Shown: positions 1 through 38,936 of the stretch, piece by piece | How positions within the stretch are numbered: the first letter of the stretch is position 1 | Layout: every line of letters starts with the position of its first letter | Source of the DNA: a virus | Taxonomy: Duplodnaviria; Heunggongvirae; Uroviricota; Caudoviricetes | Length of the DNA stretch: 38,936 nucleotides | Strand: one strand, 5' to 3' | IMG/VR virus record: IMGVR_UViG_2802429244_000013 | Span: 1 to 38,936 of that record | Notes under the pieces: generated by a model | Database searches by the model: none | Told to the model about the DNA's origin: nothing | Seen by the model: the letters and a program-made list of their open reading frames with translations, nothing else | Program-made: the position numbers and the translations under genes

Positions 1-192
1 ATGTTCGCGCAGGTACTTTTTGTTTGCTATCTGGACGCTGGTTGTGAAGATATTGTGGTTGATGTCTACAATACGGAACAGCAGTGCCTCTACTCAATGG
101 ACGATCAACGGATCCGCCACGGTGGCTGTTTTCCCGTTGAAGATTTCATTGATGGGTTCTGGCGGCCTGCGCAAGATTACAGTGACTTTTAA
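1..192 (+). CDS. small hypothetical protein (63 aa), possibly host YebW-like
   Basis: ORF starts at ATG at position 1 and is convergent with the phosphatase gene; size matches the small gene recalled next to pphA in E. coli; no motif recognised. Confidence 0.3.
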   Translation: MFAQVLFVCYLDAGCEDIVVDVYNTEQQCLYSMDDQRIRHGGCFPVEDFIDGFWRPAQDYSDF

Positions 193-849
193 TTACTGGA
201 GTCGTTCCAACGTGAGTGTTCCACCAAAGACCGCGCCGGTATCAATATAATGCAAGTTACCGATATCTACGCGATGGCGTAATGGCGTATGACCAAACCA
301 GAAATGATCAGCGCCGGTAATTCCCTGCCCTTTTCGGCCTTCACGCAATCGCGAGCGACTCCACAACACCTGATGCAGATCGACTTCCTTATGCCACTCA
401 TAAATATCATTGGGGTAATCCGCATGGGCGATGACATGCAGTCCGCTACTACAGCTTAATTCAATTATCCACGGCAAAGACCCGCACTTTTCCAGCGCCC
501 TTCTCGCTTGCTCACGTTGGTGCTCTGTCAGTGCGGCAAACCAGTCGCCACCATTCATAAACCACAAAGACATCTGCTGCGATGCCAGCGCATCCATCGC
601 CATCTGCTCATGATTGCCTCTTACCGCCCTGACCCAGCGTTGATCCAGTAATTGCAGGCAACGCAAACTCTCCGGGCCACGATCGATAACGTCACCAACC
701 GAGATTAACAAGTCTTGCCACGGGTCAAACCGGCAGAACCATAATTTCTCTCGCAGTTGCGCCAGGCAGCCATGAATATCACCCACCAGCCAAATATGTC
801 GCCACTGACTACCATCAATTCTCTGATAGATGTGGCCTGCCTGTTTCAT
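193..849 (-). CDS. pphA: serine/threonine protein phosphatase, PrpA/PphA-like calcineurin-type metallophosphatase
   Basis: ORF 193..870; likely start is ATG at 849 preceded by an AAGGA RBS; metallophosphatase motifs GDIHGC, GDVIDRG and GNHE; strong resemblance to E. coli PrpA from memory. Confidence 0.8.
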   Translation of the reverse strand: MKQAGHIYQRIDGSQWRHIWLVGDIHGCLAQLREKLWFCRFDPWQDLLISVGDVIDRGPESLRCLQLLDQRWVRAVRGNHEQMAMDALASQQMSLWFMNGGDWFAALTEHQREQARRALEKCGSLPWIIELSCSSGLHVIAHADYPNDIYEWHKEVDLHQVLWSRSRLREGRKGQGITGADHFWFGHTPLRHRVDIGNLHYIDTGAVFGGTLTLERLQ

Positions 850-997
850 CAATTCCTTACTCCCGCGCATAAGATCACATTATTTTAACAAAAATGTTAA
901 AAAAGCCTGGACTGAAGCAGTAGAGTGTGTGTTATGGTTGATTGTGAAGTCAGTGAGGGAAAAGCAGTAATGCCATTATCAAACTGGTTTTATAGAT

Positions 998-1023
998 AAA
1001 AAGAGACCGAACACGATTCCTGT
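998..1023 (-). other. 3'-terminal fragment of SdsR/RyeB sRNA, probable prophage attachment core (attR junction)
   Basis: Minus strand reads acaggaatcgtgttcggtctcttttt, which matches the recalled 3' terminator end of SdsR; the match stops after about 25 nt, as expected for a duplicated att core. Confidence 0.4.
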
Positions 1024-1327
1024 TTTCGTCAACAAACAATAAACCCCTTTAAAATTAATGCGTTGAATAAATTTACGTTCATCTTTTAATCCCTAACGCG
1101 TACCATTGCATATTAATACATTCAATTAGTTACCATTTTTTTCGAGTTTTTTAGAGAAATTTTCGGGAATATTTCAGGTCAATCCATGCATACACAAGCA
1201 ATTCCTGTATTGAATAATTCCGTAGCAATTATGTAAAATCATCTCCGGCTGATTTTCATTCAAACTCGCGCTATCGAACGTCCATCAGCCAGCCGTGGCA
1301 CGTTCTTGCATACGACGTGCTACGGTT

Positions 1328-1729
1328 TCATTTATCTCCGACCGGAAACTTCTTATACAAAGTCGATACGCCAACATCATAGATGATCGCCACCTTCTGG
1401 CGAGGAACGCCTGATGCAATTAATCGCCCGGCCTGCGCCCATTGTTCTGGTGTAAGTTTGGGACGACGTCCCCCAATTCGTCCCTGTGCGCGAGCAGCTT
1501 CCAGTCCTGCTTTTGTTCGTTCAACAATCAGTTCACGTTCCATTTCAGCCAGGGCACCCATCACATGGAAGAAAAAGCGTCCCATTGGTGTGCTGGTATC
1601 AATTGAATCAGTCAGACTACGAAAGTTGATGCCTCGTTCGCGCAACTCCTCCACCAGCACGACATTCCAGACAACCAGTGTGTCGCCTGCCGATAATGTC
1701 ACAACTGACTGGCGGGTGGAATTGTGGAA
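1328..1729 (-). pseudogene. pin: DNA invertase remnant (Pin/Gin/Hin serine recombinase), N-terminal catalytic domain missing
   Basis: ORF 1328..1702 encodes the C-terminal part of a Pin-like protein (GDTLVVW, ELRERGINFRSLTDSIDTS, GRFFFHVMGALAEMERE, GRIGGRRPKLT); first codon is GTG, the frame closes 9 codons upstream, and about 15 residues are missing after VVW relative to Pin. Confidence 0.75.
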
Positions 1730-1789
1730 TTAATGCTTGGTGATATCAGCAGTACAGATAAAGAAAAACTATCTGCCTGGATAGAATAC

Positions 1790-1824
1790 AAAAAAGAAGT
1801 AAAAGCCGTCGACACTTCGACGGC
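1790..1824 (-). terminator. rho-independent terminator after the tail fibre operon
   Basis: Stem gccgtcga/tcgacggc with loop cact at 1805-1824, followed on the minus strand by a T-rich tract; sits right after the tfa stop at 1833. Confidence 0.5.
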
Positions 1825-1832
1825 ACCTGAGA

Positions 1833-2240
1833 TTAGCTGGCCTGAACTGCCGGAGGCGTAGGCCATTCAATATCTGGCGCACTGGAGGTATCCACCAGAT
1901 CCAGTGCGTCCAGGTAATCCAGCCACAAATTATATTGCGCCAGTTCCTCGTCTTTCAGACGACCAATAGCCGCTTTACCGGGCCACTGCTTGCTGTTAAT
2001 AAAATCATTTGCAGCACGTATGCGTCCTTCTTTTTCGAGTTCTGCTTCCTGGATTAACTGTTCTTTAGTTTTCTCAGGTTCGGGAGGGGCTGTGAAATTA
2101 TTTCCGTCATAGATCCATCCAATATCAACTGCAACACCAGAGATATTAACTGCCTTAAAATCGGCAAACATATCTCCTGCACCATCCCAAACAACGATAT
2201 TAACAACAATATTGTTTTTAATTAGTGCGTATCTGTTCAT
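1833..2240 (-). CDS. tfa: tail fibre assembly protein (Tfa chaperone)
   Basis: C-terminal Tfa signature LWLDYLDALDLVDTSSAPDIEWPTPP; ATG at 2240 overlaps the tail fibre stop by 1 nt. Confidence 0.8.
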   Translation of the reverse strand: MNRYALIKNNIVVNIVVWDGAGDMFADFKAVNISGVAVDIGWIYDGNNFTAPPEPEKTKEQLIQEAELEKEGRIRAANDFINSKQWPGKAAIGRLKDEELAQYNLWLDYLDALDLVDTSSAPDIEWPTPPAVQAS

Positions 2241-3292
2241 TAGCCGTATACCCACAAAATCGCCAGACCGTCAGCCCCTGCTCCACCTGACATAGACACC
2301 CCGGTAGACCCTGAGCCATAAATAGAGACCGCGCCGCTTCCGCCAGAGCCATTGCCTCTGGCATTATTTCCCGCCGATGCATTGACTCCCGAACTAATTC
2401 CGATTGCCACACCGCCCACTCCGAACTCAGAGTCAGCCCCTTTCCCGCCAAGCGCATTTTTATCCGAGAACAGAAATCCAGAGTTTCCACCATACCCGAT
2501 ATGCTGTGCTATCAATTCTGCTCTACCAGGAATGGTGTTATTAGCATTCGGAGACGCTGTAGGCCCGCCGGTTGGCAGAACATTAAATGCTGCCCCCTTA
2601 GCTCCACCTCTCCCACCAGTAGCAGTAATACCGTCGATAATCGTAGCACCACCGTCACTTCCATTAGCTCCGGTTGCGGGAGTTGGCACGCCCCCCGCAC
2701 CACCTGCGCCAATAGTAATATTAATTTTCTGACTGGCATCAACTGTGAATTTTGCTACCACACGGCTACCTGAATTCCCGCCCTGCCCTACTGACGCATA
2801 TCCGGGTTGTACGGTCGTGGAGTTACTGCCACCGCCGCCTCCGCCACCAATCATATCTGCCACAACAAACCTGGCATCTTTCGGCAGTGTAATTTGCCGG
2901 GATGTGTCAATCCGGTACACTGCAATGAGTCTTCCTGTTCCATCTCCCAAACCAAGGTTTTCGAGAGCCGTTTTCACCGTGCCATCCGATTTGATATCAC
3001 CAAACGGATTCTTGCGGCTCAGGTATTCAACAGCAAACCCCGATCCCAGCAATTCAACAAAACCGGGCAGATCACCATTATCAAGCACATCCCGTTGCGT
3101 TTTATCACTTACAAACTGGGCCAGAGCTGCAGCAATAAAGCTGGCCTGCCGAATAACCTTATTGACTTGCGCACTGGAGGCTTTCCCTGCTGTAAATCCG
3201 GATAAAAGCGCAGGCAACGCTTCCCATTCCTTCTGCGACATAACATTGGCATTTTTACCCGTTGCGAATGCTTTAAAGTCATTTTTTGCCAT
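2240..3292 (-). CDS. tail fibre protein with glycine-rich collagen-like repeats
   Basis: 350-aa ORF with a conserved N-terminal fibre attachment region then Gly-rich low-complexity stretches ([15 protein letters not shown]); ATG at 3292 overlaps the upstream stop (ATGA). Confidence 0.75.
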
Positions 3293-3972
3293 CAGAGTAA
3301 TACTCCCCATGCCCCTACATCAAAACCACTGATAAATTCGTTATCCATATCAAAACCAAAAAATTTTGAACCTTCCGATGGGGTTTCCACCGAAGGTGTT
3401 TCAATACCACCCGCCCACACCCCGGCGGCTTTTACTGTGAGATATCCCTGTTTAATTGCAGCAATTAACTCACGCGATACATCTGAAATATCAGTATCAG
3501 GAAAGACCCAGACCGATATCGTCATGTCCTGGTTATCGACAATCTGCATTCGCAGCCCGGATCCTGCTGTCGCCGTGTCAAGAATTGCTGGAAGCGAATC
3601 ATTCCGTCCGTCCCAGTTATTAATCGCAATCTTCGCTTTAAGGATGACACGATAAGTTTCATCGCTGAGATACATGTATCCGGAATCAGGATCATATGGC
3701 CCCTGCCATACCCCCTGATCATATCCAAGCCCGTCGGTATCCCAGCTGAAATAGACACCTGAGATAGGCTGGCTGACAACACGGCTACGTCCGATCCACA
3801 ATCCCAGAATGTCAAGTTGCACACCAACCGCAGAGTCAATATCAAATGCAGTAATCAGCCCTCTGGTGGCCGCCGCAACATCAATAAGCGGCCGGGTCAT
3901 CAGATCAACATGCGCAAGAAATTTAGGTTTGGTGGCGTGGTAGTTCGTGATTAGTTCGGTGTATTTGCTCAT
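3292..3972 (-). CDS. tail or baseplate protein (Mu gp48-like)
   Basis: 226-aa ORF coupled to the baseplate J-like gene upstream and the tail fibre downstream; position matches Mu/SfV-type baseplate clusters. Confidence 0.55.
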
Positions 3973-5168
3973 GACTCCACCGTTATAACGATATTTTCCG
4001 GGGTACAGGACGCAGATTCGTTGTATCTGATATCAATGTTTGATGACGACAAAGCCCCCGGGGATTTCCCAATCGTCAGTTCCTGAATATCGTAATAGCG
4101 TGCATTCCCGCCACTCACCACGCCAAGATTCGCCGGTGAGTAAATGCGACTTAAAAGGACCGAATCACCAATCATCAGACTATTGATATAGTCGGAAATA
4201 GCCTGCTGGATCTGCTGCCCTATCTGTGAGGTATAACCCGTAAAAACTTTTAATTTAATCCGGGCATAAACAGGCACATCACTGGAACGCGAGAATTTGA
4301 TTACATGGGGATTGCCGTATTTATCCGGAACCGTAACGGATGTTGTGCCGTGAGTGGCTGTCCCCTGGCCTTTATTCCCTCTGATAGCCTGAGCAATATC
4401 CGTCACATCACCGCCATCTACAATTACAGCAACAGAGTGTGGCGGTAACCCGTTACCGTCCTCCGAACCAGTATCGTTTTCATAGAGTTTGTGGCGGGTT
4501 ACACCGGTAACATTAGAAACAGCACCATCCAGTGCTTCAAATGGGGTTATTGATGGCAACGCAACACTTTGCGACTGGCGGATACGTAACTCCGCATCAG
4601 TTTCTGCCGGAGTGCCCACAGTAGCCGCAGCAGGATTGGTTACCGAAACCCAGCCACGGGTTGGCGTATTAATTTCAGTGATTGTTCCAGCCAGCGCCGC
4701 CACTGCACCACTGACGGAACATGTTGCGGTCGCCATCACTGTACCATCCACGCCGACCACCACTGAAGCAGGCAAACGCCATATCACATTATTACTGTCT
4801 TTCACGCTGCCATTAATGATGGTTGTTCCGGCAGTTCCTGTAAGAAGCAAATCAACCGTAGAGTTCGTCGCGCCTTTACGTGAAATACCATTTATTTTCA
4901 CGTTACTGGTCAGTGCAGCCCCATAGCCGGTTGCCGGTGAAAAACAGTTGTAGACAGTTATCGCCATATTATTGGCATCATGAATCGCCAGCGCCATCAG
5001 AGCCACCATCTGGCCGTCTTTGCTGTCCGGTTCGAGGTAGGCATCACTGCCATAAATCTGCTGAAAATAGCTAATCAGGGTGCTGAGTATCGTCTGATAA
5101 TCAGGCGCACTGATCCCCTCTGCGGTTACCTTTGCAGATAAACCGAGAGAATCAAGGTTCAGAGCCAT
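3969..5168 (-). CDS. baseplate J-like protein
   Basis: 399-aa ORF with typical size and position for the baseplate J / Mu gp47 family; stop and start overlap its neighbours. Confidence 0.7.
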   Translation of the reverse strand: MALNLDSLGLSAKVTAEGISAPDYQTILSTLISYFQQIYGSDAYLEPDSKDGQMVALMALAIHDANNMAITVYNCFSPATGYGAALTSNVKINGISRKGATNSTVDLLLTGTAGTTIINGSVKDSNNVIWRLPASVVVGVDGTVMATATCSVSGAVAALAGTITEINTPTRGWVSVTNPAAATVGTPAETDAELRIRQSQSVALPSITPFEALDGAVSNVTGVTRHKLYENDTGSEDGNGLPPHSVAVIVDGGDVTDIAQAIRGNKGQGTATHGTTSVTVPDKYGNPHVIKFSRSSDVPVYARIKLKVFTGYTSQIGQQIQQAISDYINSLMIGDSVLLSRIYSPANLGVVSGGNARYYDIQELTIGKSPGALSSSNIDIRYNESASCTPENIVITVES

Positions 5169-5521
5169 TACGCCTCCGATGTAACAGTCGTTATTCCATA
5201 GAGAGTGTCGATTTCAGCGGAAAACATGACACGTCGGGTCGTGGTATCCACCGTCGTATTGAAAGAGAGGATTGATTTAACGCCCTGCGTTTCCAGAATG
5301 CGTTTTCTGATCGCTAGGTTGTAAGTTTCCGGTTTTTGCCTGCCCAGCACAGACTGGATCCACGGAGTCCCTTCGGTGGTGTCGAGAAACCATTGCCCAT
5401 ACCACAATTCGAATCGCGTTTTCACAGCCTGCGCCACGGCCTCAGGCGAGTTAATCAGCCAGGTGTCATCACCGCTGCCAAAGGTGTAATCGCCATCGGC
5501 GTCTTCACGTCTGTATCGCAT
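5168..5521 (-). CDS. baseplate protein (GPW/gp25-like)
   Basis: 117-aa ORF between the baseplate V-like and J-like genes; 1-nt overlap at both ends. Confidence 0.55.
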   Translation of the reverse strand: MRYRREDADGDYTFGSGDDTWLINSPEAVAQAVKTRFELWYGQWFLDTTEGTPWIQSVLGRQKPETYNLAIRKRILETQGVKSILSFNTTVDTTTRRVMFSAEIDTLYGITTVTSEA

Positions 5522-6273
5522 CAGTTTACCCCGTCGGTACTGCTTCCACCGCGCTGAACACCGCCATGAGTGTGCGTATCATCGATTGGCTTGCCGTTAG
5601 CCTTAACGCTCCCCAAGAACTCAACAGCACCAGTGATTTTTGAAGCCACGCCAGAAACAACAGACCCCACCATACCTCCCATCCAGGTTAACAGGCCATG
5701 AATGGTTACTTTCTCAGAAAAATCAGCCAGAGGGGCAACCACATCAAGGCCCCCCGGAGCGACAATTTTAATTTTCCTGGTATCAGGATTAAGCTCAAAA
5801 TAGGTGCTGCCGTCATCACTACGCAACTGTGTGGCACTGGTATTAATACCGCTAATCTTCCTTGCCTGCGACTGGGGACCGACAATACAAAACGCATCCG
5901 ATAAATCATGCATTCTGTCATCGACCGGCTCCTGTATCCCGCCACTCTGCCACCAGAAATCAATACAACGATCGGCAAAAATCACCAAACATTCATCACC
6001 GGCTTTAACTGGAAAAGTCAACGTACAGCCTCCGCCGCGCGGAAATACCACTGGCACATCCACCAGCAGGGGTAATGTCGTCGACTGGTTGATTCCATTT
6101 GAGTCCGGCTCATAGCCTTTAATCGCAGGTTGAACAACCACTGTTACCGTGTCCGGATCAAATGACTGGACGATGCCGGGCATAGAAACACGCAGCGCCG
6201 ACATGACAGAGCCAGCAAGTCTTACATCGGCCTGTTCTTTGCTACCAAGTTGAGCGCTTAAAGAAACGGGCAT
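5521..6273 (-). CDS. baseplate assembly protein V / spike (Mu gp45-like)
   Basis: 250-aa ORF with the N-terminal region typical of phage baseplate V proteins; position in the baseplate cluster. Confidence 0.6.
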   Translation of the reverse strand: MPVSLSAQLGSKEQADVRLAGSVMSALRVSMPGIVQSFDPDTVTVVVQPAIKGYEPDSNGINQSTTLPLLVDVPVVFPRGGGCTLTFPVKAGDECLVIFADRCIDFWWQSGGIQEPVDDRMHDLSDAFCIVGPQSQARKISGINTSATQLRSDDGSTYFELNPDTRKIKIVAPGGLDVVAPLADFSEKVTIHGLLTWMGGMVGSVVSGVASKITGAVEFLGSVKANGKPIDDTHTHGGVQRGGSSTDGVN

Positions 6274-6291
6274 TCATATGTCTCCAGAAAG

Positions 6292-6316
6292 TAAAAAACC
6301 CGCCGGGTGGCGGGTT
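6292..6316 (-). terminator. rho-independent terminator of the small membrane protein gene
   Basis: Hairpin cccgcc-gggt-ggcggg at 6299-6314 followed on the minus strand by TTTTTT, 17 nt after the stop at 6333. Confidence 0.55.
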
Positions 6317-6332
6317 CATTATTGAAGTTTCA

Positions 6333-6572
6333 TTACTGCTTGTTTGCTTCTAACGCTTCAGCTATTCGGCGAAGATACTCATTGTTTTTAAATGAAACCA
6401 TGATGCACTCAAAGAATATTCGGCAAAATACAGCACATAACAAAAGCACTAAAGCGCCAGCAGCCTTCCCATTAACAAACGTTATAATGGCGGCAACAAC
6501 CAGAAGTAACATTGTGATGCCATACAGAACGTTGATGATTTTTGGAGTTATTAATTTATCAAATCCGAACAT
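6333..6572 (-). CDS. small hydrophobic membrane protein (79 aa), moron
   Basis: Two predicted transmembrane segments; AAGGAA RBS; own promoter and terminator; inserted between baseplate genes. Confidence 0.6.
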   Translation of the reverse strand: MFGFDKLITPKIINVLYGITMLLLVVAAIITFVNGKAAGALVLLLCAVFCRIFFECIMVSFKNNEYLRRIAEALEANKQ

Positions 6573-6608
6573 GCGACAAATTCCTTATCGTGAAAGTAGA
6601 AGTATCAC

Positions 6609-6636
6609 ATTATAATTACGGGTGATTAATCAACAA
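6609..6636 (-). promoter_or_regulatory. sigma70-like promoter for the small membrane protein gene
   Basis: Minus strand TTGTTG (6631-6636), 16-nt spacer, TATAAT (6609-6614), about 35 nt upstream of the start codon. Confidence 0.4.
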
Positions 6637-6711
6637 TCTTTTTGCATGGAAAGGAACCGATGATTTTCGGCGCATCCATGCTGTTCTGCAGAAGCTGGAC
6701 GCCAATGTAAT

Positions 6712-7047
6712 TCACTTCACCTTCCGGCAATCATACGTCCAGAACTCCCGAGGCTCGTCCATATTTTTGCGGATAACTTCAACGTTGAGGATCGCTTTTT
6801 TGTTTCGTTTGATGTAGTCCATACCTAACCAACGTCCAGTATTAGGATCAGGTAACATCCATTGCATCATGACATTATCGAAATCGTCTTTTTGTTTCAA
6901 AAAGGTCATTTTTTGTGTTTCTGGCTTTTGACCATTGATGTGCATGAGGCCATCATTACCAGCATCAAAGCGGAATGGTCCGCACTGCGTTGCCGCCGAA
7001 ACTGTTAACGGCAGGGCCAAGAATAAACAAAAAAATACTTTTTTCAC
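6712..7047 (-). CDS. small secreted protein with N-terminal signal peptide (111 aa)
   Basis: MKKVFFCLFLALPLTVSAATQ is a signal peptide; GTG start with GGAG RBS, overlapping the upstream stop (GTGA); no family recognised. Confidence 0.5.
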   Translation of the reverse strand: MKKVFFCLFLALPLTVSAATQCGPFRFDAGNDGLMHINGQKPETQKMTFLKQKDDFDNVMMQWMLPDPNTGRWLGMDYIKRNKKAILNVEVIRKNMDEPREFWTYDCRKVK

Positions 7048-8078
7048 TCTACATCTCCGACTTTGTCCAAAGTGCCTTTTGCCAATAGTTCTTTGCCACC
7101 TTTAGCCAGGCAAAGCAGGTCCATATACCACGCCTGCCCTCGGGTGTCGCCAGTATAATCAATGCTGCCCACAATGTAATCACCGTCAGTATTAATGCTG
7201 GCAGGCTGTGACATGCCTGGCAGACCGTTAACGTAGAGATTACCGTCGCTTTCAGACTCATCCAGTCGTGCTGGCGATTTCGCTACCTGGTCATTACTCA
7301 AAGAGGCACGGTATACAGATGCCTGATCCAGACGAATAAGCCCACCGAGCTTAATATTTGGATTAATCAGGCATCTGACATTTACGCCAGCTCCCATCGT
7401 CTGCTGTGGCATACCGATAAGCCCGGTGTTAGCATTCAACACCGTAGCAACACCAATATATTTATCTTCAGGAACAATATTTACCAGATTATTTTCATAC
7501 CACCAGTTAGCCTTACACTGCCCTGCGATATGATTCATCAACCTTGATGTGTTTTGATAAACAACGCGACCCCGGGGAAATACCGTTTCAGGCATGTCAG
7601 GAACTGCGCCGGATTCGATGCCATATGGTTCGAATGATTTCATACCCAGACTGAAAAGATCTCTGTACTTCCAGCCAGCTGCCACTGTGGTTTTCACACT
7701 TGCGTTCAGGTGGCCTTCCCAGCTGTCAATACACTGCAACATGATCCAACTGTCTGTGGCATTATCTTTACCAGTGACAGTAAAACGGATATCTCCATTG
7801 AATATCATACCAACGTTTTCATCAGGATAATTACCTGCTGCATCCGGTTGCCCCTTGTATCCGGCAATAACCTGTATACGCGAAAACTCCTTCTGCATAA
7901 TCCGGTTCTGAGTGGTAGGAGACAGGTTATAAACCTTAAAATTTCCAACGAATCCATTAAATATGGTCGCAGGCATTTTCTGAATATTGAAAGTGACTTT
8001 AAGCTCAGAAATTTTTATCCCATCGCCCTTATCATCAACAAGCAATAATTCAAAGTGACGCATCCAGTTTTTCGACAT
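7044..8078 (-). CDS. baseplate hub or tail protein (Mu gp44/P-like)
   Basis: 344-aa ORF with ATG start confirmed (MSKNWM); size and position fit the P-like baseplate protein of Mu/SfV-type tails. Confidence 0.5.
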   Translation of the reverse strand: MSKNWMRHFELLLVDDKGDGIKISELKVTFNIQKMPATIFNGFVGNFKVYNLSPTTQNRIMQKEFSRIQVIAGYKGQPDAAGNYPDENVGMIFNGDIRFTVTGKDNATDSWIMLQCIDSWEGHLNASVKTTVAAGWKYRDLFSLGMKSFEPYGIESGAVPDMPETVFPRGRVVYQNTSRLMNHIAGQCKANWWYENNLVNIVPEDKYIGVATVLNANTGLIGMPQQTMGAGVNVRCLINPNIKLGGLIRLDQASVYRASLSNDQVAKSPARLDESESDGNLYVNGLPGMSQPASINTDGDYIVGSIDYTGDTRGQAWYMDLLCLAKGGKELLAKGTLDKVGDVE

Positions 8079-8080
8079 TG

Positions 8081-8383
8081 TTACTCCGTGAAAACATAGA
8101 GGTGTGAGAGCGTTCCAAGATCGAATTGCGTCGGATTCTCCTGCCCTGCCACGTCGCAGAGCACCACCAGAGAAAAACCCAGATCCATATATCGATACTG
8201 TGCCAGCAGGTCAGCCCCAGTAATCATCGGTATACCTGATATAATGGCGGAGCCATTGCTGTCAGCAAGATCCAGAACCCAGTACTCGCCTCGCCAGATG
8301 ACAGACAGGTGATAAACCGAACCGTTAATTGTGGTGGCAAAAGTCTGATTGTCAGCAACCAGTGGGATTTCTACGGCTTGCAT
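8081..8383 (-). CDS. tail protein (100 aa)
   Basis: ORF coupled between the tape-measure-proximal gene and the hub gene. Confidence 0.45.
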   Translation of the reverse strand: MQAVEIPLVADNQTFATTINGSVYHLSVIWRGEYWVLDLADSNGSAIISGIPMITGADLLAQYRYMDLGFSLVVLCDVAGQENPTQFDLGTLSHLYVFTE

Positions 8384-8386
8384 GAA

Positions 8387-9037
8387 TCACCTTCCCAGAA
8401 ATAAATTGCTCAAATACCCATCAACAGTGGAGATACCTTCTTGCGCCATCTGTGGCAGCGATTTCAGAATGGAATTATTCGGCAGCACCGTTGTTTTGGT
8501 GCCTGTATTCTGCACAGCAGACGTTCCGACTCCCTCGGTCATATTGTTTTTCGGGGCAACCCTGACTGACTGCGTGGAGGTAATAATTACTTCCCTGAGG
8601 GTAAGTGTCGCCAGAAGCACATTTTCACTACTCTTATCGGTCGTAACCTCCAGCGTTTTTATCAACATATTGTTGTAAATACGCTTGCCGGTTGTCACAT
8701 CGAAAGGAATACGATTCCGCTGCAGGTTAAGCAGTTCCTGATACAGTTCTTTCGGGCTCAGCCCCAGTAAACTGGTAGCCGTCAGGTTACTGGCAAAATC
8801 AAGCAGCGATCCGCCTCCGGAAAAACCGGTTTCCATCACAACCTCAGAAGGGCGCCTGAATGCGTGTTCTGATATATAACCAGCGCCCTCACCACTGGCA
8901 CCAGCATTCGTGGGCTGTTCAACCGGATGTTCCGTAATTTCCAGGGCGTCAGTGTGCTTTTCGGTAATAACCACATCAGGAATAATGATTCCTATTGAGC
9001 GGGTTCGCTGCTGCAGTAAAACAGATAAAAAGTCCAT
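8387..9037 (-). CDS. tail protein next to tape measure (216 aa), possibly DNA-circulation-like
   Basis: ATG at 9037 overlaps the tape measure stop by 1 nt; synteny with Mu gp43-position genes. Confidence 0.45.
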   Translation of the reverse strand: MDFLSVLLQQRTRSIGIIIPDVVITEKHTDALEITEHPVEQPTNAGASGEGAGYISEHAFRRPSEVVMETGFSGGGSLLDFASNLTATSLLGLSPKELYQELLNLQRNRIPFDVTTGKRIYNNMLIKTLEVTTDKSSENVLLATLTLREVIITSTQSVRVAPKNNMTEGVGTSAVQNTGTKTTVLPNNSILKSLPQMAQEGISTVDGYLSNLFLGR

Positions 9038-11043
9038 TACGCAGGTCCTTTCAATTGCTGTACCGCCCTGGCATTTACAGCCCCCTGCTTGTCAGCGATC
9101 AGATTAGCCGCCTCCTGAGGGTTGTTAACTCCATGAACATTTATAACAGTCTGCTGGTTAAGGCTGCCAGCGGCGGCCTGATACGCCAGCGGGCTGTTCC
9201 AGTTTGAATAACCTTCTTTGCGCGCCATCGACTGCATCAATGCTCCCATAGTCTGGGGATCTGTAAGATTCAATATTGCATTCGGTGATACTCCCATCCA
9301 TTTCGCAACATCCTGTGCATACTTTTTCGGATCGTTGTTATCACCTGCCGGGGCCCAGGTACTGACAATATCCTGAATAGTCTGTAATGCTCGTCCGGTT
9401 GTTTTCCCGGTAAAGTAACGCATGAGCTGGTTTTTCATCGCCTCCCAGCCCTCAAGAGCTGATTCGAAAAACCGGAACCCTTTACCGCTCACCGGGCGAA
9501 TGTTCCCGGGGTTATTGTTGCGATCAGCAAGAGTACCGCCGCCGGGGATGTCGGGCTGGACGTTGGAGCCATGCACTACACCGTTACTCTGTCCCTGCCG
9601 GATAACTTTACCGGGTCCCCCGTGCAACCAGTCCATCCACGCAGGCCATTCACGGACCTCACTGACATCCCTGCGTCCGATATCTGTTTTTATACCAATA
9701 GCAGCCAGCGTGTCGCCGATAATTCGCTTCGTATACCTCAGTGAAGATTTTGCGCTATCGGCAATATTTTCTCTGTCACTAACAATATAGCCCGCGTAAA
9801 GCGCCCACAATTTAAGCCAGGGTGGGACCGGTAAACCTGATATTTTTCCGAAAGCCCCCAGAACCTTGGATACCCAGACACCCGCGATGAATGTACCGAG
9901 GATTTCCAGTGCATTTTGCCAGCCGCCAACACCATCTTTTAGTTCCAGAAGGTGATCACGAAGCCAGGTGATCGCATCCTTCGCTTTATCTATTGCCGGT
10001 TGCCATTTTTCCCAGTCGATAAGACTGTTACCGCCTTCTTTCCATGTTTTGTAGTCTTCCCACAAGAGACCGAGAGCCACGATCAGACCGGTAATCAGCC
10101 CTATAGGTGACATCCAGAAAGTAGAGTTAAGTATCCGCATGGCGACAACCAGACCGCCGATAACCTCTATCAGGGTTTTCGTTTCGGCATCCAGTTTCCC
10201 CCACCACTCGATGATATCGCCGACACCATCGACTATCCGAAATGCTACCCGCCCGACTATCTCACCCAGCCAGAGGATCCCCTTTATGACCTTTGTGATG
10301 GTGACTTCAATTTTGGGAAAATTTTCAATTATCTTTTTGCGCAGGTTATCAATCTGCCCCGCCAGTCCGTCCGCAAGATTCGATCCGATTTTGTCCCGCG
10401 CCATCCCGGCCATTTCACCGAGCGATTTCAGCGAGGTCATAAACCGGTTTGACGATAAGGCAGCCTGATCGGCATTAAATCCGATCGCTTTCACCATTTC
10501 TGAATACTGAGCGCTGAACTGCCCCACACCACGACGCATGGCCATCAGGGTATTTTCGTCAATGCCCAGCATCTGCGCATACTGGTTAGCCCGGTAATAC
10601 GGCATACCGCTGAGCTTCTGGCCTACACCTGTAAAAATAGCGGCCATGTCACGCATGTTGCCGCTGGCATCACGGGTCTGTACGCCCAGGCGATTCAGAA
10701 AGCCTTCTGCTCCGGGATTGTTACGAATAAACCGGGAGAGGCTTTCCAGAGAAGATCGCGCAGCGTCCACACTGCCGCCAACCTGCGAAACCGCATAGCC
10801 AATAGACTGAATTCCCTGGACTGTCGCGCCGGTGCGCTGTGACGCCCAGTAAAGATTATCCAGGCCGGAGGCGATCTTAGCCGTGAAGGCCACCACGGAC
10901 AGCGCAGCTCCTTCAACGGCCAGTCCCATTTTGATGACATTTGCAGTTGTACCGGCGAGGACAGAACCGAACTTTTTCGCTCCTGCATCATCCACACTGA
11001 AGCCAAGCGAGACGAGGAAATCTTTAATAGTTTCAGCGTTCAT
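9037..11043 (-). CDS. tail tape measure protein
   Basis: 668 aa from ATG at 11043 with a strong GGAGAGAGG RBS (the track ORF begins at an upstream TTG); Ala/Gly-rich helical protein with hydrophobic central segments. Confidence 0.8.
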   Translation of the reverse strand: MNAETIKDFLVSLGFSVDDAGAKKFGSVLAGTTANVIKMGLAVEGAALSVVAFTAKIASGLDNLYWASQRTGATVQGIQSIGYAVSQVGGSVDAARSSLESLSRFIRNNPGAEGFLNRLGVQTRDASGNMRDMAAIFTGVGQKLSGMPYYRANQYAQMLGIDENTLMAMRRGVGQFSAQYSEMVKAIGFNADQAALSSNRFMTSLKSLGEMAGMARDKIGSNLADGLAGQIDNLRKKIIENFPKIEVTITKVIKGILWLGEIVGRVAFRIVDGVGDIIEWWGKLDAETKTLIEVIGGLVVAMRILNSTFWMSPIGLITGLIVALGLLWEDYKTWKEGGNSLIDWEKWQPAIDKAKDAITWLRDHLLELKDGVGGWQNALEILGTFIAGVWVSKVLGAFGKISGLPVPPWLKLWALYAGYIVSDRENIADSAKSSLRYTKRIIGDTLAAIGIKTDIGRRDVSEVREWPAWMDWLHGGPGKVIRQGQSNGVVHGSNVQPDIPGGGTLADRNNNPGNIRPVSGKGFRFFESALEGWEAMKNQLMRYFTGKTTGRALQTIQDIVSTWAPAGDNNDPKKYAQDVAKWMGVSPNAILNLTDPQTMGALMQSMARKEGYSNWNSPLAYQAAAGSLNQQTVINVHGVNNPQEAANLIADKQGAVNARAVQQLKGPA

Positions 11044-11272
11044 TATCCTCTCTCCATTTCTCAATGCGCCGCTGGTTATCTGCTTTTACCGCCAGATGGT
11101 CATTCAAGAGAGCAATGTCATACAAATCGACAGAGCCATCTTTAAGTGCTGTATAGGGAATTAACCCGGCGTCAACCGGATTGAGAAGGTAGGACAGCCC
11201 GTCCGGCAGGCTGTTAAACGTCAGCCCTGTTGCAGGCTCTGCGTCGTGCTGGTAAGGGGTGTAGGCAAAAAA
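11033..11272 (-). other. -1 frame extension of the tail assembly chaperone (putative programmed frameshift product)
   Basis: Translated by hand: the -1 frame is open for 79 codons from TTTTTTG (plus 11266-11272) to a TGA at 11033-11035, covering the whole chaperone/tape-measure gap. Confidence 0.55.
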
Positions 11273-11673
11273 TTTCCCAGCGAATCGGCGACCACCCGCG
11301 CCACCAGCTGCAGCATGACCAGCAGGTCAATATCATCAAACATCAGTTCGCCCTGGGTAAATACCGGAACCCATCCGTCCATATGACGCCGCGATACCAC
11401 CGCAAGACAGGGATGAATAATCGCATCGGTGTCATCTTCGGTCAGGGAAGACAGTTCCTCAGCGATACGCGGGAGCATGGTTTCAAACACCGGTTTTAAC
11501 TGCTCTAATTTCACGGTGTCGATTTTGCCATCAGCAGGCAAACGGGAGCGAATGCTCCCGAAATCTGACATCATTCCCGCCAGTACTGGCAGAAGTTTGC
11601 GGGTCACTTTCAGCTGGTCAAAAACGCTGAGTTTTGCCGCGCGATATTTCACGCCTTTAATTTCGAATTCCAT
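11221..11673 (-). CDS. tail assembly chaperone
   Basis: 150-aa ORF immediately upstream of the tape measure gene; -1 frame extension described in findings. Confidence 0.7.
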   Translation of the reverse strand: MEFEIKGVKYRAAKLSVFDQLKVTRKLLPVLAGMMSDFGSIRSRLPADGKIDTVKLEQLKPVFETMLPRIAEELSSLTEDDTDAIIHPCLAVVSRRHMDGWVPVFTQGELMFDDIDLLVMLQLVARVVADSLGNFLPTPLTSTTQSLQQG

Positions 11674-11676
11674 GTA

Positions 11677-12117
11677 TTAAAACTCCCCGAGAACCTGGTC
11701 AATCTTGCCACAGTCAAACACCCACGGCATCGTATTACCGGTTTTAGCGTTGGCGTTATCCGGTTGCTTCTGGAACGCAACACTGCGTGCCGTGATGATG
11801 TCGCCGCTGACCTTGTTGCGGATCACGATAACGTTATTCCCCCATGTGGCAGAAGACTGGCTCTGTGCGTTATACGCCAGCGACAATTTTTTATTTGTCG
11901 GTGATGTCTTCAGAAGGTTAACGGTAATCGTCCCGCTTTTATCTGCATGGAGACTGTGCATCACTTCGCCATCAGCACCGATGGTCATGGTGTTTTTAGG
12001 ACCGCCCATCGCAACCACAATCCCCTCTTCAGAACTTGCCGAACCGTACCCGAGGTCAATCGAACCGGTCGGCCCGGTCAGCGTCGCAGTGACATCCATA
12101 AAAGAATAGGTAGACAT
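11677..12117 (-). CDS. tail tube protein
   Basis: 146-aa ORF between sheath and chaperone; AAGGGGAA RBS. Confidence 0.65.
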   Translation of the reverse strand: MSTYSFMDVTATLTGPTGSIDLGYGSASSEEGIVVAMGGPKNTMTIGADGEVMHSLHADKSGTITVNLLKTSPTNKKLSLAYNAQSQSSATWGNNVIVIRNKVSGDIITARSVAFQKQPDNANAKTGNTMPWVFDCGKIDQVLGEF

Positions 12118-12127
12118 TCACTTCCCC

Positions 12128-13273
12128 TTAGCGAACAACGTTAATCTGTACGTCAGCGTAATGAACCGCGCCTGCAAGTTTTATTGCAGCCTGAATCACC
12201 GGAGCCTTACGGGCTTCACGTTCTGATTGTGCCTGTTCATCCAGCGACTGGGCGTATACGTAATAACCTTTGGGCAGCGTGTCACCTGATGACAACTGGC
12301 CAAGGTCGCCACCGTTCCATACGCCCGGAGCAATCAGTCCATTCTGAACGGCCTGATCCAGTGATTTTTCAACATTTGATAACAGTCGGGTAATACCGGC
12401 TTCAGTCTGGGGAACCTTCGTGGTGCTGGTATAAAGCAGGTTATAGAGGTTGGTCTGCACATAATTCTGTAACCAGTCCAGGCCGTGGCGTTCATCAAAG
12501 AAATCGCCGTTAGCCATCACTCCCTGCTGGAGGATAGCTGTATCATTCTGGTAGTACACGAACACATTGCAGTTTTTTGCATCAAGTGCCGATGCCTGGC
12601 TGACTGTCAGTGTTTCATACCCGACACCCGGCTCCTGCTTAAACTTGAGCGTAATCGCGGTATTACTGCCATTGAAATTAACCGTGAATGCCCGGCCAAA
12701 TGCAGATAACGCAGCGTATTTATTACCCGATGAATACTGAATAAAACTGCGTGAATATCCGGCGGCTTTCAGTTTTGATGCCAAATCATCGCTGGATGCA
12801 GTCTGCAGGCATTTCTCATCGCTTGTCGTAATCGCCAGAATACGGCTTACAGAAGAGGATTCGATCGCCGCAGCCACTTTCAGCCAGTCTGCATCCGGAA
12901 TATCTTCATCGTCTGCAATCCCCAGCCCATACCATGAAGTATAATCAAGCATGGCATTCACAGCCTGCTCCAGCGTCTCAGGCGTGGCCTGTTCGCTGTC
13001 TCCCTTCGTTTTCACCCAACGACCAACAAAAACCTCCTGAGGTTTCGGTGATTGAGAGAAAAACACCTGCGCAGCCTTATATTCTGGTGATTCCACGCCA
13101 AAATCTTTTCCAATATCTTCCGCGGCAGAATAACGGCGAATGCGCTCACTTACCGGAATGATTGTGGACGGGCCGAGAATGAGTAATGCACCAAAATTTC
13201 GCCCTGATGCTGCACGCGGCGACATGATCACATCAACATTAACAACGTTTGATACAGGCAAGCCCTGTGCCAT
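12128..13273 (-). CDS. tail sheath protein
   Basis: 381-aa ORF upstream of the tube gene with a GGAGA RBS; size and position typical of contractile tail sheath. Confidence 0.7.
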
Positions 13274-13276
13274 AGC

Positions 13277-13840
13277 TTAATCTCCGAAAAAGATGACTGG
13301 TGCTTCCACCAGCGATTTAATACCGTACTCACGCACAACCTTCCGGCGCAGGCGCACCGTCATATCGTAGCGGCGGACCCATTGCTGATTAATAAGTTCA
13401 GGGAAGGGAGTCAGACCTGTGTAATCGCCAAGAGACAGCCCCAGCGCATTCAGTGCTGCATTGTTCTGCGGCACAGATATACCGTCACGAAACCGGGACG
13501 CATACACCATCCCCGCCGGTCCATAAAACGAAGCCATACACTCAATCGTTTCATGCCGCCAGAGCTGAGAGCCATCATCGGTCTGTCTGGTGAATGCCGG
13601 ACTGTCATCACCTGACCATCCGATAACCCCAAACGCACACCAGTTCGTTTCAACCGGTAGCAGTGGCGGCTGCTCTTTCTGCCAGCGCGGGCGAACCATC
13701 CCGGCAGACAGACCGGAAACGTTACGCATCCACTGGCTTAACAGCCTGTCGAGCGCTTCGTCATAATCCGGATCGCCACTGGTTGGTATTAACCATCCGC
13801 GCTCTGTACTGGTGTTATTGCTCAACCGGAGTTCCCCCAT
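13277..13840 (-). CDS. phage structural protein, possibly tail terminator or neck
   Basis: ORF starts TTG-ATG, so the ATG at 13840 is taken as the start; lies between head-tail joining genes and the sheath. Confidence 0.4.
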   Translation of the reverse strand: MGELRLSNNTSTERGWLIPTSGDPDYDEALDRLLSQWMRNVSGLSAGMVRPRWQKEQPPLLPVETNWCAFGVIGWSGDDSPAFTRQTDDGSQLWRHETIECMASFYGPAGMVYASRFRDGISVPQNNAALNALGLSLGDYTGLTPFPELINQQWVRRYDMTVRLRRKVVREYGIKSLVEAPVIFFGD

Positions 13841-14204
13841 CAAACGGCATCAACTCACAATGCGCCTGAACGAATCCGGCCCCATAAGCTGTATACGGGT
13901 CGACGAAGGTCACACGATAATCACGGCCCTGATACGTCACGATATCGGCATCACGGCCAGTCTGTCCCTGTGTCAGTCGCTCAGTCGTCACAATCAGAAT
14001 TGCACCACTGATTACCTGCCCGGCCTGCATACGACGGTTTTCCAGAGAGCGATCAACAGTTACGACTCCGGCAAACTGCTTTTTAACTTCGCTGTCGCTG
14101 CCGATCCCGTCCTCATCCACCGTTTGCACACGGCGTGTTACCCACAAATTGAAGTCGCAAAAATCGGGGTCAAAAAGCACATCTGTTACATCAAGAGTCG
14201 GCAT
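13815..14204 (-). CDS. phage structural protein, possibly head-tail connector
   Basis: 129-aa ORF with a GAGGG RBS; overlaps both neighbours. Confidence 0.4.
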   Translation of the reverse strand: MPTLDVTDVLFDPDFCDFNLWVTRRVQTVDEDGIGSDSEVKKQFAGVVTVDRSLENRRMQAGQVISGAILIVTTERLTQGQTGRDADIVTYQGRDYRVTFVDPYTAYGAGFVQAHCELMPFDGGTPVEQ

Positions 14205-14745
14205 TTTTATCCCTCACAACATGGGTAATAGCTCTGCGATATTGCCCGGTGTCAATTAATGGTTTCGCCAGTTCGGTTCCCGGAGATTCGCCAGCAGCAC
14301 GCCGGGCAAGTTCCATTGTTGCCCCCTTGCGCCCCCGACGAGCCCGGGCTTCAACAGTACTGTCAGCAAGCGGCGTAAAGCCGGTAATGGTCATGTAACG
14401 CCTGACGCCATTAGCGGCCAGCGTTCCGGCACGGTTGAGTGCGCGTTCTGCTCCCGCAGCATTACCATCAAGTGCAGCCTGCGCCGCGGCTTTGAGCTGC
14501 GGCACCGTCTGCTCTTCTGCCGATTTAACGCCGGGGACCAGGTGAGGTCGTGGCGGGATGTTCTGCTCTGGTGAGCCGTATTCGTTGAGGTAACCGATGC
14601 CCGCATTACCAAACGGAACATCATCCCGCTCGCTGTCTTCCGAAGGGATGCCGACCAGCACATCTTTTTTGGTTAACGACCTGAGCGCATCCAGAATGGC
14701 CTTAGCGTTATCCACCCTCGTTGTTACACCGCTTTTGAAACTCAT
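14191..14745 (-). CDS. head-tail joining protein (HK97 gp10-like)
   Basis: C-terminal [12 protein letters not shown] resembles the HK97 gp10 family signature; ATGA overlap with the upstream gene. Confidence 0.5.
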
Positions 14746-15149
14746 AGCTGGCGACCACCTGCACCGAACATCGTGATCAACTGATAAAATTCAGCGCCAT
14801 ATCGGGTGTTATTCCAGAAACCTGCATCAGGATTCAGCGTCGCGCTGGTGTCATAGCTGACGCTTACCTTATCCACGGACTTTGAGGACTGAACACCATT
14901 GGTTGAACCGCCCGGACCATCAGCCAGCATCGCTCTGCTGTCAGCCGCCCAGAGCGTCATGTAGTGAGCAACGAACAACCCGGCAAAGTACGGAAACAAC
15001 TTTTTGCCGGTGACATTTTCGCTCAGCAGTTCATCGGCCAGATTCAGACGGAACCCGATTTGGGCGTCGGGATATTTTGCCGGGTCAGCAAATTGCGGGA
15101 AGTCGCGGCGAAAATCACTTACCGCTGGCAGACTTTGATTCTTTGACAT
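14742..15149 (-). CDS. head-tail adaptor-like protein
   Basis: Track ORF 14742..15233; internal ATG at 15149 (MSKNQS) is the likely start. Confidence 0.4.
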
Positions 15150-15483
15150 CTTTAGCCCCATTACCGCCAGTCCGGGCGGCAGTAATCTGCGCCTGCAGGC
15201 TGTCGTTCTGCTCCTGCAGTTTGAGCAATGCATCTTTCAGATCGGCAATCAGCTTATCTTTGTCGGCAATCTGCGCTTGCAGGCCGTCGATAATGGGTTG
15301 CAGATCATCGGTGTCGCTAATCACGCTTTCGGAAAGCTCAGAGTGCGCCTGGGTGAACCAGTGCGACGCGACCTCTTCCGGTACGTTATGCCGTCCCCGG
15401 CCAAACTCCTGTTTTGACTGATCGCCGAGCGTCAGCGTAAACGGGGTGTGAACATGGATGGTAACCAGCTTTTCTTTCGCCAT
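15115..15483 (-). CDS. hypothetical head-region protein with C-terminal coiled coil
   Basis: Track ORF 15115..15714; ATG at 15483 with AAGGAA RBS (MAKEKLV); C-terminus has heptad-like [25 protein letters not shown]. Confidence 0.45.
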
Positions 15484-15523
15484 TTCAGTTTCCTTCAGGC
15501 CCCTTTCGGGGCCATTCTGGTTA

Positions 15524-16465
15524 TCAGATACCGTCCACATAGGACAGAGTTTCTTTATACACTGGCTCGACTGCACCCAGCTTGCCGTAGTAAGTGACGA
15601 TCTGATACAGGCCGCGATACTGCACCGGCACGCTCTGAAGCGGAACCAGCGGGTAGCGGACGTATTTTTTATCGTTGGTGTACGCAACCATGCGATCCTT
15701 ATTCCCCACACCACGGCCTTTCAGCCATTTAACCGCGCGGATATTCAGCGGAACACCGTTCTGGTGATAGCTGATGGTGTTGGTCTGAAGGTACGTCAAC
15801 AGGGACTGGTTACCCGCAGATGAAACGATGATGCTGGACAACAGAGCAAACTGTTCAGGCGGGATCAGCAAATCACGCGGGACCACAGAGTAACCAGAAG
15901 CGGCCCACGCATCAGACAGCACCTGGTTAATGCTTGCGCGGATTTCGTCCGGTGTTGAGGTTGCCCACGTTTTGGCAGCGTTGTTGACAGGCACGCCGTC
16001 CAGGGTAACAAGGCCTTTCAGGTTTAATGCGGAATCGCCAACATATACCTGTTCATCGTTATCCATCTGCCATTTCAGTTGCATCCCGTCATACTTCTGC
16101 GTATCAATCGGGCGGCCGACCTGCTGAGCAGCCTGCAATTCTATGACCGTCCAGCCAAGTTCCATCCCCCACAGGTTCAGCGGGTTACCGGATTTGCCGG
16201 TATCCACGTTCACGCCAGCAATAGCGGTTGAGTCTTTGCCTACCCAGTTTTTGCCATTCGGATTTGCACCAGTACCCGCAGCGGCGAAGCTGGTATTCGT
16301 CCAGCTGGAAATGTCATCTGCGATAGAGACATCTTCACGCAACTGAATATCGCGGGTCCAGGTGTACCCCACCAGTGGCAGGTTCAGCGTCTGGTCGAGT
16401 CGCTCCAGCTCCCCGATGAGAAAGGCACCAGAGCTGTCAACGGTTGCCTGATCAAAAGTAATCAT
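15524..16465 (-). CDS. major capsid protein
   Basis: 313-aa ORF with AAGGAA RBS, following the putative decoration and scaffold genes; size and position typical of a major capsid protein. Confidence 0.7.
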   Translation of the reverse strand: MITFDQATVDSSGAFLIGELERLDQTLNLPLVGYTWTRDIQLREDVSIADDISSWTNTSFAAAGTGANPNGKNWVGKDSTAIAGVNVDTGKSGNPLNLWGMELGWTVIELQAAQQVGRPIDTQKYDGMQLKWQMDNDEQVYVGDSALNLKGLVTLDGVPVNNAAKTWATSTPDEIRASINQVLSDAWAASGYSVVPRDLLIPPEQFALLSSIIVSSAGNQSLLTYLQTNTISYHQNGVPLNIRAVKWLKGRGVGNKDRMVAYTNDKKYVRYPLVPLQSVPVQYRGLYQIVTYYGKLGAVEPVYKETLSYVDGI

Positions 16466-16476
16466 TCGTCTGTTCC

Positions 16477-16983
16477 TTAAATCTTCCAGGAAATTTCTGC
16501 ATTGCCGTTAGCATCACCGGCACCTGTGAATTCAGCGTTGGTCAGCACCACATTTTTGCCACTGACTGACGTGGACATGAATCCACCCAGCGGCACTTTG
16601 ATGGATTCATCAGTGGAGACGACAACGTATACCGGGTCGCCTTTTTTGATAGTGCTGGCATCAAAATCAGAACCGAGATTAACGGTCACGTAGCCACGCT
16701 TCATGGCGTCGCCCGGGAAGTTCTTGCCTGTTCCCACCTGGCGAACCATGTCCGGCTGCGACGTGGTCGGATAAGGGCGCACGTAGATCCCCTTCACCTT
16801 GTCTGCGGTATCACCATCTGCCAGCGGCACGAAAAAACCGTCATCATCGTATTTACCAGCCAGCCCATAGGCAGCGAAGGCGTTATCGGATTTAAGGACC
16901 ACCGGTTCGACGGTTAAGTCCTGCGGGCGAGAGACAGCCCCAGCAATGCCAACAGGCATCCGGTACAGAAATACATTATTCAT
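16477..16983 (-). CDS. head structural protein, possibly decoration
   Basis: 168-aa ORF directly upstream of the major capsid gene. Confidence 0.4.
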   Translation of the reverse strand: MNNVFLYRMPVGIAGAVSRPQDLTVEPVVLKSDNAFAAYGLAGKYDDDGFFVPLADGDTADKVKGIYVRPYPTTSQPDMVRQVGTGKNFPGDAMKRGYVTVNLGSDFDASTIKKGDPVYVVVSTDESIKVPLGGFMSTSVSGKNVVLTNAEFTGAGDANGNAEISWKI

Positions 16984-16986
16984 TTT

Positions 16987-18207
16987 TTACCCTTTACGGT
17001 TTGCCCAGAATTCAGCGTTTTGTTTGTTCAGGGAAGCGATACTGGTCATGCCCATGTTTAGGCGCTGTGCATCGCCGGTGGTGGCGCGGGTGTTTCGCCC
17101 TTTGGCAATCTCAGACACGGCATTAAACGCCATGTCGACCGATTGTTTCGGCAATTTGCGGATATCCGCATCACCGACGATCTGGCGAACCAGCGTTTTA
17201 TCTGCGGAAGCCAGAACCTCGCGTTTGAACTCGGTCGGTTTCATCTTACGGCTCAGATCGATACCCGGAACGATAACTTCGGCACGCCAGGCTGAGTCAC
17301 CAGTAATCGTGGTTTCCTCTTCATCGTCCTCGCCGTCACCGGTCGGATTATCGTCAGGCTTATTATCGTTATCGCCCGTGGCATTTCCTTCCAGCTTAGC
17401 CAGCAGGGCTTTCAGTAATGTTTTGAGGTCATCATCACTGTCGCCGGTTGGACCTCCACCCATCTCTGGTGCTTTGTCCGGTAGTGGTTGCTGCGGGGAC
17501 AGGTTGATGTTGAGATTAACGCCCTGCGGCAAATCCCCCTCATCTCCTGTAACCGATGCGGGAGCCGACTCCACCAGTTCGTTCATGGTGTCGGCATCTC
17601 CTGTCTTGATGGCTGCACGCATGCGGTTCCACCAGTTTTTCTTTTGATTTGCCATTGTGTCTCTGTCTCCAATTGCACAACGATTTCCGGCTCTGCCTTT
17701 GGGGACAAGAGCCACATGGTTTCCGGTAATATCGACCTGCTCGGCTTTACCTGGCTCGGTCTGCTCGTACTCCGCGTCATAGCCGCACGACACTTCACGC
17801 AGGCCATCTTCGATAAGCTGAATGGCGTTTTCGTCTTTGACGATAAGGTCAGCCAGCATCAAATCAGACTGCTCACCCGTCCCGCGCCGGACATTCTGGA
17901 GGTGCCCGACAGCAAGCTCTTTCCAGTTCTCGGGATTTACCAGCCGCACATTCCCGTTTTCATCTTCAGGATGCAGGATCGTGATGCTCATCCCTTCGAA
18001 TGAGGCGAGCGTGGCCGGATGGAATACCTGCTCAGGAGAACGCGTGACGACTATTTCACCGAACTTATCGGGTTTCAGTTTTGGCAGGTCATCAGCACCA
18101 TAGAGCTGCTTACCTGTTCGTCCTATCGGCACGTCTTTGCACAGCAACGAGCCGTCAGCCAGCTGGTAGCGGGTTTCTCCCAGCCGGGTATTGAAAAAAT
18201 ATTTCAT
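16987..18207 (-). CDS. prohead protease / scaffold-like protein
   Basis: 406-aa ORF between the head morphogenesis and decoration genes with an acidic low-complexity linker (GDSDDD, DNDNKPDDNPTGDGEDDEEE). Confidence 0.45.
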   Translation of the reverse strand: MKYFFNTRLGETRYQLADGSLLCKDVPIGRTGKQLYGADDLPKLKPDKFGEIVVTRSPEQVFHPATLASFEGMSITILHPEDENGNVRLVNPENWKELAVGHLQNVRRGTGEQSDLMLADLIVKDENAIQLIEDGLREVSCGYDAEYEQTEPGKAEQVDITGNHVALVPKGRAGNRCAIGDRDTMANQKKNWWNRMRAAIKTGDADTMNELVESAPASVTGDEGDLPQGVNLNINLSPQQPLPDKAPEMGGGPTGDSDDDLKTLLKALLAKLEGNATGDNDNKPDDNPTGDGEDDEEETTITGDSAWRAEVIVPGIDLSRKMKPTEFKREVLASADKTLVRQIVGDADIRKLPKQSVDMAFNAVSEIAKGRNTRATTGDAQRLNMGMTSIASLNKQNAEFWANRKG

Positions 18208-18221
18208 GGGTTACCTGCGAT

Positions 18222-18995
18222 TCAGGCGGGATAAGATTGGGAGGTGGGAAAAACGATTTCTTTATAACAGCGACAATTCGGGAGCTCGCCAGCGTGACCG
18301 GTCATGCCGTCAAGCGTTGGAGGTTTGCCCCATTCGACAAATTTACCTTCCATTTCCTGATGAGAATGCCTGACGTCACCATCTTCGGCTGTACGCCAGA
18401 TATAACCATTCGAACCAATTGACAGCGCACGCGCCTGATCCAGCGCTCCGGTTGCACGTCCAAGTTCAGTACGGGCAATCAGGTCAGCTCTGGACTTTGC
18501 TATATCACCCGATGCGGCTATTTCTTTAGCAAAATGTTCCGCTCTCCCACCGGTAACAACAGCTTCTATCGCCCGATTCTGGATGTCGTACACCCTGTCA
18601 GCCGCCTCGAGGGGTAGCGATTTGATGTACTTAACCTGTTCGGCGATGATGGATTGCATCACCTGGCCCACAGGAGCGCTTTCCACAAGATTGCGGAGCT
18701 CGCGACTGATGTTCTTGCTGTGTTGCCGCCAAACTTTCTCGTTCTGCCGGGTTAGGTCCGCAGTAAAGTTTTCCGCGACCTTTGTCGCCCAGGGGGTGAT
18801 GATTTCACTGTAGCGCTCCAGCGCCGCAATAATTTCCGTGATACTGTCATTTGAACCATCGTAGTGACCATTTACGATGTCTCCGACCGCCCGCGCTATC
18901 CTGCGTAGGCTGGTTCGATAGCGGATTTCCGCCTGACGGTTCCTGCGGTTCGTCATCAGGTTCGCCGATGCCGGGCGGCGCTTCGTCTTCGGCAT
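18222..18995 (-). CDS. head morphogenesis protein (Mu F / SPP1 gp7-like)
   Basis: C-terminal GYIWRTAEDGDVRHSHQEMEG...PNCRCY is the Mu F-type signature; ATG at 18995 has a GAGGA RBS but overlaps the portal gene by 149 nt. Confidence 0.7.
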   Translation of the reverse strand: MPKTKRRPASANLMTNRRNRQAEIRYRTSLRRIARAVGDIVNGHYDGSNDSITEIIAALERYSEIITPWATKVAENFTADLTRQNEKVWRQHSKNISRELRNLVESAPVGQVMQSIIAEQVKYIKSLPLEAADRVYDIQNRAIEAVVTGGRAEHFAKEIAASGDIAKSRADLIARTELGRATGALDQARALSIGSNGYIWRTAEDGDVRHSHQEMEGKFVEWGKPPTLDGMTGHAGELPNCRCYKEIVFPTSQSYPA

Positions 18996-27973: not shown

Positions 27974-28129
27974 TTACTCCTCAGGTTCGTAAGCTGTGAA
28001 GACAGCGACCTCCGTCTGGCCGGTTCGGATTCGTACCTCGCAGAGGTCTTTCCTCGTTACCAGTGCCGTCACTATGACGGTTAAACAGATGACGATCAGG
28101 GCGATTAACATCGCCTTTTGCTGCTTCAT
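27974..28129 (-). CDS. hok: Hok-family type I toxin (HokD/RelF-like, 51 aa)
   Basis: MKQQKAMLIALIVICLTVIVTALVTRKDLCEVRIRTGQTEVAVFTAYEPEE matches HokD as recalled; AAGGAG RBS; conserved hok leader elements upstream. Confidence 0.85.
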   Translation of the reverse strand: MKQQKAMLIALIVICLTVIVTALVTRKDLCEVRIRTGQTEVAVFTAYEPEE

Positions 28130-28186
28130 AGCCTGCTTCTCCTTGCCTTTCGGCACGTAAGAGGCTAACCTACGTGTGCAAGTCAT
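28130..28186 (-). other. mok-like upstream reading frame in the hok leader
   Basis: ATG at 28186 opens a 19-codon frame (MTCTRRLASYVPKGKEKQA) running in-frame into hok; contains the conserved AGCCTCTTAC block. Confidence 0.35.
28143..28171 (+). promoter_or_regulatory. putative sok antisense promoter
   Basis: Plus strand TTGCCT (28143-28148), 17-nt spacer, TAACCT (28166-28171), antisense to the hok RBS region; same layout as the plasmid R1 sok promoter as recalled. Confidence 0.4.
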
Positions 28187-28252
28187 AGATATGGCCTCAG
28201 ATTAATGTTAAGCGTCTTGCAGGACGCGTAATGTTAACTGGGGCTTTTCTCT
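28178..28252 (+). ncRNA. sok: putative Sok-like antisense RNA
   Basis: Would start about 7 nt after the TAACCT -10 and run antisense across the mok start; 3' region ctggggcttttctc resembles the Sok 3' end as recalled. Confidence 0.35.
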
Positions 28253-28304
28253 ATCTGCCGTTGGTGTTCATGCCTGAGACAGATAGCCTCAAGCACCCGC
28301 CGCA

Positions 28305-28333
28305 ATTCTACTTAACTATCCTTTTCCCGCAAA
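28305..28333 (-). promoter_or_regulatory. putative hok mRNA promoter
   Basis: Minus strand TTTGCG/TTGCGG then 16-17 nt spacer then TAGAAT (plus 28305-28310), just upstream of the conserved GCTTGAGGCT leader element. Confidence 0.4.
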
Positions 28334-28419
28334 TCGTTTTTATCCCCGGCGGCAAATCGAATACACCACCAGTGCCACCGCCATCGCAATTCCTACCGTT
28401 GTGAATGCTTCAGGCCAGC

Positions 28420-29046
28420 TCATTGATTCACCTCCTGCGGTGGCTCCGGTAGCGGCATCCAGTGGGTTGCCTGCTCAATACCATTACCCGGTTTAATCGT
28501 TGCCTCTCCGCGCCGAAAGGTGCTTCCGGTATAGCGTGCGGAGCATATTAGCGGTTCAACCAGAGAGCTGTCGAAATTCACCGAAATAAGCACGTTCTGG
28601 TTCTTTTCCGGCATTCGCTCACTACAGCTTATCCAACCATCCGGAGTTACCGGAGAGTTGCCCGACAGCTCGTTCAACTTGTAAGTCTGGCTTACAGGTT
28701 CGGCACCATTAAGCATGGCGGCGCGGCAGGCGTTCCAGCCTTCATCAAAGCCGACTATGCCATTATTTAAAGACGGACGAGCATCTGGCACCACCGGCAC
28801 TGGCTTGGCTATATATAGCGGCTGAACATACCAGCCCTTTGATAACCAACTGTCAGCAATGTTTTTACTCCTCGTTATTGCCGGAATACCTAAGCCATTG
28901 TCTGAATGCAGCCATGCCACCGGTTCTGCTGCCAGCGAAGCCATGGCGATTTCATAAGCCCGACACTCAATATCATCCCGCACATCAAGGTGATTAATAC
29001 GCCCCAGCATTTCGCCAAACAGCTCGTCGTTAGTTAAAGTGCTCAT
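28420..29046 (-). CDS. lambdoid prophage protein with DUF551-like C-terminus
   Basis: 208-aa ORF; C-terminal THWMPLPEPP signature; N-terminal IAMASLAAEPVAW motif shared with the upstream gene. Confidence 0.55.
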   Translation of the reverse strand: MSTLTNDELFGEMLGRINHLDVRDDIECRAYEIAMASLAAEPVAWLHSDNGLGIPAITRSKNIADSWLSKGWYVQPLYIAKPVPVVPDARPSLNNGIVGFDEGWNACRAAMLNGAEPVSQTYKLNELSGNSPVTPDGWISCSERMPEKNQNVLISVNFDSSLVEPLICSARYTGSTFRRGEATIKPGNGIEQATHWMPLPEPPQEVNQ

Positions 29047-29049
29047 GTG

Positions 29050-29472
29050 TTAGTCCTTAGCCTGTATCTGCTTCTTAACCAGTTTGCGTAGATGTGCCAC
29101 GGCCATTGAAAGAGTTTCCACCGCCTGTTTATCCAGGCGTGGGGACAGAGCCACCAGTTCGTTTATTGCGATTTCGATACCTTGTGCCTGCACTATGGAA
29201 GCTGGCGGCACACGATACAGCGGAATTACACGACGCGAGTCTGCGTATTTATCTGGCGGGTACTGAAATATCTCACCGAGACCATACTGCTTGACATCAC
29301 GCAGTTCCTCTTCATCAGTCCATGCCACCGGCTCTGCTTCCAGCGATGCCAGCGCGATACGAAACACATTGGCAAGCAGGCTGTCTGAGGATTGGTTATC
29401 GTGCGCCGGGTCGCTCAGGAAACCAGTGATGAATGATTTAATCTCCGCGTTTTCTCTGGTAATAGTGGTCAT
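29050..29472 (-). CDS. hypothetical phage protein (140 aa)
   Basis: Track ORF 29050..29562; ATG at 29472 with AAGGAAAG RBS; N-terminal IALASLEAEPVAW motif. Confidence 0.5.
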   Translation of the reverse strand: MTTITRENAEIKSFITGFLSDPAHDNQSSDSLLANVFRIALASLEAEPVAWTDEEELRDVKQYGLGEIFQYPPDKYADSRRVIPLYRVPPASIVQAQGIEIAINELVALSPRLDKQAVETLSMAVAHLRKLVKKQIQAKD

Positions 29473-29473
29473 A

Positions 29474-29692
29474 TCAGCTTTCCTTATATGGGTTGATTTT
29501 GTTGTGCAGTGTGTTGAACGACGCCCATACCACGTCGTTATACAATTCAATAACTGGCTCAATTATTTTTCCGATTGCCCAGACAAAAATTAGCGGGGAT
29601 ATCGGTATCATCAACACGATAAACAGAATGAGAAACAGGAATTCTGTTGTTCTACTCTTTCGCGGATATTTTTTTCTGAATAATGTGACCAT
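29474..29692 (-). CDS. small membrane protein (72 aa)
   Basis: Hydrophobic helix FLFLILFIVLMIPISPLIFVWAI; stop abuts the next gene's start. Confidence 0.4.
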   Translation of the reverse strand: MVTLFRKKYPRKSRTTEFLFLILFIVLMIPISPLIFVWAIGKIIEPVIELYNDVVWASFNTLHNKINPYKES

Positions 29693-29825
29693 TCATTACC
29701 GCCCTTCCGGGCGGCCTCCTGATGTTCTGAGGGTGCAGAAATCCCTCCGGTTAAGGATTTAATAAAAATCACTTCTGATTTAAATTTTCAGTGTTTTGTT
29801 GTCAGGTGGTTTATCGCCTTTATGC

Positions 29826-30131
29826 TTAAGTCTTATTTCTCAGCCATACACAAACAGGACCATCTTCAGTGTCATGAATGGAACCAATGAACCAGCTTTC
29901 ACCTTCCGGGCGCTCCGGTTTCCATGAGGCAATATCGGGACCATCTGCGTCCAGATTAAAATCATCTTCATCCATAGTTCTGATGGTCCATTGAAGATTA
30001 TTTTCCTCCATCCATGCGTTAAACTCTTCCGTTGAAATAAGTTCTCTACCATCACAGAATTTTTCATATTCAGGATGCGTCCAGCAGCCATATTCATCAC
30101 GTACTACCGGCATTTCTTTAATTGTGTTCAC
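29826..30131 (-). CDS. hypothetical phage protein (101 aa)
   Basis: ORF in the coupled early operon; acidic, no motif recognised. Confidence 0.45.
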   Translation of the reverse strand: MNTIKEMPVVRDEYGCWTHPEYEKFCDGRELISTEEFNAWMEENNLQWTIRTMDEDDFNLDADGPDIASWKPERPEGESWFIGSIHDTEDGPVCVWLRNKT

Positions 30132-30352
30132 TCTTCATCCTTCACGTCGGCAACGGCGTCCATCACATCAGAGCCGCGAATAACCTCAAAAGCACGGCAG
30201 GCCATTTGAAATACCCGTTGTTCTTGCGGGTGTGGCGATTCCCAATACTTAAAACCAGGTCGATGCTCGTAACCCATCATGGAATAAAAATCGCCAGCAA
30301 GTTCAATCGCGGCATCAACAAGTTCACGATTTGTCATCGTCTGTTCTGTCAT
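30128..30352 (-). CDS. hypothetical phage protein (74 aa)
   Basis: ORF with ATGA-type overlap to its neighbour. Confidence 0.45.
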   Translation of the reverse strand: MTEQTMTNRELVDAAIELAGDFYSMMGYEHRPGFKYWESPHPQEQRVFQMACRAFEVIRGSDVMDAVADVKDEE

Positions 30353-30623
30353 TTGCCTTCTCCTGTCGATACATCATAATTATCAAGTCCTCCTTCGTTG
30401 CAATGCGGATGGTGCTACCTGGCTCCATGCATTCCAAAGAAAATGCATCGCAAAATTCATCTACGGCCTGTTGGCGGCGTGATTTTTCGCGGAGTTTATC
30501 CCACTGCTTTAGAAAAACAGATTTCACCCACCGTACTGCACTGAACATGATGTAAACCCAACCGAGCAAGGCCAAACCTGTGTTGAGAGCCGTGTCGATC
30601 GTTATCGTGGTGTCAATATTCAC
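30324..30623 (-). CDS. hypothetical membrane-associated phage protein (99 aa)
   Basis: One hydrophobic segment (LALLGWVYIMFSAV); overlaps both neighbours. Confidence 0.4.
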   Translation of the reverse strand: MNIDTTITIDTALNTGLALLGWVYIMFSAVRWVKSVFLKQWDKLREKSRRQQAVDEFCDAFSLECMEPGSTIRIATKEDLIIMMYRQEKANDRTDDDKS

Positions 30624-31381
30624 TGACTGCCCCCTTCCCTAAGCTGTTCTGCACAATGCAGCAGCGCACCTGTCGCATCTTTAAGCGTCACTAGCTCGTC
30701 ATCATCCAGTCCTACTCCCCTCGCGTCCATGACAAACGCCGCGCAAAGGTCGTTAAACGCCCCCGCCCGCACTTCAGCCAGGAAAGCATCGGTGGCTGGG
30801 GTTTCGACATTAGGTCGAAGCTCATAATCACAAACTCTTTCAATCCATGGTGATACTCTGTCGCATTTCCTCTTCTTGCGTTCACCGACCTTGGTTGCCT
30901 GCTGAATAATTACCCCCCAGCAAATGCTTTCGACCTCTTCGCTCCATCCATCGCAAGCATCGCCTCTATAGTCGTCAATTGCAGCCTCAGCAGCAGCGAT
31001 AGCCTCCTCAGCAGTTTTGTGACACTCGAAACTAAATTCAGAGCCATATGAGAAATACATAGCCCCGGCCTTCAGTCTTGCATTCTCCGCCGCCAGAGCC
31101 GTGCAACTGGCCTCCAGCTCTGCAATGCGTTTGCTTTGTGCTTCCCGTTCATTCAGCAACGCCTGCACTACTTCTGGGTTGAAAGCTGCGATATAACGAG
31201 CGTTGTTCTCTGCGTTTTTCTGTCCGTCAAAGCCGGTCCATTTGATAACGTCTTCACATCGTTTATCACCGGGCGTATGCACCGCATACGTACCAGTACC
31301 CGGCGAAATAAATGCGACCCATTCGCCTTGTGTTGCCTGTTTTGCTATCTCACGCAGTGCCTGATAGTTAATTTTGCTCAC
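30620..31381 (-). CDS. Ead/Ea22-like protein
   Basis: N-terminus MSKINYQALREIAKQATQGEW is typical of the Ead/Ea22-like family; central coiled coil. Confidence 0.55.
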   Translation of the reverse strand: MSKINYQALREIAKQATQGEWVAFISPGTGTYAVHTPGDKRCEDVIKWTGFDGQKNAENNARYIAAFNPEVVQALLNEREAQSKRIAELEASCTALAAENARLKAGAMYFSYGSEFSFECHKTAEEAIAAAEAAIDDYRGDACDGWSEEVESICWGVIIQQATKVGERKKRKCDRVSPWIERVCDYELRPNVETPATDAFLAEVRAGAFNDLCAAFVMDARGVGLDDDELVTLKDATGALLHCAEQLREGGSQ

Positions 31382-31634
31382 TGGTTTCCTCCGCTGCCCA
31401 CGTTTTCAGACTTTCACCACAGAACGGACAAAATGAAACCCGCACTGGTGATTTAGAAAATTCACCGGAACGCAACATCACCAAATCAGGACCGCGAGTT
31501 AAACTCTCATTCCAGATTTTGTATATCAGCAGACCTTTTCGCGTCGTGTATTCAGCATCATGCTCAAGGGACTTTGCCAGTGCCGCACATGGTTGTATCT
31601 GATTGCCATTAACCTGGCATTTTGATTCGCTCAC
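31368..31634 (-). CDS. hypothetical small protein with Cys-rich motif
   Basis: 88-aa ORF containing CPFCG; overlaps both neighbours. Confidence 0.4.
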   Translation of the reverse strand: MSESKCQVNGNQIQPCAALAKSLEHDAEYTTRKGLLIYKIWNESLTRGPDLVMLRSGEFSKSPVRVSFCPFCGESLKTWAAEETSEQN

Positions 31635-32062
31635 AGCATTACCTCCTGAAATTTCCCCTGATAAAACGCCAGCACTCGCTGCATAACCTCACTCTTCCGG
31701 CACTCGCGACAGATTATGTTCAGACGCCTGTCGTAACGACGTATTTCTCCGTCTGGTAATGAATAAATCAGGTCAGGGTCGCTCTTCTTTTTCACTGCCG
31801 CTCTCGACATTTTTTTGCAGGCTTTTATCCAGTCCTTACGAGCCTGCTCCGAAGGAAATATTCCATGTCCTGAACCATATACTGCGCCACTAACTACCAG
31901 CTCTTTCGCCAGAACTTCTATCAGGTGTCTCGTTGCTCCGGTTTCATCCTCCAGTTGCTTACGTGTTTTCCGCCCATCTCTGCGTACCACTTCCACAATG
32001 CGCGCCTTCACTTCTTCCCGTTCTTCCTGTGTAAATACTCTTGCCATAAGCGCCTCCGACAA
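31631..32062 (-). CDS. hypothetical phage protein (143 aa), possibly DNA-binding
   Basis: Basic protein with a CRECRK motif, directly downstream of the wHTH gene. Confidence 0.45.
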   Translation of the reverse strand: MSEALMARVFTQEEREEVKARIVEVVRRDGRKTRKQLEDETGATRHLIEVLAKELVVSGAVYGSGHGIFPSEQARKDWIKACKKMSRAAVKKKSDPDLIYSLPDGEIRRYDRRLNIICRECRKSEVMQRVLAFYQGKFQEVML

Positions 32063-32824
32063 TCACTTTTCCGGTGCAACGTGGCGGGAAGAATCAGTAA
32101 TCTGTTGAACAATATCCCGGTGCTTGTTCAGCTCCCGCAGCGCGGCGCAGACACGCTCCCACTTCTGGACATGATTTTTCGCCCGACGCAGTTCGCGGTT
32201 TGCCAGATGCAGCGATGGTAAAATCAGGTCATCGGCTCGCGTTGCAGTAAACGATGGCAACGACTGCACAATATCCGCCACAGTTTCTGTTTTAATTTCT
32301 TCCTGTGTTGCAGCTTCCTGTCCCGGTAACGCAACACCTGCTGGTTGAGGAAAGGCTTTACCATCAGTTTCCGTTACCGATGCAGCTTTCGGCTCTGCTG
32401 GTAAATCATCGCCCGGCATGCAGTAACGAAATTTACCGTTCTGATTAATGCGAATCAGACGACCTTTGCTGATAGCCATTGCCAGCGTTGAAGCCACTTT
32501 GCGTGATGTGGTACCGAACAATGTAGCCAACTCATCAGCCGTTTGTGGTCCGCGTTGTTCAATCGTCGCGGTTAAATCGCACTCTGAGATTTTCGCTACT
32601 GTCGCCGTGGTGGTTTCTTCCGGCTGTTCTTCTGGCGCTGGCTGTTCCTGCTGAACGTTGTTATCAGCCACACACCAGGTGTATACGCTTTTATCAACGA
32701 AGCCAGCCTTTTTCAGTTCCCACAGCTCGTTCAGTACTTCTTCACGACTGATATCAAGTCGCGCAGCCAGCTCTACCGACGTAGCTTTTCCCATCGCTTT
32801 CAGTGCGTCAAAAACAGTCTCCAT
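32063..32824 (-). CDS. winged-helix DNA-binding protein (253 aa)
   Basis: N-terminal wHTH-like region ([30 protein letters not shown]) then an acidic/Pro-rich linker. Confidence 0.5.
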
Positions 32825-32856
32825 AAATTTCCTCCCGGTAAAAATTACTTCTCAAC

Positions 32857-33522
32857 TCAAACAAACCCAGCCGCTTTCCGGCGTTCATATTCCTGTTTCA
32901 GTAACTCAATTGGCGTTGGCCCCGACGGGCGTTTGGGTGCCGCCAGTTGTCGCCGGACTGGCGGAACGCCCAGGCCGTTACTAACATGCTTTGCCCATTT
33001 CGTCAGCTGCCGTTCTGCAAGCCGTTTTAATTCCCCTTCGGTCATCTGGCGCTCAATCCCCTTTGAACGCATCTCGAGGCAAATGTGATACAGCACGGGC
33101 TGAGACCACGGATATTTATCGCTTCCGTCGTATCGCCAGGACTCGTTGCGCCAGCGGCGGTACTCCTCCATCACAGCATCCACCGTCAGACCAAATGGAT
33201 TTGCCCCGCTCTCCGAAATCAGCGCCACAAACTCAGCCAGGTCCGGAGGCCATGTTTCACCTGCCCTGCAACGGTCCATGCACTGGCGGCAGACCTGCCG
33301 GATTTGCTGCTCAGTCATCGCGCCAATCTGTGCAATCCAGAGCTTCGAAGGTGCGGCCCCGTTCTTCTGGGTCCAGCGGTTCGAATAAACCTCCCCCATG
33401 AGTTCCCACAGCTTCCACGCCGTTTCCGTCGCTGATAAATCCGTTTTCACGTTCCCACTGCTCACGTGCTGCCCGAATTTCCTGAACTGCCCGTGATGCG
33501 GTGCCGCCTGGTGCTGCTGCAT
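32857..33522 (-). CDS. P: replication protein P-like (helicase loader)
   Basis: Central and C-terminal regions resemble lambda P as recalled; ATG at 33522 has a GGGGGTGA RBS but overlaps the upstream gene by 211 nt, so the start is uncertain. Confidence 0.6.
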   Translation of the reverse strand: MQQHQAAPHHGQFRKFGQHVSSGNVKTDLSATETAWKLWELMGEVYSNRWTQKNGAAPSKLWIAQIGAMTEQQIRQVCRQCMDRCRAGETWPPDLAEFVALISESGANPFGLTVDAVMEEYRRWRNESWRYDGSDKYPWSQPVLYHICLEMRSKGIERQMTEGELKRLAERQLTKWAKHVSNGLGVPPVRRQLAAPKRPSGPTPIELLKQEYERRKAAGFV

Positions 33523-34435
33523 GGCTCACCCCCTTGCTGACTGGTTTAACCTGCGCCCTGACGTGATTTACGTGACGGGCGAATTTCTGCTCCCACTGAA
33601 CCTGCGTGAAAACTTTCCCCTCCGCTGCCCAGTAGTCCCGGAAGGCGGCAAGTTCAGTTGGTGTAAATTCCGGCTCAGGAAGAGCCACGCCCCACAGCGC
33701 AGCCCGTCGTCGAAAATCCGGCGACGGATGCCAGCCATCGGTCATAGGAAATTTCCCGATGGGTTCGCTCAGGACTTCCAGGTAATCAGGTTCCGCTGTC
33801 TGCAACGGCACGCCATTTGCCTCACTGGCCGGAGCACTCTCGCGCACGCGCGCGTTATGTGTGGGGTTTATATATCTGTTATCTGTTATCTGGATACCGC
33901 ATGACAAAGCGTTAGCCTTATCCTTAGGCTTATCCTCAGGCAAAGGGATTGCCTTATCGAATGCCATCCCCAAAGCCTCAGAAACCCCGTAGGACGCGGC
34001 TCTCAGCGATTCCCTGGCCTCCCATTTGAGAGGGCAATCAGGAATTAAAGCGAATGCCTTTGCCCAGGATTTAATGACATTTATCGAGTTTGGCGGATTG
34101 TGTTTCGCAGCATTCGGGAGCCAAAAAACTCTGGCTTTGATATCTGCTTTCACCATGCCAAGATTCATGGCTTCGCCTAAGGCTAAGTCAAAGGCTTCGA
34201 TATCCCACCCCAACTCTTCAGCCATTGCTGCCCGCCCGGCTTTAAACAACCCAGGAATAATCCCGGTAAATGGACTGGTCAGCAGATAAATAAACAAACT
34301 CTGTCCACTTGGAGGCAGAGGAGATAACGCCCTAAATTTGGGATCATCCCATATCGTTATTTTTACCTTGCGATAAGGCTCATTGTTTGCCTTAGTTTTT
34401 GGCATGGGATTTGGCATGTTTTTAGCCTTAACCAT
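33311..34435 (-). CDS. replication initiation protein (YdaU-like with DnaT-like C-terminal motif)
   Basis: Track ORF begins at TTG 34489; ATG at 34435 with GAGG RBS is the likely start; C-terminal FTPTELAAFRDYWAAEGKVFTQVQWEQKFARHV resembles the DnaT/replication-protein DNA-binding motif. Confidence 0.5.
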   Translation of the reverse strand: MVKAKNMPNPMPKTKANNEPYRKVKITIWDDPKFRALSPLPPSGQSLFIYLLTSPFTGIIPGLFKAGRAAMAEELGWDIEAFDLALGEAMNLGMVKADIKARVFWLPNAAKHNPPNSINVIKSWAKAFALIPDCPLKWEARESLRAASYGVSEALGMAFDKAIPLPEDKPKDKANALSCGIQITDNRYINPTHNARVRESAPASEANGVPLQTAEPDYLEVLSEPIGKFPMTDGWHPSPDFRRRAALWGVALPEPEFTPTELAAFRDYWAAEGKVFTQVQWEQKFARHVNHVRAQVKPVSKGVSHAAAPGGTASRAVQEIRAAREQWERENGFISDGNGVEAVGTHGGGLFEPLDPEERGRTFEALDCTDWRDD

Positions 34436-34514
34436 AATTGCCTCATCTGGTGTCGAACCTTCCTCCGGATATAATCTGTGATTCCCCAATCAACAGAACC
34501 AAAGGAGGTTCGAC

Positions 34515-34970
34515 ATGTCTTTAATGGCTGTTTGCCAAAAAATTAAAAATCACATGCGCACTGTGTACAAAATTAACCAGCACGACCACGACATGGTTAA
34601 CCTGGTAACATGCAGGGCTATAGTTCTCACCCGCTTCCACCTGATTCTTACAAATCACTCACGGGATTCTCTCCTGAGCCCCAGTAGCTATGATTCGCTG
34701 GCGAGATTGCTATACCAGGCAAGTGAAAAACGTATTACTGATCCCTTATCTGTTTCCCCTGTCCTTGCTCTTCACATTCTGGAAGACGCTCTCTATGACC
34801 CCCGTCAGGAATGCGACTATCAATTTCTTGAAGCTGAGAAATCAATGAGAGAATGGTTCGTTGAATATCGCGAACGGCAGCAAAAGTTATCCTCAGAGTA
34901 TTCAGAACTTCCGCAACTTCGCTGGAGTGATCTTCCGAACGAATTATTTGCTCTGACCCCAGAAAATTAA
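34515..34970 (+). CDS. orphan hypothetical protein (151 aa) on the opposite strand, between ydaT-like and replication genes
   Basis: Strong AAAGGAGG RBS 6 nt before the ATG; rare-codon-rich; hairpin gagcgcag/ctgcgctc (34997-35020) just after the stop; a long antisense ORF overlaps it. Confidence 0.5.
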   Translation: MSLMAVCQKIKNHMRTVYKINQHDHDMVNLVTCRAIVLTRFHLILTNHSRDSLLSPSSYDSLARLLYQASEKRITDPLSVSPVLALHILEDALYDPRQECDYQFLEAEKSMREWFVEYRERQQKLSSEYSELPQLRWSDLPNELFALTPEN

Positions 34971-35167
34971 TTCTTGGGGATAAATCGTCCATAACTGAGC
35001 GCAGGCTAAGTTCTGCGCTCTGAAGCTTCCGAACCGAAGTTTCTGTACCCCAACCCGCAATTTCTGCATTTTTTGCAAGTTTCAGGATCCAGTCTCGTAG
35101 TTCGCCGGGAGTAAGATTTCCAGCATTGATAAACGGTTTGATTTTCATTGTTAGTTACCCTATTCAC

Positions 35168-35590
35168 TTAATGAACAACAACAGAATCGCCGGACGAACC
35201 GCCGTCGCTGAAATGCGCTTTACGGTAAACAGCCTGGACCGCATCATCATGCGCATCAATTGCCGTACTCAACGCTTCCTGCGCCGCCAGTAATGCACGG
35301 CGTTCCAGGGTATCGAAGATGCAGAGTCGGTGACGCAGCTCCCGCGGAAGGATTGCCAGAATTGCTGGGATCAGCTTCTGAATTTTTTCCCTTTGCGCTT
35401 CCGTTTCACCTTTTAACCAACGGCGATAGATGTTCTGCTGATTGTTCCAGTCCTTGCCTGGTGTCAGAGACAATTCACCTCCCCCCTGGCGCAGATATTC
35501 TTCAGTAATTGCGTTAGCGACCCACGCCTGCCCTTTTTCGGCTGCCAGGGCTAACAACACTGATTCGATGTGCTCATGCCTGATTTTCAT
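35168..35590 (-). CDS. ydaT: YdaT-like protein (Rac prophage toxin-like)
   Basis: 140-aa ORF matching the size and recalled sequence character of Rac YdaT; overlaps the ydaS-like stop. Confidence 0.65.
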   Translation of the reverse strand: MKIRHEHIESVLLALAAEKGQAWVANAITEEYLRQGGGELSLTPGKDWNNQQNIYRRWLKGETEAQREKIQKLIPAILAILPRELRHRLCIFDTLERRALLAAQEALSTAIDAHDDAVQAVYRKAHFSDGGSSGDSVVVH

Positions 35591-35849
35591 GAATCAACTC
35601 CGGTTCATCTTGTGTGTTAGCCTTACATCCAACAGATAAACCGTCGGTTGGATCCGGGTATAAATCCGGCCGTAATTCATGAGGAGTCACCCCAGTTGCA
35701 AGGTAAATTTGACGGACCCGTTCCCCTGTCGGCACCCGTCCATTGTATTCATTTGCCCATTTGTGTATTTGAGACGGCCAGGCCCCTATCGCGCGCCCTA
35801 GTGGGCGAATACCACCGGCAATCTTTATTGCTTTGTCCAAAGCAGTCAT
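35574..35849 (-). CDS. ydaS: YdaS-like Cro-type HTH protein
   Basis: 91-aa ORF with strong GGAGG RBS; MTALDKAIKIAGGIRPLGRAIGAWPSQIHKW fits the YdaS/Cro-like HTH family; divergent from the repressor. Confidence 0.65.
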   Translation of the reverse strand: MTALDKAIKIAGGIRPLGRAIGAWPSQIHKWANEYNGRVPTGERVRQIYLATGVTPHELRPDLYPDPTDGLSVGCKANTQDEPELIHENQA

Positions 35850-35877
35850 ACAACCTCCACGTCAATTAAACACAACA

Positions 35878-35906
35878 ATTGTTCACCTAAAAAGAACATA
35901 AGTCAA
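35878..35906 (-). promoter_or_regulatory. PR-like early promoter with operator
   Basis: Minus strand TTGACT (35901-35906), 17-nt spacer, AACAAT (35878-83); operator tgttcacctaaaaagaaca (35880-35898) lies in the spacer and -10. Confidence 0.45.
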
Positions 35907-35918
35907 CACCCTGAGGAA

Positions 35919-35946
35919 TTGTTAGTGTTCACTGAACGGTTATAAT
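35919..35946 (+). promoter_or_regulatory. repressor promoter giving a leaderless or near-leaderless mRNA
   Basis: TTGTTA (35919-35924), 16-nt spacer, TATAAT (35941-35946) only 6 nt before the repressor ATG, with no Shine-Dalgarno; tgttcactgaac half-site palindrome in the spacer. Confidence 0.45.
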
Positions 35947-35952
35947 TGCCAA

Positions 35953-36342
35953 ATGGACATGAGAAAAAAGCAATACGACACCCCGCTGGCGGAGAGATTA
36001 GATGCGATCTCGCAACAGCATCATTTAAGCGGTTCAGATTTAGCGCGCATCGCTGGAGTGGGCCGTTCGTCAGTTAATGCCTGGAAAAAGAGAGGGACAA
36101 TCAGCAAAGATTCCGCGGCCAAAATAGCGGAAGCCACAAATGTTTCCCTTTCCTGGCTACTGACGGGAAAGGAGGATACGAGCAGGGAAGTGCTTGATGA
36201 TGATGAGAAAGCCCTGCTCGATGTTTACAGAAACCTACCTCCTGTAGAACGCAGAAATATGCTTGCAGCTTTTCAAATGCGACTTCAAAAATTGACTGAA
36301 TTTTACTCGGAATACGTTGATCCGATAACACGTCAAAAATAA
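35953..36342 (+). CDS. prophage repressor, DicA/RacR-like HTH protein without a peptidase domain
   Basis: N-terminal XRE-type HTH (LSGSDLARIAGVGRSSVNAWKKRG); C-terminal helical region resembling DicA; no S24 peptidase motifs. Confidence 0.7.
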   Translation: MDMRKKQYDTPLAERLDAISQQHHLSGSDLARIAGVGRSSVNAWKKRGTISKDSAAKIAEATNVSLSWLLTGKEDTSREVLDDDEKALLDVYRNLPPVERRNMLAAFQMRLQKLTEFYSEYVDPITRQK

Positions 36343-36363
36343 TTCTTTATTTTACAAAATCAT

Positions 36364-36387
36364 ACCGCCGGAAGGCGGTTTTTTTTT
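36364..36387 (+). terminator. rho-independent terminator after the repressor gene
   Basis: Hairpin ccgcc-ggaa-ggcgg followed by nine T residues. Confidence 0.65.
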
Positions 36388-36407
36388 ACCTTTATGGATT
36401 CATTGTG

Positions 36408-36436
36408 TTGACATATGTTCATCTAAATAGAACAAT
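36408..36436 (+). promoter_or_regulatory. PL-like promoter with operator, driving the rightward early operon
   Basis: TTGACA (36408-13), 17-nt spacer, AACAAT (36431-36); operator tgttcatctaaatagaaca (36416-36434) matches the PR-side operator at 17 of 19 positions. Confidence 0.45.
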
Positions 36437-36503
36437 GTATTCCATCAAAGCACAACGGTGCGACAGGTTTCAGTTCCGCCACCCGGCGTTAAGGGGAAAA
36501 AAG

Positions 36504-36722
36504 ATGGTTGGTGAAGATCTGGTTGTTATTAACGGTCAATTGTGCAGCAAAGATGTGGCAGCCATGCTTATTAGCAAGGTTCTTCCAACTGTGCTGGAGG
36601 TCATTGCAGAAAAAGTAAAGGCTGGTCGTCCAGACAAGGAAGTTGAAGAGGCGGCAAAAACAGTTGTTCATGCCGCTACAGAAGCAATTATTTTGAAGAG
36701 CCTAGTTTCGCCCAAGCCTTAA
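36504..36722 (+). CDS. hypothetical small protein (72 aa), first gene of the rightward early operon
   Basis: ATG at 36504 with AAGGGGAAAAAAG RBS; the track ORF extends upstream to GTG 36405. Confidence 0.45.
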   Translation: MVGEDLVVINGQLCSKDVAAMLISKVLPTVLEVIAEKVKAGRPDKEVEEAAKTVVHAATEAIILKSLVSPKP

Positions 36723-36882
36723 GTGAATCGGCGCTTTTTTTAGCATCACGTTCATTGAGTAGTGACAAAAACTCATTCTCAGCATTCTCGATTTCCGAGA
36801 AAAATTCTTGATGAGTTGTTTCTCGCTGCGATCTGATGCTGAAAGCTAAAGCAAGTAGCCAGGCTTTGTCTTTATTATCCAT
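36688..36882 (-). CDS. hypothetical small protein (64 aa)
   Basis: ATG at 36882 with TAAGGT RBS; convergent with and overlapping the 3' end of the preceding plus-strand gene. Confidence 0.3.
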   Translation of the reverse strand: MDNKDKAWLLALAFSIRSQRETTHQEFFSEIENAENEFLSLLNERDAKKSADSLKAWAKLGSSK

Positions 36883-37039
36883 AGGAATACCTTATTACTG
36901 GTTGTGTGAGAACTCCAGTATACCACCGAGCCTGAAGTGGTAAAAAGACAGGCGCACAACACGAAGGCGCATTTCCGGTATTCATAAAGAGTCGGTCTTG
37001 TCTGTTAAATTTAAATGGTGGGAGTGCGCCTCCGGTTGT

Positions 37040-37114
37040 AAATAACGACATTGCTGTGTGTAGTCTTGGCGGCATCAGTTTTTTCTTGAAGTTCGGCTGA
37101 TGTCCGCCCTTTTT
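37040..37114 (+). ncRNA. dicF: DicF-like small RNA candidate
   Basis: TTGGCGGCATCAGTTTT matches the recalled DicF core at 16 of 17 positions; long hairpin ggcggcatcag / ctgatgtccgcc then CTTTTT; lies between the repressor-proximal genes and the kilR-like gene. Confidence 0.35.
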
Positions 37115-37279
37115 AAAGTGAATTTTGTGATGCGGTGAATGCGGCTAAGCGCACGCGGAACAGTTAAAAGCATCAGTGTTATGGGTGGATTATCCGGCGT
37201 TAATTGTTAACTGGTTAACGTCACCTGGAGGCACCAGGCACCGCATCGACAAAATTCATTTGTAAAAATGGAGATAATT

Positions 37280-37501
37280 ATGATTGCTCATCACTTCGGA
37301 ACTGATGAAATACCACGTCAGTGTGTGACCCCTGGCGATTATGTTCTTCATGAAGGTCGGACATATATCGCCTCGGCAAACAATATTAAAAAGCGAAAAC
37401 TTTATATTCGTAGCCTGACTACAAAAACATGCATTTCTGACTGCATGATTAAAGTCTTCCTCGGTCGTGATGGTTTACCTGTAAAGGCGGAGTCATGGTA
37501 A
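37280..37501 (+). CDS. kilR: KilR-like small protein (73 aa), putative cell-division inhibitor
   Basis: ATG at 37280 with GGAG RBS; 73 aa; synteny with Rac kilR-ydaE-racC-recE. Confidence 0.45.
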
Positions 37502-37671
37502 TGACTAAGAAAATAAAATGTGCTTATCACCTTTGCAATAAAGAAATTGAAGAAAGCAAAATCATTACAAGACCACTTCATTTCATGCGTGGAGTTATAC
37601 CAACGACGGAAATGAAAAAATATTGTAGTGAAATCTGTGCCGAAAAAGACCAGATGGCACACGAACTTTAA
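37501..37671 (+). CDS. ydaE: YdaE-like small Cys-rich protein (56 aa)
   Basis: ATG overlaps the upstream stop (TAATG); hand translation [56 protein letters not shown] has two Cys pairs; below the 60-aa track cutoff. Confidence 0.5.
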   Translation: MTKKIKCAYHLCNKEIEESKIITRPLHFMRGVIPTTEMKKYCSEICAEKDQMAHEL

Positions 37672-37745
37672 TTAATTGACTATTCGAAACTGAATTTATG
37701 CCAGAAATGGTAGAGATTCGCTCAACCTTAATTAAGGAGAAAAAC

Positions 37746-38021
37746 ATGATTACCAATTATGAAGCCACTGTTGTAACTACCGATGACATTGTTCACGAGG
37801 TGAATCTGGAAGGAAAGCGCATTGGCTACGTAATTAAAACAGAAAATAAAGAAACCCCATTCACTGTGGTTGATATCGATGGTCCATCAGGCAACGTAAA
37901 AACACTTGATGAAGGTGTCACAAAAATGTGCCTGGTTCACATCGGAAAGAATCTGCCCGCAGAAAAAAAAGCCGGATTTCTGGCAACTCTGATCGCAATG
38001 AAATTAAACGGTGAAATCTGA
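37746..38021 (+). CDS. racC: RacC-like protein (91 aa)
   Basis: Track ORF 37698..38021; ATG at 37746 with AAGGAG RBS; size and synteny match Rac racC. Confidence 0.5.
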   Translation: MITNYEATVVTTDDIVHEVNLEGKRIGYVIKTENKETPFTVVDIDGPSGNVKTLDEGVTKMCLVHIGKNLPAEKKAGFLATLIAMKLNGEI

Positions 38022-38120
38022 AAAAAAGAAAGCCTGCACAGTGTGCAGGCCTGAGTGAAGAACCTGGGACATTTATTCATCACTCGCAGTAATTTTAATC
38101 TGAGTTGAGGTTAAAAAACA

Positions 38121-38936
38121 ATGAGCACAAAACCACTCTTCCTTTTACGGAAAGCGAAAAAATCATCCGGTGAACCTGACGTCGTCCTGTGGGCAAGTGA
38201 CGATTTTGAATCGACCTGCGCCACTCTGGACTACCTGATCGTTAAGTCAGGTAAAAAACTGAGCAACTATTTTAAAGCTGTTGCCACAAATTTTCCTGTC
38301 GTTAATGACCTTCCCCCTGAAGGTGAGATCGATTTTACCTGGAGTGAACGCTATCAACTCAGCAAAGACTCCATGACCTGGGAACTAAAACCGGGAGCAG
38401 CGCCAGACGACGTTCACCACCAGGATAATGCTCAAGAAACCAAAGAACTGGCGGGAGGCCAGGAAGAAAACGCGCAGGCAGACGCCCACGAGGATTGCCA
38501 GGATTGCGAAGTCTCTGTAGCCACTTTGCGGTTCACACAGCGTCTTCTGCACATTTTTACGTATGCAGCCGGGGATCGGAAATACCTGCATCATGCCACC
38601 CGTGAACAACGCAAACACATTACTGCTCTTGAGATGGATCAGGAAAACAGCTATGTCCAGAATCTGCTGTTGGCCATACGCAGCATGGCAGAACCGACAA
38701 CTCTGGATAATGCCGCCCTGCTCCGCCTGACTGATGCAATTAAGGCAGTGTTCTCTATCACGAAAAAACATCAGCCCTATGAATTTAAGAATTTCATTTC
38801 AGCCTGGCTGGATACCGAACACATTGATCGCGGTCTTCTGACAAAAGAATGGCGAAAAGGGAATCGTGTTTCACGCATCACTCGCACGGCTTCCGGTGCT
38901 AATGCTGGCGGCGGGAACCTCACCGATCGCGGCGAA
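38121..38936 (+). CDS. recE: exodeoxyribonuclease VIII (RecE) N-terminal part, runs off the window
   Basis: Hand translation from ATG 38121 is open to the window end (272 codons); [26 protein letters not shown]... and [35 protein letters not shown] match RecE as recalled; not in the ORF track because it has no stop in the window. Confidence 0.6.

Follow-up and report, generated by a model that had tools for sequence, protein, structure and literature searches.

A very probable integrase-distal prophage junction in the 3' end of the small RNA gene sdsR in an Escherichia lineage other than E. coli

Introduction

Elements such as P4, P22, and those residing in ssrA integrate at the 3' ends of tRNA and tmRNA genes. 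The phage copy restores the gene at one junction, and the displaced 3' fragment of the gene is left at the far junction. A gene for a regulatory small RNA, sdsR (also called ryeB), serves as an integration target in Salmonella. The last 23 bp of ryeB were identified as a phage attachment site (Balbontin et al. 2008, J Bacteriol 190:4075, as cited in passages of PMC7380047 and PMC3333887). The same passages describe the ryeA/ryeB locus as a repeated insertion site that is still a phage attachment site in Salmonella, and place phage PhiW104 of Salmonella enterica DT104 in ryeB, within ryeA (PMC7380047, PMC3333887). They also relate from the 2008 study that ryeA expression was lower and ryeB expression was higher after lysogenisation (PMC7380047/PMC3333887). 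The ryeA promoter is located on the pphA side of sdsR, and in E. coli pphA depends on read-through from the sdsR promoter (PMC6610125). A literature search combining pphA/yebY with prophage found no E. coli-specific description of the site.

The DNA analyzed here, referred to as the window, is the whole 38,936-nt stretch of the viral record IMGVR_UViG_2802429244_000013. A preliminary description, made from the sequence alone, had proposed that its left end marks integration into the 3' end of ryeA/sdsR. The follow-up leaves little doubt that positions 998-1028 are the integrase-distal junction (attR in the lambda convention) of a ~42-44 kb temperate myovirus prophage, which lies in the sdsR 3' end between pphA and yebY of a non-coli Escherichia. 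The junction is an instance of an integration site that is already known. As far as the cited passages describe the Salmonella ryeB site, the two cases share the target, namely the terminator at the 3' end of sdsR, which lies within ryeA, and the conserved sequence GGAATCGT(A/G)TTCGGTCTCTTTTT. They also share the outcome: one junction makes sdsR complete again, and ryeA is split, with its 5' part separated from the rest. The present case differs in its host, a non-coli Escherichia, and in its phage, whose structural genes form a myovirus module like that of SEN34 and vB_EcoM-611R5 and whose early region is Rac-like. Furthermore, relative to what those passages report for Salmonella, attB and attP differ by G versus A in Escherichia, which confines the crossover to 11 bp.

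The locus can also be compared with the lambda and HK022 systems, in which a heterobivalent tyrosine integrase joins an attP with arms to an attB core and excision depends on Xis. In both, a short core is flanked by AT-rich attP arms (~130 to 300 bp), and the integrases of the relatives of this prophage have the arm-binding, central, and catalytic domains of those systems along with an adjacent excisionase gene. In contrast, attB is inside a small RNA gene here but in the gal-bio intergenic region for lambda, and for this prophage Int is known from relatives only and the arm-type sites are candidates. The logic of tRNA and tmRNA targeting is the same in that the phage supplies a replacement 3' end for a structured RNA gene. 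However, the target here is an Hfq-dependent regulatory small RNA with an overlapping antisense partner, RyeA. Because sdsR overlaps ryeA, one of the two genes, ryeA, is left unrestored.

Results

The left end of the window consists of two genes, yebW and pphA, followed by intergenic DNA (Table 1). The gene order matches yebV-yebW-pphA of E. coli in the same orientations, and all E. coli matches to the window pphA are annotated pphA, with ~80% nucleotide identity. The closest relative is L086, a prophage-free JGI metagenome contig in which yebY-sdsR-pphA-yebW is uninterrupted and whose PphA is 100% identical. Over positions 1-1023, nucleotide identity is 99.8% to L086, 91% to the E. ruysiae species representative, and ~80% to E. 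coli, and the window PphA shares 92% amino acid identity with that of the E. ruysiae representative. Judged by these identities, the host chromosome is that of an Escherichia lineage other than E. coli. The species representatives returned by a pphA search included none that closely matched this lineage. The synteny of PphA and YebW with E. coli and the 99.8% identity to a prophage-free contig agree with the preliminary description, which had taken the phosphatase and a 63-aa ORF for host genes. An alignment to uninterrupted loci was also run, as had been suggested there. Aligned with L086 and the E. coli K-12 locus (L001), the window sequence tracks attB from pphA as far as ...TTCGGTCTCTTTTT/ACAGGAATCGT, beyond which it continues as phage DNA.

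Table 1. Features of the window and of the attachment sites compared with it
Feature	Position in window or source	Strand	Basis or composition
yebW, 63 aa read from window base 1, DUF1482	1..192	+	Pfam 1.9e-33; synteny with E. coli
pphA, PrpA/PP1-type Ser/Thr phosphatase, 225-aa ORF	193..870	-	Pfam Metallophos; synteny with E. coli
pphA-sdsR intergenic DNA, host	871..997	+	alignments with K-12 and L086
displaced original sdsR/ryeB 3' end: 3' half of terminator stem and U-run	998..1023	-	exact K-12 match; same as L086 attB
11-bp segment ACAGGAATCGT, same in attP, attB, and both junctions	1013..1023	-	four-way alignment
integrase-distal attP arm (P arm, lambda convention), non-coding	1024..1327		L003 and PP818812.1 comparison
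candidate arm-type Int sites CYCGAAA	1138-1146, 1159-1167	-	resemble three copies in integrase-side arm
hairpin right after invertase stop codon, outer edge of attP arm	1294..1326	-	conserved in pPE4 attP
Pin/Hin-type serine invertase, first phage gene, C-terminal 124 aa only	1328..1702	-	Pfam Resolvase positions 85-144, HTH_7
remaining visible prophage, runs off window end	1703..38936		phage similarity; collinear with L003
attB	L086, same lineage		...CCCTGGACCGAAT ACAGGAATCGT GTTCGGTCTCTTTTTATCTATAAAG...
attP	phage record PP818812.1		...TTGTTGACGAAA ACAGGAATCGT ATTCGGTCTTTTTTTAATTGTATTT...
integrase-side junction (attL)	E. coli lysogen L003		attB left arm + core + attP right arm
window junction (reverse complement)	window		attP left arm + core + attB right arm

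Could the yebW-pphA flank and the sdsR fragment instead be phage cargo, with the real prophage end elsewhere? PphA-like phosphatases are known in lambdoid phages, and otherwise only the position of the two genes at the edge of the window would favour it. However, prophage-free E. coli and L086 both have yebV-yebW-pphA-sdsR-yebY as a conserved block of the chromosome, and the block is uninterrupted in 5191 of the 5426 complete E. coli genomes. The left side also diverges as a host chromosome would (80% to E. coli), whereas the phage side is 99.85% identical. Phage cargo is accordingly given almost no probability, and the flank is read as host DNA in what follows.

The intergenic DNA retains a block, 919-941, that is wholly conserved with E. 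coli despite the background identity of ~80%. This block is a putative ryeA promoter and 5' end, now directed into the prophage, because it is located on the pphA side of sdsR, where PMC6610125 places the promoter. Between this block and the sdsR end, at ~965-990, an extra 14 nt are inserted compared with E. coli, and L086 shares this insertion.

Window positions 998-1023 read AAAAAGAGACCGAACACGATTCCTGT on the plus strand and acaggaatcgtgttcggtctcttttt on the minus strand. The last 26 nt of E. coli K-12 SdsR (Rfam SdsR_RyeB) are exactly the reverse complement of this segment, which bears out the earlier claim that the minus strand carries the 3' terminator end of SdsR (RyeB). In the K-12 locus, Rfam places SdsR_RyeB at 2484-2583 on the minus strand (114.4 bits), and SraC/RyeA (175.1 bits) overlaps it between pphA and yebY. 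The window and K-12 are identical over 994-1023, differ at 1024, and match again at 1025-1028, where the similarity ends. The match had been described as stopping after about 25 nt, as expected for an att core copy. The length holds, at 26 nt, but the origin does not: the segment is host-derived, and the strict core is 11 bp. In other words, the 26 nt are the host's own sdsR end, displaced to the integrase-distal junction, and were not delivered by the phage.

A full SdsR_RyeB gene was defined as ~100 nt with a 5' seed region, an internal hairpin, a terminator, and a score of at least 38 bits. In the window, the SdsR_RyeB model (RF00111) scored 19.7 bits (E 0.78), below the gathering score of 38, and its alignment was limited to the 3' half of the terminator. 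Because only terminator-end positions align, the window carries an sdsR fragment and not the gene. Likewise, the SraC/RyeA model (RF00101, 145 nt) scored 26.4 bits, below its gathering score of 37. About the first 38 model positions align well, starting with model position 1 at window 994, and the remainder is phage arm.

The low SdsR score, together with the shortness and low complexity of terminators in general, would fit a chance or convergent terminator-like sequence with no relation to sdsR. That explanation is hardly credible given that the 26-mer is exact, that it gave 0 matches in 100 shuffles, and that it lies in the syntenic place downstream of pphA and runs on into 99.8% identity with the attB of the same lineage. 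It is also a single-copy sequence in the window, even with up to 3 mismatches allowed. The segment is thus read as the sdsR end. Does it still work as a terminator? The stranded half folds at -5.7 kcal/mol (z 0.28), which is not a terminator-like fold, whereas a value of -15.8 kcal/mol was obtained for the attB terminator and likewise for the terminator repaired by the phage at attL. On these values, the candidate role of the stranded end as a terminator shielding pphA was rejected. A search for terminator-like sites in window 800-1800 found none.

Evidence for recombination comes from a four-way alignment, in SdsR sense, of attB from L086, attP from PP818812.1, the integrase-side junction of the E. 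coli lysogen L003 (NZ_CP169399), and the window. The arms are exchanged reciprocally around ACAGGAATCGT in the two junctions, which supports the proposed integration into the 3' end of ryeA/sdsR. The window junction shows the product of standard attP x attB recombination. Around the core, attP and attB share ~36 bp with three mismatches. At the positions that discriminate attP from attB, window 1012 has the host base and window 1024 has the phage base, so strand exchange took place inside the 11 bp. In the SdsR terminator hairpin, this segment covers the loop and the first part of the descending stem, and 998-1023 consists of the host B' arm plus the crossover segment.

Further evidence comes from a step in sequence identity. 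L003 is 99.85% identical to window 1024-1700 but 80.4% identical to the adjoining host DNA. The step, located at 1023/1024, indicates a horizontally moving element set against a vertically inherited chromosome. In the prophage-free E. coli genomes (5,000+), the match to the window ends at base 1028.

An uninterrupted phage version of the site is present in PP818812.1, in which the window-type arm, the core, the integrase-side arm, and int are contiguous (91.8% identity over 416 nt). Its integrase is 98.9% identical to that of the E. coli lysogens. The record (L093) is named 'Actinobacillus phage vB_Apl-pPE4', and its contiguous attP, which lies with the integrase gene in 2420-3953, resembles an enterobacterial sdsR 3' end. 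This resemblance makes Actinobacillus pleuropneumoniae look doubtful as the host of vB_Apl-pPE4.

On the phage side, the expected ~300-bp AT-rich non-coding stretch followed by phage genes is present. The attP arm is 36.5% GC (whole window, 49.4%) and contains no notable ORF. After it come the truncated invertase gene and the tail genes. Two copies of the motif CYCGAAWWW occur in the arm. Across the whole window, 6 were found and 6.4 were expected; because the count is at the chance level, the arm-type Int sites are candidates only. A repeat finder applied to arm-type sites returned weak two-copy families only.

A partial match to CssrB, a Shigella small RNA (RF02799), was found at window 1294-1350, within the stretch 1256-1350, with 31.7 bits against a threshold of 76. 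It was rejected as a small RNA gene, as the 3' hairpin alone of the 180-nt model aligns. CssrB may have originated in the 3' UTR of a prophage invertase gene. Many Stx2/Stx2c phage records contain, close to their ends, unannotated DNA with ~91% identity to positions 1256-1320.

The invertase lacks its catalytic N-terminus, and its homologue in L002 and L003 is annotated 'incomplete, missing N-terminus'. On the plus strand at 1724-1861, a 45-aa ORF resembles, on visual inspection, the C-terminus of a tail-fibre assembly protein; the intact protein of this kind is encoded at 1833-2255 in the other direction. The truncated invertase and this ORF appear to be what is left of a now locked tail-fibre inversion switch.

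The rest of the window, 1703-38936, contains a myovirus tail and head module, lysis genes, hok/sok, C4/isrK, and a replication and immunity region. Its right part is a Rac-like kilR-ydaE-recE early region, and the last ORF is recE-like and cut by the window end. The prophage is 96.5% identical to Escherichia phage vB_EcoM-611R5 over 60% of the query and is also related to Salmonella phage SEN34. The window and the L003 prophage share the same order (86-98% identity), although some parts have been replaced in a mosaic fashion.

Two RNA-based modules were noted within the prophage. At 25818-26016 on the minus strand, C4 antisense RNA (66.7 bits), isrK (75.5), and the c4 a1/b1 target element (50.5) were found at the Rfam gathering level, and this segment is a P1/P7-style antisense-controlled antirepressor module. 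At 28124-28298, also on the minus strand, Rfam detected a full-length sok antitoxin RNA (109.5 bits), and hokD is annotated at the equivalent place in L003. The sok match indicates that the prophage carries a hok/sok type I toxin-antitoxin cassette.

The truncation of the invertase means that the prophage may be partly decayed. One possibility is that it is an immobile remnant whose far end has been lost or rearranged, in which case the copy in the window would be a fossil scar and not half of an excisable attL/attR pair. The reduced invertible segment, the mosaic replacements relative to L003, and the single core copy in a window that ends in recE are in keeping with such decay. Against it, L003 has the same truncated invertase and yet retains both junctions along with int and xis. 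The window itself shows at least 38 kb of prophage in collinear order up to its end, in which the modules for head, tail, lysis, replication, and recombination all look intact. An immobile remnant is therefore considered improbable, and the copy at 998-1023 is treated as one half of an integrated pair.

Where is the other half? A second core copy was sought across the whole window with up to 3 mismatches, and none was found beyond 998-1023. A single copy means that the second junction lies outside the window. In L003, the prophage is ~42.4 kb long, and the core is repeated at its far end by xis and a tyrosine integrase gene, adjoining yebY. The order there is recE-recT-...-xis-int, a core copy completing a full-length sdsR (118.1 bits), and yebY. 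A second E. coli lysogen, L094, has the same arrangement, with the core repeated beside xis/int next to yebY. The integrase at the homologous position in L003, L094, and the phage record is a 358-aa protein. Its domains are Arm-DNA-bind_1, Phage_int_M, and Phage_integrase, and it shares ~41% identity with HK022 Int.

By analogy with these relatives, the unseen far end of the window's prophage probably has the same structure. Live sdsR, xis, and int are predicted ~5-6 kb beyond the right end of the window. The far junction would be expected to consist of the attP arm, then ACAGGAATCGTATTCGGTCT(T/C)TTTTT completing a full sdsR, and then yebY.

Two proteins encoded in the right part of the window have identical counterparts elsewhere. 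The KilR protein encoded at 37268-37501 is identical to that in L094, whose host flank shows 97.8% identity with E. coli but 86% with the window lineage. The 107-aa protein encoded at 37698-38021 is identical to one in a Rac-type prophage at ttcA and in a short contig. The attL of L094 (16560-16640) reads ...ACAGGAATCGTATTCGGTCTCTTTTTAATT..., with the phage-type A but a C within the U-run, which implies that at least two attP variants circulate.

How widely is the site used? In 235 of the 5426 complete E. coli genomes attB is split (~4% occupied), and the window's phage arm lies next to pphA in 223 complete E. coli genomes. The 99.85% identity of this arm with E. coli, compared with ~80% for the host DNA, implies a recent spread of the phage across species. 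Among 80 enterobacterial species representatives, 50 have an intact sdsR 3' end. Unrelated DNA abuts the same breakpoint in 6 of the 80, namely two Citrobacter, Scandinavium, Phytobacter, Silvania, and Enterobacter asburiae. In these six non-Escherichia loci, the DNA at the breakpoint (A)(C)AGGAATCGT is AT-rich and mutually unrelated, indicating that several different elements target the site. The split E. coli genomes and the six other representatives also sustain the earlier view of the locus as a hot spot for foreign DNA.

Discussion

The comparisons suggest a route to the observed junction. The phage attP carries an imperfect ~36-bp copy of the 3' part of the SdsR terminator. A tyrosine integrase of the lambda/HK022 family with an arm-binding domain, presumably encoded at the far prophage end outside the window, very probably exchanged strands in ACAGGAATCGT. 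Integration would then restore a full sdsR at the integrase side, with one half of the terminator supplied by the phage. The host's own 26-nt terminator half is left stranded by pphA, followed by the AT-rich attP arm at 1024-1327 and then by phage late genes.

For annotation, the junction fixes one prophage boundary within 11 bp and assigns yebW and pphA to the host. The sdsR-like 26-mer at 998-1023 is a dead fragment, which cautions against annotating a small RNA gene there.

The arrangement also has likely consequences for transcription around the site. After integration, the ryeA promoter and ~80 nt of its 5' end would stay by pphA, cut off from the ryeA body, and sdsR would be without its convergent antisense partner. 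Similarly, pphA would be cut off from read-through from the sdsR promoter, which would now be ~43 kb away. We hold it possible, if somewhat doubtful, that a lysogenic phage at this site rewires, in Escherichia, the circuit formed by SdsR, RyeA, and pphA. If it does, the ryeA promoter and its ~80 nt (window about 930-1023, plus strand) would fire into the attP arm. The distant sdsR would be freed from both RyeA antisense control and convergent transcriptional interference, and its new terminator, made by the phage, would have a perfect stem and a longer U-run. In turn, the read-through of which pphA would be deprived is sigma-S-dependent, and since the half-terminator no longer folds, pphA would be exposed to read-through from phage late genes. 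In other words, the prophage would act as a regulatory switch for a toxin/antitoxin-like pair of small RNAs and a heat-shock phosphatase.

The hot spot described at ryeA/ryeB in Salmonella thus plays the same role in Escherichia and in other Enterobacteriaceae. The predicted loss of coupling, between ryeA and sdsR and between pphA and the sdsR promoter, would be a testable and modest extension of the published work.

Follow-up and report, generated by a model that had tools for sequence, protein, structure and literature searches.

A DUF4282 gene in a variable cargo slot of a prophage baseplate operon: a predicted inner-membrane hairpin with a possible role in superinfection exclusion

The window analyzed here (the whole stretch of 38,936 nt of the viral record IMGVR_UViG_2802429244_000013) belongs to a contractile-tailed prophage of E. 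coli whose early and late control is Rac/lambda-like. Within its baseplate operon, a gene of 79 codons is located between the hub gene and the spike gene (Table 1). The start of the 111-aa secreted-protein gene, which forms the left flank, overlaps the stop of the hub gene. This secreted protein is kept at the same position in E. coli, Erwinia and Pectobacterium, and a literature search on its STY1065 family found nothing relevant. On the right, the GGAG ribosome-binding site of the spike gene (6285..6282) lies directly past a terminator-like hairpin.

Table 1. Features of the cargo locus and of the late control region (positions in the window).
Feature	Position	Strand	Basis
Membrane-puncturing spike gene, PF18352 N-terminal domain and GpV Apex motif (right flank)	5521..6273	-	
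Terminator-like hairpin GAACCCGCCACCCGGCGGGTTT and T-run	6290..6317	-	top-ranked in 1000-20999
CDS, 79 aa, ATG start	6333..6572	-	ORF list
Ribosome-binding site AAGGAA, 8 nt 5' of ATG	6581..6586	-	sequence
Sigma-70-type promoter-like site, TTGTTG-16-TATAAT	6609..6636	-	sequence, position-weight scan
Relic 3' end of allele 'B' of the upstream secreted-protein gene	6626..6701	-	translation
111-aa protein, Sec signal peptide, STY1065/STY2022 family, phrog_3443 (left flank)	6712..7047	-	
Baseplate hub gene, E217_gp41-like	7044..8078	-	Pfam
Late-promoter-like site TTGACT-18-TATATT, with hairpin and T-run	25932..26039	-	position-weight scan
Candidate Q-type late antiterminator (DUF1133), before the lysis genes (canonical position)	26036..26710	-	Pfam

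The ORF at 6333-6572 was found to be under purifying selection, with pN of 0.17-0.35 versus pS of 0.66-0.95 against its homologues. Synonymous sites are saturated between the ORF and these homologues, and dN/dS was 0.11-0.16 in the pairs for which it was computable. The AlphaFold2 model of the product (pLDDT 86) contains helices at residues 8-33 and 37-78, and hydropathy agrees with a two-helix membrane hairpin. On these predictions the protein is very probably an inner-membrane hairpin, and the initial annotation, which had described a two-helix membrane protein gene between baseplate genes, is borne out by the ORF, the model, the hydropathy and the hub and spike flanks. The predicted topology is N-in/C-in, with TM1 at ~12-32, a periplasmic loop at 33-39, TM2 at ~40-60 and a cytoplasmic amphipathic tail at 61-79. 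The mean number of K+R is 6.0 for the termini versus 0.6 for the loop. Invariant residues in the homologue alignment are I8, T9, P10, I12, Y17 and G35 in the first half and R51, F54, E55, F61, K62, N63, N64, E65, Y66, L67, R69 and I70 in the second. Conservation peaks in the parts predicted to be cytoplasmic (N-terminus 0.80, C-terminal tail 0.79) and is lowest in the periplasmic loop (0.40).

The initial annotation had recognised no family for this protein and had proposed a sensitive homology search. That search, now run, assigned it to Pfam DUF4282 (PF14110; 42.2 bits versus a cutoff of 27, E 1.2e-10), so the family is known, and the RefSeq name of the protein is already DUF4282. Residues 2-71 align with profile positions 2-85 of 86; the score is above the gathering threshold, and the protein has the two-helix hairpin with ITP, R-x3-E and F-x-x-N-E. 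It also matches phrog_12129 over its full length (E 8e-48, residues 1-79 on 1-79 of 79), which is placed in the category 'unknown function'. The core ITP ... R-x3-E ... F-x-x-N-E is found throughout DUF4282, also in tandem-repeat proteins from outside the enterobacteria (5-6 hairpins, 341-632 aa), in which the same core positions return in every repeat. The phage and enterobacterial subfamily has its own invariant tail, FKNNEYLRRI. Searches with the 79-aa protein detected no other Pfam family at E <= 0.01 except a sub-threshold match to YbhQ, nothing or noise only in NCBIfam and no meaningful match in a PDB profile search. When the AlphaFold2 model was compared with BFVD by Foldseek, nothing matched at E < 0.1, a helical hairpin being an uninformative fold. 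No paper mentioning DUF4282, PF14110 or phrog_12129 was found in a literature search.

Comparison among E. coli prophages showed that the segment from ~6306/6317 to ~6708/6711 is swapped for unrelated cargo, while the flanks are 95-99.5% identical. At least six other cargos occupy this slot, including Arc+Arc+P22AR-type antirepressor, a HEPN_IX-like protein with a partner, the YafO toxin with a partner, a DUF2335 membrane protein and a 170-aa unknown protein. A 'thioredoxin domain' label given by PGAP among the slot matches was found to be the sheath-initiator gene and was not counted as cargo. The DUF4282 cassette occurs in 83 of 5,426 complete E. coli genomes and the surrounding baseplate DNA in 314; E. 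coli PEC422 and TUM1880 are two carriers of the cassette. The GC content is 0.375-0.38 at 6400-6699 versus 0.48-0.55 in the spike and downstream genes, a moderate contrast, since the hub gene too has low-GC stretches. Among the characters of morons (Juhala et al., 2000; Cumby et al., 2012), extra DNA, base composition, a promoter upstream and a factor-independent terminator downstream were all recognised in the sequence, the terminator being common to all cargos. The moron architecture that had been proposed for the gene is thus upheld by the exchange of cargo between near-identical flanks, by the AT-rich composition and by diverged homologues that have a promoter-like site and a terminator of their own. 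It is likely that the DUF4282 cassette represents accessory, moron-type cargo in a variable slot of the late (baseplate) operon.

The AAGGAA ribosome-binding site and the TTGTTG-16-TATAAT promoter of the initial annotation are both present on the minus strand. The promoter-like site is made up of a -35 TTGTTG (6636..6631), a 16-nt spacer and a perfect -10 TATAAT (6614..6609), and a position-weight scan over the two strands of the window placed it 7th among 77,810 positions; a consensus scanner did not list it, the -35 having only 3/6 matches. Transcription is predicted to start near 6602 on the minus strand. The allele-B prophage L006 has the site unchanged or nearly so. A promoter-like site (background fraction <=0.04) was located ~30-55 nt 5' of the ATG in 13 of 16 closer homologues, and diverged homologues (56-73% identity; other genera, other slots) have a strong promoter-like site ~30 nt upstream together with a downstream terminator.

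The hairpin 15 nt past the stop codon has nine pairs, six of them G-C, and a loop of 4. It is the strongest hairpin plus T-run of the structural operon, the second-ranked in 1000-20999 being that at the operon end. The terminator that had been described for the gene is therefore present; as a private element of the gene it did not stand. Every cargo found in the slot ends with an equivalent hairpin just 5' of the spike gene. These hairpins vary in loop and stem, including a compensatory CCCAGC/GCTGGG, and in a second tail lineage the hairpin is present even with an empty slot. Thus, the terminator is a feature of the slot, where it forms the right-hand boundary, and is not evidence specific to the DUF4282 gene.

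On the left side, the relic of allele 'B' encodes ...VQLLQNSMDAPKIIGSFPCKKIVD*, with its TAA stop (6628..6626) inside TTGTTGATTAA. The translated relic and the C-terminal end of the 113-aa L006 protein are identical, and homology to allele-B prophages ends at 6700. The -35 of the promoter-like site overlaps the stop codon of the relic. The relic marks a recombination joint, and the cassette is a clean case of moron exchange by recombination with a joint datable by the upstream-allele relic, even if a role in exclusion fails. A perfect 10-bp palindrome, TGATTAATCA, covers the -35 and spacer at 6623-6632 and was considered as an operator, an idea that was dropped. The palindrome is not repeated in the immunity region; window-wide, it occurs 4 times at <=1 mismatch versus 1.7 expected, which is within chance (9 of 100 shuffles reach 4).

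Homologues were collected from other Enterobacterales prophages and represent 46 distinct viral contexts. The gene was 0-61 nt past an ORF of 600 aa or more in tape-measure position in 31 of the 46 contexts, and these tape-measure-adjoining contexts cover at least three tail types. In other viral contexts, it precedes the spike gene or a J-like gene of 1,069 aa. A hairpin plus T-run follows within 45 nt of the stop in 45 of the 46. The tape-measure/Dit slot of the second tail lineage is either empty or filled with unrelated small membrane or secreted proteins, which indicates that the DUF4282 gene is dispensable for virion production and that the slot gathers envelope-targeted cargo. DUF4282 genes are frequent in prophages, and only two of 50,697 isolated phage records carry one. 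Orthologues of 78-98 aa with the motif FKNNEYLR[RK]IAE are also encoded in non-phage chromosomal contexts, for example in the interval from accA to yaeR/tilS of cryptic Escherichia species, with MocR-type regulators on both sides in Enterobacter and beside LuxR/SDR genes in Serratia. The invariant motif is likewise found in phages with unrelated tails. A single motif shared by unrelated-tail phages and chromosomes is easier to reconcile with a conserved partner, cytoplasmic or of the host, than with diverse tape measures being recognised directly.

Candidate elements for late control of the operon lie at ~26 kb in the window. The candidate antiterminator matches DUF1133 (PF06576) with E 1e-107 and, marginally, Phage_antitermQ (PF06530; 26.6 bits versus a cutoff of 26). 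The TTGACT-18-TATATT site at 26039..26010 has the best sigma-70 score in the window, and a hairpin plus T-run (25948..25932) lies ~60 nt downstream of it. This arrangement resembles pR'/tR', and P22 is annotated with the same layout. The Q-like protein may bring about read-through of the hairpin at 6317..6296.

We propose that the gene is an accessory moron and that its product, an inner-membrane hairpin, takes part in the exclusion of superinfecting phages; the probability of this explanation as a whole is put at about 0.4. In the lysogen, host RNA polymerase would start at TTGTTG-16-TATAAT and produce a monocistronic mRNA of ~310 nt, which would stop at the hairpin (6317..6293) and leave the spike gene silent. 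After induction, polymerase modified by the Q-like protein at the late promoter (26039..26010) would ignore terminators, and the late transcript would span hub, cargo and spike together. The protein would be inserted in the inner membrane, where it would probably form oligomers, and, by analogy with other systems, might block entry of a superinfecting genome. It could do so by interfering with the tape-measure/tail-tip conduit itself, or it could occupy an inner-membrane factor of the host that is conserved and on which the conduit depends.

That the DUF4282 hairpin serves in superinfection exclusion and is expressed in lysogens, both as suggested in the initial annotation, is a tentative assignment by analogy with HK97 gp15, T4 Imm and P22 SieA. 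The adjacency to DNA-delivery genes (tape measure, spike, J-like) counts in favor of exclusion; DUF4282 is absent from a review of superinfection exclusion. The lack of a PADLOC match, the lack of sequence similarity to gp15 or SieA and the concentration of conservation in the predicted cytoplasmic parts count against it. A wider proposal, which we consider distinctly doubtful, is that DUF4282 hairpins are a widespread unrecognised exclusion family of Enterobacterales temperate phages, derived from a chromosomal small membrane protein and forming rings of 5-6 subunits that would block the conduit, or a needed host inner-membrane factor, from the side of the cytoplasmic leaflet.

The gene may instead serve host physiology as a conversion gene doing the same job as its chromosomal orthologues, that is, as a small inner-membrane regulator or adaptor, a possibility we regard as somewhat doubtful. 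Its cytoplasmic motifs would then act on a conserved host membrane protein (transporter, stress or envelope), to the benefit of the lysogen and without a phage target. The orthologues in non-phage chromosomal contexts, the position of the invariant residues on the predicted cytoplasmic side and the extension of the core to non-enterobacterial tandem-repeat proteins are all in agreement with such a role. However, it leaves unexplained why the gene recurs next to tape-measure, spike and J-like genes of several tail types and why it shares a slot with immunity, toxin and HEPN cargo. Chromosomal relatives do not speak against exclusion in themselves, as HK97 gp15 also has chromosomal YebO relatives and yet is an exclusion protein.

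A late helper of the lytic cycle, co-made with the tail genes, is unlikely. It might time lysis like a holin or antiholin, shield the membrane from the hydrophobic tape measure or act like Imm during infection. The homologues of a distant phage lineage, of phage GF-2 and of L092/L099 have no promoter-like site and begin 0-16 nt past the tape-measure stop. The gene must therefore be at least co-transcribed late in the distant lineage and GF-2, and expression in the lysogen only is not a family-wide property. Late read-through must transcribe the gene in the window too, and its small size, its two transmembrane helices and its charged C-terminus recall class II holins. Against this role, the gene is dispensable, since the relatives L201 and L202 have an empty slot and others unrelated cargo, and it is absent from most E. 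coli relatives of the prophage. A complete lysis cassette lies elsewhere (~22.8-24.0 kb), with a lambda-family holin gene (23674-24033) followed by an ORF (23194-23670) without Pfam match, the L005 counterpart of which is annotated as glycoside hydrolase family 24. The non-phage chromosomal orthologues and the high-scoring promoter-like site in the window also argue against a late helper. The class II holin in particular was rejected because the Pfam scan of the 79-aa protein matched no holin family, the gene lies outside the lysis cassette and chromosomal orthologues exist.

It is very unlikely that the protein acts in abortive infection as a toxin-like effector, its hairpins oligomerising to a pore or ring and so depolarising the membrane upon infection. 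Proteins with 5-6 tandem DUF4282 hairpins hint at 5-6-mers of single hairpins, an invariant Arg51/Glu55 pair lies inside TM2, and toxin-type cargo (YafO, HEPN-like) occupies the same slot in other prophages. Yet no partner or antitoxin gene is present in the cassette, the chromosomal orthologues are lone genes, and no family among the PADLOC-DB 2.0 models matches the 79-aa protein at E <= 0.1. For a DUF4282 protein with six repeats, the AlphaFold2 model (pLDDT 60, pTM 0.42) is too poor to argue for a ring or pore. A type I toxin was rejected, as was a holin, on context, size and chromosomal orthologues. Finally, the possibility that the ORF is a chance or annotation artefact in what is only an intergenic regulatory region, suggested by its shortness and by an overlapping 102-aa ORF on the plus strand (6307-6615), is already refuted at the sequence level by the conservation, which tracks the minus-strand frame (so that the plus-strand ORF was rejected), with 87 homologues (45-99% identity, Enterobacterales-wide) that all carry PF14110, saturated synonymous sites at low pN, invariant motifs and a confident model.

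As it stands, the cassette is an ordinary, well-behaved moron. If exclusion is true, the 79-aa protein would be a compact and easily assayed addition to the few known inner-membrane blockers of genome entry, and the hub-spike and post-tape-measure junctions would be predictable prophage sites for envelope-acting anti-phage cargo.

Three known systems resemble the locus. HK97 gp15 is an inner-membrane protein of 62 aa whose gene, a moron, separates the tail chaperone gene from that of the tape measure; its exclusion activity was demonstrated, and it has chromosomal YebO homologues, YebO itself having no effect on HK97 (PMC3594210). Both gp15 and the DUF4282 gene are small inner-membrane genes within the tail operon beside DNA-delivery genes, and both have chromosomal enterobacterial homologues outside prophages. 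They also share their anatomy, with a short gap, a small ORF, a CCCGC...GCGGG+T-run terminator and the next structural ribosome-binding site and start within ~13-20 nt. The DUF4282 protein differs in length (79 aa, two helices) and in Pfam family; BLASTP gave no alignment with gp15 at E <= 100, and the Pfam scan did not find the YebO family. The gp15 gene precedes a siphovirus tape-measure gene, while the DUF4282 gene lies between hub and spike of a contractile tail, and most of its homologues, unlike gp15, sit after the tape-measure gene.

T4 Imm, an inner-membrane helical protein of 83 aa, blocks genome translocation and binds the tape measure according to a 2026 preprint. It is similar to the DUF4282 hairpin in being small, phage-encoded, helical and located in the inner membrane. 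The model of Imm has four helices and places the N-terminus in the periplasm, in contrast to the two helices and predicted N-in/C-in topology of DUF4282, and Imm is made when a virulent phage infects lytically rather than from a moron in a prophage. The Pfam scan of the 79-aa protein (E <= 0.01), a comparison at family level only, gave no match to the Imm family.

In P22, sieA-mnt-arc-ant forms an accessory island in the late operon between DNA-delivery and tail spike genes, and its order (gene 16, sieA, mnt, arc, ant) is mirrored in phage GF-2 by tape measure, DUF4282, Arc, Arc, Ant. SieA has 164 aa and is encoded on the opposite strand with its own promoter, in a short-tailed phage without a tape measure; BLASTP of the 79-aa protein against it gave no alignment at E <= 100. 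The P22 island thus pairs an inner-membrane exclusion protein, SieA, with Arc/Ant, while the E. coli slot alternates between DUF4282 and Arc/Arc/Ant. If the wider proposal of a DUF4282 exclusion family were true, these hairpins would be a third sequence-unrelated solution beside HK97 gp15 and T4 Imm, and exclusion the first function for DUF4282.

Every feature listed in the initial annotation of the 79-aa ORF was found in the window. The minus strand carries all genes at 2.2-11 kb, and the ORF is located among baseplate genes, with the hub and 111-aa protein genes on its 5' side and the spike gene on its 3' side. AlphaFold2 predicted a confident helical hairpin (helices 8-33 and 37-78, pLDDT 86), in agreement with the proposed two-helix membrane protein. 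The claim that no family could be recognised was not sustained, since the protein matched Pfam DUF4282 (42.2 bits, cutoff 27) and, over its full length, phrog_12129; in RefSeq it is already a "DUF4282 domain-containing protein". DUF4282 was not mentioned in the literature searched, the structure search found no solved relative, the fold search gave no informative match and no PADLOC model matched the protein.

Features of the baseplate operon and the putative late control region
Feature	Position	Strand
Tape measure	9037-11064	-
Dit-like protein	8387-9037	-
Baseplate plug	8081-8383	-
Hub	7044-8078	-
111-aa protein with signal peptide	6712-7047	-
Relic of secreted-protein gene	6626-6701	-
Promoter-like TTGTTG-16-TATAAT	6636..6609	-
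Promoter-like TCGTGA-17-TATAAT	6588-6616	+
AAGGAA ribosome-binding site	6586..6581	-
79-aa ORF (DUF4282)	6333-6572	-
Hairpin and T-run	6317..6293	-
Spike	5521-6273	-
Sheath initiator, Baseplate_J, wedge, fibre	3' of spike, in that order	-
DUF2441 protein, 179 aa	24252-24791	+
DUF1133 protein, Q position	26036-26710	-
Top sigma-70-like site of whole window	26039..26010	-
Hairpin and T-run	25948..25932	-

A total of 87 homologues with 45-99% identity were detected. In comparison with these, pN was 0.17-0.35 with synonymous sites saturated, and by its sequence the ORF is a genuine gene. Lysine and arginine averaged 6.0 in both termini of the homologues versus 0.6 in the loop, therefore both ends of the protein should be cytoplasmic. 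The predicted product is a conserved inner-membrane hairpin.

The proposed promoter TTGTTG-16-TATAAT ranked 7th of 77,810 positions in a position-weight scan of both strands; a consensus scan overlooked it because only 3/6 of its -35 positions match. The ATG follows 8 nt after the AAGGAA, as claimed. The hairpin GAACCCGCCACCCGGCGGGTTT with its T-run was the first-ranked terminator-like site in 1000-20999, the second being at the extreme end of the operon. The promoter-like, ribosome-binding and terminator signals of the cassette are at the places expected for them. The plus-strand promoter-like site (rank 14 of 77,810), formed from the palindromic ATTATAAT, is directed away from the ORF, antisense into the relic and the secreted-protein gene.

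The window matched complete E. coli genomes at 98.9-100% identity and is, from these matches, an E. coli prophage; a close relative encodes a contractile tail, a lambda-type lysis cassette and Rac-like early genes. The region 5400-8200 was matched in 314 of 5,426 complete genomes, end-to-end in only 28, and the cassette itself was present in 83. Pairwise BLAST located the exchanged segment at ~6306/6317 to 6708/6711, between flanks that were 95-99.5% identical. Alternative cargos, read in seven E. coli prophages (L002, L003, L004 and L018-L021; slot equivalent to window 6306-6711), were two Arc-family genes with a P22AR-type antirepressor (an immI-like module), a 266-aa protein with a 126-aa HEPN_IX-like protein, a 243-aa protein with 130/142-aa HEPN_IX-like proteins, a 190-aa protein with a YafO toxin, a DUF2335 membrane protein and, in phage vB_EcoM-606R2, an unknown protein of 170 aa. 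Most cargos had their own promoter-like site and the shared terminator closed all of them. The GC content of the cassette was low (0.375-0.38). Between the cassette and the intact secreted-protein allele lies a relic, the final 24 codons and stop of the other allele of this STY1065-family gene; in prophages with that divergent allele B, the gene terminates within the -35, TTGTTGATTAA. This relic 3' end shows that the cassette came by recombination together with the tail of its former neighbour, and on sequence comparison it is a marker of the recombination joint. The moron architecture read initially therefore holds, as slot content is exchanged between near-identical flanks, and by sequence and comparison the cassette is an accessory, horizontally exchanged element.

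The 111-aa protein, encoded by a gene whose start overlaps the hub stop, has two conserved cysteines and a typical Sec signal peptide, cleaved after VSA; it belongs to the STY1065/STY2022 family (phrog_3443), to which no function is assigned. E. coli, Erwinia and Pectobacterium all keep the gene here, as two or more divergent alleles. Since the protein is secreted, it is no part of a baseplate assembled in the cytoplasm and may represent a second envelope-acting accessory gene. The DUF2441 gene, lying on the opposite strand between ORF6N and holin genes inside the late transcription unit, may be another moron; no gene is annotated at that place in L005, the related prophage of strain PEC422.

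In every cargo variant a hairpin and T-run lie directly 5' of the spike ribosome-binding site, and these hairpins vary in loop and stem, including a compensatory CCCAGC/GCTGGG. The hairpin is real and probably functional. A terminator does follow the 79-aa gene; however, it is not its own but the common right-hand boundary of the slot. Because the spike gene is downstream, late transcription must read through the hairpin, and the window has candidate elements for this. The DUF1133 protein has a marginal Phage_antitermQ match, its gene is directly followed by the top sigma-70-like site, and ~60 nt beyond is another hairpin. This lambdoid late-control-like layout is the same as that of the annotated pR'/tR' of P22. 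In the lysogen the cassette would be expressed with the slot hairpin as insulator, and after induction Q-type read-through would occur.

An IMG/VR scan gave 78 loci, representing 46 distinct contexts. A hairpin and T-run were found ≤45 nt from the stop in 45 of these, and in 31/46 the gene was 0-61 nt past an ORF of ≥600 aa in tape-measure position. Three or more tail types shared this placement (TMP_3 tape-measure prophages of Klebsiella, a sheath-tube-chaperone-tape-measure lineage and the GF-2 type). Homologues from Pectobacterium and Erwinia occupied the same hub-spike slot, and others were located near terminase genes, in cargo regions beside gtrABC or 5' of a J-like gene of 1,069 aa. Most closer homologues (≥56% identity) had a strong promoter-like site ~30-55 nt 5' of the ATG (background fraction ≤0.04 in 13/16); the distant lineage adjoining the tape-measure gene lacked one. 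In that lineage, of another contractile-tail type (L173-L209, IMG/VR), the tape-measure/Dit junction is a second variable slot. It carried the DUF4282 subfamily of the window in 28 of 37 loci, diverged DUF4282 genes in three, and otherwise unrelated membrane proteins of 66-78 aa or a secreted protein of 245 aa; the hairpin was retained in two empty loci, and the conserved hairpin and T-run were always 5' of the Dit-like gene. Thus, the DUF4282 gene is dispensable for virion production, and such slots gather envelope-targeted proteins. Only 2 of 50,697 records of isolated phages contained the gene. In L099 (6317-6976, minus strand), a prophage where it adjoins the tape measure, two small ORFs of 97 and 118 aa on the opposite strand lie between the DUF4282 gene and the next tail gene; as a guess, these ORFs might be a toxin-antitoxin pair.

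Chromosomal orthologues of 78-98 aa sharing the tail FKNNEYLR[RK]IAE were also found in non-phage contexts (L100-L168, species-representative genomes). In Pseudocitrobacter and cryptic Escherichia species the gene had accA on one side and yaeR/tilS on the other, in Enterobacter, Lelliottia and Leclercia it was flanked by MocR-type regulators, and throughout Serratia it stood beside LuxR/SDR genes. An exhaustive profile search (E ≤ 1e-3) detected 620 cluster representatives. Among them, proteins of 341-632 aa (P0124, P0126, P0141, P0162, P0231 and P0232) contained 5-6 tandem hairpins, each repeat reading ITP ... R-x3-E ... F-x-x-N-E, which hints that single hairpins may work as 5-6-mers. One of them modelled with AlphaFold2 gave low confidence, too poor for packing. 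P0141 and P0162 ended in Cys-x2-Cys zinc-ribbon-like motifs.

Superinfection exclusion is, by analogy only, a candidate function of the 79-aa protein. The main difficulty for this model is the location of conservation: the most conserved parts are predicted to be cytoplasmic and are common to chromosomal orthologues and to phages with unrelated tails, which fits a conserved partner in the host or cytoplasm better than direct recognition of diverse tape measures. The exclusion model is therefore kept in two variants, and substantial weight is given to a non-antiphage role in host physiology. The two cargo slots are identified, and the candidate exclusion family can be tested in a cheap, well-defined way.

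Homology to HK97 gp15 or P22 SieA was not found. The exclusion analogy draws on HK97 gene 15 (PMC3594210), a moron with the tail chaperone gene on one side and the tape-measure gene on the other, which encodes a 62-aa inner-membrane exclusion protein, is immediately followed by a terminator and has YebO relatives on chromosomes. T4 Imm has been reported to bind the tape measure. In P22, sieA is located beside mnt-arc-ant, between DNA-ejection genes and the tailspike gene; comparably, the GF-2 order is tape measure, DUF4282, Arc, Arc, Ant, and DUF4282 alternates with Arc/Arc/Ant in the E. coli slot.

Follow-up and report, generated by a model that had tools for sequence, protein, structure and literature searches.

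The 111-aa open reading frame (ORF) on the minus strand at 6712..7047 of the window, that is, of the whole 38,936-nt stretch of DNA analysed here, belongs by profile match to an already catalogued family, PHROG 3443 / STY1065-STY2022. It very likely encodes an exported accessory protein that is not part of the virion. The gene has a fixed place between the genes for the baseplate hub and the membrane-puncturing spike. Our best explanation as a whole combines an exported periplasmic barrel, a nested transcription unit and an exclusion-type action, and we regard it as evenly poised between right and wrong.

The gene, its family and its place in the prophage

The window is an E. coli prophage combining a Rac-like early region with a myovirus late region of the SEN34/Brunovirus type. 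In E. coli TUM1880, this prophage sits between yebY and pphA. Comparison with TUM1880 showed that the metallophosphatase gene at 193..870 (minus strand) corresponds to chromosomal pphA, and the left end of the window is therefore host DNA flanking the prophage. A Pin/Gin-type invertase gene at 1328..1702 (minus strand) was found without its N-terminal catalytic part, the Resolvase match beginning at profile position 85; the tail-fibre inversion switch, next to the genes for fibre and chaperone, has probably decayed to a remnant.

The ORF begins with a GTG codon at 7047..7045 that overlaps the TGA stop codon of the hub gene (7046..7044) in the shared string GTGA, with three bases in common. A Shine-Dalgarno sequence, GGAG, can be read within the last hub codons, 7 nt 5' of the GTG (7058..7055, minus strand). 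RefSeq uses the same GTG for WP_000755137.1, a protein of E. coli TUM1880 that is 99% identical to the window protein and that RefSeq/PGAP names "STY1065/STY2022 family phage-derived protein". The match to the PHROG 3443 profile was full-length (E=7.4e-48, residues 2-111 of 111). The gene itself was 100% identical to the copy present in several complete E. coli genomes, and 134 homologues were found in prophages of Enterobacterales (E. coli, Salmonella, Klebsiella, Pantoea, Pectobacterium, Erwinia and Rahnella). The family is a narrow one, since 1.84 billion representatives, searched exhaustively by HMM, yielded only 58 clusters at 50% identity; four long multi-domain matches (P0166, P0174, P0175 and P0177) were discarded as MucBP/Flg_new-type repeat or low-complexity artefacts. 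Judged from these homologues, the family is confined to the tail modules of temperate SEN34-like myophages of Enterobacterales. The protein had no match in a Pfam scan and no model matched it in an NCBIfam scan, so that the RefSeq family name was not reproduced by HMM. A literature search for STY1065 or STY2022 found nothing in the library covered, and a general one on exclusion and morons returned no description of the family.

In databases, members of this family are frequently called too short, at 77-92 aa, and thereby lack the signal peptide, since a GTG or TTG abutting the hub stop is in many cases the true start. Such shortened calls include SEN34_20 (for the gene at L085 3571..3912) and QBP27692.1 of Klebsiella phage ST340-VIM1phi10.1 (for the gene at L001 4001..4342).

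The position of the gene was compared across 84 loci (80 IMG/VR loci, three phage records and one RefSeq E. coli locus). The order was the same in all 84, namely plug, hub, STY1065 gene, a spacer of 64-2968 nt, spike and sheath initiator, and the position after the hub gene also held in SEN34 and in L089-L091. In the window, the hub gene (7044..8078, minus strand) encodes an E217 gp41-like protein of 344 aa (PF22759, E217_GP41; phrog_196 baseplate hub, 1e-79). The spike gene (5521..6273, minus strand), which forms the downstream boundary of the unit discussed below, encodes a gp138/gpV-like protein (PF18352, 1.5e-44) with an Apex motif. Every temperate relative from Enterobacterales that we examined carried the STY1065 gene. 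Its start codon, ATG or GTG, or TTG in SEN34, lay between -8 and +3 nt from the hub stop in the 84 loci, except for L016, L022 and L024, in which the start-picking heuristic failed, and L039, in which the hub-stop call failed. As the start is always found near the hub stop, translational coupling is a conserved property.

The original prediction, which was made from the window alone, had proposed a 111-aa ORF with a GTG start overlapping the upstream stop, a GGAG ribosome-binding site and translational coupling within the tail operon. Coordinates and RefSeq start agree with the first point, the GGAG is present at the position given above, and the narrow range of start positions across related loci bears out the third. 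It had named evidence of an untranslated ORF as a possible refutation. Against an untranslated ORF speak the homologues, the PHROG match and a dN/dS of ~0.08 in the mature part; together with the kept signal-peptide pattern described below, they indicate that the ORF is not a chance one.

Export signal, mature protein and relation to the virion

The N-terminus of the protein reads MKKVFFCLFLALPLTVSA|ATQC; its n-region carries a charge of +2, its hydrophobic core is 13 residues long, and V-S-A occupies -3 to -1. By heuristics, its n/h/c layout (MKK / VFFCLFLALPLTV / VSA|A) is that of a Sec signal peptide with an SPase I site. On these heuristics and on the family-wide pattern, the predicted signal peptide spans residues 1-18/19 (nt 7047..~6991, minus strand), and the cleaved peptide is probably 18-19 residues long. 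A length of 21 residues had been proposed earlier; the n/h/c layout and the V-S-A site make the shorter one likelier.

Signal-peptide and dN/dS statistics were computed on 55 distinct proteins drawn from 81 loci. The n-region carried a net charge of +1 or +2 in 54 of the 55, an AxA-type cleavage site was present ~3 residues before an invariant Cys in 54/55, and the mean Kyte-Doolittle hydropathy of the hydrophobic core was at least 1.9 in every one of them. The median dN/dS was ~0.40 for the signal peptide versus ~0.08 for the mature part. The signal peptide is thus kept as a pattern while its own sequence drifts freely. The window protein has no lipobox, as ATQ|C has Q at -1, and lipobox-like strings occurred in a few homologues only, at residues 5-8 inside the h-region. 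Two divergent clusters, P0126 and P0136, combine a lipobox (LSGC/LVSC) with an N-terminal domain of ~190 aa fused before the STY1065 domain, and these lipoprotein fusions (for instance L089 6001..6879) occupy the same post-hub position. The N-terminal domain of P0126 had no match in PDB or Pfam. Collectively, these sequence features argue strongly that the 111-aa product would be exported to the periplasm.

Two cysteines, C22 and C107, were invariant in all 55 distinct variants. They probably form a disulfide that would clamp the mature protein in the periplasm. The AF2 model (pLDDT 87) placed eight β-strands in a mature part of ~92 aa, and the predicted fold is a small eight-stranded up-and-down calycin-like β-barrel. 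A search for structural relatives of this model found no significant one, a sequence profile search of PDB gave spurious nanobody matches alone (E above 0.03), and the 111-aa protein had no match in BFVD. The protein did not qualify as a PliC/MliC inhibitor, a group marked by a Pfam MliC (PF09864) match, conserved inhibitory loop motifs and a close fold match. An outer-membrane β-barrel of the Lom type was considered and rejected, the ~92-aa, charged-rich mature part matching soluble barrels better. The homology and structure checks suggested in the original prediction led to the PHROG 3443 family and to a barrel model with no significant relative.

We then come to the relation between this protein and the virion. 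In lytic Rosemountvirus, the hub and spike genes overlap directly with nothing between them, and in a Burkholderia relative an unrelated opposite-strand gene lies at the hub-spike junction. Because these relatives build the hub-spike assembly without it, the STY1065 protein is not needed for this type of baseplate. In the cryo-EM virion model of Pseudomonas phage E217, gp41 is the hub and gp43 the tip, and gp42 is never mentioned (PMC10329688). No virion-protein family or structure in Pfam, PDB sequences or BFVD matched the 111-aa protein; the SEN34 paper contains no proteomics. The STY1065 protein is almost certainly not part of the virion. On this point we agree with the original prediction that a signal-peptide protein would be atypical for a virion component. 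Its idea of a periplasmic cargo protein expressed with the tail genes, starting with a classic signal peptide, fits the canonical Sec layout and its pattern in the 55 variants, the lipoprotein variants and the invariant Cys pair. The other option it had put forward, an unusual tail accessory, is not supported, as lytic relatives lack the gene and no virion family or structure matches.

A proposed nested unit between hub and spike

We think it reasonably likely that the gene is part of a moron-like nested unit, which went unnoticed in the original prediction and consists of a candidate promoter inside the hub gene, the STY1065 gene, variable cargo and a terminator.

The candidate sigma-70 promoter covers hub codons 300-309 (7152..7180, minus strand), with ATTACA at 7180..7175, a 17-nt spacer and TATACT at 7157..7152. 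It lies ~98 nt upstream of the GTG, matches 9/12 consensus positions, and is the best sigma-70-like site within 200 nt upstream of the gene. In distant lineages the best site takes the same position, and the TAT ACT codons are also present in SEN34 and in the lipoprotein-variant locus L089. We examined synonymous-codon entropy in a set of 37 hub sequences, all pairs of which were below 95% identity. The 11-codon window at the promoter-like site (7152..7184, codons 299-309) had the lowest entropy of 207 windows, with near-fixed codons GAT300 (35/35), GGC304 (34/35), TAT308 (36/37) and ACT309 (34/34), TAC being nearly fixed as well. Asp, Gly, Thr and Ile codons nearby vary freely, unlike those of the promoter-like window. 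This constraint could reflect the candidate promoter, or it may reflect another cis-element; the synonymous-site case for a promoter is suggestive, given that the 9/12 hexamers overlie a conserved protein motif and that the loci are related. A Mann-Whitney comparison of promoter scores was set aside as evidence, the loci not being independent.

Between the STY1065 gene and the spike gene lies a cargo slot (6274..6711 in the window; 64-2968 nt across loci), in which 54 unrelated ORF clusters were found over ~80 loci. Its contents include Fic/Doc and HEPN proteins, a P22-type antirepressor with Arc, a zinc-ribbon/tRNA_anti-like membrane protein, lipoproteins, a putative HExxH protein and TPR-like proteins. 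PADLOC gave no match for the ORF clusters of the slot. In the window, the cargo gene (6333..6572, minus strand) encodes a 79-aa DUF4282 small membrane protein (PF14110, 1e-10; phrog_12129). TTGTTG (6636..6631) and, after a spacer of 16 nt, a perfect TATAAT (6614..6609) 36 nt before the ATG make up a promoter-like site for this gene alone, and the gene is preceded by an AAGGAA ribosome-binding site. With its TTGTTG-16-TATAAT site and the strong terminator that follows, the segment 6296..6636 (minus strand) is in itself a classic moron. An antisense ORF at 6307..6615 (plus strand), longer than the DUF4282 gene, was considered spurious.

The intrinsic terminator at 6296..6317 (minus strand) is formed by GAACCCGCC-ACCC-GGCGGGTTT followed by a U-run (-16.7 kcal/mol, z -4.5), and it ends 23 nt before the spike start codon. 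Of 53 distinct loci, 50 had a strong terminator 38-47 nt ahead of the start of the spike gene, and its stems showed compensatory changes (CCCGC/GCGGG, CCCAGC/GCTGGG, CCCAC/GTGGG and CCTCGC/GCGAGG). It was kept even in loci devoid of cargo, such as L020 (75-nt gap) and L058 (64-nt gap). The GC fraction was 0.40-0.41 over 6300-7050 versus ~0.49 in the flanks.

In lambdoid phages, late transcripts antiterminated by Q read through terminators. Late transcripts of the present prophage can pass the internal terminator because the window encodes a Q-type late antiterminator (26036..26710, minus strand; DUF1133 1e-107, with a weak Phage_antitermQ match at 6e-6). Keeping a terminator inside an essential operon is sensible if it stops transcripts that start upstream and are not antiterminated. 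The fixed membership of the nested unit therefore makes it probable that the STY1065 gene has expression of its own besides that with the late operon. From the logic of the terminator and the constrained promoter-like site, expression in the lysogen is probable. Incidentally, an ORF6N-domain gene (25154..25765, minus strand) and an opposite-strand DUF2441-domain gene (24252..24791, plus strand) lie between the Q antiterminator and holin genes, and this interval is likely another accessory slot.

The unit can be compared with phage morons as defined by Juhala and Hendrix (lambda lom and bor, HK97 gp15). It resembles them in having an accessory gene between essential tail genes, a lower GC than its flanks, an intrinsic terminator that follows, a product predicted here to be located in the envelope, and a lambdoid late operon read through by Q. 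The features of a moron that we found for it are a terminator of its own, deviant GC and absence from the Rosemountvirus and Burkholderia relatives. Unlike morons, the STY1065 gene has a start that overlaps the hub stop and no intergenic promoter, the sole candidate being inside the hub coding sequence. It is also fixed lineage-wide instead of being sporadic, and is followed by a second, truly variable slot for cargo.

The alignments also indicated that alleles of the STY1065 gene are exchanged as cassettes. Compared with the window, L079 and L084 showed ~320 nt at 50-65% identity (~6790..7110) inside DNA that was 99-100% identical. The replaced stretch comprised the last ~20 hub codons and codons 1-87 of the STY1065 gene, with breakpoints in the conserved YMDLLC and ILNVEV motifs; the flanks at 99-100% were the hub gene on one side and the DUF4282 and spike genes on the other. 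L019 showed the reversed pattern, with 99% identity for the STY1065 gene and 80% for the hub. Apart from such swaps, the gene evolves at about the same rate as its neighbours, with a mean p-distance of 0.24 for its protein versus 0.19-0.21 for the hub and the spike N-terminus. Diversifying selection was rejected, the dN/dS of 0.08 reflecting purifying selection. We also ran a covariation test of pairwise distances against the tape-measure, Dit, plug, hub, spike and gp25 proteins. Correlations with the STY1065 protein were 0.67-0.69 for the hub, 0.64 for the spike N-terminus, 0.47 for the tape-measure C-terminus, 0.40 for Dit and 0.38 for the plug. Since the correlation decays with physical distance, this is a linkage pattern that does not discriminate between targets. 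In particular, no specific co-adaptation with the lytic-transglycosylase domain of the tape measure or with the spike was seen beyond linkage.

Proposed role and alternatives

We propose the following scheme. Sec export and SPase I cleavage would yield a soluble periplasmic barrel of ~92 aa, closed by the C22-C107 disulfide. In lytic growth, the gene would be transcribed with the Q-antiterminated late operon and translated via its coupling to the hub gene. In a lysogen, a transcript would probably start at the candidate promoter in hub codons 300-309 and stop at the conserved terminator. Once in the periplasm, the barrel may act on the envelope stage of attack, that is, in superinfection exclusion or in protection from incoming contractile tails.

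The last step takes T4 Spackle, T5 Llp and Cor as its models, and we put forward an exclusion-type or envelope-protection role tentatively. Blocking the envelope stage is the commonest role of exported phage proteins in tail modules (T4 Spackle, T5 Llp, Cor, HK97 gp15 and Ltp), and it was for this reason that we proposed it. T4 is a lytic phage in which Spackle belongs to the early genes; the Spackle protein, helical in fold, acts in the periplasm, where it inhibits gp5, the lysozyme of the incoming tail. Like Spackle, the STY1065 protein would be a small, phage-encoded, Sec-exported periplasmic protein, and the two share the proposed logic of interfering with tail penetration at its periplasmic stage; unlike Spackle, the STY1065 protein is modelled as an all-β barrel, with no similarity in sequence or fold. 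T5 Llp and lambdoid Cor are likewise small exported products of genes within or beside the tail module, and they act from the periplasmic side. They are lipoproteins, whereas the STY1065 protein has no lipobox, though fused lipoprotein variants exist; its gene is not adjacent to that of a receptor-binding protein, and there is no homology. As a matter of fact, we found no homology of the STY1065 protein to Spackle, Llp, Cor, PliC/MliC or solved structures, and PADLOC returned 0 families for it and for its DUF4282 neighbour. The diverse cargo slot next to the gene and the sharply bounded allele swap are possible signs of an arms race. Our confidence in exclusion is modest mainly because the gene shows core-like conservation and no diversifying selection; classical exclusion genes are usually patchy and fast-evolving. 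A more specific form of this idea, which we find rather doubtful, is that the family forms a new class of periplasmic 'gatekeeper' that would be expressed in lysogens from the hub-internal promoter, recognise the tail tips (hub, spike or tape measure) of incoming related contractile phages, keep them from penetrating the envelope and mark the fixed left border of a hotspot.

Close behind comes the possibility, improbable in our view, of a late periplasmic helper for the phage itself, which would be produced in amounts proportional to the tail proteins and would guard progeny from abortive triggering on receptor-bearing debris or adjust how the envelope breaks down at lysis. Protecting progeny from such debris is the second role of T5 Llp. 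Such a helper would be consistent with the core-like character of the gene, which is universal, subject to purifying selection and changing at the pace of its structural neighbours, and with its tight coupling to the hub across the 84 related loci (the calls in L016, L022, L024 and L039 having failed). Against it, the terminator follows the gene directly even where cargo is absent, which makes sense mainly for a transcript that is not antiterminated. Moreover, the prophage has a full lysis cassette (holin, endolysin, Rz/Rz1) at another place, and a soluble periplasmic protein cannot mask LPS receptors on the surface.

We give less credit again to a factor for lysogenic conversion or fitness that would be directed at the host or its environment rather than at phages, and whose barrel would bind a small hydrophobic ligand or an envelope protein of the host. 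Its proposed effect, which we consider no more probable, would be stress tolerance, or resistance to serum or antimicrobials, on the pattern of lambda Bor and Lom. The calycin/avidin/lipocalin-like predicted fold, the GC below that of the flanks and the presence of a moron-type unit in prophages of both gut and plant Enterobacterales are all consistent with this explanation. However, one would expect a fitness factor of general use to have reached other phages and contexts, and this family, with its 58 clusters in 1.84 billion, was never found outside this one tail-module position. Neither was a ligand-binding motif found in the protein. Lower still in probability we place a sub-case of exclusion, a periplasmic inhibitor of peptidoglycan hydrolases (Spackle- or PliC/MliC-like) acting on the lytic-transglycosylase domain of an incoming tape measure. 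Finally, that the protein is a baseplate component or assembly factor, with its hydrophobic N-terminus serving as a hub-lumen or membrane-insertion element and not as a signal peptide, accords with a universal, hub-coupled gene lying between hub and spike but is very improbable, because the N-terminus keeps the grammar of a signal peptide and not its sequence (dN/dS 0.40; AxA in 54/55), lipobox variants exist (P0126 and P0136), an invariant pair of cysteines is apt for an oxidising compartment, lytic relatives that lack the gene still form this hub-spike architecture, and no structural-protein family matches in Pfam or PHROG.

An exported, moron-encoded protein, as we propose the STY1065 protein to be, falls in a known category, and its family has been catalogued. 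The unusual points are that the gene is fixed lineage-wide, is coupled to the hub gene, has its promoter candidate inside coding sequence, and borders a cargo hotspot with a conserved terminator. The family occurs on well over a thousand enterobacterial contigs, in E. coli, Salmonella (including Typhi), Klebsiella, Pantoea and Pectobacterium. Predicted export, a fixed position and the bracketing elements turn a "hypothetical protein" into a concrete and cheap experimental target, and the cargo hotspot at the hub-spike junction merits a search for defence or toxin genes. If the gatekeeper reading were true, this junction would be a previously undescribed accessory/defence-gene hotspot in temperate myophages of Enterobacterales.

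Follow-up and report, generated by a model that had tools for sequence, protein, structure and literature searches.

A predicted -1 ribosomal frameshift would add a DUF6889 domain to the tail assembly chaperone of a SEN34-like prophage of E. coli

The 38,936-nucleotide stretch of DNA analysed here, referred to as the window, carries a prophage of E. coli that is SEN34-like (Brunovirus-type) and has a contractile tail. The tail genes of interest all lie on the minus strand. The tail sheath gene (12128..13273, 381 aa) matches Pfam DUF3383, given as E217_gp31_N in the gene tables, at E=9.6e-101, and its homologue in phage SEN34 is labelled 'tail sheath'. The tail tube gene (11677..12117, 146 aa), which matches Pfam KPP10_Orf10 (Phage_Tube_PhiTE in the gene tables, E=8.8e-61), is found directly upstream of a tail assembly chaperone gene, and the tape measure gene (9037..11043, 668 aa; phrog_2276 'tail length tape measure protein', E=1e-248) begins at the ATG at 11043, the same start as in RefSeq. 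The chaperone gene and an open reading frame in its -1 frame (11033-11326) are placed between the tube and tape measure genes. Of 5426 complete E. coli genomes, 368 carry the locus, 266 of them with an identity of at least 95%. A regulatory intergenic region was considered and rejected, as no promoter-like or terminator-like sites are found in 10900-11800.

The chaperone ORF, encoding the zero-frame, 'G-like' product of 150 aa, occupies 11221..11673 of the minus strand, from the ATG at 11673 to a TGA at 11223-11221. Its match to Pfam Phage_TAC_15 (PF21822) scores 109.2 bits (curated cut-off 22; E=2.6e-31) and spans profile positions 1-122 of 127. The gap that follows, up to the tape measure, measures 177 nt (11044-11220), one less than the 178 nt of the original prediction, which had been right in describing it as closed in the chaperone frame; several zero-frame stops lie within it. 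When the three minus-strand frames were recomputed, the -1 frame had no stop across the gap and the +1 frame had no long extension, with a stop reached after 13 codons. The open -1 frame begins at 11326 and runs through 97 codons until it meets a TGA at 11035-11033, so that its stop is 8 nt inside the tape measure gene and the overlap amounts to 11 nt.

Re-translation places a slippery tract of 13 nt, GGGAAATTTTTTG, at 11266..11278 of the minus strand. It consists of three overlapping in-phase heptamers, G_GGA_AAT (11278-11272), A_AAT_TTT (11275-11269) and T_TTT_TTG (11272-11266), which sit 15-17 codons before the chaperone stop. Only the last of these had been predicted as the slip site, and the two directly upstream of it had been missed. 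For T_TTT_TTG itself the X_XXY_YYZ phase is correct, the TTG is 15 codons before the stop as had been claimed, and the 79 codons of open -1 frame counted from T11272 to the TGA were reproduced exactly. Counted instead from the re-read G11266, the -1 extension, or 'T-like' part (11033..11266, minus strand), comprises 77 sense codons followed by the TGA, and its peptide reads AYTPYQ...EKWREDNER. The predicted frameshift fusion, join(11673..11266, 11266..11033) with a span of 11033..11673 on the minus strand, would be 213 aa long with the junction ...SLGNFL|AYTPYQ..., or ...GNFF|AY... were the slip to take place on either upstream heptamer.

The open length of the -1 frame on its own is weak evidence for a frameshift. 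The frame has been open for 18 codons before T_TTT_TTG is reached, the 77 codons are stop-free in 2.7% of mononucleotide shuffles, and a length of 97 codons is attained by 3.7% of the window's stop-to-stop stretches, values that lie near the chance of roughly 0.02 estimated originally. The decisive evidence is homology and conservation.

The -1 frame matches Pfam DUF6889 (PF21829) with a score of 72.6 bits (curated cut-off 23.9; E=2.1e-20), strong enough to show that a real protein domain is encoded there. The match covers profile positions 2-40 of 40 and residues 57-95 of the 97-aa -1 ORF, which places the domain at 11042..11158 on the minus strand. The extension also matches phrog_4364, a family of 54 aa, at E=1.8e-23. 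In an AF2 model of a close fused homologue, P0001, the DUF6889 part is helical with a block-mean pLDDT of 82-92. Phage_TAC_15 and DUF6889 are the only Pfam families matched by the protein of the window; a sequence-profile search of the PDB gave no match, and DUF6889 was mentioned in no paper found.

Conservation was followed over 81 loci from different species with chaperone identities of 44-100%, of which 79 unique, diverse loci were used for the codon counts. The locus search was based on an 8-sequence subset of the alignment, and 80 loci were fetched with two peptide patterns, one containing G-[ND]-F-[LF], which biases the amino acids at the site and not the codon choice. In 79 of the 81 loci it is the -1 frame that gives the best match to the extension, and in loci other than the window the phmmer homology of the extension begins 31-46 nt before the chaperone stop, directly after the heptamer. 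The slippery nucleotides are under selection. The tract is identical over its 13 nt in 83 of 84 close loci, and among the 79 unique loci the slippery codons are held at synonymous sites, with AAT and TTT each in 79/79, GGA in 77/79 and TTG in 70/79, while the third positions upstream of the tract vary, with an entropy of 1.1-1.75 bits in 8 of 10 upstream codons. Upstream, variation is greatest at zero-frame position 3; directly after the heptamer it is greatest at position 2, which is the -1 wobble position. The codon differences from the window over the last 50 codons of the extension divide into 848 synonymous and 1894 non-synonymous when read in the -1 frame, compared with 236/2531 and 161/2645 in the two control frames. 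Judged from these alignments, both the arrangement and the slippery nucleotides are conserved far beyond the amino-acid requirement.

More distantly, metagenomic relatives at 29-37% identity have T_TTT_TTT in the correct phase, 37-55 nt ahead of the stop, together with a -1-frame DUF6889, and T_TTT_TTN is the heptamer kept in distant T-run relatives. Natural single-ORF chaperone and DUF6889 proteins are found in distant lineages, with a gap-free alignment at the junction. The predicted fusion is collinear across the junction with seven of these (P0143, P0185, P0225, P0237, P0244, P0245 and P0252). Two of the single-ORF genes, checked as DNA, have TTC CTG and TTC TTC at the junction, so that these two fused genes are without a slippery run. 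The two of the 81 loci whose best match is not in the -1 frame, and two further odd cases, show indels or signs of being pseudogenes; the lesions in these four are an early indel in the chaperone (L095), an indel within the extension (L121), a stop in the linker (L160, from an Arsenophonus metagenome-assembled genome) and a truncated extension (L141). These are read as decayed or mis-assembled copies and not as alternative arrangements.

From these patterns we infer that one start codon very probably gives rise to two proteins, through a -1 ribosomal slip at the predicted chaperone frameshift. Most ribosomes would not leave the zero frame and would release the 150-aa chaperone at the 11221 stop, and a minority would move back by one nucleotide on the tract. 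The most probable slip site would be T_TTT_TTG, where the P site would hold tRNA-Phe and the A site tRNA-Leu, and the slipped ribosomes would read 77 further codons in the -1 frame to give the 213-aa fusion with DUF6889 at its C-terminus. If the parallel with lambda gpG/gpGT and P2 gpE/gpE+E' holds, the N-terminal domain common to both forms would coat the tape measure protein, the C-terminal domain present only after the frameshift would recruit the tube protein, and the frequency of slipping would set the ratio of the short to the long form. The reading as a frameshift of the G/GT type, offered in the original prediction, is supported by the position, the heptamer, the DUF6889 domain, the absence of a separate start, the conservation, the single-ORF fusions and the annotated homologues. 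No experimental report of the fused product was found in the literature for the predicted chaperone/DUF6889 family.

It is improbable that the frame is changed instead during transcription, with RNA polymerase adding one U in the T6 run to give an in-frame mRNA and the junction GNFFAY. The tract does contain a T6 homopolymer, which is T7 in distant relatives, a variant with one more T gives exactly the fused ORF (P0001, locus L084), and transcriptional slippage is treated beside ribosomal frameshifting in a review of the subject (PMC5009743). P0001, 213 aa long, in frame and 97% identical to the predicted fusion, was rejected as proof of a fusion, since its contig merely has T7 rather than T6. 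Variants with T5 (P0002 and P0065), which give the +1 frame, are about as common as those with T7, so both are taken as errors or as variants in homopolymer length and P0001 is not evidence. For bacterial RNA polymerase to slip efficiently, a run of some 8-9 or more A/T is usually required, and six is short. Moreover, the run is always in X_XXY_YYZ phase. In the Enterobacterales it is also embedded in two more phased heptamers, with their non-T bases (GGGAAA) likewise synonymously fixed, which slippage by the polymerase would not require. In the related phage Magia the run is only T4, within C_CCT_TTT. The TTTTTTG of P2 has been described as a site of translational frameshifting (PMC3091744).

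A still less probable explanation is that DUF6889 is an independent small gene, unfused, with a non-canonical start of its own or translated by reinitiation after the chaperone stop. The RefSeq record consulted gives the extension in this way, as a separate 54-aa CDS named 'DUF6889 family protein', in keeping with the 54 aa of phrog_4364, and some distant relatives have, some 20 nt beyond the chaperone stop, a -1-frame ATG that gene callers use for a standalone DUF6889 protein of 54-57 aa. In the window, however, the 97-codon -1 ORF has no ATG or GTG at all and only two TTG codons, both inside the conserved core, so that RefSeq was forced to a CTG start. Similarly, 75 of the 81 loci offer no canonical start in the stretch from the upstream -1 stop to the homologous region, and in 5 of the remaining 6 the only such starts precede the chaperone stop by more than 140 nt. 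Both the homology and the -1 periodicity begin at the heptamer, some 40-odd nt before the chaperone stop and thus inside the chaperone ORF, which initiation further downstream does not explain. The fixation of the slippery nucleotides at synonymous sites, the existence of single-ORF fusions and the lack of a promoter-like site in the gap also argue against a separate gene. As for the open frame being a chance feature or a functionless decaying remnant, for which it can be said that such a length arises in about 3% of shuffles, this is highly improbable and is already refuted by the conservation data, given the Pfam match at E=2e-20, the synonymous excess in the -1 frame only, the retention of the arrangement down to 29% chaperone identity and the presence of the locus, mostly at high identity, in the E. 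coli genomes counted above.

The ribosomal frameshift is best compared with that proposed for two homologous systems in other phages and hosts than the window prophage, CPT_Mulock_014/015 of Klebsiella phage Mulock and CPT_Magia_015/016 of Burkholderia phage Magia, in which the extension is 64.5% and 42% identical, respectively, by tblastn. In both, the gene order of sheath (so named only in Magia), tube, chaperone and tape measure is that of the window, and the -1 extension likewise ends just inside the next gene. The tract of Mulock is identical to that of the window, in contrast to Magia, where C_CCT_TTT lies one codon earlier on the same Phe codon. Their GenBank records carry, beside the 'tape measure chaperone' itself, CDSs annotated by the depositors as 'tape measure chaperone frameshift product', which are predictions. 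According to the Magia paper (PMC7883833) a programmed frameshift was identified in that phage; the SEN34 and Mulock papers mention none.

P2, which also has a contractile tail, places the chaperone gene for gpE/gpE+E' between those for the tube (FII) and the tape measure (T), as here. Its E/E+E' frameshift takes place at TTTTTTG without a downstream RNA structure (PMC3091744), and in the P2 group frameshifting is 2- to 3-fold more frequent than in lambda (PMC5009743). The P2 heptamer T_TTT_TTG is that of the window, and for neither has a downstream structure been found, although no sequence relationship was detected between the two, the P2 products are of 91 aa (E) and 142 aa (E+E') as against 150 and 213 aa, and the P2 frameshift is one that the literature describes as taking place, whereas that of the window is predicted. 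A stimulatory structure downstream had been suggested as a check and none was found: single-sequence downstream folds of 107 nt and 63 nt were no better than those of shuffled sequences (MFE z of -1.0 and -0.5), RNAalifold over 32 diverse loci gave 0 consensus pairs, and Rfam gave no match other than a chance miRNA hit at E=0.5. The site was accordingly rejected as a member of the dnaX or IS-element type, in which a stable conserved hairpin or pseudoknot lies 5-9 nt downstream; the nearest predicted hairpin here starts 21 nt downstream of the heptamer.

The heptamer of lambda gpG/gpGT is G_GGA_AAG, one base apart from the upstream heptamer G_GGA_AAT of the window. Lambda and the window share the logic and position of the frameshift, and the proposed roles of the products are borrowed from lambda, which however has a non-contractile tail and no detectable sequence similarity to the chaperone of the window. 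Unlike in lambda, the heptamer conserved universally in the family of the window is the T run and not GGGAAAT. In lambda, G coats the tape measure protein, the T domain binds the major tail protein and a molar ratio of 30:1 is crucial (PMC5009743). Also among the closest known systems are the HK97 gp10 tail assembly chaperone (PDB 2ob9) and the YqbN/XkdN-like chaperones of B. subtilis (PDB 3klu).

More tentatively, DUF6889 may be the 'T domain', so far unrecognised, in a large family of phages and prophages with contractile tails (SEN34, Mulock and those with E217/PhiTE-type sheath and tube), delivered in three interchangeable ways, by a -1 frameshift, by a second full-length paralogue gene (L085) or by a single fused gene (L087), with the triple-heptamer tract fixed in the Enterobacterales setting an unusually high or robust slip rate through its alternative slip positions. 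This broader proposal is doubtful, but if true the family would be a natural test bed for the tuning of the short-to-long chaperone ratio. The relatives with fused or duplicated genes form, in any case, a small comparative system for ratio control.

Frameshifting of this kind is well known in tailed phages and already annotated in two related phages, and a specialist is unlikely to be surprised by a chaperone frameshift here. Xu, Hendrix and Duda reportedly described in 2004 the conserved programmed -1 frameshift of tail assembly chaperones, of the lambda G/GT type. The present locus would add one more family to it, with the P2 heptamer reused in a triple slippery tract. The main value lies in annotation. 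Gene models can be corrected, and DUF6889 and phrog_4364 gain a probable role as the T-like domain of a tail assembly chaperone. In the records of SEN34, YP3 and vB_EcoM-606R2 the extension is omitted or hypothetical and there is no frameshift annotation, nor is there any in the E. coli RefSeq prophages. The E. coli reference genomes mis-annotate the chaperone extension, and the name 'DUF6889 family protein' stands on all but one of the 15 E. coli matches listed.

The tail assembly chaperone ORF on the minus strand runs from the ATG at 11673 to the TGA at 11223-11221 and encodes 150 aa, with the genes for the tail tube (11677-12117) and the sheath (12128-13273), both also on the minus strand, as its neighbours. 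Its assignment as a chaperone is by homology, through matches to Pfam Phage_TAC_15 (E=2.6e-31) and phrog_1688 (6e-65). The tape-measure gene (minus strand, 9037-11043; phrog_2276, 1e-248) begins with the ATG at 11043, and the stretch between the two genes, originally given as 178 nt, is 177 nt (11044-11220). On re-translation the zero frame contains several stops in this stretch and the +1 frame is shut after 13 codons. In the -1 frame of the minus strand 97 codons without a stop run from 11326 to a TGA at 11035-11033, 8 nt into the tape-measure gene. The 79 codons originally counted from T11272 to this stop agree with the re-translation, and the heptamer proposed for the slip, T_TTT_TTG at 11272-11266 (minus), is correct in position and phase. 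Two further in-phase X_XXY_YYZ heptamers, G_GGA_AAT and A_AAT_TTT, precede and overlap it in the tract GGGAAATTTTTTG (11278-11266, minus). A frame open for so long had been considered unlikely by chance (roughly 0.02); a 77-codon open frame arises in 2.7% of shuffles, in line with that estimate, and since so many shuffles are equally open the length alone is weak evidence.

Two families match the -1 ORF, Pfam DUF6889 (E=2.1e-20) and phrog_4364, the latter of unassigned function, and on these matches the ORF is judged to be a real, conserved protein domain rather than a chance open frame. Eighty loci from different species, mostly Enterobacterales with 44-85% chaperone identity, were fetched with the chaperone profile, giving 81 with the window; one of the two retrieval peptide patterns held G-[ND]-F-[LF], so that the residues at the site are biased while the codon choice is unbiased. 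The best extension match is in the -1 frame at 79 of the 81; indels, stops or truncations account for the two exceptions and for two further odd loci. An in-phase T_TTT_TTN is present at 80/81 loci, A_AAT_TTT at 78/81 and the full 13-nt tract at 71/81, and in nearly all loci the -1-frame homology starts 31-46 nt before the chaperone stop, directly after the heptamer. Among 79 unique sequences the tract codons AAT and TTT are found in all 79, GGA in 77 and TTG in 70; for 8 of the 10 codons preceding the tract the third positions vary by 1.1-1.75 bits. Upstream of the tract zero-frame position 3 is variable (mean 1.30 bits vs 0.35 and 0.40 for positions 1 and 2), and directly downstream position 2, the -1-frame wobble, is the most variable (1.37 bits vs 0.80 and 1.08). 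Compared with the window over the last 50 extension codons, the -1 frame shows 848 synonymous and 1894 non-synonymous differences, against 236/2531 and 161/2645 in the two control frames. The conserved frame (79/81), the fixed slip codons and the DUF6889 extension support the predicted tail-chaperone frameshift. Ribosomal -1 slippage, giving predicted products of 150 and 213 aa, is the best-supported reading: a ribosome slipping back on the tract would produce the longer protein beside the shorter.

A much less likely reading is that DUF6889 is expressed independently of the chaperone. The -1 ORF contains no ATG or GTG and only two TTG codons, both within its conserved core, no promoter-like or terminator-like sites were found in the gap, and 75/81 loci lack a canonical start codon in the stretch from the upstream -1 stop to where the homology begins. 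RefSeq/PGAP annotates a stand-alone 54-aa 'DUF6889 family protein' with a CTG start (WP_371179538.1; 11033-11197, minus, in the window and 3104-3268 in L003, the locus carrying the RefSeq CDS), a product name found on 14 of the 15 E. coli matches listed; this CDS looks like an artefact of a gene model forced onto the frameshift extension. Independent expression finds its one real support in distant relatives. Chaperones with 29-37% identity came up in a search of 1.84 billion representative proteins, and five DNA loci covering four of them were inspected. In all five, T_TTT_TTT stands in phase 37-55 nt ahead of the stop and the -1 frame encodes DUF6889; four of the loci (three of the four chaperones) have an ATG 20 nt past the chaperone stop, which gene callers mostly choose. 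At these loci (L168, L169, L172 and L173) the ATG is in the -1 frame, exactly 20 nt after the stop and at the same alignment position (M-x-D/E-x-E-D-W/F), and there might be some independent DUF6889 translation beside the frameshift in those lineages.

As to where the ribosome would slip, we lean towards T_TTT_TTN as the site used, the most likely one because the distant relatives with a T run retain it. What does not vary in any of the relatives, Burkholderia phage Magia included, is the TTT codon for Phe, which would occupy the P site in T_TTT_TTG and the A site in A_AAT_TTT and C_CCT_TTT. As it is also invariant as an A-site codon, A_AAT_TTT is still a candidate; the two sites differ by one junction residue, GNFL-AY vs GNFF-AY. 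GNFF-AY is likewise expected from transcriptional slippage on the T6 run, a mechanism given a low rating because the run is short, always phased and flanked by fixed non-T slippery bases. The search for a downstream stimulatory structure was negative: sequence 3' of the tract folded no better than shuffles, RNAalifold over 32 diverse loci gave zero consensus pairs and Rfam gave no match. In agreement with the window locus, P2 E/E+E', with TTTTTTG, is reported without downstream structure (PMC3091744); PMC5009743 reviews how lambda G/GT works and the more efficient shifting in the P2 group. Within the extension coding region (11163-11213, minus) folding predicts two local GC-rich hairpins, CAGCCUGCCGGACGGGCUG about 52 nt past the heptamer and CCGGUUGACGCCGG further downstream. 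As stimulators they were rejected, being too distant from the slip site and with pairing that is not conserved among relatives.

Escherichia phage vB_EcoM-606R2 and its relatives share 98.4% identity with the region, and Salmonella phage SEN34 (genus Brunovirus) and Yersinia phage YP3 share 75-79%; the region is present in 368/5426 complete E. coli genomes. The SEN34 and YP3 records annotate the 150-aa chaperone alone and leave the gap empty. Of 39 phage records matching the extension by tblastn, Klebsiella phage Mulock, whose 13-nt tract is identical to that of the window, and Magia, with C_CCT_TTT at the same Phe codon, carry depositor-annotated joined CDSs, 'tape measure chaperone frameshift product'. 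A programmed translational frameshift is reported in the Magia paper (PMC7883833); no frameshift is mentioned in the papers on SEN34 and Mulock, and no mention of DUF6889 was found in the literature. The window case is homologous to the frameshifts already annotated in these two phages, a probable tail-chaperone frameshift, ordinary but well conserved, that E. coli RefSeq and several phage records annotate wrongly, and its main value is for annotation: DUF6889/phrog_4364 is probably a frameshift-delivered C-terminal domain of the chaperone.

The same protein search found single-ORF proteins of 191-210 aa (P0143, P0185, P0225, P0237, P0244, P0245 and P0252) that are collinear with the predicted fusion and gapless at the junction. 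Two cases were checked at the DNA level. In the metagenome contigs L085 (1989-3130) and L086 (577-1718), of ~67% G+C and from a distant lineage, a plain Phage_TAC_15 gene (167 aa) is followed by a chaperone-like+DUF6889 gene (209 aa) with junction codons TTC CTG and no frameshift. L087 (473-3133) has one fused chaperone+DUF6889 gene of 210 aa with the junction TTC TTC. Slippery runs are absent from both cases, where a frameshift is unneeded, a point weakened by the G+C richness of the contigs. The genes upstream in L085/L086 have siphovirus-like Pfam matches (Pam3_gp18, Dit_like), so DUF6889 may not be confined to contractile tails. The L087 gene lies directly 3' of that for a 674-aa protein whose N-terminus resembles that of the window tape measure, which would invert the usual chaperone-then-tape-measure order.

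Public assemblies also hold homopolymer variants with one T more (P0001, from the close relative L084, T7) or one fewer (P0002 and P0065, T5-type), yielding 'fused' or +1-frame-tailed proteins; the 90% clusters of these three have 16, 24 and 4 members, in that order. Homopolymer sequencing or assembly errors are the probable cause, the alternative being real length variation or RNA-derived reads. Two further proteins are likely assembly chimeras: in P0128 (201 aa) a 97%-identical DUF6889 tail follows an unrelated glycine-rich N-terminal sequence, and in P0117 (212 aa) the chaperone, from residue 29 on, follows an N-terminus of DUF977 type (PF06163).

P0001, 97% identical to the predicted fusion, was modelled with AF2 from an 8-sequence alignment (mean pLDDT 80.8, pTM 0.73). 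The model has a confident N-terminal domain and a confident, helical C-terminal one, with a low-confidence linker between them (residues 146-157 below pLDDT 50). Its best BFVD matches are tail assembly chaperones; a PDB sequence search gave no matches. By analogy, the N-terminal domain may act on the tape measure and DUF6889 on the tube protein. The C-terminal third of the window tape measure (9037-11043, minus) is apparently lytic transglycosylase-like: residues 488-667 match phrog_873 'endolysin' and residues 523-612 phrog_7182 'tail injection transglycosylase', its RefSeq homologues are named 'lytic transglycosylase catalytic', and the homologue in locus L170 has an SLT Pfam match.

Follow-up and report, generated by a model that had tools for sequence, protein, structure and literature searches.

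Lambdoid prophages reportedly carry independently transcribed accessory genes, known as morons in the sense of Juhala and Hendrix. Phage lambda also specifies oop, a non-coding RNA of ~77 nt that is transcribed leftward from the p_O promoter, between the CII-type region and the replication gene, and runs antisense to the 3′ end of the early gene that comes before it. In prophages of Bacillus subtilis, the type I toxin-antitoxin systems bsrG/SR4 and txpA/RatA are convergent and overlap at their 3′ ends. In E. coli O157:H7, the Neuhaus and Scherer groups are said to have described antiparallel overlapping genes, among them laoB, asa and pop. Long antisense overlaps between two real protein-coding genes are rare in bacteria and often disputed because the evidence usually rests on a single genome.

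Here we describe a cassette of two small convergent genes, encoded on opposite strands of a lambda-like prophage of E. coli. The window, i.e., the whole stretch of DNA that was analysed, comprises 38,936 nucleotides. The cassette occupies positions 34447–35148, with early regulators (ydaS/cro-like and ydaT/CII-like) on one side and replication genes on the other. We refer to its members by strand as the plus gene and the minus gene. In our preferred reading, to which we assign a probability of roughly 0.55, the segment represents an accessory cassette of two genes, placed in a slot of lambdoid prophages whose content varies, and both of its strands code. Both ORFs are conserved, their frames stand in a fixed relation, part of their overlap is doubly constrained, and the leader that precedes the plus gene is common to the cassettes of the slot. 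The features of the locus are as follows.

34447–34452, plus strand: putative −35-like hexamer at the leader's left edge; CTGGTG here, TTGGTG in most relatives
34451–34460, unstranded: left arm of the inverted repeat, TGTCGAACCT, in the spacer of the putative promoter (GCCGAACCT in most leaders)
34470–34477, plus strand: putative −10-like element; TATAAT at 34470–34475, and TAATCT at 34472–34477 aligns with TAnnCT in all relatives
34496–34511, unstranded: local 5-bp hairpin GAACC-N6-GGTTC around the Shine-Dalgarno sequence
34502–34508, plus strand: AAGGAGG, the plus gene's Shine-Dalgarno sequence, invariant in all leaders and separated from the ATG by 6 nt
34506–34515, unstranded: right arm of the repeat, AGGTTCGACA; it takes in some of the Shine-Dalgarno sequence, the spacer and the first base of the ATG
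34515–34970, plus strand: plus gene, 151 aa, ATG start, product predicted to be all-helical, with an invariant C-terminal motif, LPELxWxDLPxELF
34735–35148, minus strand: minus gene, 137 aa, ATG start, the final small gene in the ydaS-ydaT early unit, ahead of the replication genes
34735–34829, unstranded: outer overlap, in which the minus frame is open and evolves as a passenger of the plus frame
34830–34970, unstranded: doubly constrained core of ~140 nt, plus codons 106–151 and minus codons ~60–105
34997–35020, unstranded: GC hairpin, 27 nt past the plus stop, inside the minus codons for SAE.SLR

The slot is shared with the ECs1072 cassette of the O157:H7 prophage CP-933P (family NF033230), which has the same orientation and is likewise flanked by ydaT and the replication gene. 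ECs1072 has been reported as detectably and differentially expressed in an uninduced culture of O157:H7 Sakai (PMC2241611). The leader of that cassette is ~93% identical to the one described here, its plus gene also encodes 151 aa, and it has a conserved convergent antisense ORF that overlaps the plus gene by 269–392 nt. The N-terminal half of this antisense partner is related to the minus protein of our cassette (hhalign probability 69%, E = 4e-5). By contrast, the two plus proteins share no detectable similarity (BLASTP E = 21; hhalign probability 0.2%). Against the NF033230 HMM, for which membership is set by a curated cut-off of 70 bits, the plus protein gave no match at E ≤ 0.1 and the O157:H7 protein scored 105.7 bits.

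The leader comprises the ~75 nt upstream of the plus gene and was found in 582 of 5,426 complete E. coli genomes (~11%), mostly before ECs1072-family genes. In IMG/VR, it occurs 5′ of at least 10 unrelated gene families, which indicates that the site is a variable accessory-gene slot, with cro/ydaT on one side and the replication genes on the other. Related prophages have other gene cassettes behind the same leader and flanks; an uninterrupted junction between ydaT and the replication genes, with this segment as non-coding DNA, was not seen. The first-pass annotation of the sequence had regarded the segment as inserted DNA with regulatory structure. Consistent with this view, the plus gene lies in DNA that is swapped between related prophages and is preceded by a conserved leader containing an inverted repeat. 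The segment is somewhat AT-richer than the replication genes (GC 0.42–0.47 vs 0.55–0.60). Rfam yielded 0 matches at E ≤ 1 over positions 34300–35300, and literature searches on ECs1072, NF033230, the WP accessions and hotspot- or defence-related work on ydaT retrieved no account of the slot or the proteins. In practice, the leader offers a way to catalogue the accessory genes of prophages, among which there may be defence or lysogenic-conversion functions.

Judging from its sequence, the leader probably carries a sigma-70-type promoter for the plus gene, with a predicted start at ~34481–34485. The −35-like hexamer precedes the −10-like element by 17 nt, and its position is conserved across 35 distinct leaders; a promoter consensus scan did not flag this hexamer because only three of its six bases fit the consensus. 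The TATAAT that had been noted in the loop of the inverted repeat is present at 34470–34475. Across relatives, T1, A2 and T6 of the −10-like element are kept and the middle bases vary (TATCCT, TAGCCT, TATTCT), and several leaders have a TGn extended −10. The scan also identified a second promoter-like site, TTGGCA-16-CATAAT at 34411–34438, in DNA that is not conserved between loci. Inspection by eye revealed no LexA, FNR or CRP site in the leader, which has CTG-N15-CAG rather than the N10 spacing of a LexA box, FNR half-sites 6 nt apart rather than 4, and a CRP-like site of which the left half alone fits. The operator of YdaT, a CII-like regulator, is the inverted repeat TTGATT-N6-AATCAA (PMC9986795). 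A palindrome in the leader, GTGATT-CCCC-AATCAA, was rejected as such an operator on account of its 4-nt rather than 6-nt spacer; a correctly spaced site is found at 35581–35596, the expected ydaS/ydaT junction. A PRE-type establishment promoter was rejected for the leader, since that of CP-933P maps between ydaS and ydaT (PMC9986795, PMC8630535).

The plus ORF had been described as a 151-aa frame with a strong ribosome-binding site, and AAGGAGG-N6-ATG indeed precedes it at 34515–34970. It is most likely a genuine, conserved gene that runs counter to the early operon. The description of the gene as an orphan does not hold: a search of 1.84 billion proteins returned 23 cluster representatives at E ≤ 0.001. 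The protein is 148–162 aa long in 22 cluster representatives that range down to 25% identity, and R34, L84 and L89 are conserved in the non-overlapping part. Neither is the ORF rich in rare codons, as had been supposed, strictly rare codons amounting to 6.6% of it and to 3.6–10% of neighbouring genes. PGAP omits the gene, which is unannotated in RefSeq genomes of E. coli, and most gene callers outside RefSeq picked it. No informative match to the plus protein was obtained in PADLOC, Pfam, NCBIfam or the PDB. Outside the overlap, divergence at the three codon positions was 0.40/0.29/0.53, and in plus-only codons 2–73 the annotated frame had the lowest pN/pS of the six (0.46). In 19 close relatives, N in the plus-only part was 0.187 vs 0.231 for S, a ratio of ~0.8 that is not significant (P = 0.30).

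The 137-aa minus ORF is likewise present at 34735–35148, as first reported, and is the only one of the two that RefSeq/PGAP calls in E. coli (WP_000695003.1). It seemed spurious in a first homology search, which returned only relatives of ≥ 86% identity; this possibility was rejected when locus inspection and a profile search revealed distant homologues. Their apparent lack arose because gene callers in the diverged loci had kept the plus ORF. The minus family comprises 18 clusters and matches phrog_37051, a PHROGs family of no known function. Shine-Dalgarno-like sequences precede the minus ATG in most lineages and the position of this ATG is conserved; the stop shifts between lineages to yield proteins of 114–147 aa. 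Outside the overlap, divergence by codon position was 0.49/0.38/0.60, with codon periodicity in codons 1–59, and the annotated frame had the lowest pN/pS of the six (0.59). In a first sample of 17 close relatives, N in the minus-only part was 0.057 vs 0.212 for S (P = 0.005); in a larger sample of 19, these values were 0.122 and 0.230 (P = 0.076).

Homology and structure prediction had been suggested for both ORFs. Each proved to belong to a conserved family, as described above, but the models differ in quality. The minus protein is confidently predicted to form a two-helix hairpin (residues 14–64 and 75–112, pLDDT > 90 in both helices) with a variable, disordered tail (residues 116–137), helix 2 being wholly inside the overlap. 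The model of the plus protein is helical, of low confidence (pLDDT 57), and was judged too poor for a fold search. In a Foldseek search of the PDB, the minus model matched only generic helical hairpins such as FadA and prefoldin (E > 0.3), and PDB sequence profiles gave chance matches only. Pfam, NCBIfam, PHROGs and PADLOC provided nothing informative on the function of either protein; in PADLOC, the minus protein matched JetD at chance level only (E = 0.025, 11.6 bits).

The two ORFs overlap by 236 nt in the window and by 158–239 nt in relatives. Plus homologues of 150–153 aa and minus homologues of 114–147 aa occur together in approximately nine diverged lineages (Escherichia, Salmonella, Serratia, relatives and metagenomes; 44–58% aa identity), and the relative frame of the convergent pair is identical in all of them. 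One sequence (P0004) had a seeming double frameshift in the overlap and was discarded, the assembly having many fragmented genes. In the deep comparisons, which are near saturation at synonymous sites and use alignments guided by the frame under test, the core showed low divergence at all three codon positions (0.1–0.38) and synonymous divergence in the plus frame dropped from 0.73 to 0.36. In the outer overlap, the most variable position was minus codon position 2, which is plus position 3 (0.54–0.59), and the minus model is disordered there. Among close relatives, doubly non-synonymous changes were the rarest class over the whole overlap (0.126 vs 0.25–0.28, P = 0.02–0.05); in the core alone, where counts are small, their depletion was not significant (P = 0.13–0.29 with 17 sequences and 0.27–0.38 with 19). 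Synonymous recoding left the minus frame open to its observed length in 4–30% of trials per lineage across nine lineages, which argues that the plus protein does not by itself account for the open minus frame; the nine probabilities are not independent because the lineages have a common ancestry. In locus L007, the conserved N-terminus of the minus protein is missing (replaced) and the minus frame is still open; in locus L040, the plus N-terminus is lost and the plus frame is still open. Part of the openness may therefore stem from sequence conservation alone.

The GC hairpin that had been observed downstream of the plus stop is present at 34997–35020, with arms GAGCGCAG (34997–35004) and CTGCGCTC (35013–35020) and a predicted stability of −16.8 kcal/mol (z −2.7). 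No U-tract follows the stem on either strand, and a terminator scan did not flag it. AGCGCAG/CTGCGCT is kept at the nucleotide level in most lineages, where synonymous sites are otherwise saturated, and persists in L007 although the rest of the minus N-terminus is replaced. The hairpin is probably the 3′ stem-loop of the plus transcript.

The first-pass annotation had presented the coding strand as a choice between the two. Most likely both strands code, each ORF representing a conserved family with a non-overlapping, codon-periodic N-terminal part. It is quite unlikely that only the plus gene codes, the minus ORF being a conserved shadow whose apparent N-terminal region is the 3′ UTR or terminator region of the plus transcript. 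Such a reading would agree with the greater breadth and conserved length of the plus family (to 25% identity), the choice of the plus ORF by most gene callers outside RefSeq, and the clearly unconstrained minus tail. Plus codon position 3 is also the most variable position through most of the overlap, and the hairpin in the minus coding region is kept at the nucleotide level even in L007, which lacks the minus N-terminus. However, a shadow ORF would not be expected to have 59 codons of its own with codon periodicity and the lowest pN/pS of six frames, a conserved ATG with Shine-Dalgarno-like sequences, a confidently modelled helical hairpin, or an N-terminal domain in common with the partner ORF of the unrelated ECs1072 cassette. 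The halving of plus synonymous divergence in the core also argues against it, as does a frame open in nine lineages at recoding probabilities of 0.04–0.30 each; the excess of S over N in the minus-only part does so less clearly, having weakened from P = 0.005 to P = 0.076 with more sequences. The converse, that only the minus gene codes, as RefSeq/PGAP has it, and that the plus ORF is a chance or shadow ORF, is highly improbable. PGAP's choice of WP_000695003.1, the near absence of a synonymous excess in the plus-only part of close relatives (~0.8, P = 0.30) and the low-confidence plus model are consistent with it. They are countered by a perfect AAGGAGG-N6-ATG that is invariant in a leader heading at least 10 other gene families, by a family of 22 cluster representatives of 148–162 aa that keeps R34, L84 and L89 down to 25% identity, by the lowest pN/pS of six frames over codons 2–73, and by retention of the plus ORF in L007 without the minus N-terminus.

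Two further alternatives concern what the cassette does. The inverted repeat lies where it had been located, with perfect arms of 10 bp rather than the 9 bp proposed, 45 nt apart; a perfect repeat of at least 9 bp arose in 0.6% of shuffles of the 82-nt segment. That it folds in the plus mRNA, hiding the Shine-Dalgarno sequence and the ATG so that translation is gated (e.g., by temperature or a trans-acting factor), is unlikely. The 74-nt leader does fold better than all 200 shuffles on either strand: the plus RNA (34447–34520) reaches −27.3 kcal/mol (z −3.8) in a fold that pairs both the Shine-Dalgarno sequence and the ATG, and the minus RNA −32.2 kcal/mol (z −4.9). The repeat is moreover retained in 35 distinct leaders from other loci, the Trabulsiella locus L007 has compensating changes in both arms (CGAA/TTCG to CTGA/TCAG), and the upstream TTGGCA-16-CATAAT could give a transcript with both arms. 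But that site lies in non-conserved DNA, whereas the conserved −35- and −10-like elements lie between and over the arms. The likely start is inside the loop, so the left arm would be absent from the plus mRNA, making sequestration of the ribosome-binding site, as envisaged in the first pass, doubtful. In 28 of the 35 leaders, a C.A mismatch interrupts the stem on the plus RNA; on the minus RNA it is a U.G pair. RNAalifold predicted the long stem on the minus strand only, its sole plus-strand structure being the 5-bp hairpin at 34496–34511, which on the minus strand is followed by a U-rich run and was flagged by the scan as terminator-like. The short plus 5′ UTR alone was about as stable as shuffles (z −0.07). 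Rather than clamping the plus ribosome-binding site, the repeat more likely forms a stem-loop of the early-operon RNA or acts at the DNA level. A rather unlikely possibility, albeit one compatible with our preferred reading of a two-gene cassette coding on both strands, is that the cassette is an anti-phage defence or abortive-infection module whose plus protein is active in the lysogen and is turned off, in lytic growth of the prophage itself, by the minus protein or by antisense transcription. The slot is typical of prophage accessory and defence genes, with variable content of lower GC behind a fixed leader and against the lytic operon, and the two genes are inherited as a pair. Prophage defence systems that require self-immunity are documented, for example HepS (PMC13043305) and Tha (PMC11087260). 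Against this function, no PADLOC model matched: 0 defence families in PADLOC-DB v2 were assigned to the plus protein or to any of three distant homologues. Neither an enzymatic nor a sensor domain was detected. Nor is the slot specific to defence, since another of its cassettes encodes a BssS-like biofilm regulator.

From these comparisons, we infer a working model for the promoter and its start site, the timing of expression, antisense interference, the partnership of the proteins and the translation of either ORF. The minus gene would be read within the rightward early operon. The plus gene would be transcribed against it, starting from a separate sigma-70-type promoter inside the ~75-nt leader. 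Approximately 140 nt of the 236-nt overlap would be constrained by both proteins, the remainder encoding the unconstrained C-terminal tail of the minus protein. In the lysogen, with the early operon repressed, the plus gene may be expressed alone as an accessory moron gene. On induction, strong early transcription would run head-on into the plus gene and produce RNA complementary to its 3′ half, so that the plus gene would be shut down and the minus protein made. The inverted repeat may fold into a stem-loop of the early-operon RNA, immediately 5′ of the ribosome-binding site of the replication gene, or act as a DNA-level site. The two products are probably a functional pair, as the genes travel together and co-vary between loci. 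More tentatively, and with the balance somewhat against it, the cassette may exemplify a class of interchangeable two-gene modules that is widespread among lambdoid prophages of enterobacteria. Each module would pair a lysogen-expressed gene with an antiparallel early-lytic gene, both translated, and the overlap of 160–390 nt, kept across genera, would itself be the switch: induction would silence one gene by head-on transcription and RNA duplex formation, and the product of the other would neutralise or replace its function. The ECs1072 cassette would be a diverged member, and annotation would drop one partner of each. If true, such modules have so far gone unrecognised.

The cassette resembles a moron in that it lies between conserved phage modules with its own promoter-like element and a downstream stem-loop, differs from its neighbours in base composition, and is present, absent or replaced among close relatives. 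It differs from one in being a convergent pair with one member in the early operon, in the ~240-nt overlap of the frames, and in the lack of a U-tract after the stem-loop. The position and orientation of the plus unit match those of lambda oop, but the antisense transcript here would carry a conserved 151-aa ORF and the sequences are not similar. An oop-type antisense RNA was rejected on the basis of this ORF and the lack of an Rfam match. As in the type I toxin-antitoxin systems, convergent prophage units overlap at their 3′ ends, here at the level of the ORFs, and an RNA duplex with mutual down-regulation is possible. By contrast, the partners here are proteins of 151 and 137 aa, and neither is a small (< ~60 aa) hydrophobic peptide; both are predicted to be soluble and helical, with no transmembrane segment in the models. 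A type II system was also rejected, as it needs two co-directional genes in one autoregulated operon and the genes here are convergent. With laoB, asa and pop, the pair shares a long antisense ORF overlap in an enterobacterial genome, of which standard annotation keeps one member. The gap appears to be systematic, in that RefSeq annotates opposite members of the two cassettes, the minus gene in this one and, in the O157:H7 ECs1072 cassette, the plus gene. The pair is experimentally tractable because it is located in an inducible E. coli prophage. Finally, in contrast to laoB, asa and pop, each partner here has a non-overlapping domain of 59–73 codons and is conserved across genera. This comparative evidence is missing from most reported embedded ORFs, and makes the pair a clean comparative test case for antisense overlap of two protein-coding genes.

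The segment between the ydaT/CII-like gene and the DnaT-domain replication gene carries what is likely a conserved antiparallel pair of overlapping genes, set in an accessory-gene slot that is widespread among prophages. Across this stretch, the window matches a prophage of E. coli strain 06-00048 at 100% identity, and the GC content of the segment is moderately below that of the replication genes. RefSeq annotates the minus ORF only (WP_000695003.1, hypothetical); both ORFs are annotated in one phage record. The features are as follows.

35953-36342 (+): CI/DicA-like repressor gene
35574-35849 (-): ydaS/Cro-like gene, first in minus-strand order
35168-35590 (-): ydaT/CII-like gene, second in this order
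34997-35004 and 35013-35020: arms of a GC hairpin after the plus stop codon
34735-35148 (-): minus ORF, 137 aa
34515-34970 (+): plus ORF, 151 aa, with AAGGAGG 6 nt before its ATG
34470-34475: TATAAT
34451-34460 and 34506-34515: arms of a perfect 10-bp inverted repeat
start within 34225-34489, depending on the source (-): DnaT-domain replication gene, after the segment
beyond the DnaT-domain gene (-): lambda-P-like gene, last in this order

The first-pass annotation had described both ORFs, the repeat, the TATAAT and the hairpin, all of which are present. It had also called the segment rare-codon-rich; rare codons occur there without enrichment. As a side observation, a region of the record PP818812.1 ('Actinobacillus phage vB_Apl-pPE4'; L002) is 98% identical to an E. 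coli prophage and has E. coli-typical neighbours (Kil, DicA-like and ydaT); its host assignment to Actinobacillus pleuropneumoniae looks doubtful.

Which strand codes had been left open. In single-sequence searches, 151-aa relatives of the plus ORF reached down to 49% identity and relatives of the minus ORF were found at 86% identity or more only. On that evidence the plus ORF looked real and the minus ORF spurious, an impression overturned by direct reading of diverged loci, where both ORFs occur; the searches had overlooked the distant minus homologues solely through the choice of the gene callers in those records, which retained the plus ORF. Both ORFs occur in Serratia, Salmonella and metagenomic contigs; they converge in every case and keep one constant relative frame, with plus codon positions 1, 2 and 3 facing minus positions 1, 3 and 2, respectively, and overlaps of 158-239 nt. 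In a set of 1.84 billion proteins, the plus family has 23 cluster representatives; its members, 148-162 aa long, diverge to about 25% identity and share an invariant C-terminal motif, LPELxWxDLPxELF. Profile searches yielded 18 clusters of the minus family, one from Yersinia ruckeri. At that locus (L040, 4001-4580), an intact 142-aa minus-family gene lies immediately 3' of a cro-like gene. The C-terminal two-thirds of the plus-family ORF are retained there, LPELQWSDLPSELF included; its N-terminus differs and overlaps a CP76 (CII-like) gene at that gene's start. In Trabulsiella guamensis (L007, 1505-2504), the plus gene is intact and its leader diverged; in the minus protein, unrelated sequence takes the place of the N-terminal half that is conserved elsewhere, yet the minus frame is open for 258 codons. 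The apparent double frameshift in P0004, one of the plus homologues, probably stems from faulty assembly, given the many split genes around its locus (L165, GCA_046507415.1), with ydaT in two pieces and the replication gene in pieces.

Outside the overlap, divergence at codon positions 1, 2 and 3 was 0.40, 0.29 and 0.53 in the plus gene and 0.49, 0.38 and 0.60 in the minus gene, and the annotated frame had the lowest pN/pS of the six in each part (0.46 plus, 0.59 minus). The non-overlapping part of each ORF is diverging in the pattern expected of coding sequence. Within the overlap, plus codons 76-105 evolve as ordinary plus-only coding sequence. In the facing minus codons, 106-137, the second position is the most variable, so the outer overlap would encode an unconstrained tail of the minus protein; the minus stop codon also shifts position between lineages. 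In the core (plus codons 106-150, facing minus codons ~60-105), divergence is low at all three positions and plus-frame synonymous divergence drops from 0.73 to 0.36, which is the sequence signature of a second constraint. When the plus gene was synonymously recoded, the minus frame was open to its observed length in only 4-30% of trials per lineage (nine lineages). In a comparison of 19 close relatives, diverged by up to 7% in nucleotide sequence, doubly non-synonymous changes were the rarest class across the overlap (0.126 vs 0.25-0.28; P = 0.02-0.05, small counts); in the core alone, the difference was not significant, also on small counts. The non-overlapping parts gave ratios of about 0.8 (plus, not significant) and about 0.5 (minus, P = 0.076) in these relatives, pointing to weak selection at this time depth. 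Dual coding, with both strands translated, is likely, though not proven.

The model of the minus protein, of good confidence, is an antiparallel hairpin of two helices (14-64 and 75-112), with the conserved DQIIRSxDHSS stretch at its tip and a disordered tail; a fold search with this model returned generic hairpins only. The plus protein model was all-helical and of low confidence, its conserved C-terminus being disordered. Based on these models, the shared DNA probably encodes a structured helix in the minus frame and a linear motif in the plus frame. No library searched gave a functional assignment for either protein.

The leader, roughly 75 nt before the plus ATG, is conserved far above the coding sequence, and its left edge is the start of whichever replication gene comes next. 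It occurs (~93% identity) in 582 of 5,426 complete E. coli genomes, where the gene most often behind it is the ECs1072-family gene of the O157:H7 prophage CP-933P. In IMG/VR, it precedes at least 10 unrelated gene families, among them proteins of 151, 97, 83, 131, 78, 72, 88 and 75 aa and a BssS-like protein. Because the same leader precedes unrelated families, the site is an accessory-gene slot with variable contents behind a fixed leader; many of the contents, or cassettes, are convergent pairs. The leader was looked for at the Y. ruckeri locus and not found. Other cassettes lie behind it at L043 (3080-3628), L058, L061, L096, L121 and L140 (IMG/VR and E. coli EC11). One type joins an 83-aa plus gene to a convergent gene of 98-100 aa that abuts it; other genes encode a BssS-like 83-aa protein and a 131-aa protein with a hydrophobic N-terminal segment, and a RIARNVAxY-type motif is common to several convergent partners. 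The CP-933P literature places ydaS and ydaT between the repressor and replication genes and does not discuss the slot (PMC8630535).

Element order is constant across 35 distinct leaders: TTGGTG, 17 nt with the left repeat arm, TAnnCT, about 25 variable nt and AGAACCnAAGGAGGTTCGACATG. The TAnnCT element is TATAAT in the window and TGn-extended at several loci. T1, A2 and T6 alone are fixed in this -10-like hexamer, as expected of a real -10 element, and its position puts the predicted start of plus transcription 3' of the left arm, at about 34481-34485.

The inverted repeat is real (P about 0.006 by shuffling) and conserved, and the leader folds better than 200 of 200 shuffles on either strand. 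The first-pass annotation, its observation confirmed and its interpretation partly supported, had taken the repeat as a clamp over the plus ribosome-binding site. This role now has a low probability: the predicted start lies downstream of the left arm, 28 of 35 leaders have C.A as the second stem pair of the plus RNA, where the minus RNA has U.G, and for the plus strand RNAalifold retains nothing but a local hairpin of 5 bp. The clamp is kept alive by a window-specific promoter-like site at 34411-34438 (+; TTGGCA-16-CATAAT, 10/12 matches). This site is located just 5' of the conserved leader, in sequence particular to the window's replication module; if it were active, plus transcripts would contain both arms. 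More likely, the repeat is a stem-loop in early-operon RNA, 5 nt 5' of the Shine-Dalgarno sequence of the replication gene, or a weak terminator-like element on the minus strand, or a DNA-level site. On the minus strand, RNAalifold gives a 19-pair consensus including the 10-bp stem (-15.5 kcal/mol), with little covariation, and the compensating changes in both arms at the Trabulsiella locus would fit RNA pairing or a symmetric protein-binding site alike. Whether the left arm lies inside coding sequence depends on the start chosen for the DnaT-domain gene: TTG 34489 (mechanical ORF list), ATG 34435 (phage record; GAGG at 34443-34446) or 34225 (PGAP). The YdaT operator is of the type TGATT-N6-AATCA (PMC9986795), with 4 matches vs 0.56 expected. 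One, at 35581-35596, is in the expected position at the ydaS end and ydaT start; further copies lie at 34642-34657 (inside the plus ORF, not conserved in comparison locus L038) and 32442-32457, and the leader carries a 4-nt-spacer version at 34479-34492.

The post-stop hairpin coincides with minus codons of the conserved SAE.SLR motif. Its arms are conserved as nucleotide sequence even in lineages that are otherwise saturated at synonymous sites, and it is kept in L007 despite replacement of the remaining minus N-terminus. Although it lacks a U-tract, it is most likely part of the plus transcript 3' end.

In a lysogen, the early operon would be repressed and the plus gene expressed from its own putative promoter, consistent with ECs1072 having been scored as expressed and growth-phase-responsive in uninduced Sakai culture (PMC2241611). 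Upon induction, early transcription would run head-on through the cassette, yielding the minus protein and RNA antisense to the plus mRNA over its 3' half. The two genes are inherited together, and the C-terminal half of the minus gene co-varies with the plus gene; these observations suggest that they act as a pair. The cassette might also have a defence function with self-immunity. Annotation retains just one partner of the antiparallel pair.

As in the window, an antisense ORF is conserved in the ECs1072 cassette; it is about 170 aa long, with an overlap of 269-392 nt. In CP-933P of E. coli O157:H7 strain 4276 (L042, 3213-3773, minus strand), this ORF is 168-186 aa and overlaps the plus gene by 317 nt, and RefSeq annotates the ECs1072-family plus gene only. 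It is conserved in diverged ECs1072 cassettes (L057, L063, L078 and L142); at L105 and L125, the plus gene is truncated and the antisense ORF still open. The window's minus protein and the N-terminal half of the ECs1072 antisense ORF are related (hhalign probability 69%, E = 4e-5); the plus proteins of the two cassettes are unrelated.

Follow-up and report, generated by a model that had tools for sequence, protein, structure and literature searches.

A probable exchangeable immunity cassette of a Rac-like temperate prophage, with a short DicA-like repressor and putative TGTTC-N9-GAACA operators

In prophage CP-933P (Sp12) of E. coli O157:H7, a short non-cleavable repressor is encoded divergently from a YdaS-family Cro followed by YdaT, and a PL-like promoter with the same -35, -10 and operators as its PR lies beyond the repressor unit (PMC8630535). 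Its promoters have been named PRM933P, PR933P, PL933P and PRE933P, the last activated by YdaT, and its switch is bistable; the leaderless repressor mRNA, the PL/OL region and the non-cleavable nature of the repressor were shown experimentally, leaderless translation of paaR2 being proven by 5' RACE and N-terminal sequencing (PMC8630535). YdaS and YdaT are regulators that bind DNA and are the counterparts of Cro and CII (PMC5917428, PMC8630535, PMC11879457), and the YdaT-box of Rac, ATGATTCATGAAAATCAA, has been footprinted (PMC11879457). The repressors of Gifsy-1, -2 and -3 (GfoR, GtgR and GfhR) are small proteins resembling the N-terminus of CI, are not cleaved and are paired with LexA-controlled antirepressors, with DicA and RacR listed among their relatives (PMC3121763). 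DicA, PaaR2 and the Gifsy repressors, of a size comparable to that of the repressor described here, are not cleaved (PMC8630535, PMC10448788, PMC3121763).

The divergent arrangement known from CP-933P was also found in the 38,936-nt stretch of DNA analysed here (the window), whose relevant features are the following.

35168-35590, minus strand: ydaT-like gene (140 aa), CII analogue, second in the leftward (PR) operon, with Pfam, PHROG and PDB matches
35574-35849, minus strand: ydaS-like gene (91 aa), Cro analogue, first in the leftward operon, overlapping ydaT by 17 nt
35580-35597: YdaT-box, TTGATTCATGAAAATCAG on the minus strand, centred on the ydaT start codon
35878-35906, minus strand: PR analogue, TTGACT (35906-35901), 17-nt spacer and AACAAT (35883-35878), 9/12 in the consensus promoter scan
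35880-35898: main right operator, TGTTC-N9-GAACA, which fills the PR spacer and extends over the PR -10, one of a unique pair of 19-mers
35919-35946, plus strand: PRM analogue, TTGTTA, 16-nt spacer and TATAAT, 10/12 in the promoter scan
35920-35938: candidate second, weaker operator, TGTTA-N9-GAACG, in the PRM spacer, containing TGTTCAcTGAAC (35926-35937)
35953-36342, plus strand: repressor gene (129 aa), five-helix HTH domain and C-terminal helical hairpin, without a peptidase domain
36364-36388, plus strand: intrinsic terminator of the repressor transcript, found by scan, with a 6-bp stem (5 GC pairs) and a T run
36408-36436, plus strand: PL analogue, TTGACA, 17-nt spacer and AACAAT, 10/12 in the promoter scan
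36416-36434: left operator, TGTTC-N9-GAACA, within the PL spacer and -10
36443-36496, plus strand: conserved leader of the PL transcript, with hairpins GCAC/GUGC (36450-36461) and CGCC/GGCG (36477-36488), then UUAAGGGG
36504-36722, plus strand: first ORF of the rightward operon (72 aa), PHROG 23495 (unknown function), E 6.5e-50
37055-37501, plus strand: kilS/DicF-like sRNA (37055-37109) and kilR (37268-37501), followed by ydaE, a racC-like gene and recE

The region from about 35567 to 36499 is, with high probability, an exchangeable immunity cassette of a Rac-like temperate prophage, working through a switch of the kind proposed below. The traits shared by its family, namely the spacing of the -10, the paired operators, the co-variation of recognition helices and the exchange as a cassette, point to the PR/OR-PRM-repressor-terminator-PL/OL core of a lambdoid immunity region. 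The structure proposed in the first-pass annotation was borne out by the comparative data, but its apparent unusualness was not, as the layout is documented for Rac, Qin and CP-933P (PMC8630535, PMC10448788). Judged by its sequence, the immunity type is previously undescribed, with a layout that is standard for Rac/Qin/CP-933P-type regions; to that switch class it adds an immunity specificity, consisting of TGTTC-N9-GAACA and a 129-aa DicA-like repressor.

The resemblance to each described system is partial. As in the window, the -10 of CP-933P lies exactly 6 nt before the repressor ATG, but a BLASTP comparison of PaaR2 (from the paaR2 locus recovered via the published primers) with the window repressor gave nothing at E <= 100, and the latter was rejected as a PaaR2 homologue for want of sequence similarity. 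CP-933P co-transcribes paaA2-parE2 with its repressor, whereas the window has a terminator straight after the repressor gene and no TA genes; the CP-933P operators are GTTTAGTAA repeats at several sites, as opposed to one strong TGTTC-N9-GAACA site per promoter. Among named proteins, the closest homologue of the window repressor is DicA, from the DicA/DicC/dicBp system of Qin (PMC10448788, and Bejar et al. 1988 as cited there), with a C-terminal LLxxFxxLPxxE motif within the full-length similarity; the gene order (cro-like, repressor, promoter with operator) and the PL leader element are also common to both. The Qin operator half-site is TGTTAG and that of the window TGTTCA, and dicA, unlike the window repressor gene, lacks a -10 at the distance of 6-7 nt from its ATG, so that the leaderless design is not common to Qin, a defective prophage whose antirepressor Rem has no homologue in the window.

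Rac (PMC5700373, PMC5700377, PMC11879457) has a YdaT 93% identical to that of the window, a YdaT-box in the same place and the same downstream early-left genes (kilS, kilR, ydaE and recE), and its PR and PL each consist of TTGACA, an operator in the spacer and a -10, as in the window. RacR, however, has 158 aa and resembles the window repressor in the HTH only, the Rac operators are of the TTAGGC type, and the Cro-like proteins are 30% identical. These Rac-like flanks around a differing repressor, operators and Cro indicate that the window holds a Rac-like phage with a swapped immunity cassette. In its general logic and geometry the window resembles lambda, whose cI mRNA is leaderless with, as here, a -10 at 6 nt before the ATG, and the GGAGGTTGT-ATG context of cro is the same in both. 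Lambda CI has an S24 peptidase and cleaves itself, whereas the window repressor has neither property; lambda has three operators per promoter, whereas one strong operator is evident here; and the window PRM differs from that of lambda in being near consensus. The distance between OR and OL is 536 bp in the window and about 2.3 kb in lambda.

In Pfam, only HTH families were matched by the 129-aa repressor (Phage_CI_repr, E 1.8e-12, and HTH_3), and no peptidase family (S24) was matched in Pfam or NCBIfam, in agreement with the HTH repressor without a peptidase domain described by the first-pass annotation. The best NCBIfam match was DicA (NF007257), over the full length and with 38.2 bits against a cut-off of 101; the two proteins are 25% identical over their full length, and a C-terminal LLxxYRxLPPxE motif is common to the window repressor, DicA and the M15 repressor. 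On these sequence comparisons, it is a remote homologue of DicA and not DicA itself, and it fits the short DicA/RacR/Gifsy type, whose members have about 125-160 aa, carry a CI-like HTH at the N-terminus, end in a short helical segment and lack a cleavage motif. The AF2 model (pLDDT 82.5) has helices at residues 11-71 and 83-121, the C-terminal 47 residues being predicted as two helices. A PDB sequence search found no solved structure for the repressor; Foldseek searches with the model matched the DNA-binding domains of 434 and P22 c2, as well as SinR of Bacillus subtilis (1b0n_A), the best full-length PDB match, with an HTH and a C-terminal helical hook. The SinR match is weak (E 7e-4, TM 0.41-0.50, 23% identity) and SinR has no phage context, so the likeness to SinR/SinI is taken as a mechanistic analogy, not a family assignment. 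The antagonist SinI captures the C-terminal hook of SinR.

The divergent intergenic region between the ydaS-like and repressor genes measures 103 bp and holds the PR-like (35906-35878) and PRM-like (35919-35946) promoters; these and the PL analogue were all recovered by an independent consensus scan. The two 19-mers, TGTTCACCTAAAAAGAACA (35880-35898) and TGTTCATCTAAATAGAACA (36416-36434), were the only matches to the degenerate 19-mer (<=3 mismatches) in the 38.9-kb window, where 0.03 were expected. They lie in a 37-nt inverted repeat (35878-35914 versus 36400-36436, 76% complementary) that takes in both promoter cassettes, which match at 22/30 positions in promoter register. The near-identical, oppositely oriented cassettes that had been proposed to flank the repressor gene were therefore found where they had been placed. 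The PR cassette was kept in all homologous loci compared, and in close relatives (89-99% identical DNA) the operator half-sites were invariant while the 7 central bases varied. The position of the PL analogue is that of Qin dicBp and PL933P.

The operators evident here are one strong palindrome per promoter and, within the PRM spacer, a single site that is weak or atypical, with possibly a half-site upstream of the PL -35. The PRM-spacer site (35920-35938) has 2 mismatches to the half-site pattern, and a relaxed half-site search of the whole window found 24 matches against 18.65 expected, which is not above chance and supports no third operator; the candidate is thus proposed from its position and conservation. 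TGTTCAC within the PRM spacer was kept in all TGTTCA-type loci, and TTAGC-type loci have TAGCC-N3-GGCT at the equivalent position, but the right half of the site was not kept in loci L005, L011 and L017. From its placement, we infer a role in autorepression or as a Cro site. DNA looping was considered and rejected: the OR-OL spacing was 530-549 bp in most loci and 724 bp in L010, and with no constant helical phase no claim of looping is made.

The comparison set comprised about 20 homologous loci. Homology to E. coli R1 and NCCP 13892 spanned exactly 35567-36499, homology blocks ended at 35567/35598 and 36473/36499, and E. coli M15 had a different repressor, cro and operator set between identical flanks; on this sequence comparison, 35567-36499 is exchanged between prophages as a single cassette. 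In 19 loci, the PR and PL cassettes of the same locus were identical at a mean of 17.05/24 positions, as against 13.2 +/- 1.3 of 24 (maximum 17) between heteroimmune loci. Operators of the TGTTCA, TGTTAGC, TAAGC, TAAACA and TGTCAG types each occurred in both promoters of their own locus, and the operator type was tracked by the repressor motif AW(K/R)KRG versus W(Y/F/H)KRG and by the Cro helix PSQIHKW versus PSSLNKW. The recognition helices of the repressor and of the Cro-like protein both covary, and the comparison does not allot sites between them. These loci are ready natural variants of operator and recognition helix for specificity studies. The repressor subfamily was found in at least 21 loci in Escherichia, Salmonella, Klebsiella, Enterobacter, Cronobacter, Erwinia, Serratia, Sodalis and Xenorhabdus, and the TGTTC-N9-GAACA immunity type in 82 of 5,426 complete E. 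coli genomes, with many O157:H7 strains among them. A phage database had no close DNA relative of the cassette, and a search of a literature collection found no paper containing these operator sequences.

The TATAAT of the PRM analogue ends at 35946 and the repressor ATG begins at 35953, the intervening 6 nt (TGCCAA) having no Shine-Dalgarno-like tetramer, as the first-pass annotation had noted. A -10 hexamer (TAnnnT) was found 6-7 nt before the repressor ATG in 21/21 family loci, compared with 1.6% of the ATGs in the window used as a control; these loci share 31-99% protein identity, and the bases between -10 and ATG differ among them, none being Shine-Dalgarno-like. The distance is also 6 nt in lambda PRM and in CP-933P paaR2. 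Transcription from the PRM analogue is predicted to start at the A of the ATG (35953), and the repressor mRNA is probably leaderless, as had been suggested for this locus; the 6-7 nt spacing across distant Enterobacterales generalises the results for lambda cI and paaR2.

The two genes of the leftward operon are adjacent, divergent from the repressor gene, and both carry Pfam domains above the gathering score. The ydaS-like product matched YdaS_toxin (E 6.2e-10, 39.2 bits, cut-off 30), PHROG 35 (transcriptional repressor) and, by sequence, the Cro proteins XPH1 (5w8y) and Xfaso (3bd1), with 30% identity to Rac YdaS. The ydaT-like product matched YdaT_toxin (E 4.1e-11, 43.6 bits, cut-off 21), the PHROG 'CII-like transcriptional activator' (E 2e-36) and the PDB entries 3c4r and 8bt1, the latter being the YdaT of CP-933P, and was 93% identical to K-12 Rac YdaT. 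Both matches support the view that the left-facing promoter drives ydaS/ydaT-like genes. The YdaT-box is the best match in the window to TTGATT-N6-AATCAA (1 mismatch), and the footprinted box of Rac lies at the same position with a nearly identical sequence; by analogy, a PRE-like promoter directed at the repressor gene probably lies here.

Such a promoter bears on whether the repressor mRNA is leaderless, since a longer PRE-type transcript from near the YdaT-box could carry a leader, as could, on a shorter scale, initiation at the in-frame second ATG (35959), which some RefSeq records give as the start (127-aa forms) and with whose methionine (Met3 of the window repressor) the start Met of L008-L010 was aligned by MAFFT. 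At the DNA level, however, the first ATG, and not the second, lies 6 nt from the -10 in every one of the 21 loci, and where a locus has a single ATG, this sits at the first-ATG position. Neither ATG (35953, 35959) is preceded by a Shine-Dalgarno, the identical -10/ATG geometry is leaderless by experiment in CP-933P and lambda, and a PRE transcript would, as in lambda, come on top of the one from PRM and not in its place, all of which makes a leadered mRNA unlikely. Even less credit is given to a reading of the two cassettes as duplicated or recombined promoters whose palindrome is not the operator of the adjacent repressor, being bound by the Cro-like protein, a host factor or nothing. The window sequence by itself shows no protein binding, and the -10 AACAAT lies within the palindrome, so that promoter constraint could add to its conservation. 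Yet each heteroimmune locus carries its own palindrome in both promoters, whereas the -35 TTGAC is common to all; the half-sites are fixed while spacers drift, the recognition helices of both regulators vary with operator type, and for the corresponding sites of Qin, Rac and CP-933P, binding or regulation by the repressor has been demonstrated by experiment. With this evidence, an operator of the adjacent repressor is by far the better reading of the palindrome, and its contrary is very improbable.

The function of the repressor has also been read in other ways. The first-pass annotation proposed an addiction module, in which the main evolved role of the repressor would be to restrain YdaS/YdaT 'toxins', its loss killing the cell and so stabilising the prophage. 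The Pfam names YdaS_toxin and YdaT_toxin and the closeness of the window YdaT to that of Rac speak for this, as does the essentiality of racR in K-12 Rac, where silencing induces ydaS/ydaT with loss of viability (PMC5700373, PMC5700377). These proteins are, on the other hand, the Cro- and CII-equivalent regulators cited above (PMC5917428, PMC8630535, PMC11879457), the Cro-like protein matches solved Cro structures, and neither YdaS nor YdaT showed a known toxin fold or family beyond the disputed Pfam names. Genes for replication, Q, lysis, head and a contractile tail are present in the window, and PL controls kilR too, so that death on derepression needs no dedicated toxin; there is moreover no labile-antitoxin logic, as the repressor acts on transcription and loss of the element removes the toxin genes as well. 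Lethality upon repressor loss is thus the expected outcome of prophage derepression, and addiction as a distinct function is unsupported and quite unlikely, which corrects the 'toxin' reading prompted by the Pfam names and leaves current understanding unchallenged. Classical SOS induction by RecA-stimulated self-cleavage, as in lambda CI, would suit an N-terminal domain of the CI/434/P22 c2 HTH class, but the protein has 129 aa, no S24 peptidase match and a C-terminus of two predicted helices, its sole Ala-Gly falls inside the HTH, and repressors of homologous architecture are not cleaved. Without a peptidase domain, induction cannot proceed by that route, which the first-pass annotation had already considered improbable and which can be practically dismissed.

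The Gifsy system is a likely model, by analogy, for the way in which such repressors are inactivated, but its dinI-antirepressor-irsA unit, which in Gifsy phages lies with its LexA box 1.3 kb downstream of the replication genes, is absent from the window. No CTGT-N8-ACAG LexA box was present in the window, relaxed window scans for the 20-mer LexA box and CTG-N10-CAG gave nothing convincing, and tblastn of the window found no DinI homologue; a Gifsy-type LexA-controlled antirepressor unit was rejected accordingly. The window likewise has no homologue of the Qin antirepressor Rem. Its sole antirepressor-family gene, ORF6N (25154-25765), belongs to the late operon and is preceded by Q, a PR'-like promoter and a terminator; this position implies late expression, and ORF6N is therefore an unlikely primary trigger. 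Induction would most likely occur by binding of an antirepressor to the C-terminal helical hairpin, or by stochastic or environmental flipping of the switch.

The switch that we propose would then work as follows. The 129-aa protein would be a CI analogue of the short DicA/RacR/Gifsy type, most likely binding as a dimer to the TGTTC-N9-GAACA operators, whose occupancy would shut both the ydaS(cro)-ydaT(cII)-replication-late operon and the kilS-kilR-ydaE-recE operon. We infer that the near-consensus PRM starts at the A of the repressor ATG and gives the leaderless mRNA, while the weaker PRM-spacer site would probably serve autoregulation and would be the likely primary target of the Cro-like YdaS protein, with a bistable switch as the outcome; YdaT, the CII analogue, would act through the box centred on the ydaT start codon. 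A more specific, minimal version with one strong and one weak operator in place of three is doubtful when its elements are taken jointly. It would have a wide geometry, TGTTC-N9-GAACA, over PR and PL and, within the PRM spacer, a compact palindrome or one half-site by itself; the repressor and the Cro-like protein would distinguish the two geometries through their spacing, and leaderless translation from the near-consensus PRM would be obligatory in the design. For induction, an antirepressor outside LexA control in cis would have to capture the SinR-like C-terminal hook; it might come in trans from another prophage, or might be the late-operon ORF6N protein.

The terminator of the repressor transcript lies 22 nt past the repressor stop codon, between the repressor gene and the rightward promoter, and was kept in relatives. 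Judging by the sequence context, the operon served by the rightward promoter is of the Rac early-left type (kilS, kilR, ydaE and recE), and the presence of kilR, ydaE and recE downstream upholds the earlier assignment of a rightward operon to the second cassette. The kilS-like sRNA is nearly identical to K-12 Rac kilS, with an Rfam DicF score of 41.1 bits, under the gathering score of 48; kilR was identified by PHROG Kil (E 1.1e-37) and by the RefSeq annotation of matching E. coli loci. Rfam gave no match for the PL leader and no boxA was seen in it; of its 8 predicted pairs, 2 showed compensatory change, a weak covariation in stems of only 4 bp. The element recurred in heteroimmune loci, among them Rac and the Qin dicBp leader, and coincides with the right-hand mosaic joint of the cassette (homology breakpoints 36473 and 36499). 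In E. coli M15, the 72-aa ORF comes after a different immunity region, and in E. coli relatives of the window the promoter at the PL position, which is that of dicBp, drives ydfA-dicB.

Reading of positions 35000-37200 of the window bore out, base for base, the two 19-mer operators (TGTTC-N9-GAACA) that the first-pass annotation had placed around the repressor gene. A blind consensus scan yielded exactly the three promoters that the annotation had implied, including the mirrored promoter-operator cassettes. These elements and their neighbors are as follows:

35880-35898: right 19-mer, TGTTCACCTAAAAAGAACA, inside the leftward promoter (pattern search of the window)
36416-36434: left 19-mer, TGTTCATCTAAATAGAACA, inside the rightward promoter (pattern search of the window)
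35906-35878, minus strand: PR analogue (leftward, ydaS/ydaT), TTGACT-17-AACAAT (consensus scan)
36408-36436, plus strand: PL analogue (rightward), TTGACA-17-AACAAT (consensus scan)
35919-35946, plus strand: PRM analogue (repressor promoter), TTGTTA-16-TATAAT (consensus scan)
36364-36388: intrinsic terminator after the repressor gene, ahead of the rightward promoter (same consensus scan)
35920-35938: candidate second site in the PRM spacer, containing TGTTCAcTGAAC
36504-36722: 72-aa ORF downstream of the rightward promoter

The degenerate 19-mer pattern, searched with ≤3 mismatches, was found twice in the window against 0.03 expected, with no other match, and both copies lie within a 37-nt inverted repeat (35878-35914 versus 36400-36436, 76%). 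The -10 hexamer AACAAT departs from consensus because the right operator half-site provides most of it (GAACAAT).

Homologous loci were obtained via their proteins. The half-sites TGTTC and GAACA were invariant in close relatives (89-99% identical DNA), with variation at the seven central bases; more distant loci carried a different palindrome, yet always in both promoters of one locus (types include TGTTAGC, (A/G)TTAGC-N5-GCTCAAT, TAAGC-N5-GCTTA, TAAACA-N4-TGTTTA and TGTCAG-N7-CTGACA). With the shared -35 hexamer excluded, PR cassettes matched the PL region of their own locus at a mean of 17.05 of 24 positions, versus 13.2 +/- 1.3 of 24 (maximum 17) between heteroimmune loci, those of another repressor/operator specificity. 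The repressor motif AW(K/R)KRG accompanies TGTTCA-type operators and W(Y/F/H)KRG the TGTTAGC, TTAGC and TGTCAG types (loci L006-L010); the Cro helix shows the same split, PSQIHKW versus PSSLNKW. Qin and Rac share the design of a -35, an operator in the spacer and a -10, with operators TGTTAG-N6-CTAACA and of TTAGGC type, respectively. The candidate site at 35920-35938 had no significance alone in a half-site search of the window; every TGTTCA-type locus nevertheless keeps TGTTCAC there, and loci of TTAGC type have TAGCC-N3-GGCT in its place. We take the site as a putative OR3 analogue, which would serve autorepression and Cro binding.

The leaderless repressor mRNA proposed at first pass agreed with a TATAAT 6 nt before the repressor ATG (35953) and no Shine-Dalgarno-like tetramer ahead of it. 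All 21 family loci (31-99% protein identity, Escherichia to Xenorhabdus) have a TAnnnT hexamer shortly before the ATG, at a distance of 6 nt in 17 of them and 7 nt in 4; the intervening bases differ and an SD-like tetramer never occurs (0/21). Across the window, just 1.6% of ATGs are preceded by such a hexamer. The -10 register is kept by this first ATG and not by the second (35959) of some RefSeq annotations. The 6-nt spacing is also that of lambda PRM (TAGATT-TAACGT-ATG) and of PRM933P of CP-933P (GATAAT-TACCAC-ATG), for which leaderless translation was shown by 5' RACE, N-terminal sequencing and mass spectrometry (PMC8630535). The same check detected no -10 6-7 nt before the ATG of dicA or of the E. 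coli M15 repressor gene, the latter preceded by the SD-like AAGG (within AAGGA). Because these two genes lack the geometry, the comparison indicates that the leaderless design is a subfamily trait, not general to short repressors, with a separate origin in lambda and paaR2.

As annotated, the repressor has an HTH and no peptidase domain, its 129-aa product matching HTH families only (Phage_CI_repr, HTH_3). Qin DicA is a remote homologue over the full length (25% identity, including the C-terminal motif LLxxYRxLPPxE) and the best NCBIfam match, at 38 bits versus a cut-off of 101, whereas likeness to RacR is confined to the HTH and PaaR2 shows no resemblance. A C-terminal LLxxFxxLPxxE motif also occurs in the DicA-like repressors of M15 and Qin. 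In the AF2 model (pLDDT 82.5; best full-length PDB match SinR) a linker joins a five-helix domain, similar to those of 434 and P22 c2, to a helical hairpin (residues 83-121), and the remaining sequence would leave no room for an S24 peptidase fold.

RecA-mediated autocleavage had been considered unlikely, and this architecture excludes self-cleavage. Known inactivation routes are LexA-controlled antirepressors in Gifsy (PMC3121763), inhibition of DicA by Rem, and flipping through DicC, either stochastic or driven by urea or heat (PMC10448788). No LexA box, dinI homologue or rem homologue was found across the window; the induction trigger may lie outside it or in another prophage. The single antirepressor-family gene in the window encodes a 203-aa ORF6N protein (25154-25765, minus strand; PHROG 2379 'anti-repressor', E 7e-93). 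It is a late gene, since it comes first behind the Q-like gene and an adjoining stretch (25766-26035) with a PR'-like promoter (TTGACT...TATATT) and the terminator ACACGCCGCGAGCGTGTTTTTT; Stx phages carry their stx genes in this slot. Its product may target the repressors of other resident prophages.

The leftward genes were correctly assigned, matching YdaS_toxin and YdaT_toxin. The YdaT-like protein shares 93% identity with YdaT of K-12 Rac and matches solved CP-933P YdaT (8bt1) and the PHROG family 'CII-like transcriptional activator'; the YdaS-like protein is 30% identical to Rac YdaS and matches the solved Cro proteins 5w8y and 3bd1. The ribosome-binding context of ydaS, GGAGGTTGT-ATG (35847-35859), is identical to that of lambda cro, although the two proteins belong to different Cro families. 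At 35580-35597, centered on the ydaT start codon, lies the window's best match to the YdaT-box as published (TTGATT-N6-AATCAA); this is the position footprinted in Rac (PMC11879457). Because of this position and of the YdaT-activated PRE-like promoter in CP-933P (PMC8630535), a putative PRE analogue likely reads through ydaS towards the repressor gene. A YdaT-box-like sequence, TTTATTTTACAAAATCAT (36346-36363, 2 mismatches), between the repressor stop codon and the terminator is probably a chance match, being absent from the Salmonella loci though kept in the closest E. coli relatives.

The suggestion that repressor and ydaS/ydaT act as an addiction module was not supported. RacR is essential in K-12, and its depletion induces ydaS and ydaT (PMC5700373, PMC5700377). 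Jobling's letter (PMC5917428), the CP-933P work (PMC8630535) and a 2025 YdaT study (PMC11879457) all show YdaS and YdaT to be Cro and CII analogues. Here kilR and a full lytic programme are under the repressor's control as well, so no dedicated toxin is required to explain death when it is lost, and addiction as a distinct function is very improbable.

The replication genes upstream of ydaT are of DnaT-domain and lambda-P-like type; beyond them are the Q-like gene and an endolysin, followed by terminase, portal, capsid, sheath, tape-measure, baseplate and fibre genes. After the 72-aa ORF come a kilS/DicF-like sRNA, kilR, ydaE and a racC-like gene, then recE, of which the window has the start. 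Because of the gene content of both flanks, the window is identified as a contractile-tailed temperate prophage of Rac-like type, and the feature as its immunity region. The prophage is a hybrid (e.g. 12128-13273, 3969-5168, 32857-34489): its early region is Rac-like (YdaT, the replication genes, kilR, recE), and its late genes (tail sheath, baseplate wedge) are those of a phage with a contractile tail. The sRNA (37055-37109), upstream of kilR, hardly differs from the kilS that RefSeq annotates in K-12 Rac and scores 41.1 bits for Rfam DicF, below the gathering score of 48; directly after it, an STnc100-like match (37111-37287; 42.3 bits, gathering score 47) overlaps the kilR start. Two small genes oppose the early operons and may be lysogen-expressed morons: a 151-aa ORF inside the PR operon (34515-34970, plus strand; its counterpart in E. 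coli R1 is annotated as an ECs1072 family protein) and a 64-aa ORF inside the PL operon (36688-36882, minus strand; PHROG 22868, unknown function) with its own promoter-like site (36944-36917).

In E. coli R1 (98.9%) and NCCP 13892 (89.1%) the match to the window was limited to 35567-36499, and the rightward promoter drives ydfA(DUF1391)-dicB, in the position of dicBp in Qin. M15 showed the reverse pattern: ydaT to the left of the cassette and the 72-aa ORF plus kilR to its right are near-identical to the window, but the repressor, cro and operators that they enclose are different. The cassette has one joint where ydaS and ydaT overlap and the other within a conserved leader; such positions and swapping correspond to the behavior of lambdoid immunity regions. 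Each architectural element has an experimentally studied counterpart; the immunity type itself appears uncharacterised so far, since its operator sequences were not found in the literature searched. Among 5,426 complete E. coli genomes, 82 carry the cassette, many O157:H7 strains included; identity is 80-90% in 79 of the 82. In the leader past the PL analogue (36443-36496, ~55 nt), which gave no Rfam match, two short hairpins (GCAC/GUGC, then CGCC/GGCG) precede UUAAGGGG. This leader is common to heteroimmune loci, including the Qin dicBp leader (3' half only in Rac), and contains the mosaic breakpoints; it may serve as a linker for recombination, as a processing site, or as an element in translation or antitermination.

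Follow-up and report, generated by a model that had tools for sequence, protein, structure and literature searches.

The best explanation overall, and a very probable one, is that 37018–37114 on the plus strand of this prophage sequence is an ortholog of kilS, the gene for an Hfq-dependent small RNA (sRNA) of Rac-type lambdoid prophages, with the mechanism set out below as a proposal for how the RNA operates. The whole 38,936-nt stretch of DNA that was analysed is called the window here, and the full 97-nt sRNA, which extends from the inferred start of transcription through the last U of the U-run, is called the window RNA. Judged by its sequence, the candidate is KilS, an already-known sRNA of a Rac-type prophage that is related to DicF yet is not DicF. 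The original prediction had presented it as a DicF-like candidate, but the candidate is not a new one: it aligns end to end with the annotated and northern-verified kilS gene of Escherichia coli K-12 (b4833), with 96 of 98 positions identical. In the K-12 MG1655 record, kilS is annotated as an ncRNA at 1418405–1418502 on the minus strand, with sieB and kilR on either side.

RIL-seq data led to the prediction of KilS in the K-12 Rac prophage, and a northern blot confirmed it; it is Hfq-dependent, accumulates in stationary phase, and has yncL as a RIL-seq partner, its RIL-seq interactions numbering just 1 to 3 (Bar et al. 2021, PMC8175672). Its transcription start was mapped at nt 1 and an RNase E site at nt 32, K-12 coordinate 1418471 (PMC8175672 supplement). 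By analogy, expression, Hfq dependence, transcription start, RNase E site and contact with yncL would all carry over from K-12 to the window RNA. Of the northern probes used for K-12 KilS, probe 1 lies on the 3’ arm of the hairpin and is KilS-specific. Probe 2 (AGGACTACACACAGCAATGTCGTTATTTAC, PMC8175672 supplement; K-12 kilS is 1906–2003 of locus L002) is complementary to the segment of KilS that resembles the host sRNA RprA, described below. Sixteen nucleotides of this probe are identical to RprA, and cross-hybridisation is possible; RprA is likewise Hfq-dependent and accumulates in stationary phase.

Rac prophages with the same region were recognised by megablast against complete E. coli genomes. 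The maximum identity to 36880–37290 was 95.9%, with none higher among these genomes. The closest phage to 37000–37290 was Escherichia phage Rac-SA53, at 98.3% identity. A species-level scan found K-12-type variants in Escherichia and Shigella and one divergent variant in Citrobacter. In the best-matching E. coli genome, RefSeq has no annotation at the kilS position. KilS has no Rfam family and falls under the DicF threshold, so annotation pipelines overlook it. A KilS ortholog in one further Rac-like prophage is itself an ordinary find, the sRNA having been named and verified already.

Homology to K-12 KilS, whose start is mapped, puts the first nucleotide of the RNA at 37018; the predicted start at 37040 lay 22 nt too far 3’. 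A putative extended −10 element, TGtTAAATT, can be read at 37003–37011 (+), 7 nt upstream of the inferred start, and from about −55 to +48 the region is the same as in K-12 Rac apart from two upstream substitutions. A simple −35/−10 promoter scan called no promoter at 37003–37011. The 5’ domain of the RNA (37018–37049, +) is predicted to fold into two small hairpins, GGAG/CUCC and GUUGU/ACGAC, and its 3’ end was set by homology to the RNase E site at nt 32 of K-12 KilS. Variants of these two helices have only one-sided changes that preserve pairing (U-G to U-A, G-C to G-U), and no compensatory pairs were found among them.

The 3’ half of the RNA (37068–37114, +) is a rho-independent terminator and a likely Hfq-binding module. 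The long hairpin and the CTTTTT after it, both described in the original prediction, were confirmed: a 41-nt GC-rich hairpin at 37068–37108, with arms GGCGGCAUCAG and CUGAUG-U-CCGCC, is followed by CUUUUU at 37109–37114. The hairpin has 5+8 base pairs, one bulged U and a 14-nt loop. Folded alone it has an energy of −19.0 kcal/mol, and the full window RNA folds at −31.6 kcal/mol, with a z-score of −2.5 against shuffles. A simple terminator scan did not call the hairpin at 37068–37108 because its loop is longer than 8 nt.

There was no statistically supported covariation for any helix by column counts, arm swap or RNAalifold. In a MAFFT alignment of 24 hairpin variants, 76.7% of cells were paired, with no excess over shuffles; the columns say little because the base of the stem hardly varies and the upper stems differ in register. 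When the 5’ and 3’ halves of hairpins were swapped between variant classes, native and chimeric hairpins were equally stable (p = 0.38), since several classes have arms in common. RNAalifold, applied to 12 full-length KilS-type variants, gave no compensatory pairs, and its consensus was distorted by mosaic hairpins.

The order of genes around the RNA is a CI-type repressor, small ORFs, the sRNA, a conserved leader, and kilR, which starts 165 nt 3’ of the sRNA. The repressor gene (35953–36342, +; Pfam Phage_CI_repr, 1.8e-12) is in the RacR/DicA position and defines the upstream immunity region. The ydaS and ydaT genes are divergent from it, at 35168–35849 (−) (Pfam YdaS_toxin, 6.2e-10, and YdaT_toxin, 4.1e-11). 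The kilR gene (37280–37501, +) encodes an inhibitor of FtsZ and cell division that is identical to K-12 KilR at 69 of 73 residues (95%). A perfect terminator-like hairpin (ACCGCCGGAAGGCGGT) directly 3’ of the repressor gene, at 36364–36379, is bidirectional, each strand having a T-run. On the opposite strand, a 64-aa ORF (36688–36882, −) takes the place of the sieB gene of K-12 Rac. It has no Pfam match, and its RefSeq label in E. coli BCE049 is hypothetical protein. A promoter-like site at 36944–36917 (−) is divergent from the kilS promoter.

The leader (37115–37279, +) would be the 5’UTR of kilR upon read-through of the terminator. It matches the Rfam model for STnc100 (RF02076), with a full-length alignment at 37111–37287 (+) that scores 42.3 bits, below the gathering score of 47; STnc100 resembles only this adjacent kilR leader and not the sRNA. 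The sequence for about 175 nt 3’ of the hairpin is about 90% identical to the spacer between dicF and dicB in Qin, and Qin and Rac share this leader although dicB and kilR are unrelated genes. Leader matches were found in 4633 of the 5426 complete E. coli genomes, in up to nine places per genome. Conservation of the leader is higher than that of the sRNA itself, and there are partial matches in phages P7 and D6. Possible roles of the leader are as a Rho-utilisation site or as an element that controls the translation of kil-type genes. Expression of kilR rises when NusG is repressed, and read-through is under NusG control (PMC5793797).

The reading to which the original prediction chiefly led is a functional DicF: the RNA would act antisense, stop ftsZ from being translated and so inhibit division alongside KilR. 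The likeness on which it was based was found again. The segment TTGGCGGCATCAGTTTT (37066–37082, +) differs from the K-12 DicF core TTGGCGGTATCAGTTTT at one of 17 positions. With up to two mismatches allowed, the core has one match in the window and none in 100 dinucleotide-preserving shuffles. The segment is inside an alignment to the Rfam DicF model (RF00039) at 37055–37109, which in E-value mode is full-length and scores 41.1 bits (local E = 1e-7), and a local alignment of KilS with DicF scores 34, with p of about 8e-6. The relative position was also as described, with the repressor, small ORFs, RNA, leader and kilR in that order, so that both RNAs come after repressor-proximal small genes and before the gene for a division inhibitor, with a shared leader downstream. 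KilS and DicF are clearly homologous: they have in common a terminator with a GGCGG...CCGCC base, an AUCAGUU 5’ arm and a U-tail, the operon position and some 175 nt downstream. The prediction of an sRNA gene homologous to DicF at the equivalent site of a lambdoid early operon stands.

A functional DicF is nevertheless very improbable. The K-12 DicF sequence, taken from NC_000913.3, scores 76.7 bits with RF00039 and K-12 KilS scores 39.1, while the gathering score of the model is 48. The window RNA, at 41.1 bits, is below it, and a search of the window in gathering mode returned no DicF match. The covariance-model check that had been suggested for the DicF assignment thus came out against it. 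The 5’ part of the RNA was said to differ from K-12 DicF, as it does: the DicF 5’ seed UUUCUGGUGACG is replaced by UUGCUGUGUGUAGUC. The difference is not confined to that part, as the loop and 3’ arm have changed too, with UUCUUGAAGUUCGGCUGAUGUCCGCCC in place of DicF nt 32–53 (CUCCGUGACUGCUCUGCCGCCC). In DicF, the 3’ region pairs with the ribosome-binding site of ftsZ, and the 5’ end pairs with xylR and pykA (PMC5069750).

Pairing with targets was predicted with a windowed, accessibility-corrected scan. It replaced unrestricted RNAduplex of whole sRNAs, which was dropped because it gave long spurious duplexes no better than shuffles, even for the validated pair of DicF and ftsZ. The scan recovered the positive controls, DicF nt 32–53 with ftsZ −28 to −7 and RprA nt 33–52 with rpoS −111 to −93. 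For the window RNA it predicted no DicF-type ftsZ site and gave only −3.2 kcal/mol, which is nothing comparable to the DicF duplex. The processed form of KilS could make a weak, interrupted duplex between its RprA-like segment and ftsZ −28 to −14 (−11.2 kcal/mol hybrid, −6.0 net), and ftsA has been reported among the partners of RprA; both of these are in favour of a DicF-like role. As the window RNA has neither the ftsZ-pairing 3’ region nor the 5’ seed of DicF, DicF-like repression of ftsZ is not expected, and the earlier suggestion that its targets could differ from those of DicF is borne out to this extent. In DicF itself (L003 2383–2435), the 5’ arm UAUCAG would find a better pairing partner in the 3’ arm of the KilS type, CUGAUG (window 37068–37108), than in that of its own hairpin. 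It looks as if the hairpin of DicF is derived and weakened, its 3’ arm having gained complementarity to ftsZ.

KilS and DicF have many relatives. With an invariant 18-mer that closely follows the terminator as anchor, 120 viral loci were collected; these have about 50 distinct variants of the 110 nt upstream, with two kinds of 5’ body and about ten types of hairpin. A Qin/DicF-type body is mostly followed by dicB, and a Rac/KilS-type body mostly by kilR. There are natural recombinants in both directions: for example, three loci (L001, L098 and L120) have a KilS body and a DicF hairpin, and another (L016) has a DicF body and a KilS-like hairpin. Rfam DicF scores form a continuum, from 76.7 bits for K-12 DicF through 61.1 and 55.0 for mosaics, 43.5, 41.1 for the window RNA and 39.1 for K-12 KilS, down to 28.6. 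On comparison of these loci, the window RNA is a member of a mosaic family of DicF-like sRNA/terminator modules, in which bodies and hairpins have been swapped before a single leader. Only the DicF type in this family has complementarity to ftsZ.

The three recombinants with a DicF-type hairpin (L001 2676–2727, from E. coli BCE049, L098 and L120) have the KilS-type promoter as well as the body. They are above the Rfam DicF threshold, at 55 bits, and have no RefSeq annotation. They may combine an RprA-like seed with partial ftsZ complementarity. In three other loci (L008 4747–5234, L066 2972–3433 and L094 894–1359), a DicF-like RNA, an STnc100-like leader, isrK and C4 antisense RNA follow in that order; here the DicF-like module precedes a P1/P7-type immI region and not a kil gene.

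The single-stranded body of the RNA has a likeness to RprA that the original prediction overlooked. KilS nt 23–53 (window 37040–37070, +) match K-12 RprA nt 51–80 at 28 of 31 positions, and the two RNAs have in common an exact 18-mer, AUUGCUGUGUGUAGUCUU (37050–37067), which is the conserved core of RprA directly 5’ of its terminator. The local alignment of KilS and RprA scores 45, a score that none of 20,000 shuffles reached (Gumbel p about 1e-8), and the likeness of the KilS body to RprA is therefore stronger than its likeness to DicF (45 vs 34). Every KilS-type variant has retained a stretch of 10 to 20 nt that is exactly as in RprA, with 20 nt in L120, and the Citrobacter braakii variant, only 85% identical overall, retains the exact 18-mer. 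The window RNA does not belong to the RprA family by covariance score: with the Rfam RprA model (RF00034) it scores 28.3 bits (E = 0.28) against a gathering score of 70, and the core segment alone is aligned.

The window RNA could also be essentially a cis-acting element, an intrinsic terminator or attenuator of the early-left operon that silences the toxic kilR, with the short RNA as a by-product that has no role in trans. All 28 distinct variants that were folded give a GC-rich hairpin and then a U-run, and a hairpin and U-run before the same leader and a kil-type gene are what the variants have in common, while loop and body are exchanged freely; KilS has very few RIL-seq partners, and kilR is known to be controlled through termination and read-through. 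Against a purely cis-acting element, the 31-nt RprA-like segment is outside the hairpin and is nearly invariant, even in the divergent Citrobacter variant. In K-12, Hfq stabilises KilS, and there are chimeras of KilS with yncL; moreover, a dedicated start 50 nt 5’ of the terminator is hard to reconcile with a pure attenuator. As the whole account of the RNA, the cis element is unlikely, though it deserves weight; a role in cis is compatible with a KilS ortholog that acts in trans and does not exclude one.

The RIL-seq partner of KilS, yncL, is also among the RprA targets common to TRIC-seq and RIL-seq (bioRxiv 10.1101/2025.09.11.675593). The RprA-like segment is predicted to be complementary to the K-12 yncL 5’UTR at two sites, −42 to −16 and −100 to −90, and the two sites are predicted alike for KilS and RprA. 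The first of these adjoins the Shine-Dalgarno sequence and has a hybrid energy of −20.7 kcal/mol; the duplex ranks in the best 4.6% of 1248 background windows. Part of the proposed seed is predicted to be base-paired within full-length KilS, which leaves net energies with yncL of only −5 to −7 kcal/mol. The region of RprA that pairs with the rpoS leader (nt 33–52, GGAAAUCCCCUGAGUG) is absent from the window RNA. In the scan, RprA and rpoS gave −11.5 kcal/mol, while the window RNA gave only an unrelated site of −7.3 kcal/mol in the hairpin loop.

The likeness to RprA may instead be incidental, the segment being an Hfq- or RNase E-recognition module beside the terminator, with KilS pairing to its targets elsewhere. 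The validated regions of RprA that pair with rpoS and hdeD are for the most part 5’ of nt 51, KilS and RprA are both predicted to form one weak hairpin (AUUGC/GUAGU), and the predicted net energies with yncL are modest, all of which would suit a recognition module. It is harder to explain in this way that KilS and RprA each contact yncL in interactome data, that KilS and RprA would each pair through the shared segment at the two predicted yncL sites, or that the exact identity extends over 16 to 20 nt, more than generic Hfq or RNase E motifs need. An incidental likeness is rated as rather unlikely, a minority reading of the same data.

Weighing these points, a functionally meaningful RprA-type seed with yncL as the shared partner is a tentative proposal of slightly less than even probability; it was not found in the literature, and none of the papers that were searched names KilS together with RprA or DicF. 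The same tentative standing is given to the idea that KilS is a seed paralog of RprA that the prophage carries into its host: Rac-type phages would have joined the conserved core of RprA (UUGCUGUGUGUAGUC) to a DicF-type terminator behind a promoter of their own. An origin of rprA as a leftover of this prophage locus was rejected, as the likeness is limited to the segment of about 31 nt and there is no match to YdiL. No similarity beyond that segment was found between the surroundings of rprA and the window or the prophage loci. Because nothing else near rprA resembles the prophage loci, the shared piece is a local module and not what is left of a common locus.

The proposed mechanism for the KilS ortholog is as follows. 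Transcription of kilS would begin at the inferred start, 37018, from its own extended −10 promoter, and most transcripts would end at the GC-rich hairpin and U-run (37068–37114), giving an RNA of about 97 nt. The terminator and U-tail of the released RNA would bind Hfq. A cut by RNase E near nt 32, where the site is mapped in K-12, would leave a shorter form with the conserved CAUUGCUGUGUGUAGUC at its 5’ end, and this trimming would expose the RprA-type seed there. The RprA-type segment (UGCUGUGUGUAG) would then serve as the seed for pairing with target mRNAs, yncL first and possibly other RprA targets. The same terminator would also gate the toxic kilR, with KilR made only from read-through transcripts, which must further escape Rho/NusG termination in the conserved leader. 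The sequence identity, the synteny, the hairpin and the negative results for DicF are direct findings. The seed and its dependence on processing, like the attenuator role of the terminator, are steps that we infer.

Several other elements of note are found elsewhere in the prophage. Between 25818 and 26016 (−) there are matches to C4 antisense RNA (66.7 bits), isrK (75.5 bits) and the c4 a1/b1 target element (50.5 bits), which together form a P1/P7-type immI antirepressor control module inside the lambdoid mosaic. No second DicF-like copy, an arrangement known from some viral loci, was found beside the isrK/C4 module of the window. A match to the sok antitoxin RNA at 28124–28298 (−), with 109.5 bits, implies that the prophage region includes a type I toxin-antitoxin locus of the hok/sok kind. 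Among phages, ‘Actinobacillus phage vB_Apl-pPE4’ matches 25–39 kb of the window best, with 94% identity, and E. coli-type Rac/Qin sequence is present in ‘Aeromonas phage AP1’. The host labels of these two phage records (PP818812.1 and MT713136.1) look doubtful.

If KilS is a seed paralog of RprA, the prophage could control part of the RprA regulon without the Rcs signal to which RprA itself responds, or KilS could compete with RprA for targets and for Hfq. The first shared target would be yncL, possibly followed by envelope and division-related mRNAs. DicF, KilS and the 50 or so variants would then make up a cassette system, in which interchangeable seed modules are recombined onto a constant scaffold of terminator, leader and kil gene and so retarget host mRNAs. 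If confirmed, the RprA-type seed of KilS would be a clear instance of a prophage copying the seed of a host sRNA.

Among the known sRNAs compared with KilS, RprA is a chromosomal, Rcs-controlled sRNA of Enterobacteriaceae. In each the shared segment is directly 5’ of the terminator, each is Hfq-dependent and accumulates in stationary phase, and each has been reported in chimeras with yncL. KilS has a different terminator from RprA, and it has neither the 5’ stem-loop of RprA nor a region that pairs with rpoS or hdeD.

DicF and KilS are both Hfq-binding prophage sRNAs. DicF is 53 nt long and has dicB downstream, while the window RNA is 97 nt long and has kilR downstream. KilS has its own transcription start, while the 5’ end of DicF comes from RNase E processing of the ydfABC transcript.

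K-12 KilS and the window RNA are of equal length within 1 nt (98 vs 97 nt), and their promoter-proximal sequence is the same. Through a single substitution, C49 to U (window 37066), the window RNA matches RprA exactly over 18 nt where K-12 KilS does so over 16, and the loop of its hairpin is shorter by one U. The prophage around the window RNA is a different mosaic from K-12 Rac, but in each case the RNA is part of a Rac-type immunity region and has the conserved leader and kilR immediately downstream.

Follow-up and report, generated by a model that had tools for sequence, protein, structure and literature searches.

Lambda OOP, a short antisense RNA encoded opposite the 3′ end of cII, has an intrinsic terminator at its end. 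The left arm of the Rac prophage of E. coli has two annotated small RNAs, the antitoxin sRNA RalA, encoded opposite the operon strand, and the DicF-like sRNA KilS, and thus does carry regulatory RNAs that are expressed in the lysogen. Silence of recET, of which recE is the exonuclease gene used in recombineering, is a classical phenotype of K-12 and is relieved by sbcA mutations.

In K-12, Term-seq placed an RNA 3′ end at NC_000913.3 1417486 (+), in the class ‘antisense racC’ (Adams et al. 2021, PMC7815308, supplementary file 1). The position occurs three times in that file, with average read counts of 185,664 and 146,140 in two sheets; among the rows listed, about six of roughly 75 have higher counts, and the value falls within the range of annotated sRNAs, which in the same table include sokC (66,698) and sgrS (6,222). 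Other strong Rac 3′ ends among the entries listed are at 1419679 (-) and 1420148 (-), one an ‘orphan’ between ydaG and racR and one inside racR (PMC7815308). No RNA gene is annotated at 1417486 in NC_000913.3, though ralA and kilS are annotated nearby.

The racC–recE hairpin on its two strands

‘The window’ denotes here the whole stretch of DNA that was analysed (38,936 nt, IMG/VR virus record IMGVR_UViG_2802429244_000013, Caudoviricetes). It shares 99% identity with E. coli strain JNU and ~92% with the Rac prophage of K-12, in which the genes flanking the hairpin are annotated racC and recE. The product of 37746..38018 shares 97% protein identity with K-12 RacC and is closed by the stop codon TGA at 38019..38021, and the downstream gene is recE by RefSeq annotation in near-identical genomes. 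The locus is carried by 1781/5426 E. coli genomes (about a third). Features of the racC–recE region are collected in Table 1.

Table 1. Features at and around the racC–recE spacer (window coordinates).
Feature	Position	Strand	Basis and remarks
racC-like gene, 91 aa, upstream neighbour	37746..38021	+	K-12 RacC identity; RefSeq annotation of homologous loci
U-tract 5′-TTTCTTTTTTT-3′	38021..38031	-	Reaches into the A of the racC stop codon
Predicted ~61-nt antisense RNA	38025..38085	-	Putative 5′ end from the promoter model; predicted 3′ end by K-12 analogy
Terminator stem-loop AGGCCUGCAC-ACU-GUGCAGGCUU	38030..38052	-	10 pairs; at the base, one is G-U and one A-U
Palindrome GCCTGCAC-AGT-GTGCAGGC	38032..38050		8-bp arms, 3-nt loop; sequence
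Possible 5′ stem-loop SL1, GAGUGA-UGAA...UUCU-UCACUC	38053..38085	-	Abuts the terminator; folds; suggestive
Invariant 39-bp block AATTTTAATCTGAGTTGAGGTTAAAAAACAATGAGCAC	38091..38129	both	recE ribosome-binding site/start (+); putative antisense promoter (-); mosaic junction
Putative -10 TAAAAT	38092..38097	-	PWM scan
Putative -35 TTGTTT, 18-nt spacer	38116..38121	-	Adjoins the complement of the recE ATG; PWM scan
recE-like gene, 5′ part, runs off the window	38122..38936	+	recE, exodeoxyribonuclease VIII, in 99%-identical strain JNU

Reading out the sequence confirmed the perfect 8-bp stem that a first-pass annotation had described, starting at the 11th base after the racC-like TGA (10 nt between) and flanked on the plus strand by aaaaaaagaaa directly 5′ and ctgagtgaag directly 3′. 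The same annotation had called the hairpin one without a U-tract, which holds for the plus strand, where no Ts follow the stem, but not for the minus strand, on which the A-run is itself the U-tract: directly after the stem comes its complement, UUUCUUUUUUU. Hairpins described as lacking a U-tract therefore need checking on both strands. As duplex DNA, the palindrome spans 19 bp: a single central base flanked by two 9-bp arms.

Perfect 8-bp stems with loops of 3–8 nt number seven in the whole 38.9-kb window, against 3.9 +/- 2.4 in 200 dinucleotide shuffles; four of the window's stems have at least six G/C per arm, against 0.51 +/- 0.70 expected, so that one such hairpin alone would be mildly unlikely. 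The fold has a predicted energy of -14.5 kcal/mol on the plus strand and -16.0 on the minus strand (z ~ -3.5), a stability equalled by 1/200 shuffles, and intergenic position, T-run on the minus strand and conservation together make the hairpin more than a chance occurrence. The motif GCCTGC-N7-GCAGGC has one exact copy in the window and five copies with two mismatches; this total of six, against 2.0 expected, was reached by 1/100 shuffles and is mostly at chance level. With a single exact copy, a REP-like element or repeated operator was rejected.

The three further perfect GC-rich 8-bp hairpins lie at 1805..1824, 6297..6316 and 34997..35020. The first two have A-rich runs ahead of them (aaagaagtaaaa and cagaaagtaaaa, respectively) and thus also resemble minus-strand terminators. 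Elsewhere, a hairpin at 36364..36379, ACCGCCGGAAGGCGGT, has TTTTTTTTAC behind it on the plus strand and was scored on the minus strand too; possibly, it serves as a terminator separating the ydaF-like region from the kilR leader.

On the minus strand, every sequence feature of an intrinsic terminator is present at the racC–recE hairpin, and the in vivo 3′ ends are those of its orthologue. Such terminators have a G+C-rich stem of ~5–14 bp, a loop of 3–8 nt and in vivo 3′ ends ~7–9 nt past the stem; the site has eight perfect pairs (six of them G-C), rising to ten on the minus strand, whose DNA reads AGGCCTGCAC-ACT-GTGCAGGCTT followed by the tail TCTTTTTTTC. In a terminator scan of 5 kb this hairpin, read on the minus strand, was the top match (10 pairs, 6 G-C, loop 3, tail TCTTTTTTTC). 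Counted from the 8-bp stem, 10/11 bases of the tail TTTCTTTTTTT are T, whereas the plus-strand tail, CTGAGTGAAGAACCT, is no U-tract, and the tail scores are 4.49 and 0.65, respectively. The terminator discriminant was +31.8 on the minus strand and -38.0 on the plus strand, and among the 143 copies described below it was above zero in 60/143 on the minus strand and 0/143 on the plus strand, the K-12 allele falling slightly below zero (-3.9); these values, calculated with the d'Aubenton-Carafa formula, are approximate in absolute terms, but the strand contrast is robust. A bidirectional terminator was considered and rejected: the plus-strand tail is CTGAGTGAAG, and A/T-rich sequence is confined to the racC-proximal flank, which makes the site unidirectional.

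The K-12 3′ end falls at the orthologous hairpin. There, recE (1414786..1417386) and racC (1417488..1417763) are both on the minus strand of NC_000913.3, and the antisense RNA ends ...GCCUGCGCCAUACGCAGGCUAUUUCU-3′, inside the U-tract and 7 nt past the stem GCAGGC, from which it follows that an abundant antisense RNA ends at this place in vivo in K-12. That evidence concerns the type B allele, which is not the allele of the window; given its longer U-tract and equally stable stem, however, the window allele should terminate at least as well, and by analogy with K-12 the 3′ end of its RNA is predicted at ~38025. Both the scan of the region, in which this was the best terminator-like site on the minus strand, and the mapped 3′ end in K-12 thus support the earlier suggestion of a terminator for antisense transcription. 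The hairpin is very probably the stem-loop of a Rho-independent terminator for minus-strand transcription, antisense to the kilR-ydaE-racC-recE operon.

Conservation of the stem and mosaicism of its surroundings

Conservation was assessed in 143 racC–recE copies from E. coli genomes, phage records and IMG/VR prophage contigs, gathered with a pattern that fixed the core of the downstream block, and in 147 racC ends returned by a search without a requirement for that block. The distinct spacers, 25 in all, form two deep alleles: type A, that of the window, GCCTGCAC-NNN-GTGCAGGC, and type B, that of K-12 and O157, GCCTGCG-NNNNN-CGCAGGC. The outer hexamers GCCTGC/GCAGGC and their 7-bp spacing are invariant in both. 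The stem is kept in 147 Rac-like copies with compensatory changes, the double changes that preserve it being A-U to G-C at an inner pair and A-U to U-A at the base. For a 9-pair consensus helix on the minus strand, 198/198 pair cells were standard across 22 distinct variants, with two pairs changing on both sides; the covariation score was reached by 0/500 shuffles and slid controls were 18–47% paired, the variants representing essentially two independent lineages. More distant relatives that might strengthen the covariation were sought with RacC, one genome per species, and this search returned Escherichia/Shigella and a few mislabelled metagenome bins only.

The T-rich tract on the minus strand is likewise kept in all variants, in both alleles and in a divergent outlier (L024, TTTTTCCCATT). 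The loop is unconstrained, with at least 10 sequences (AGT, ACT, AAC, TGT, GAC and TCA in type A; TATGG, CCATA, TATGA and TATGC in type B). Pairing is therefore conserved over sequence, and a kept stem and tail with a free loop is what would be expected of a terminator.

The loop, at 38040..38042 in the window, is a mutation hotspot, and it inverts (L001:3338-3342 versus L005, same column). In type B, TATGG is found in ~80 copies and its exact reverse complement, CCATA, in 10, with spacers that are otherwise identical. This 5-nt flip indicates that the loop was inverted and not point-mutated; the probable route is template switching inside the hairpin.

Some of the matching records carry unexpected labels. 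PP818812.1, named ‘Actinobacillus phage vB_Apl-pPE4’, matches this Rac-like region of E. coli at 98% identity, and metagenome bins labelled Candidatus Nanosynbacter and ‘Proteobacteria bacterium’ have a racC that is 96–97% identical. These host and bin labels look doubtful, which suggests contamination or mis-assignment.

The 39-bp block over the recE start was invariant in 11/11 BLAST-derived sequences and, in the search that did not require it, exact in 146/147 racC ends, with a single SNP in the other; this conservation could stem solely from the translation-initiation signals of recE. Window and K-12 sequences are 97.5% identical within racC, 94.5% within recE and ~100% across the block, compared with 57% for the interval that separates the racC stop from the block and 49% for the body of the predicted RNA alone. 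The hyper-divergent island (38022..38090) starts 1 nt after TAAAAT, ends at the racC stop and matches the region predicted to be transcribed.

Two unrelated recE 5′ alleles (MSTKPLF... and MSTDKQVYPLYYEAK...) join the same block directly after ATGAGCAC, and any conserved promoter must therefore lie in the block. The switch between recE N-terminal alleles right after the common ATGAGCAC is seen, for example, in L042, L008 and L065, one allele beginning MSTDKQVYPLYYEAKNDKV; the recE of the window also differs from that of K-12 in its middle part. Either spacer allele combines freely with either recE 5′ allele, indicating that the block and the end of racC act as recombination junctions. In the Rac-like prophage of E. 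coli PapRG-04-4 (L143:1160-1535), racC is replaced by a 115-aa gene, ‘DNA breaking-rejoining protein’, with its stop 24 nt before the recE ATG; hairpin, RNA body and -10 are all missing, and homology resumes at AATCTGAG. At the level of sequence, this fits a putative promoter-RNA-terminator unit that travels with racC.

The predicted antisense RNA and competing readings

The 3′ end is present in a published table, unremarked, and the terminator is ordinary. The value of a routine terminator lies in its pointing to an abundant K-12 RNA 3′ end opposite the recE leader, where no RNA is annotated, and what it ends is probably an uncharacterised antisense RNA of the prophage. Whether that transcript would be a ~61-nt RNA, made in the lysogen from a sigma-70-like promoter over the recE start and ribosome-binding block, is an evenly balanced question; its start could instead lie further inside recE, or it could be a processed fragment.

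TTGTTT-18-TAAAAT scores 9.97 bits, which places it among the best 27 when 389,050 configurations across the window are compared, and is the best minus-strand candidate upstream of the terminator, although it fails a stricter consensus scan, the -35 having 3/6 matches. The AAAAT of the -10 is invariant in 25/25 distinct spacers, in both alleles, at bases that the search pattern had left free. The 67-nt stretch holding the predicted RNA (38087..38021) folds at -26.6 kcal/mol (z = -4.55, 0/200 shuffles as stable), and the K-12 equivalent, of 64 nt, at -24.9 kcal/mol (z = -4.89). SL1 alone is weakly better than shuffles, with z = -1.9 and -1.4 on the minus strand against -0.9 and -0.8 on the plus strand. 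Its K-12 equivalent is a CAGUG...CACUG stem with the closing pair swapped from G-C to C-G, and an SNP in L018 keeps a G-U pair on the minus strand only; SL1 as a 5′ stem-loop of the antisense RNA is suggestive. A coding reading was rejected: the 48-aa minus-strand ORF at 37937..38083 reads across the terminator, and a short ORF that K-12 has in this stretch is not shared.

RNA polymerase arriving from the recE side would transcribe AGGCCUGCAC-ACU-GUGCAGGCUU and then UCUUUUUUU; the hairpin would form in the exit channel, and the weak rU:dA hybrid would free the transcript ~7 nt past the stem. An RNA begun near 38085 would consist of the terminator preceded by a 5′ stem-loop. The least that the terminator would do is keep antisense transcription out of racC, ydaE and kilR. 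On the operon mRNA, the complement of the predicted RNA begins 4 nt past the racC stop and ends ~22 nt short of the recE Shine-Dalgarno sequence; the RNA would thus not directly mask the ribosome-binding site. More speculatively, the RNA or its transcription may damp recE expression, which might come about through occlusion of the promoter and ribosome site, through collision with transcription of the operon, or because RNase III cuts the ~60-bp sense/antisense duplex. The fullest form of this proposal is that Rac-type prophages have a dedicated, lysogen-expressed antisense RNA of ~61–64 nt, in two ancient cassette alleles, ~50% diverged, that keep the fold only, and that this RNA lowers recE/recT expression; in that form it is doubtful.

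Existing records were consulted for the RNA under several headings. No transcription start near the locus was found in Kim 2012 or in SMRT-Cappable-seq data, and the RNA is absent from sRNA predictions based on Hfq RIL-seq and from the small-RNA candidates of Shinhara 2011. Among the entries listed in the TERMITe 3′-end supplements there is no matching end; full-text literature on racC/recE yielded no description of this antisense RNA, and Rac transcriptome papers nothing on the racC–recE spacer. Rfam 15 has no family for the site, the sole overlapping match scoring 16.1 bits against a threshold of 50 (E = 7.1).

The principal competitor to a dedicated RNA grants the terminator, itself well supported, and denies the product: the site would be a backstop for diffuse antisense transcription out of the A/T-rich recE, or the relic 3′ end of a lost minus-strand gene. 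In keeping with this are the search for an annotated sRNA, which found none, and the weaker promoter-like sites that the PWM scan placed on the minus strand further inside recE. Yet the K-12 read count is high, comparable to those of real sRNAs, and Rho normally truncates antisense RNAs that are long and untranslated (PMC7815308). The two unrelated alleles of the recE 5′ end have, moreover, one terminator and block in common, and a -10 whose AAAAT does not vary immediately precedes the divergent island. We regard a backstop without a dedicated functional RNA as somewhat unlikely. Less probable again, and able to coexist with the terminator, is an element of the sense strand that would protect the 3′ end of the kilR-ydaE-racC mRNA from 3′-5′ exonucleases after cleavage in the spacer, or pause RNA polymerase, either of which would uncouple racC and recE levels. 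Elements of this kind typically follow a stop codon closely, as the hairpin does; it also folds on the plus strand, and databases list recET-lar-ydaCQ as a separate operon. Titration of RacR raised racC, ydaE, kilR, ydaF and ydaG by ~40–70-fold, recE and recT not being among the examples named in the text, but that text lists examples and is not a test. The plus strand, on the other hand, offers no U-tract and a discriminant below zero in all 143 copies, and the conserved tract adjoins the stem on the opposite side. Read from the plus strand, the 13 G-U cells of the minus-strand helix (L044 and 12 variants at the stem base) would become A-C mismatches, with L047 the opposite case, its change giving a wobble pair on the plus strand only. 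Among the entries listed, published 3′ ends near the site in K-12 lie on the antisense strand only, though the operon was repressed in those conditions (PMC7815308).

The remaining readings carry little weight beside a minus-strand terminator. The first-pass annotation had offered an RNase III or processing site in the operon transcript, for which no support emerged: at 8 bp on the plus strand (within a stem of 8–10 bp) the helix is too short. A canonical RNase III substrate has roughly two helical turns (~20 bp or more). Cleavage of a sense/antisense duplex by RNase III could occur and would be a different mechanism from processing of a hairpin in the mRNA. Nor was a protein-binding site borne out. 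A dimeric protein bound to GCCTGC-N7-GCAGGC, or some other role of the palindrome in DNA (operator, recombination, cruciform), would account for hexamers and spacing that are invariant in both alleles and for the mosaic junctions close by; but the inner positions vary with complementarity kept, the stem base covaries outside the hexamers (A-U to U-A), the loop is free, the adjacent T-tract is conserved and the mapped RNA 3′ end fully accounts for the site. Since the palindrome occurs once in the window it belongs to no operator set, to our knowledge there is no candidate binding protein, and we consider this reading very improbable. A chance palindrome without function has next to no probability: although ~0.5 GC-rich perfect 8-bp hairpins are expected in a window of this size, the stem is kept by compensatory changes across alleles whose flanks are ~50% identical, and its orthologue has a mapped 3′ end.

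Were a discrete antisense RNA confirmed, it would be a simple candidate regulator of recET; a dedicated one that lowered recE/recT expression would be a further, so far unrecognised, contribution to the silence of recET in K-12. A discrete RNA of this kind would also offer a natural case of an antisense RNA diverging almost freely while its fold, terminator and promoter stay fixed.

Relation to known terminators and small RNAs

In its GC-rich stem of 8–10 bp, short loop and immediately 3′ U-tract, the window site is like canonical intrinsic terminators of E. coli. The terminator at K-12 1417486 shares with it the position between racC stop and recE start and the outer stem GCCTGC/GCAGGC; the two differ in their inner pairs (A-U/C-G in the window, G-C in K-12) and loops (3 versus 5 nt), and the U-tract of the window is longer. 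Bidirectional terminators share a symmetric GC-rich intergenic hairpin with an A-tract on one side, whereas the window site is A/T-rich on one side only.

RalA and KilS are encoded at loci other than that of the predicted RNA, with no Rfam or sequence match between them. Just upstream of kilR, two sub-threshold Rfam matches were observed on the plus strand, DicF at 37055..37109 (41.1 bits, threshold 48) and STnc100 at 37111..37287 (42.3 bits, threshold 47). Positioned against kilR, the DicF-like match overlaps the site at which the sRNA KilS (b4833) is annotated in K-12.

The predicted RNA differs from lambda OOP in lying in the left operon, in the racC–recE spacer, in having no sequence similarity to it, and in a putative promoter that is over the start of the downstream gene rather than beyond a gene end; it would act as OOP does if sense/antisense pairing triggers RNase III cleavage. 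By analogy, the likeness to OOP would be that of a short lambdoid-prophage RNA directed against an early operon, consisting mostly of stem-loops and a terminator, and fully complementary to the mRNA.
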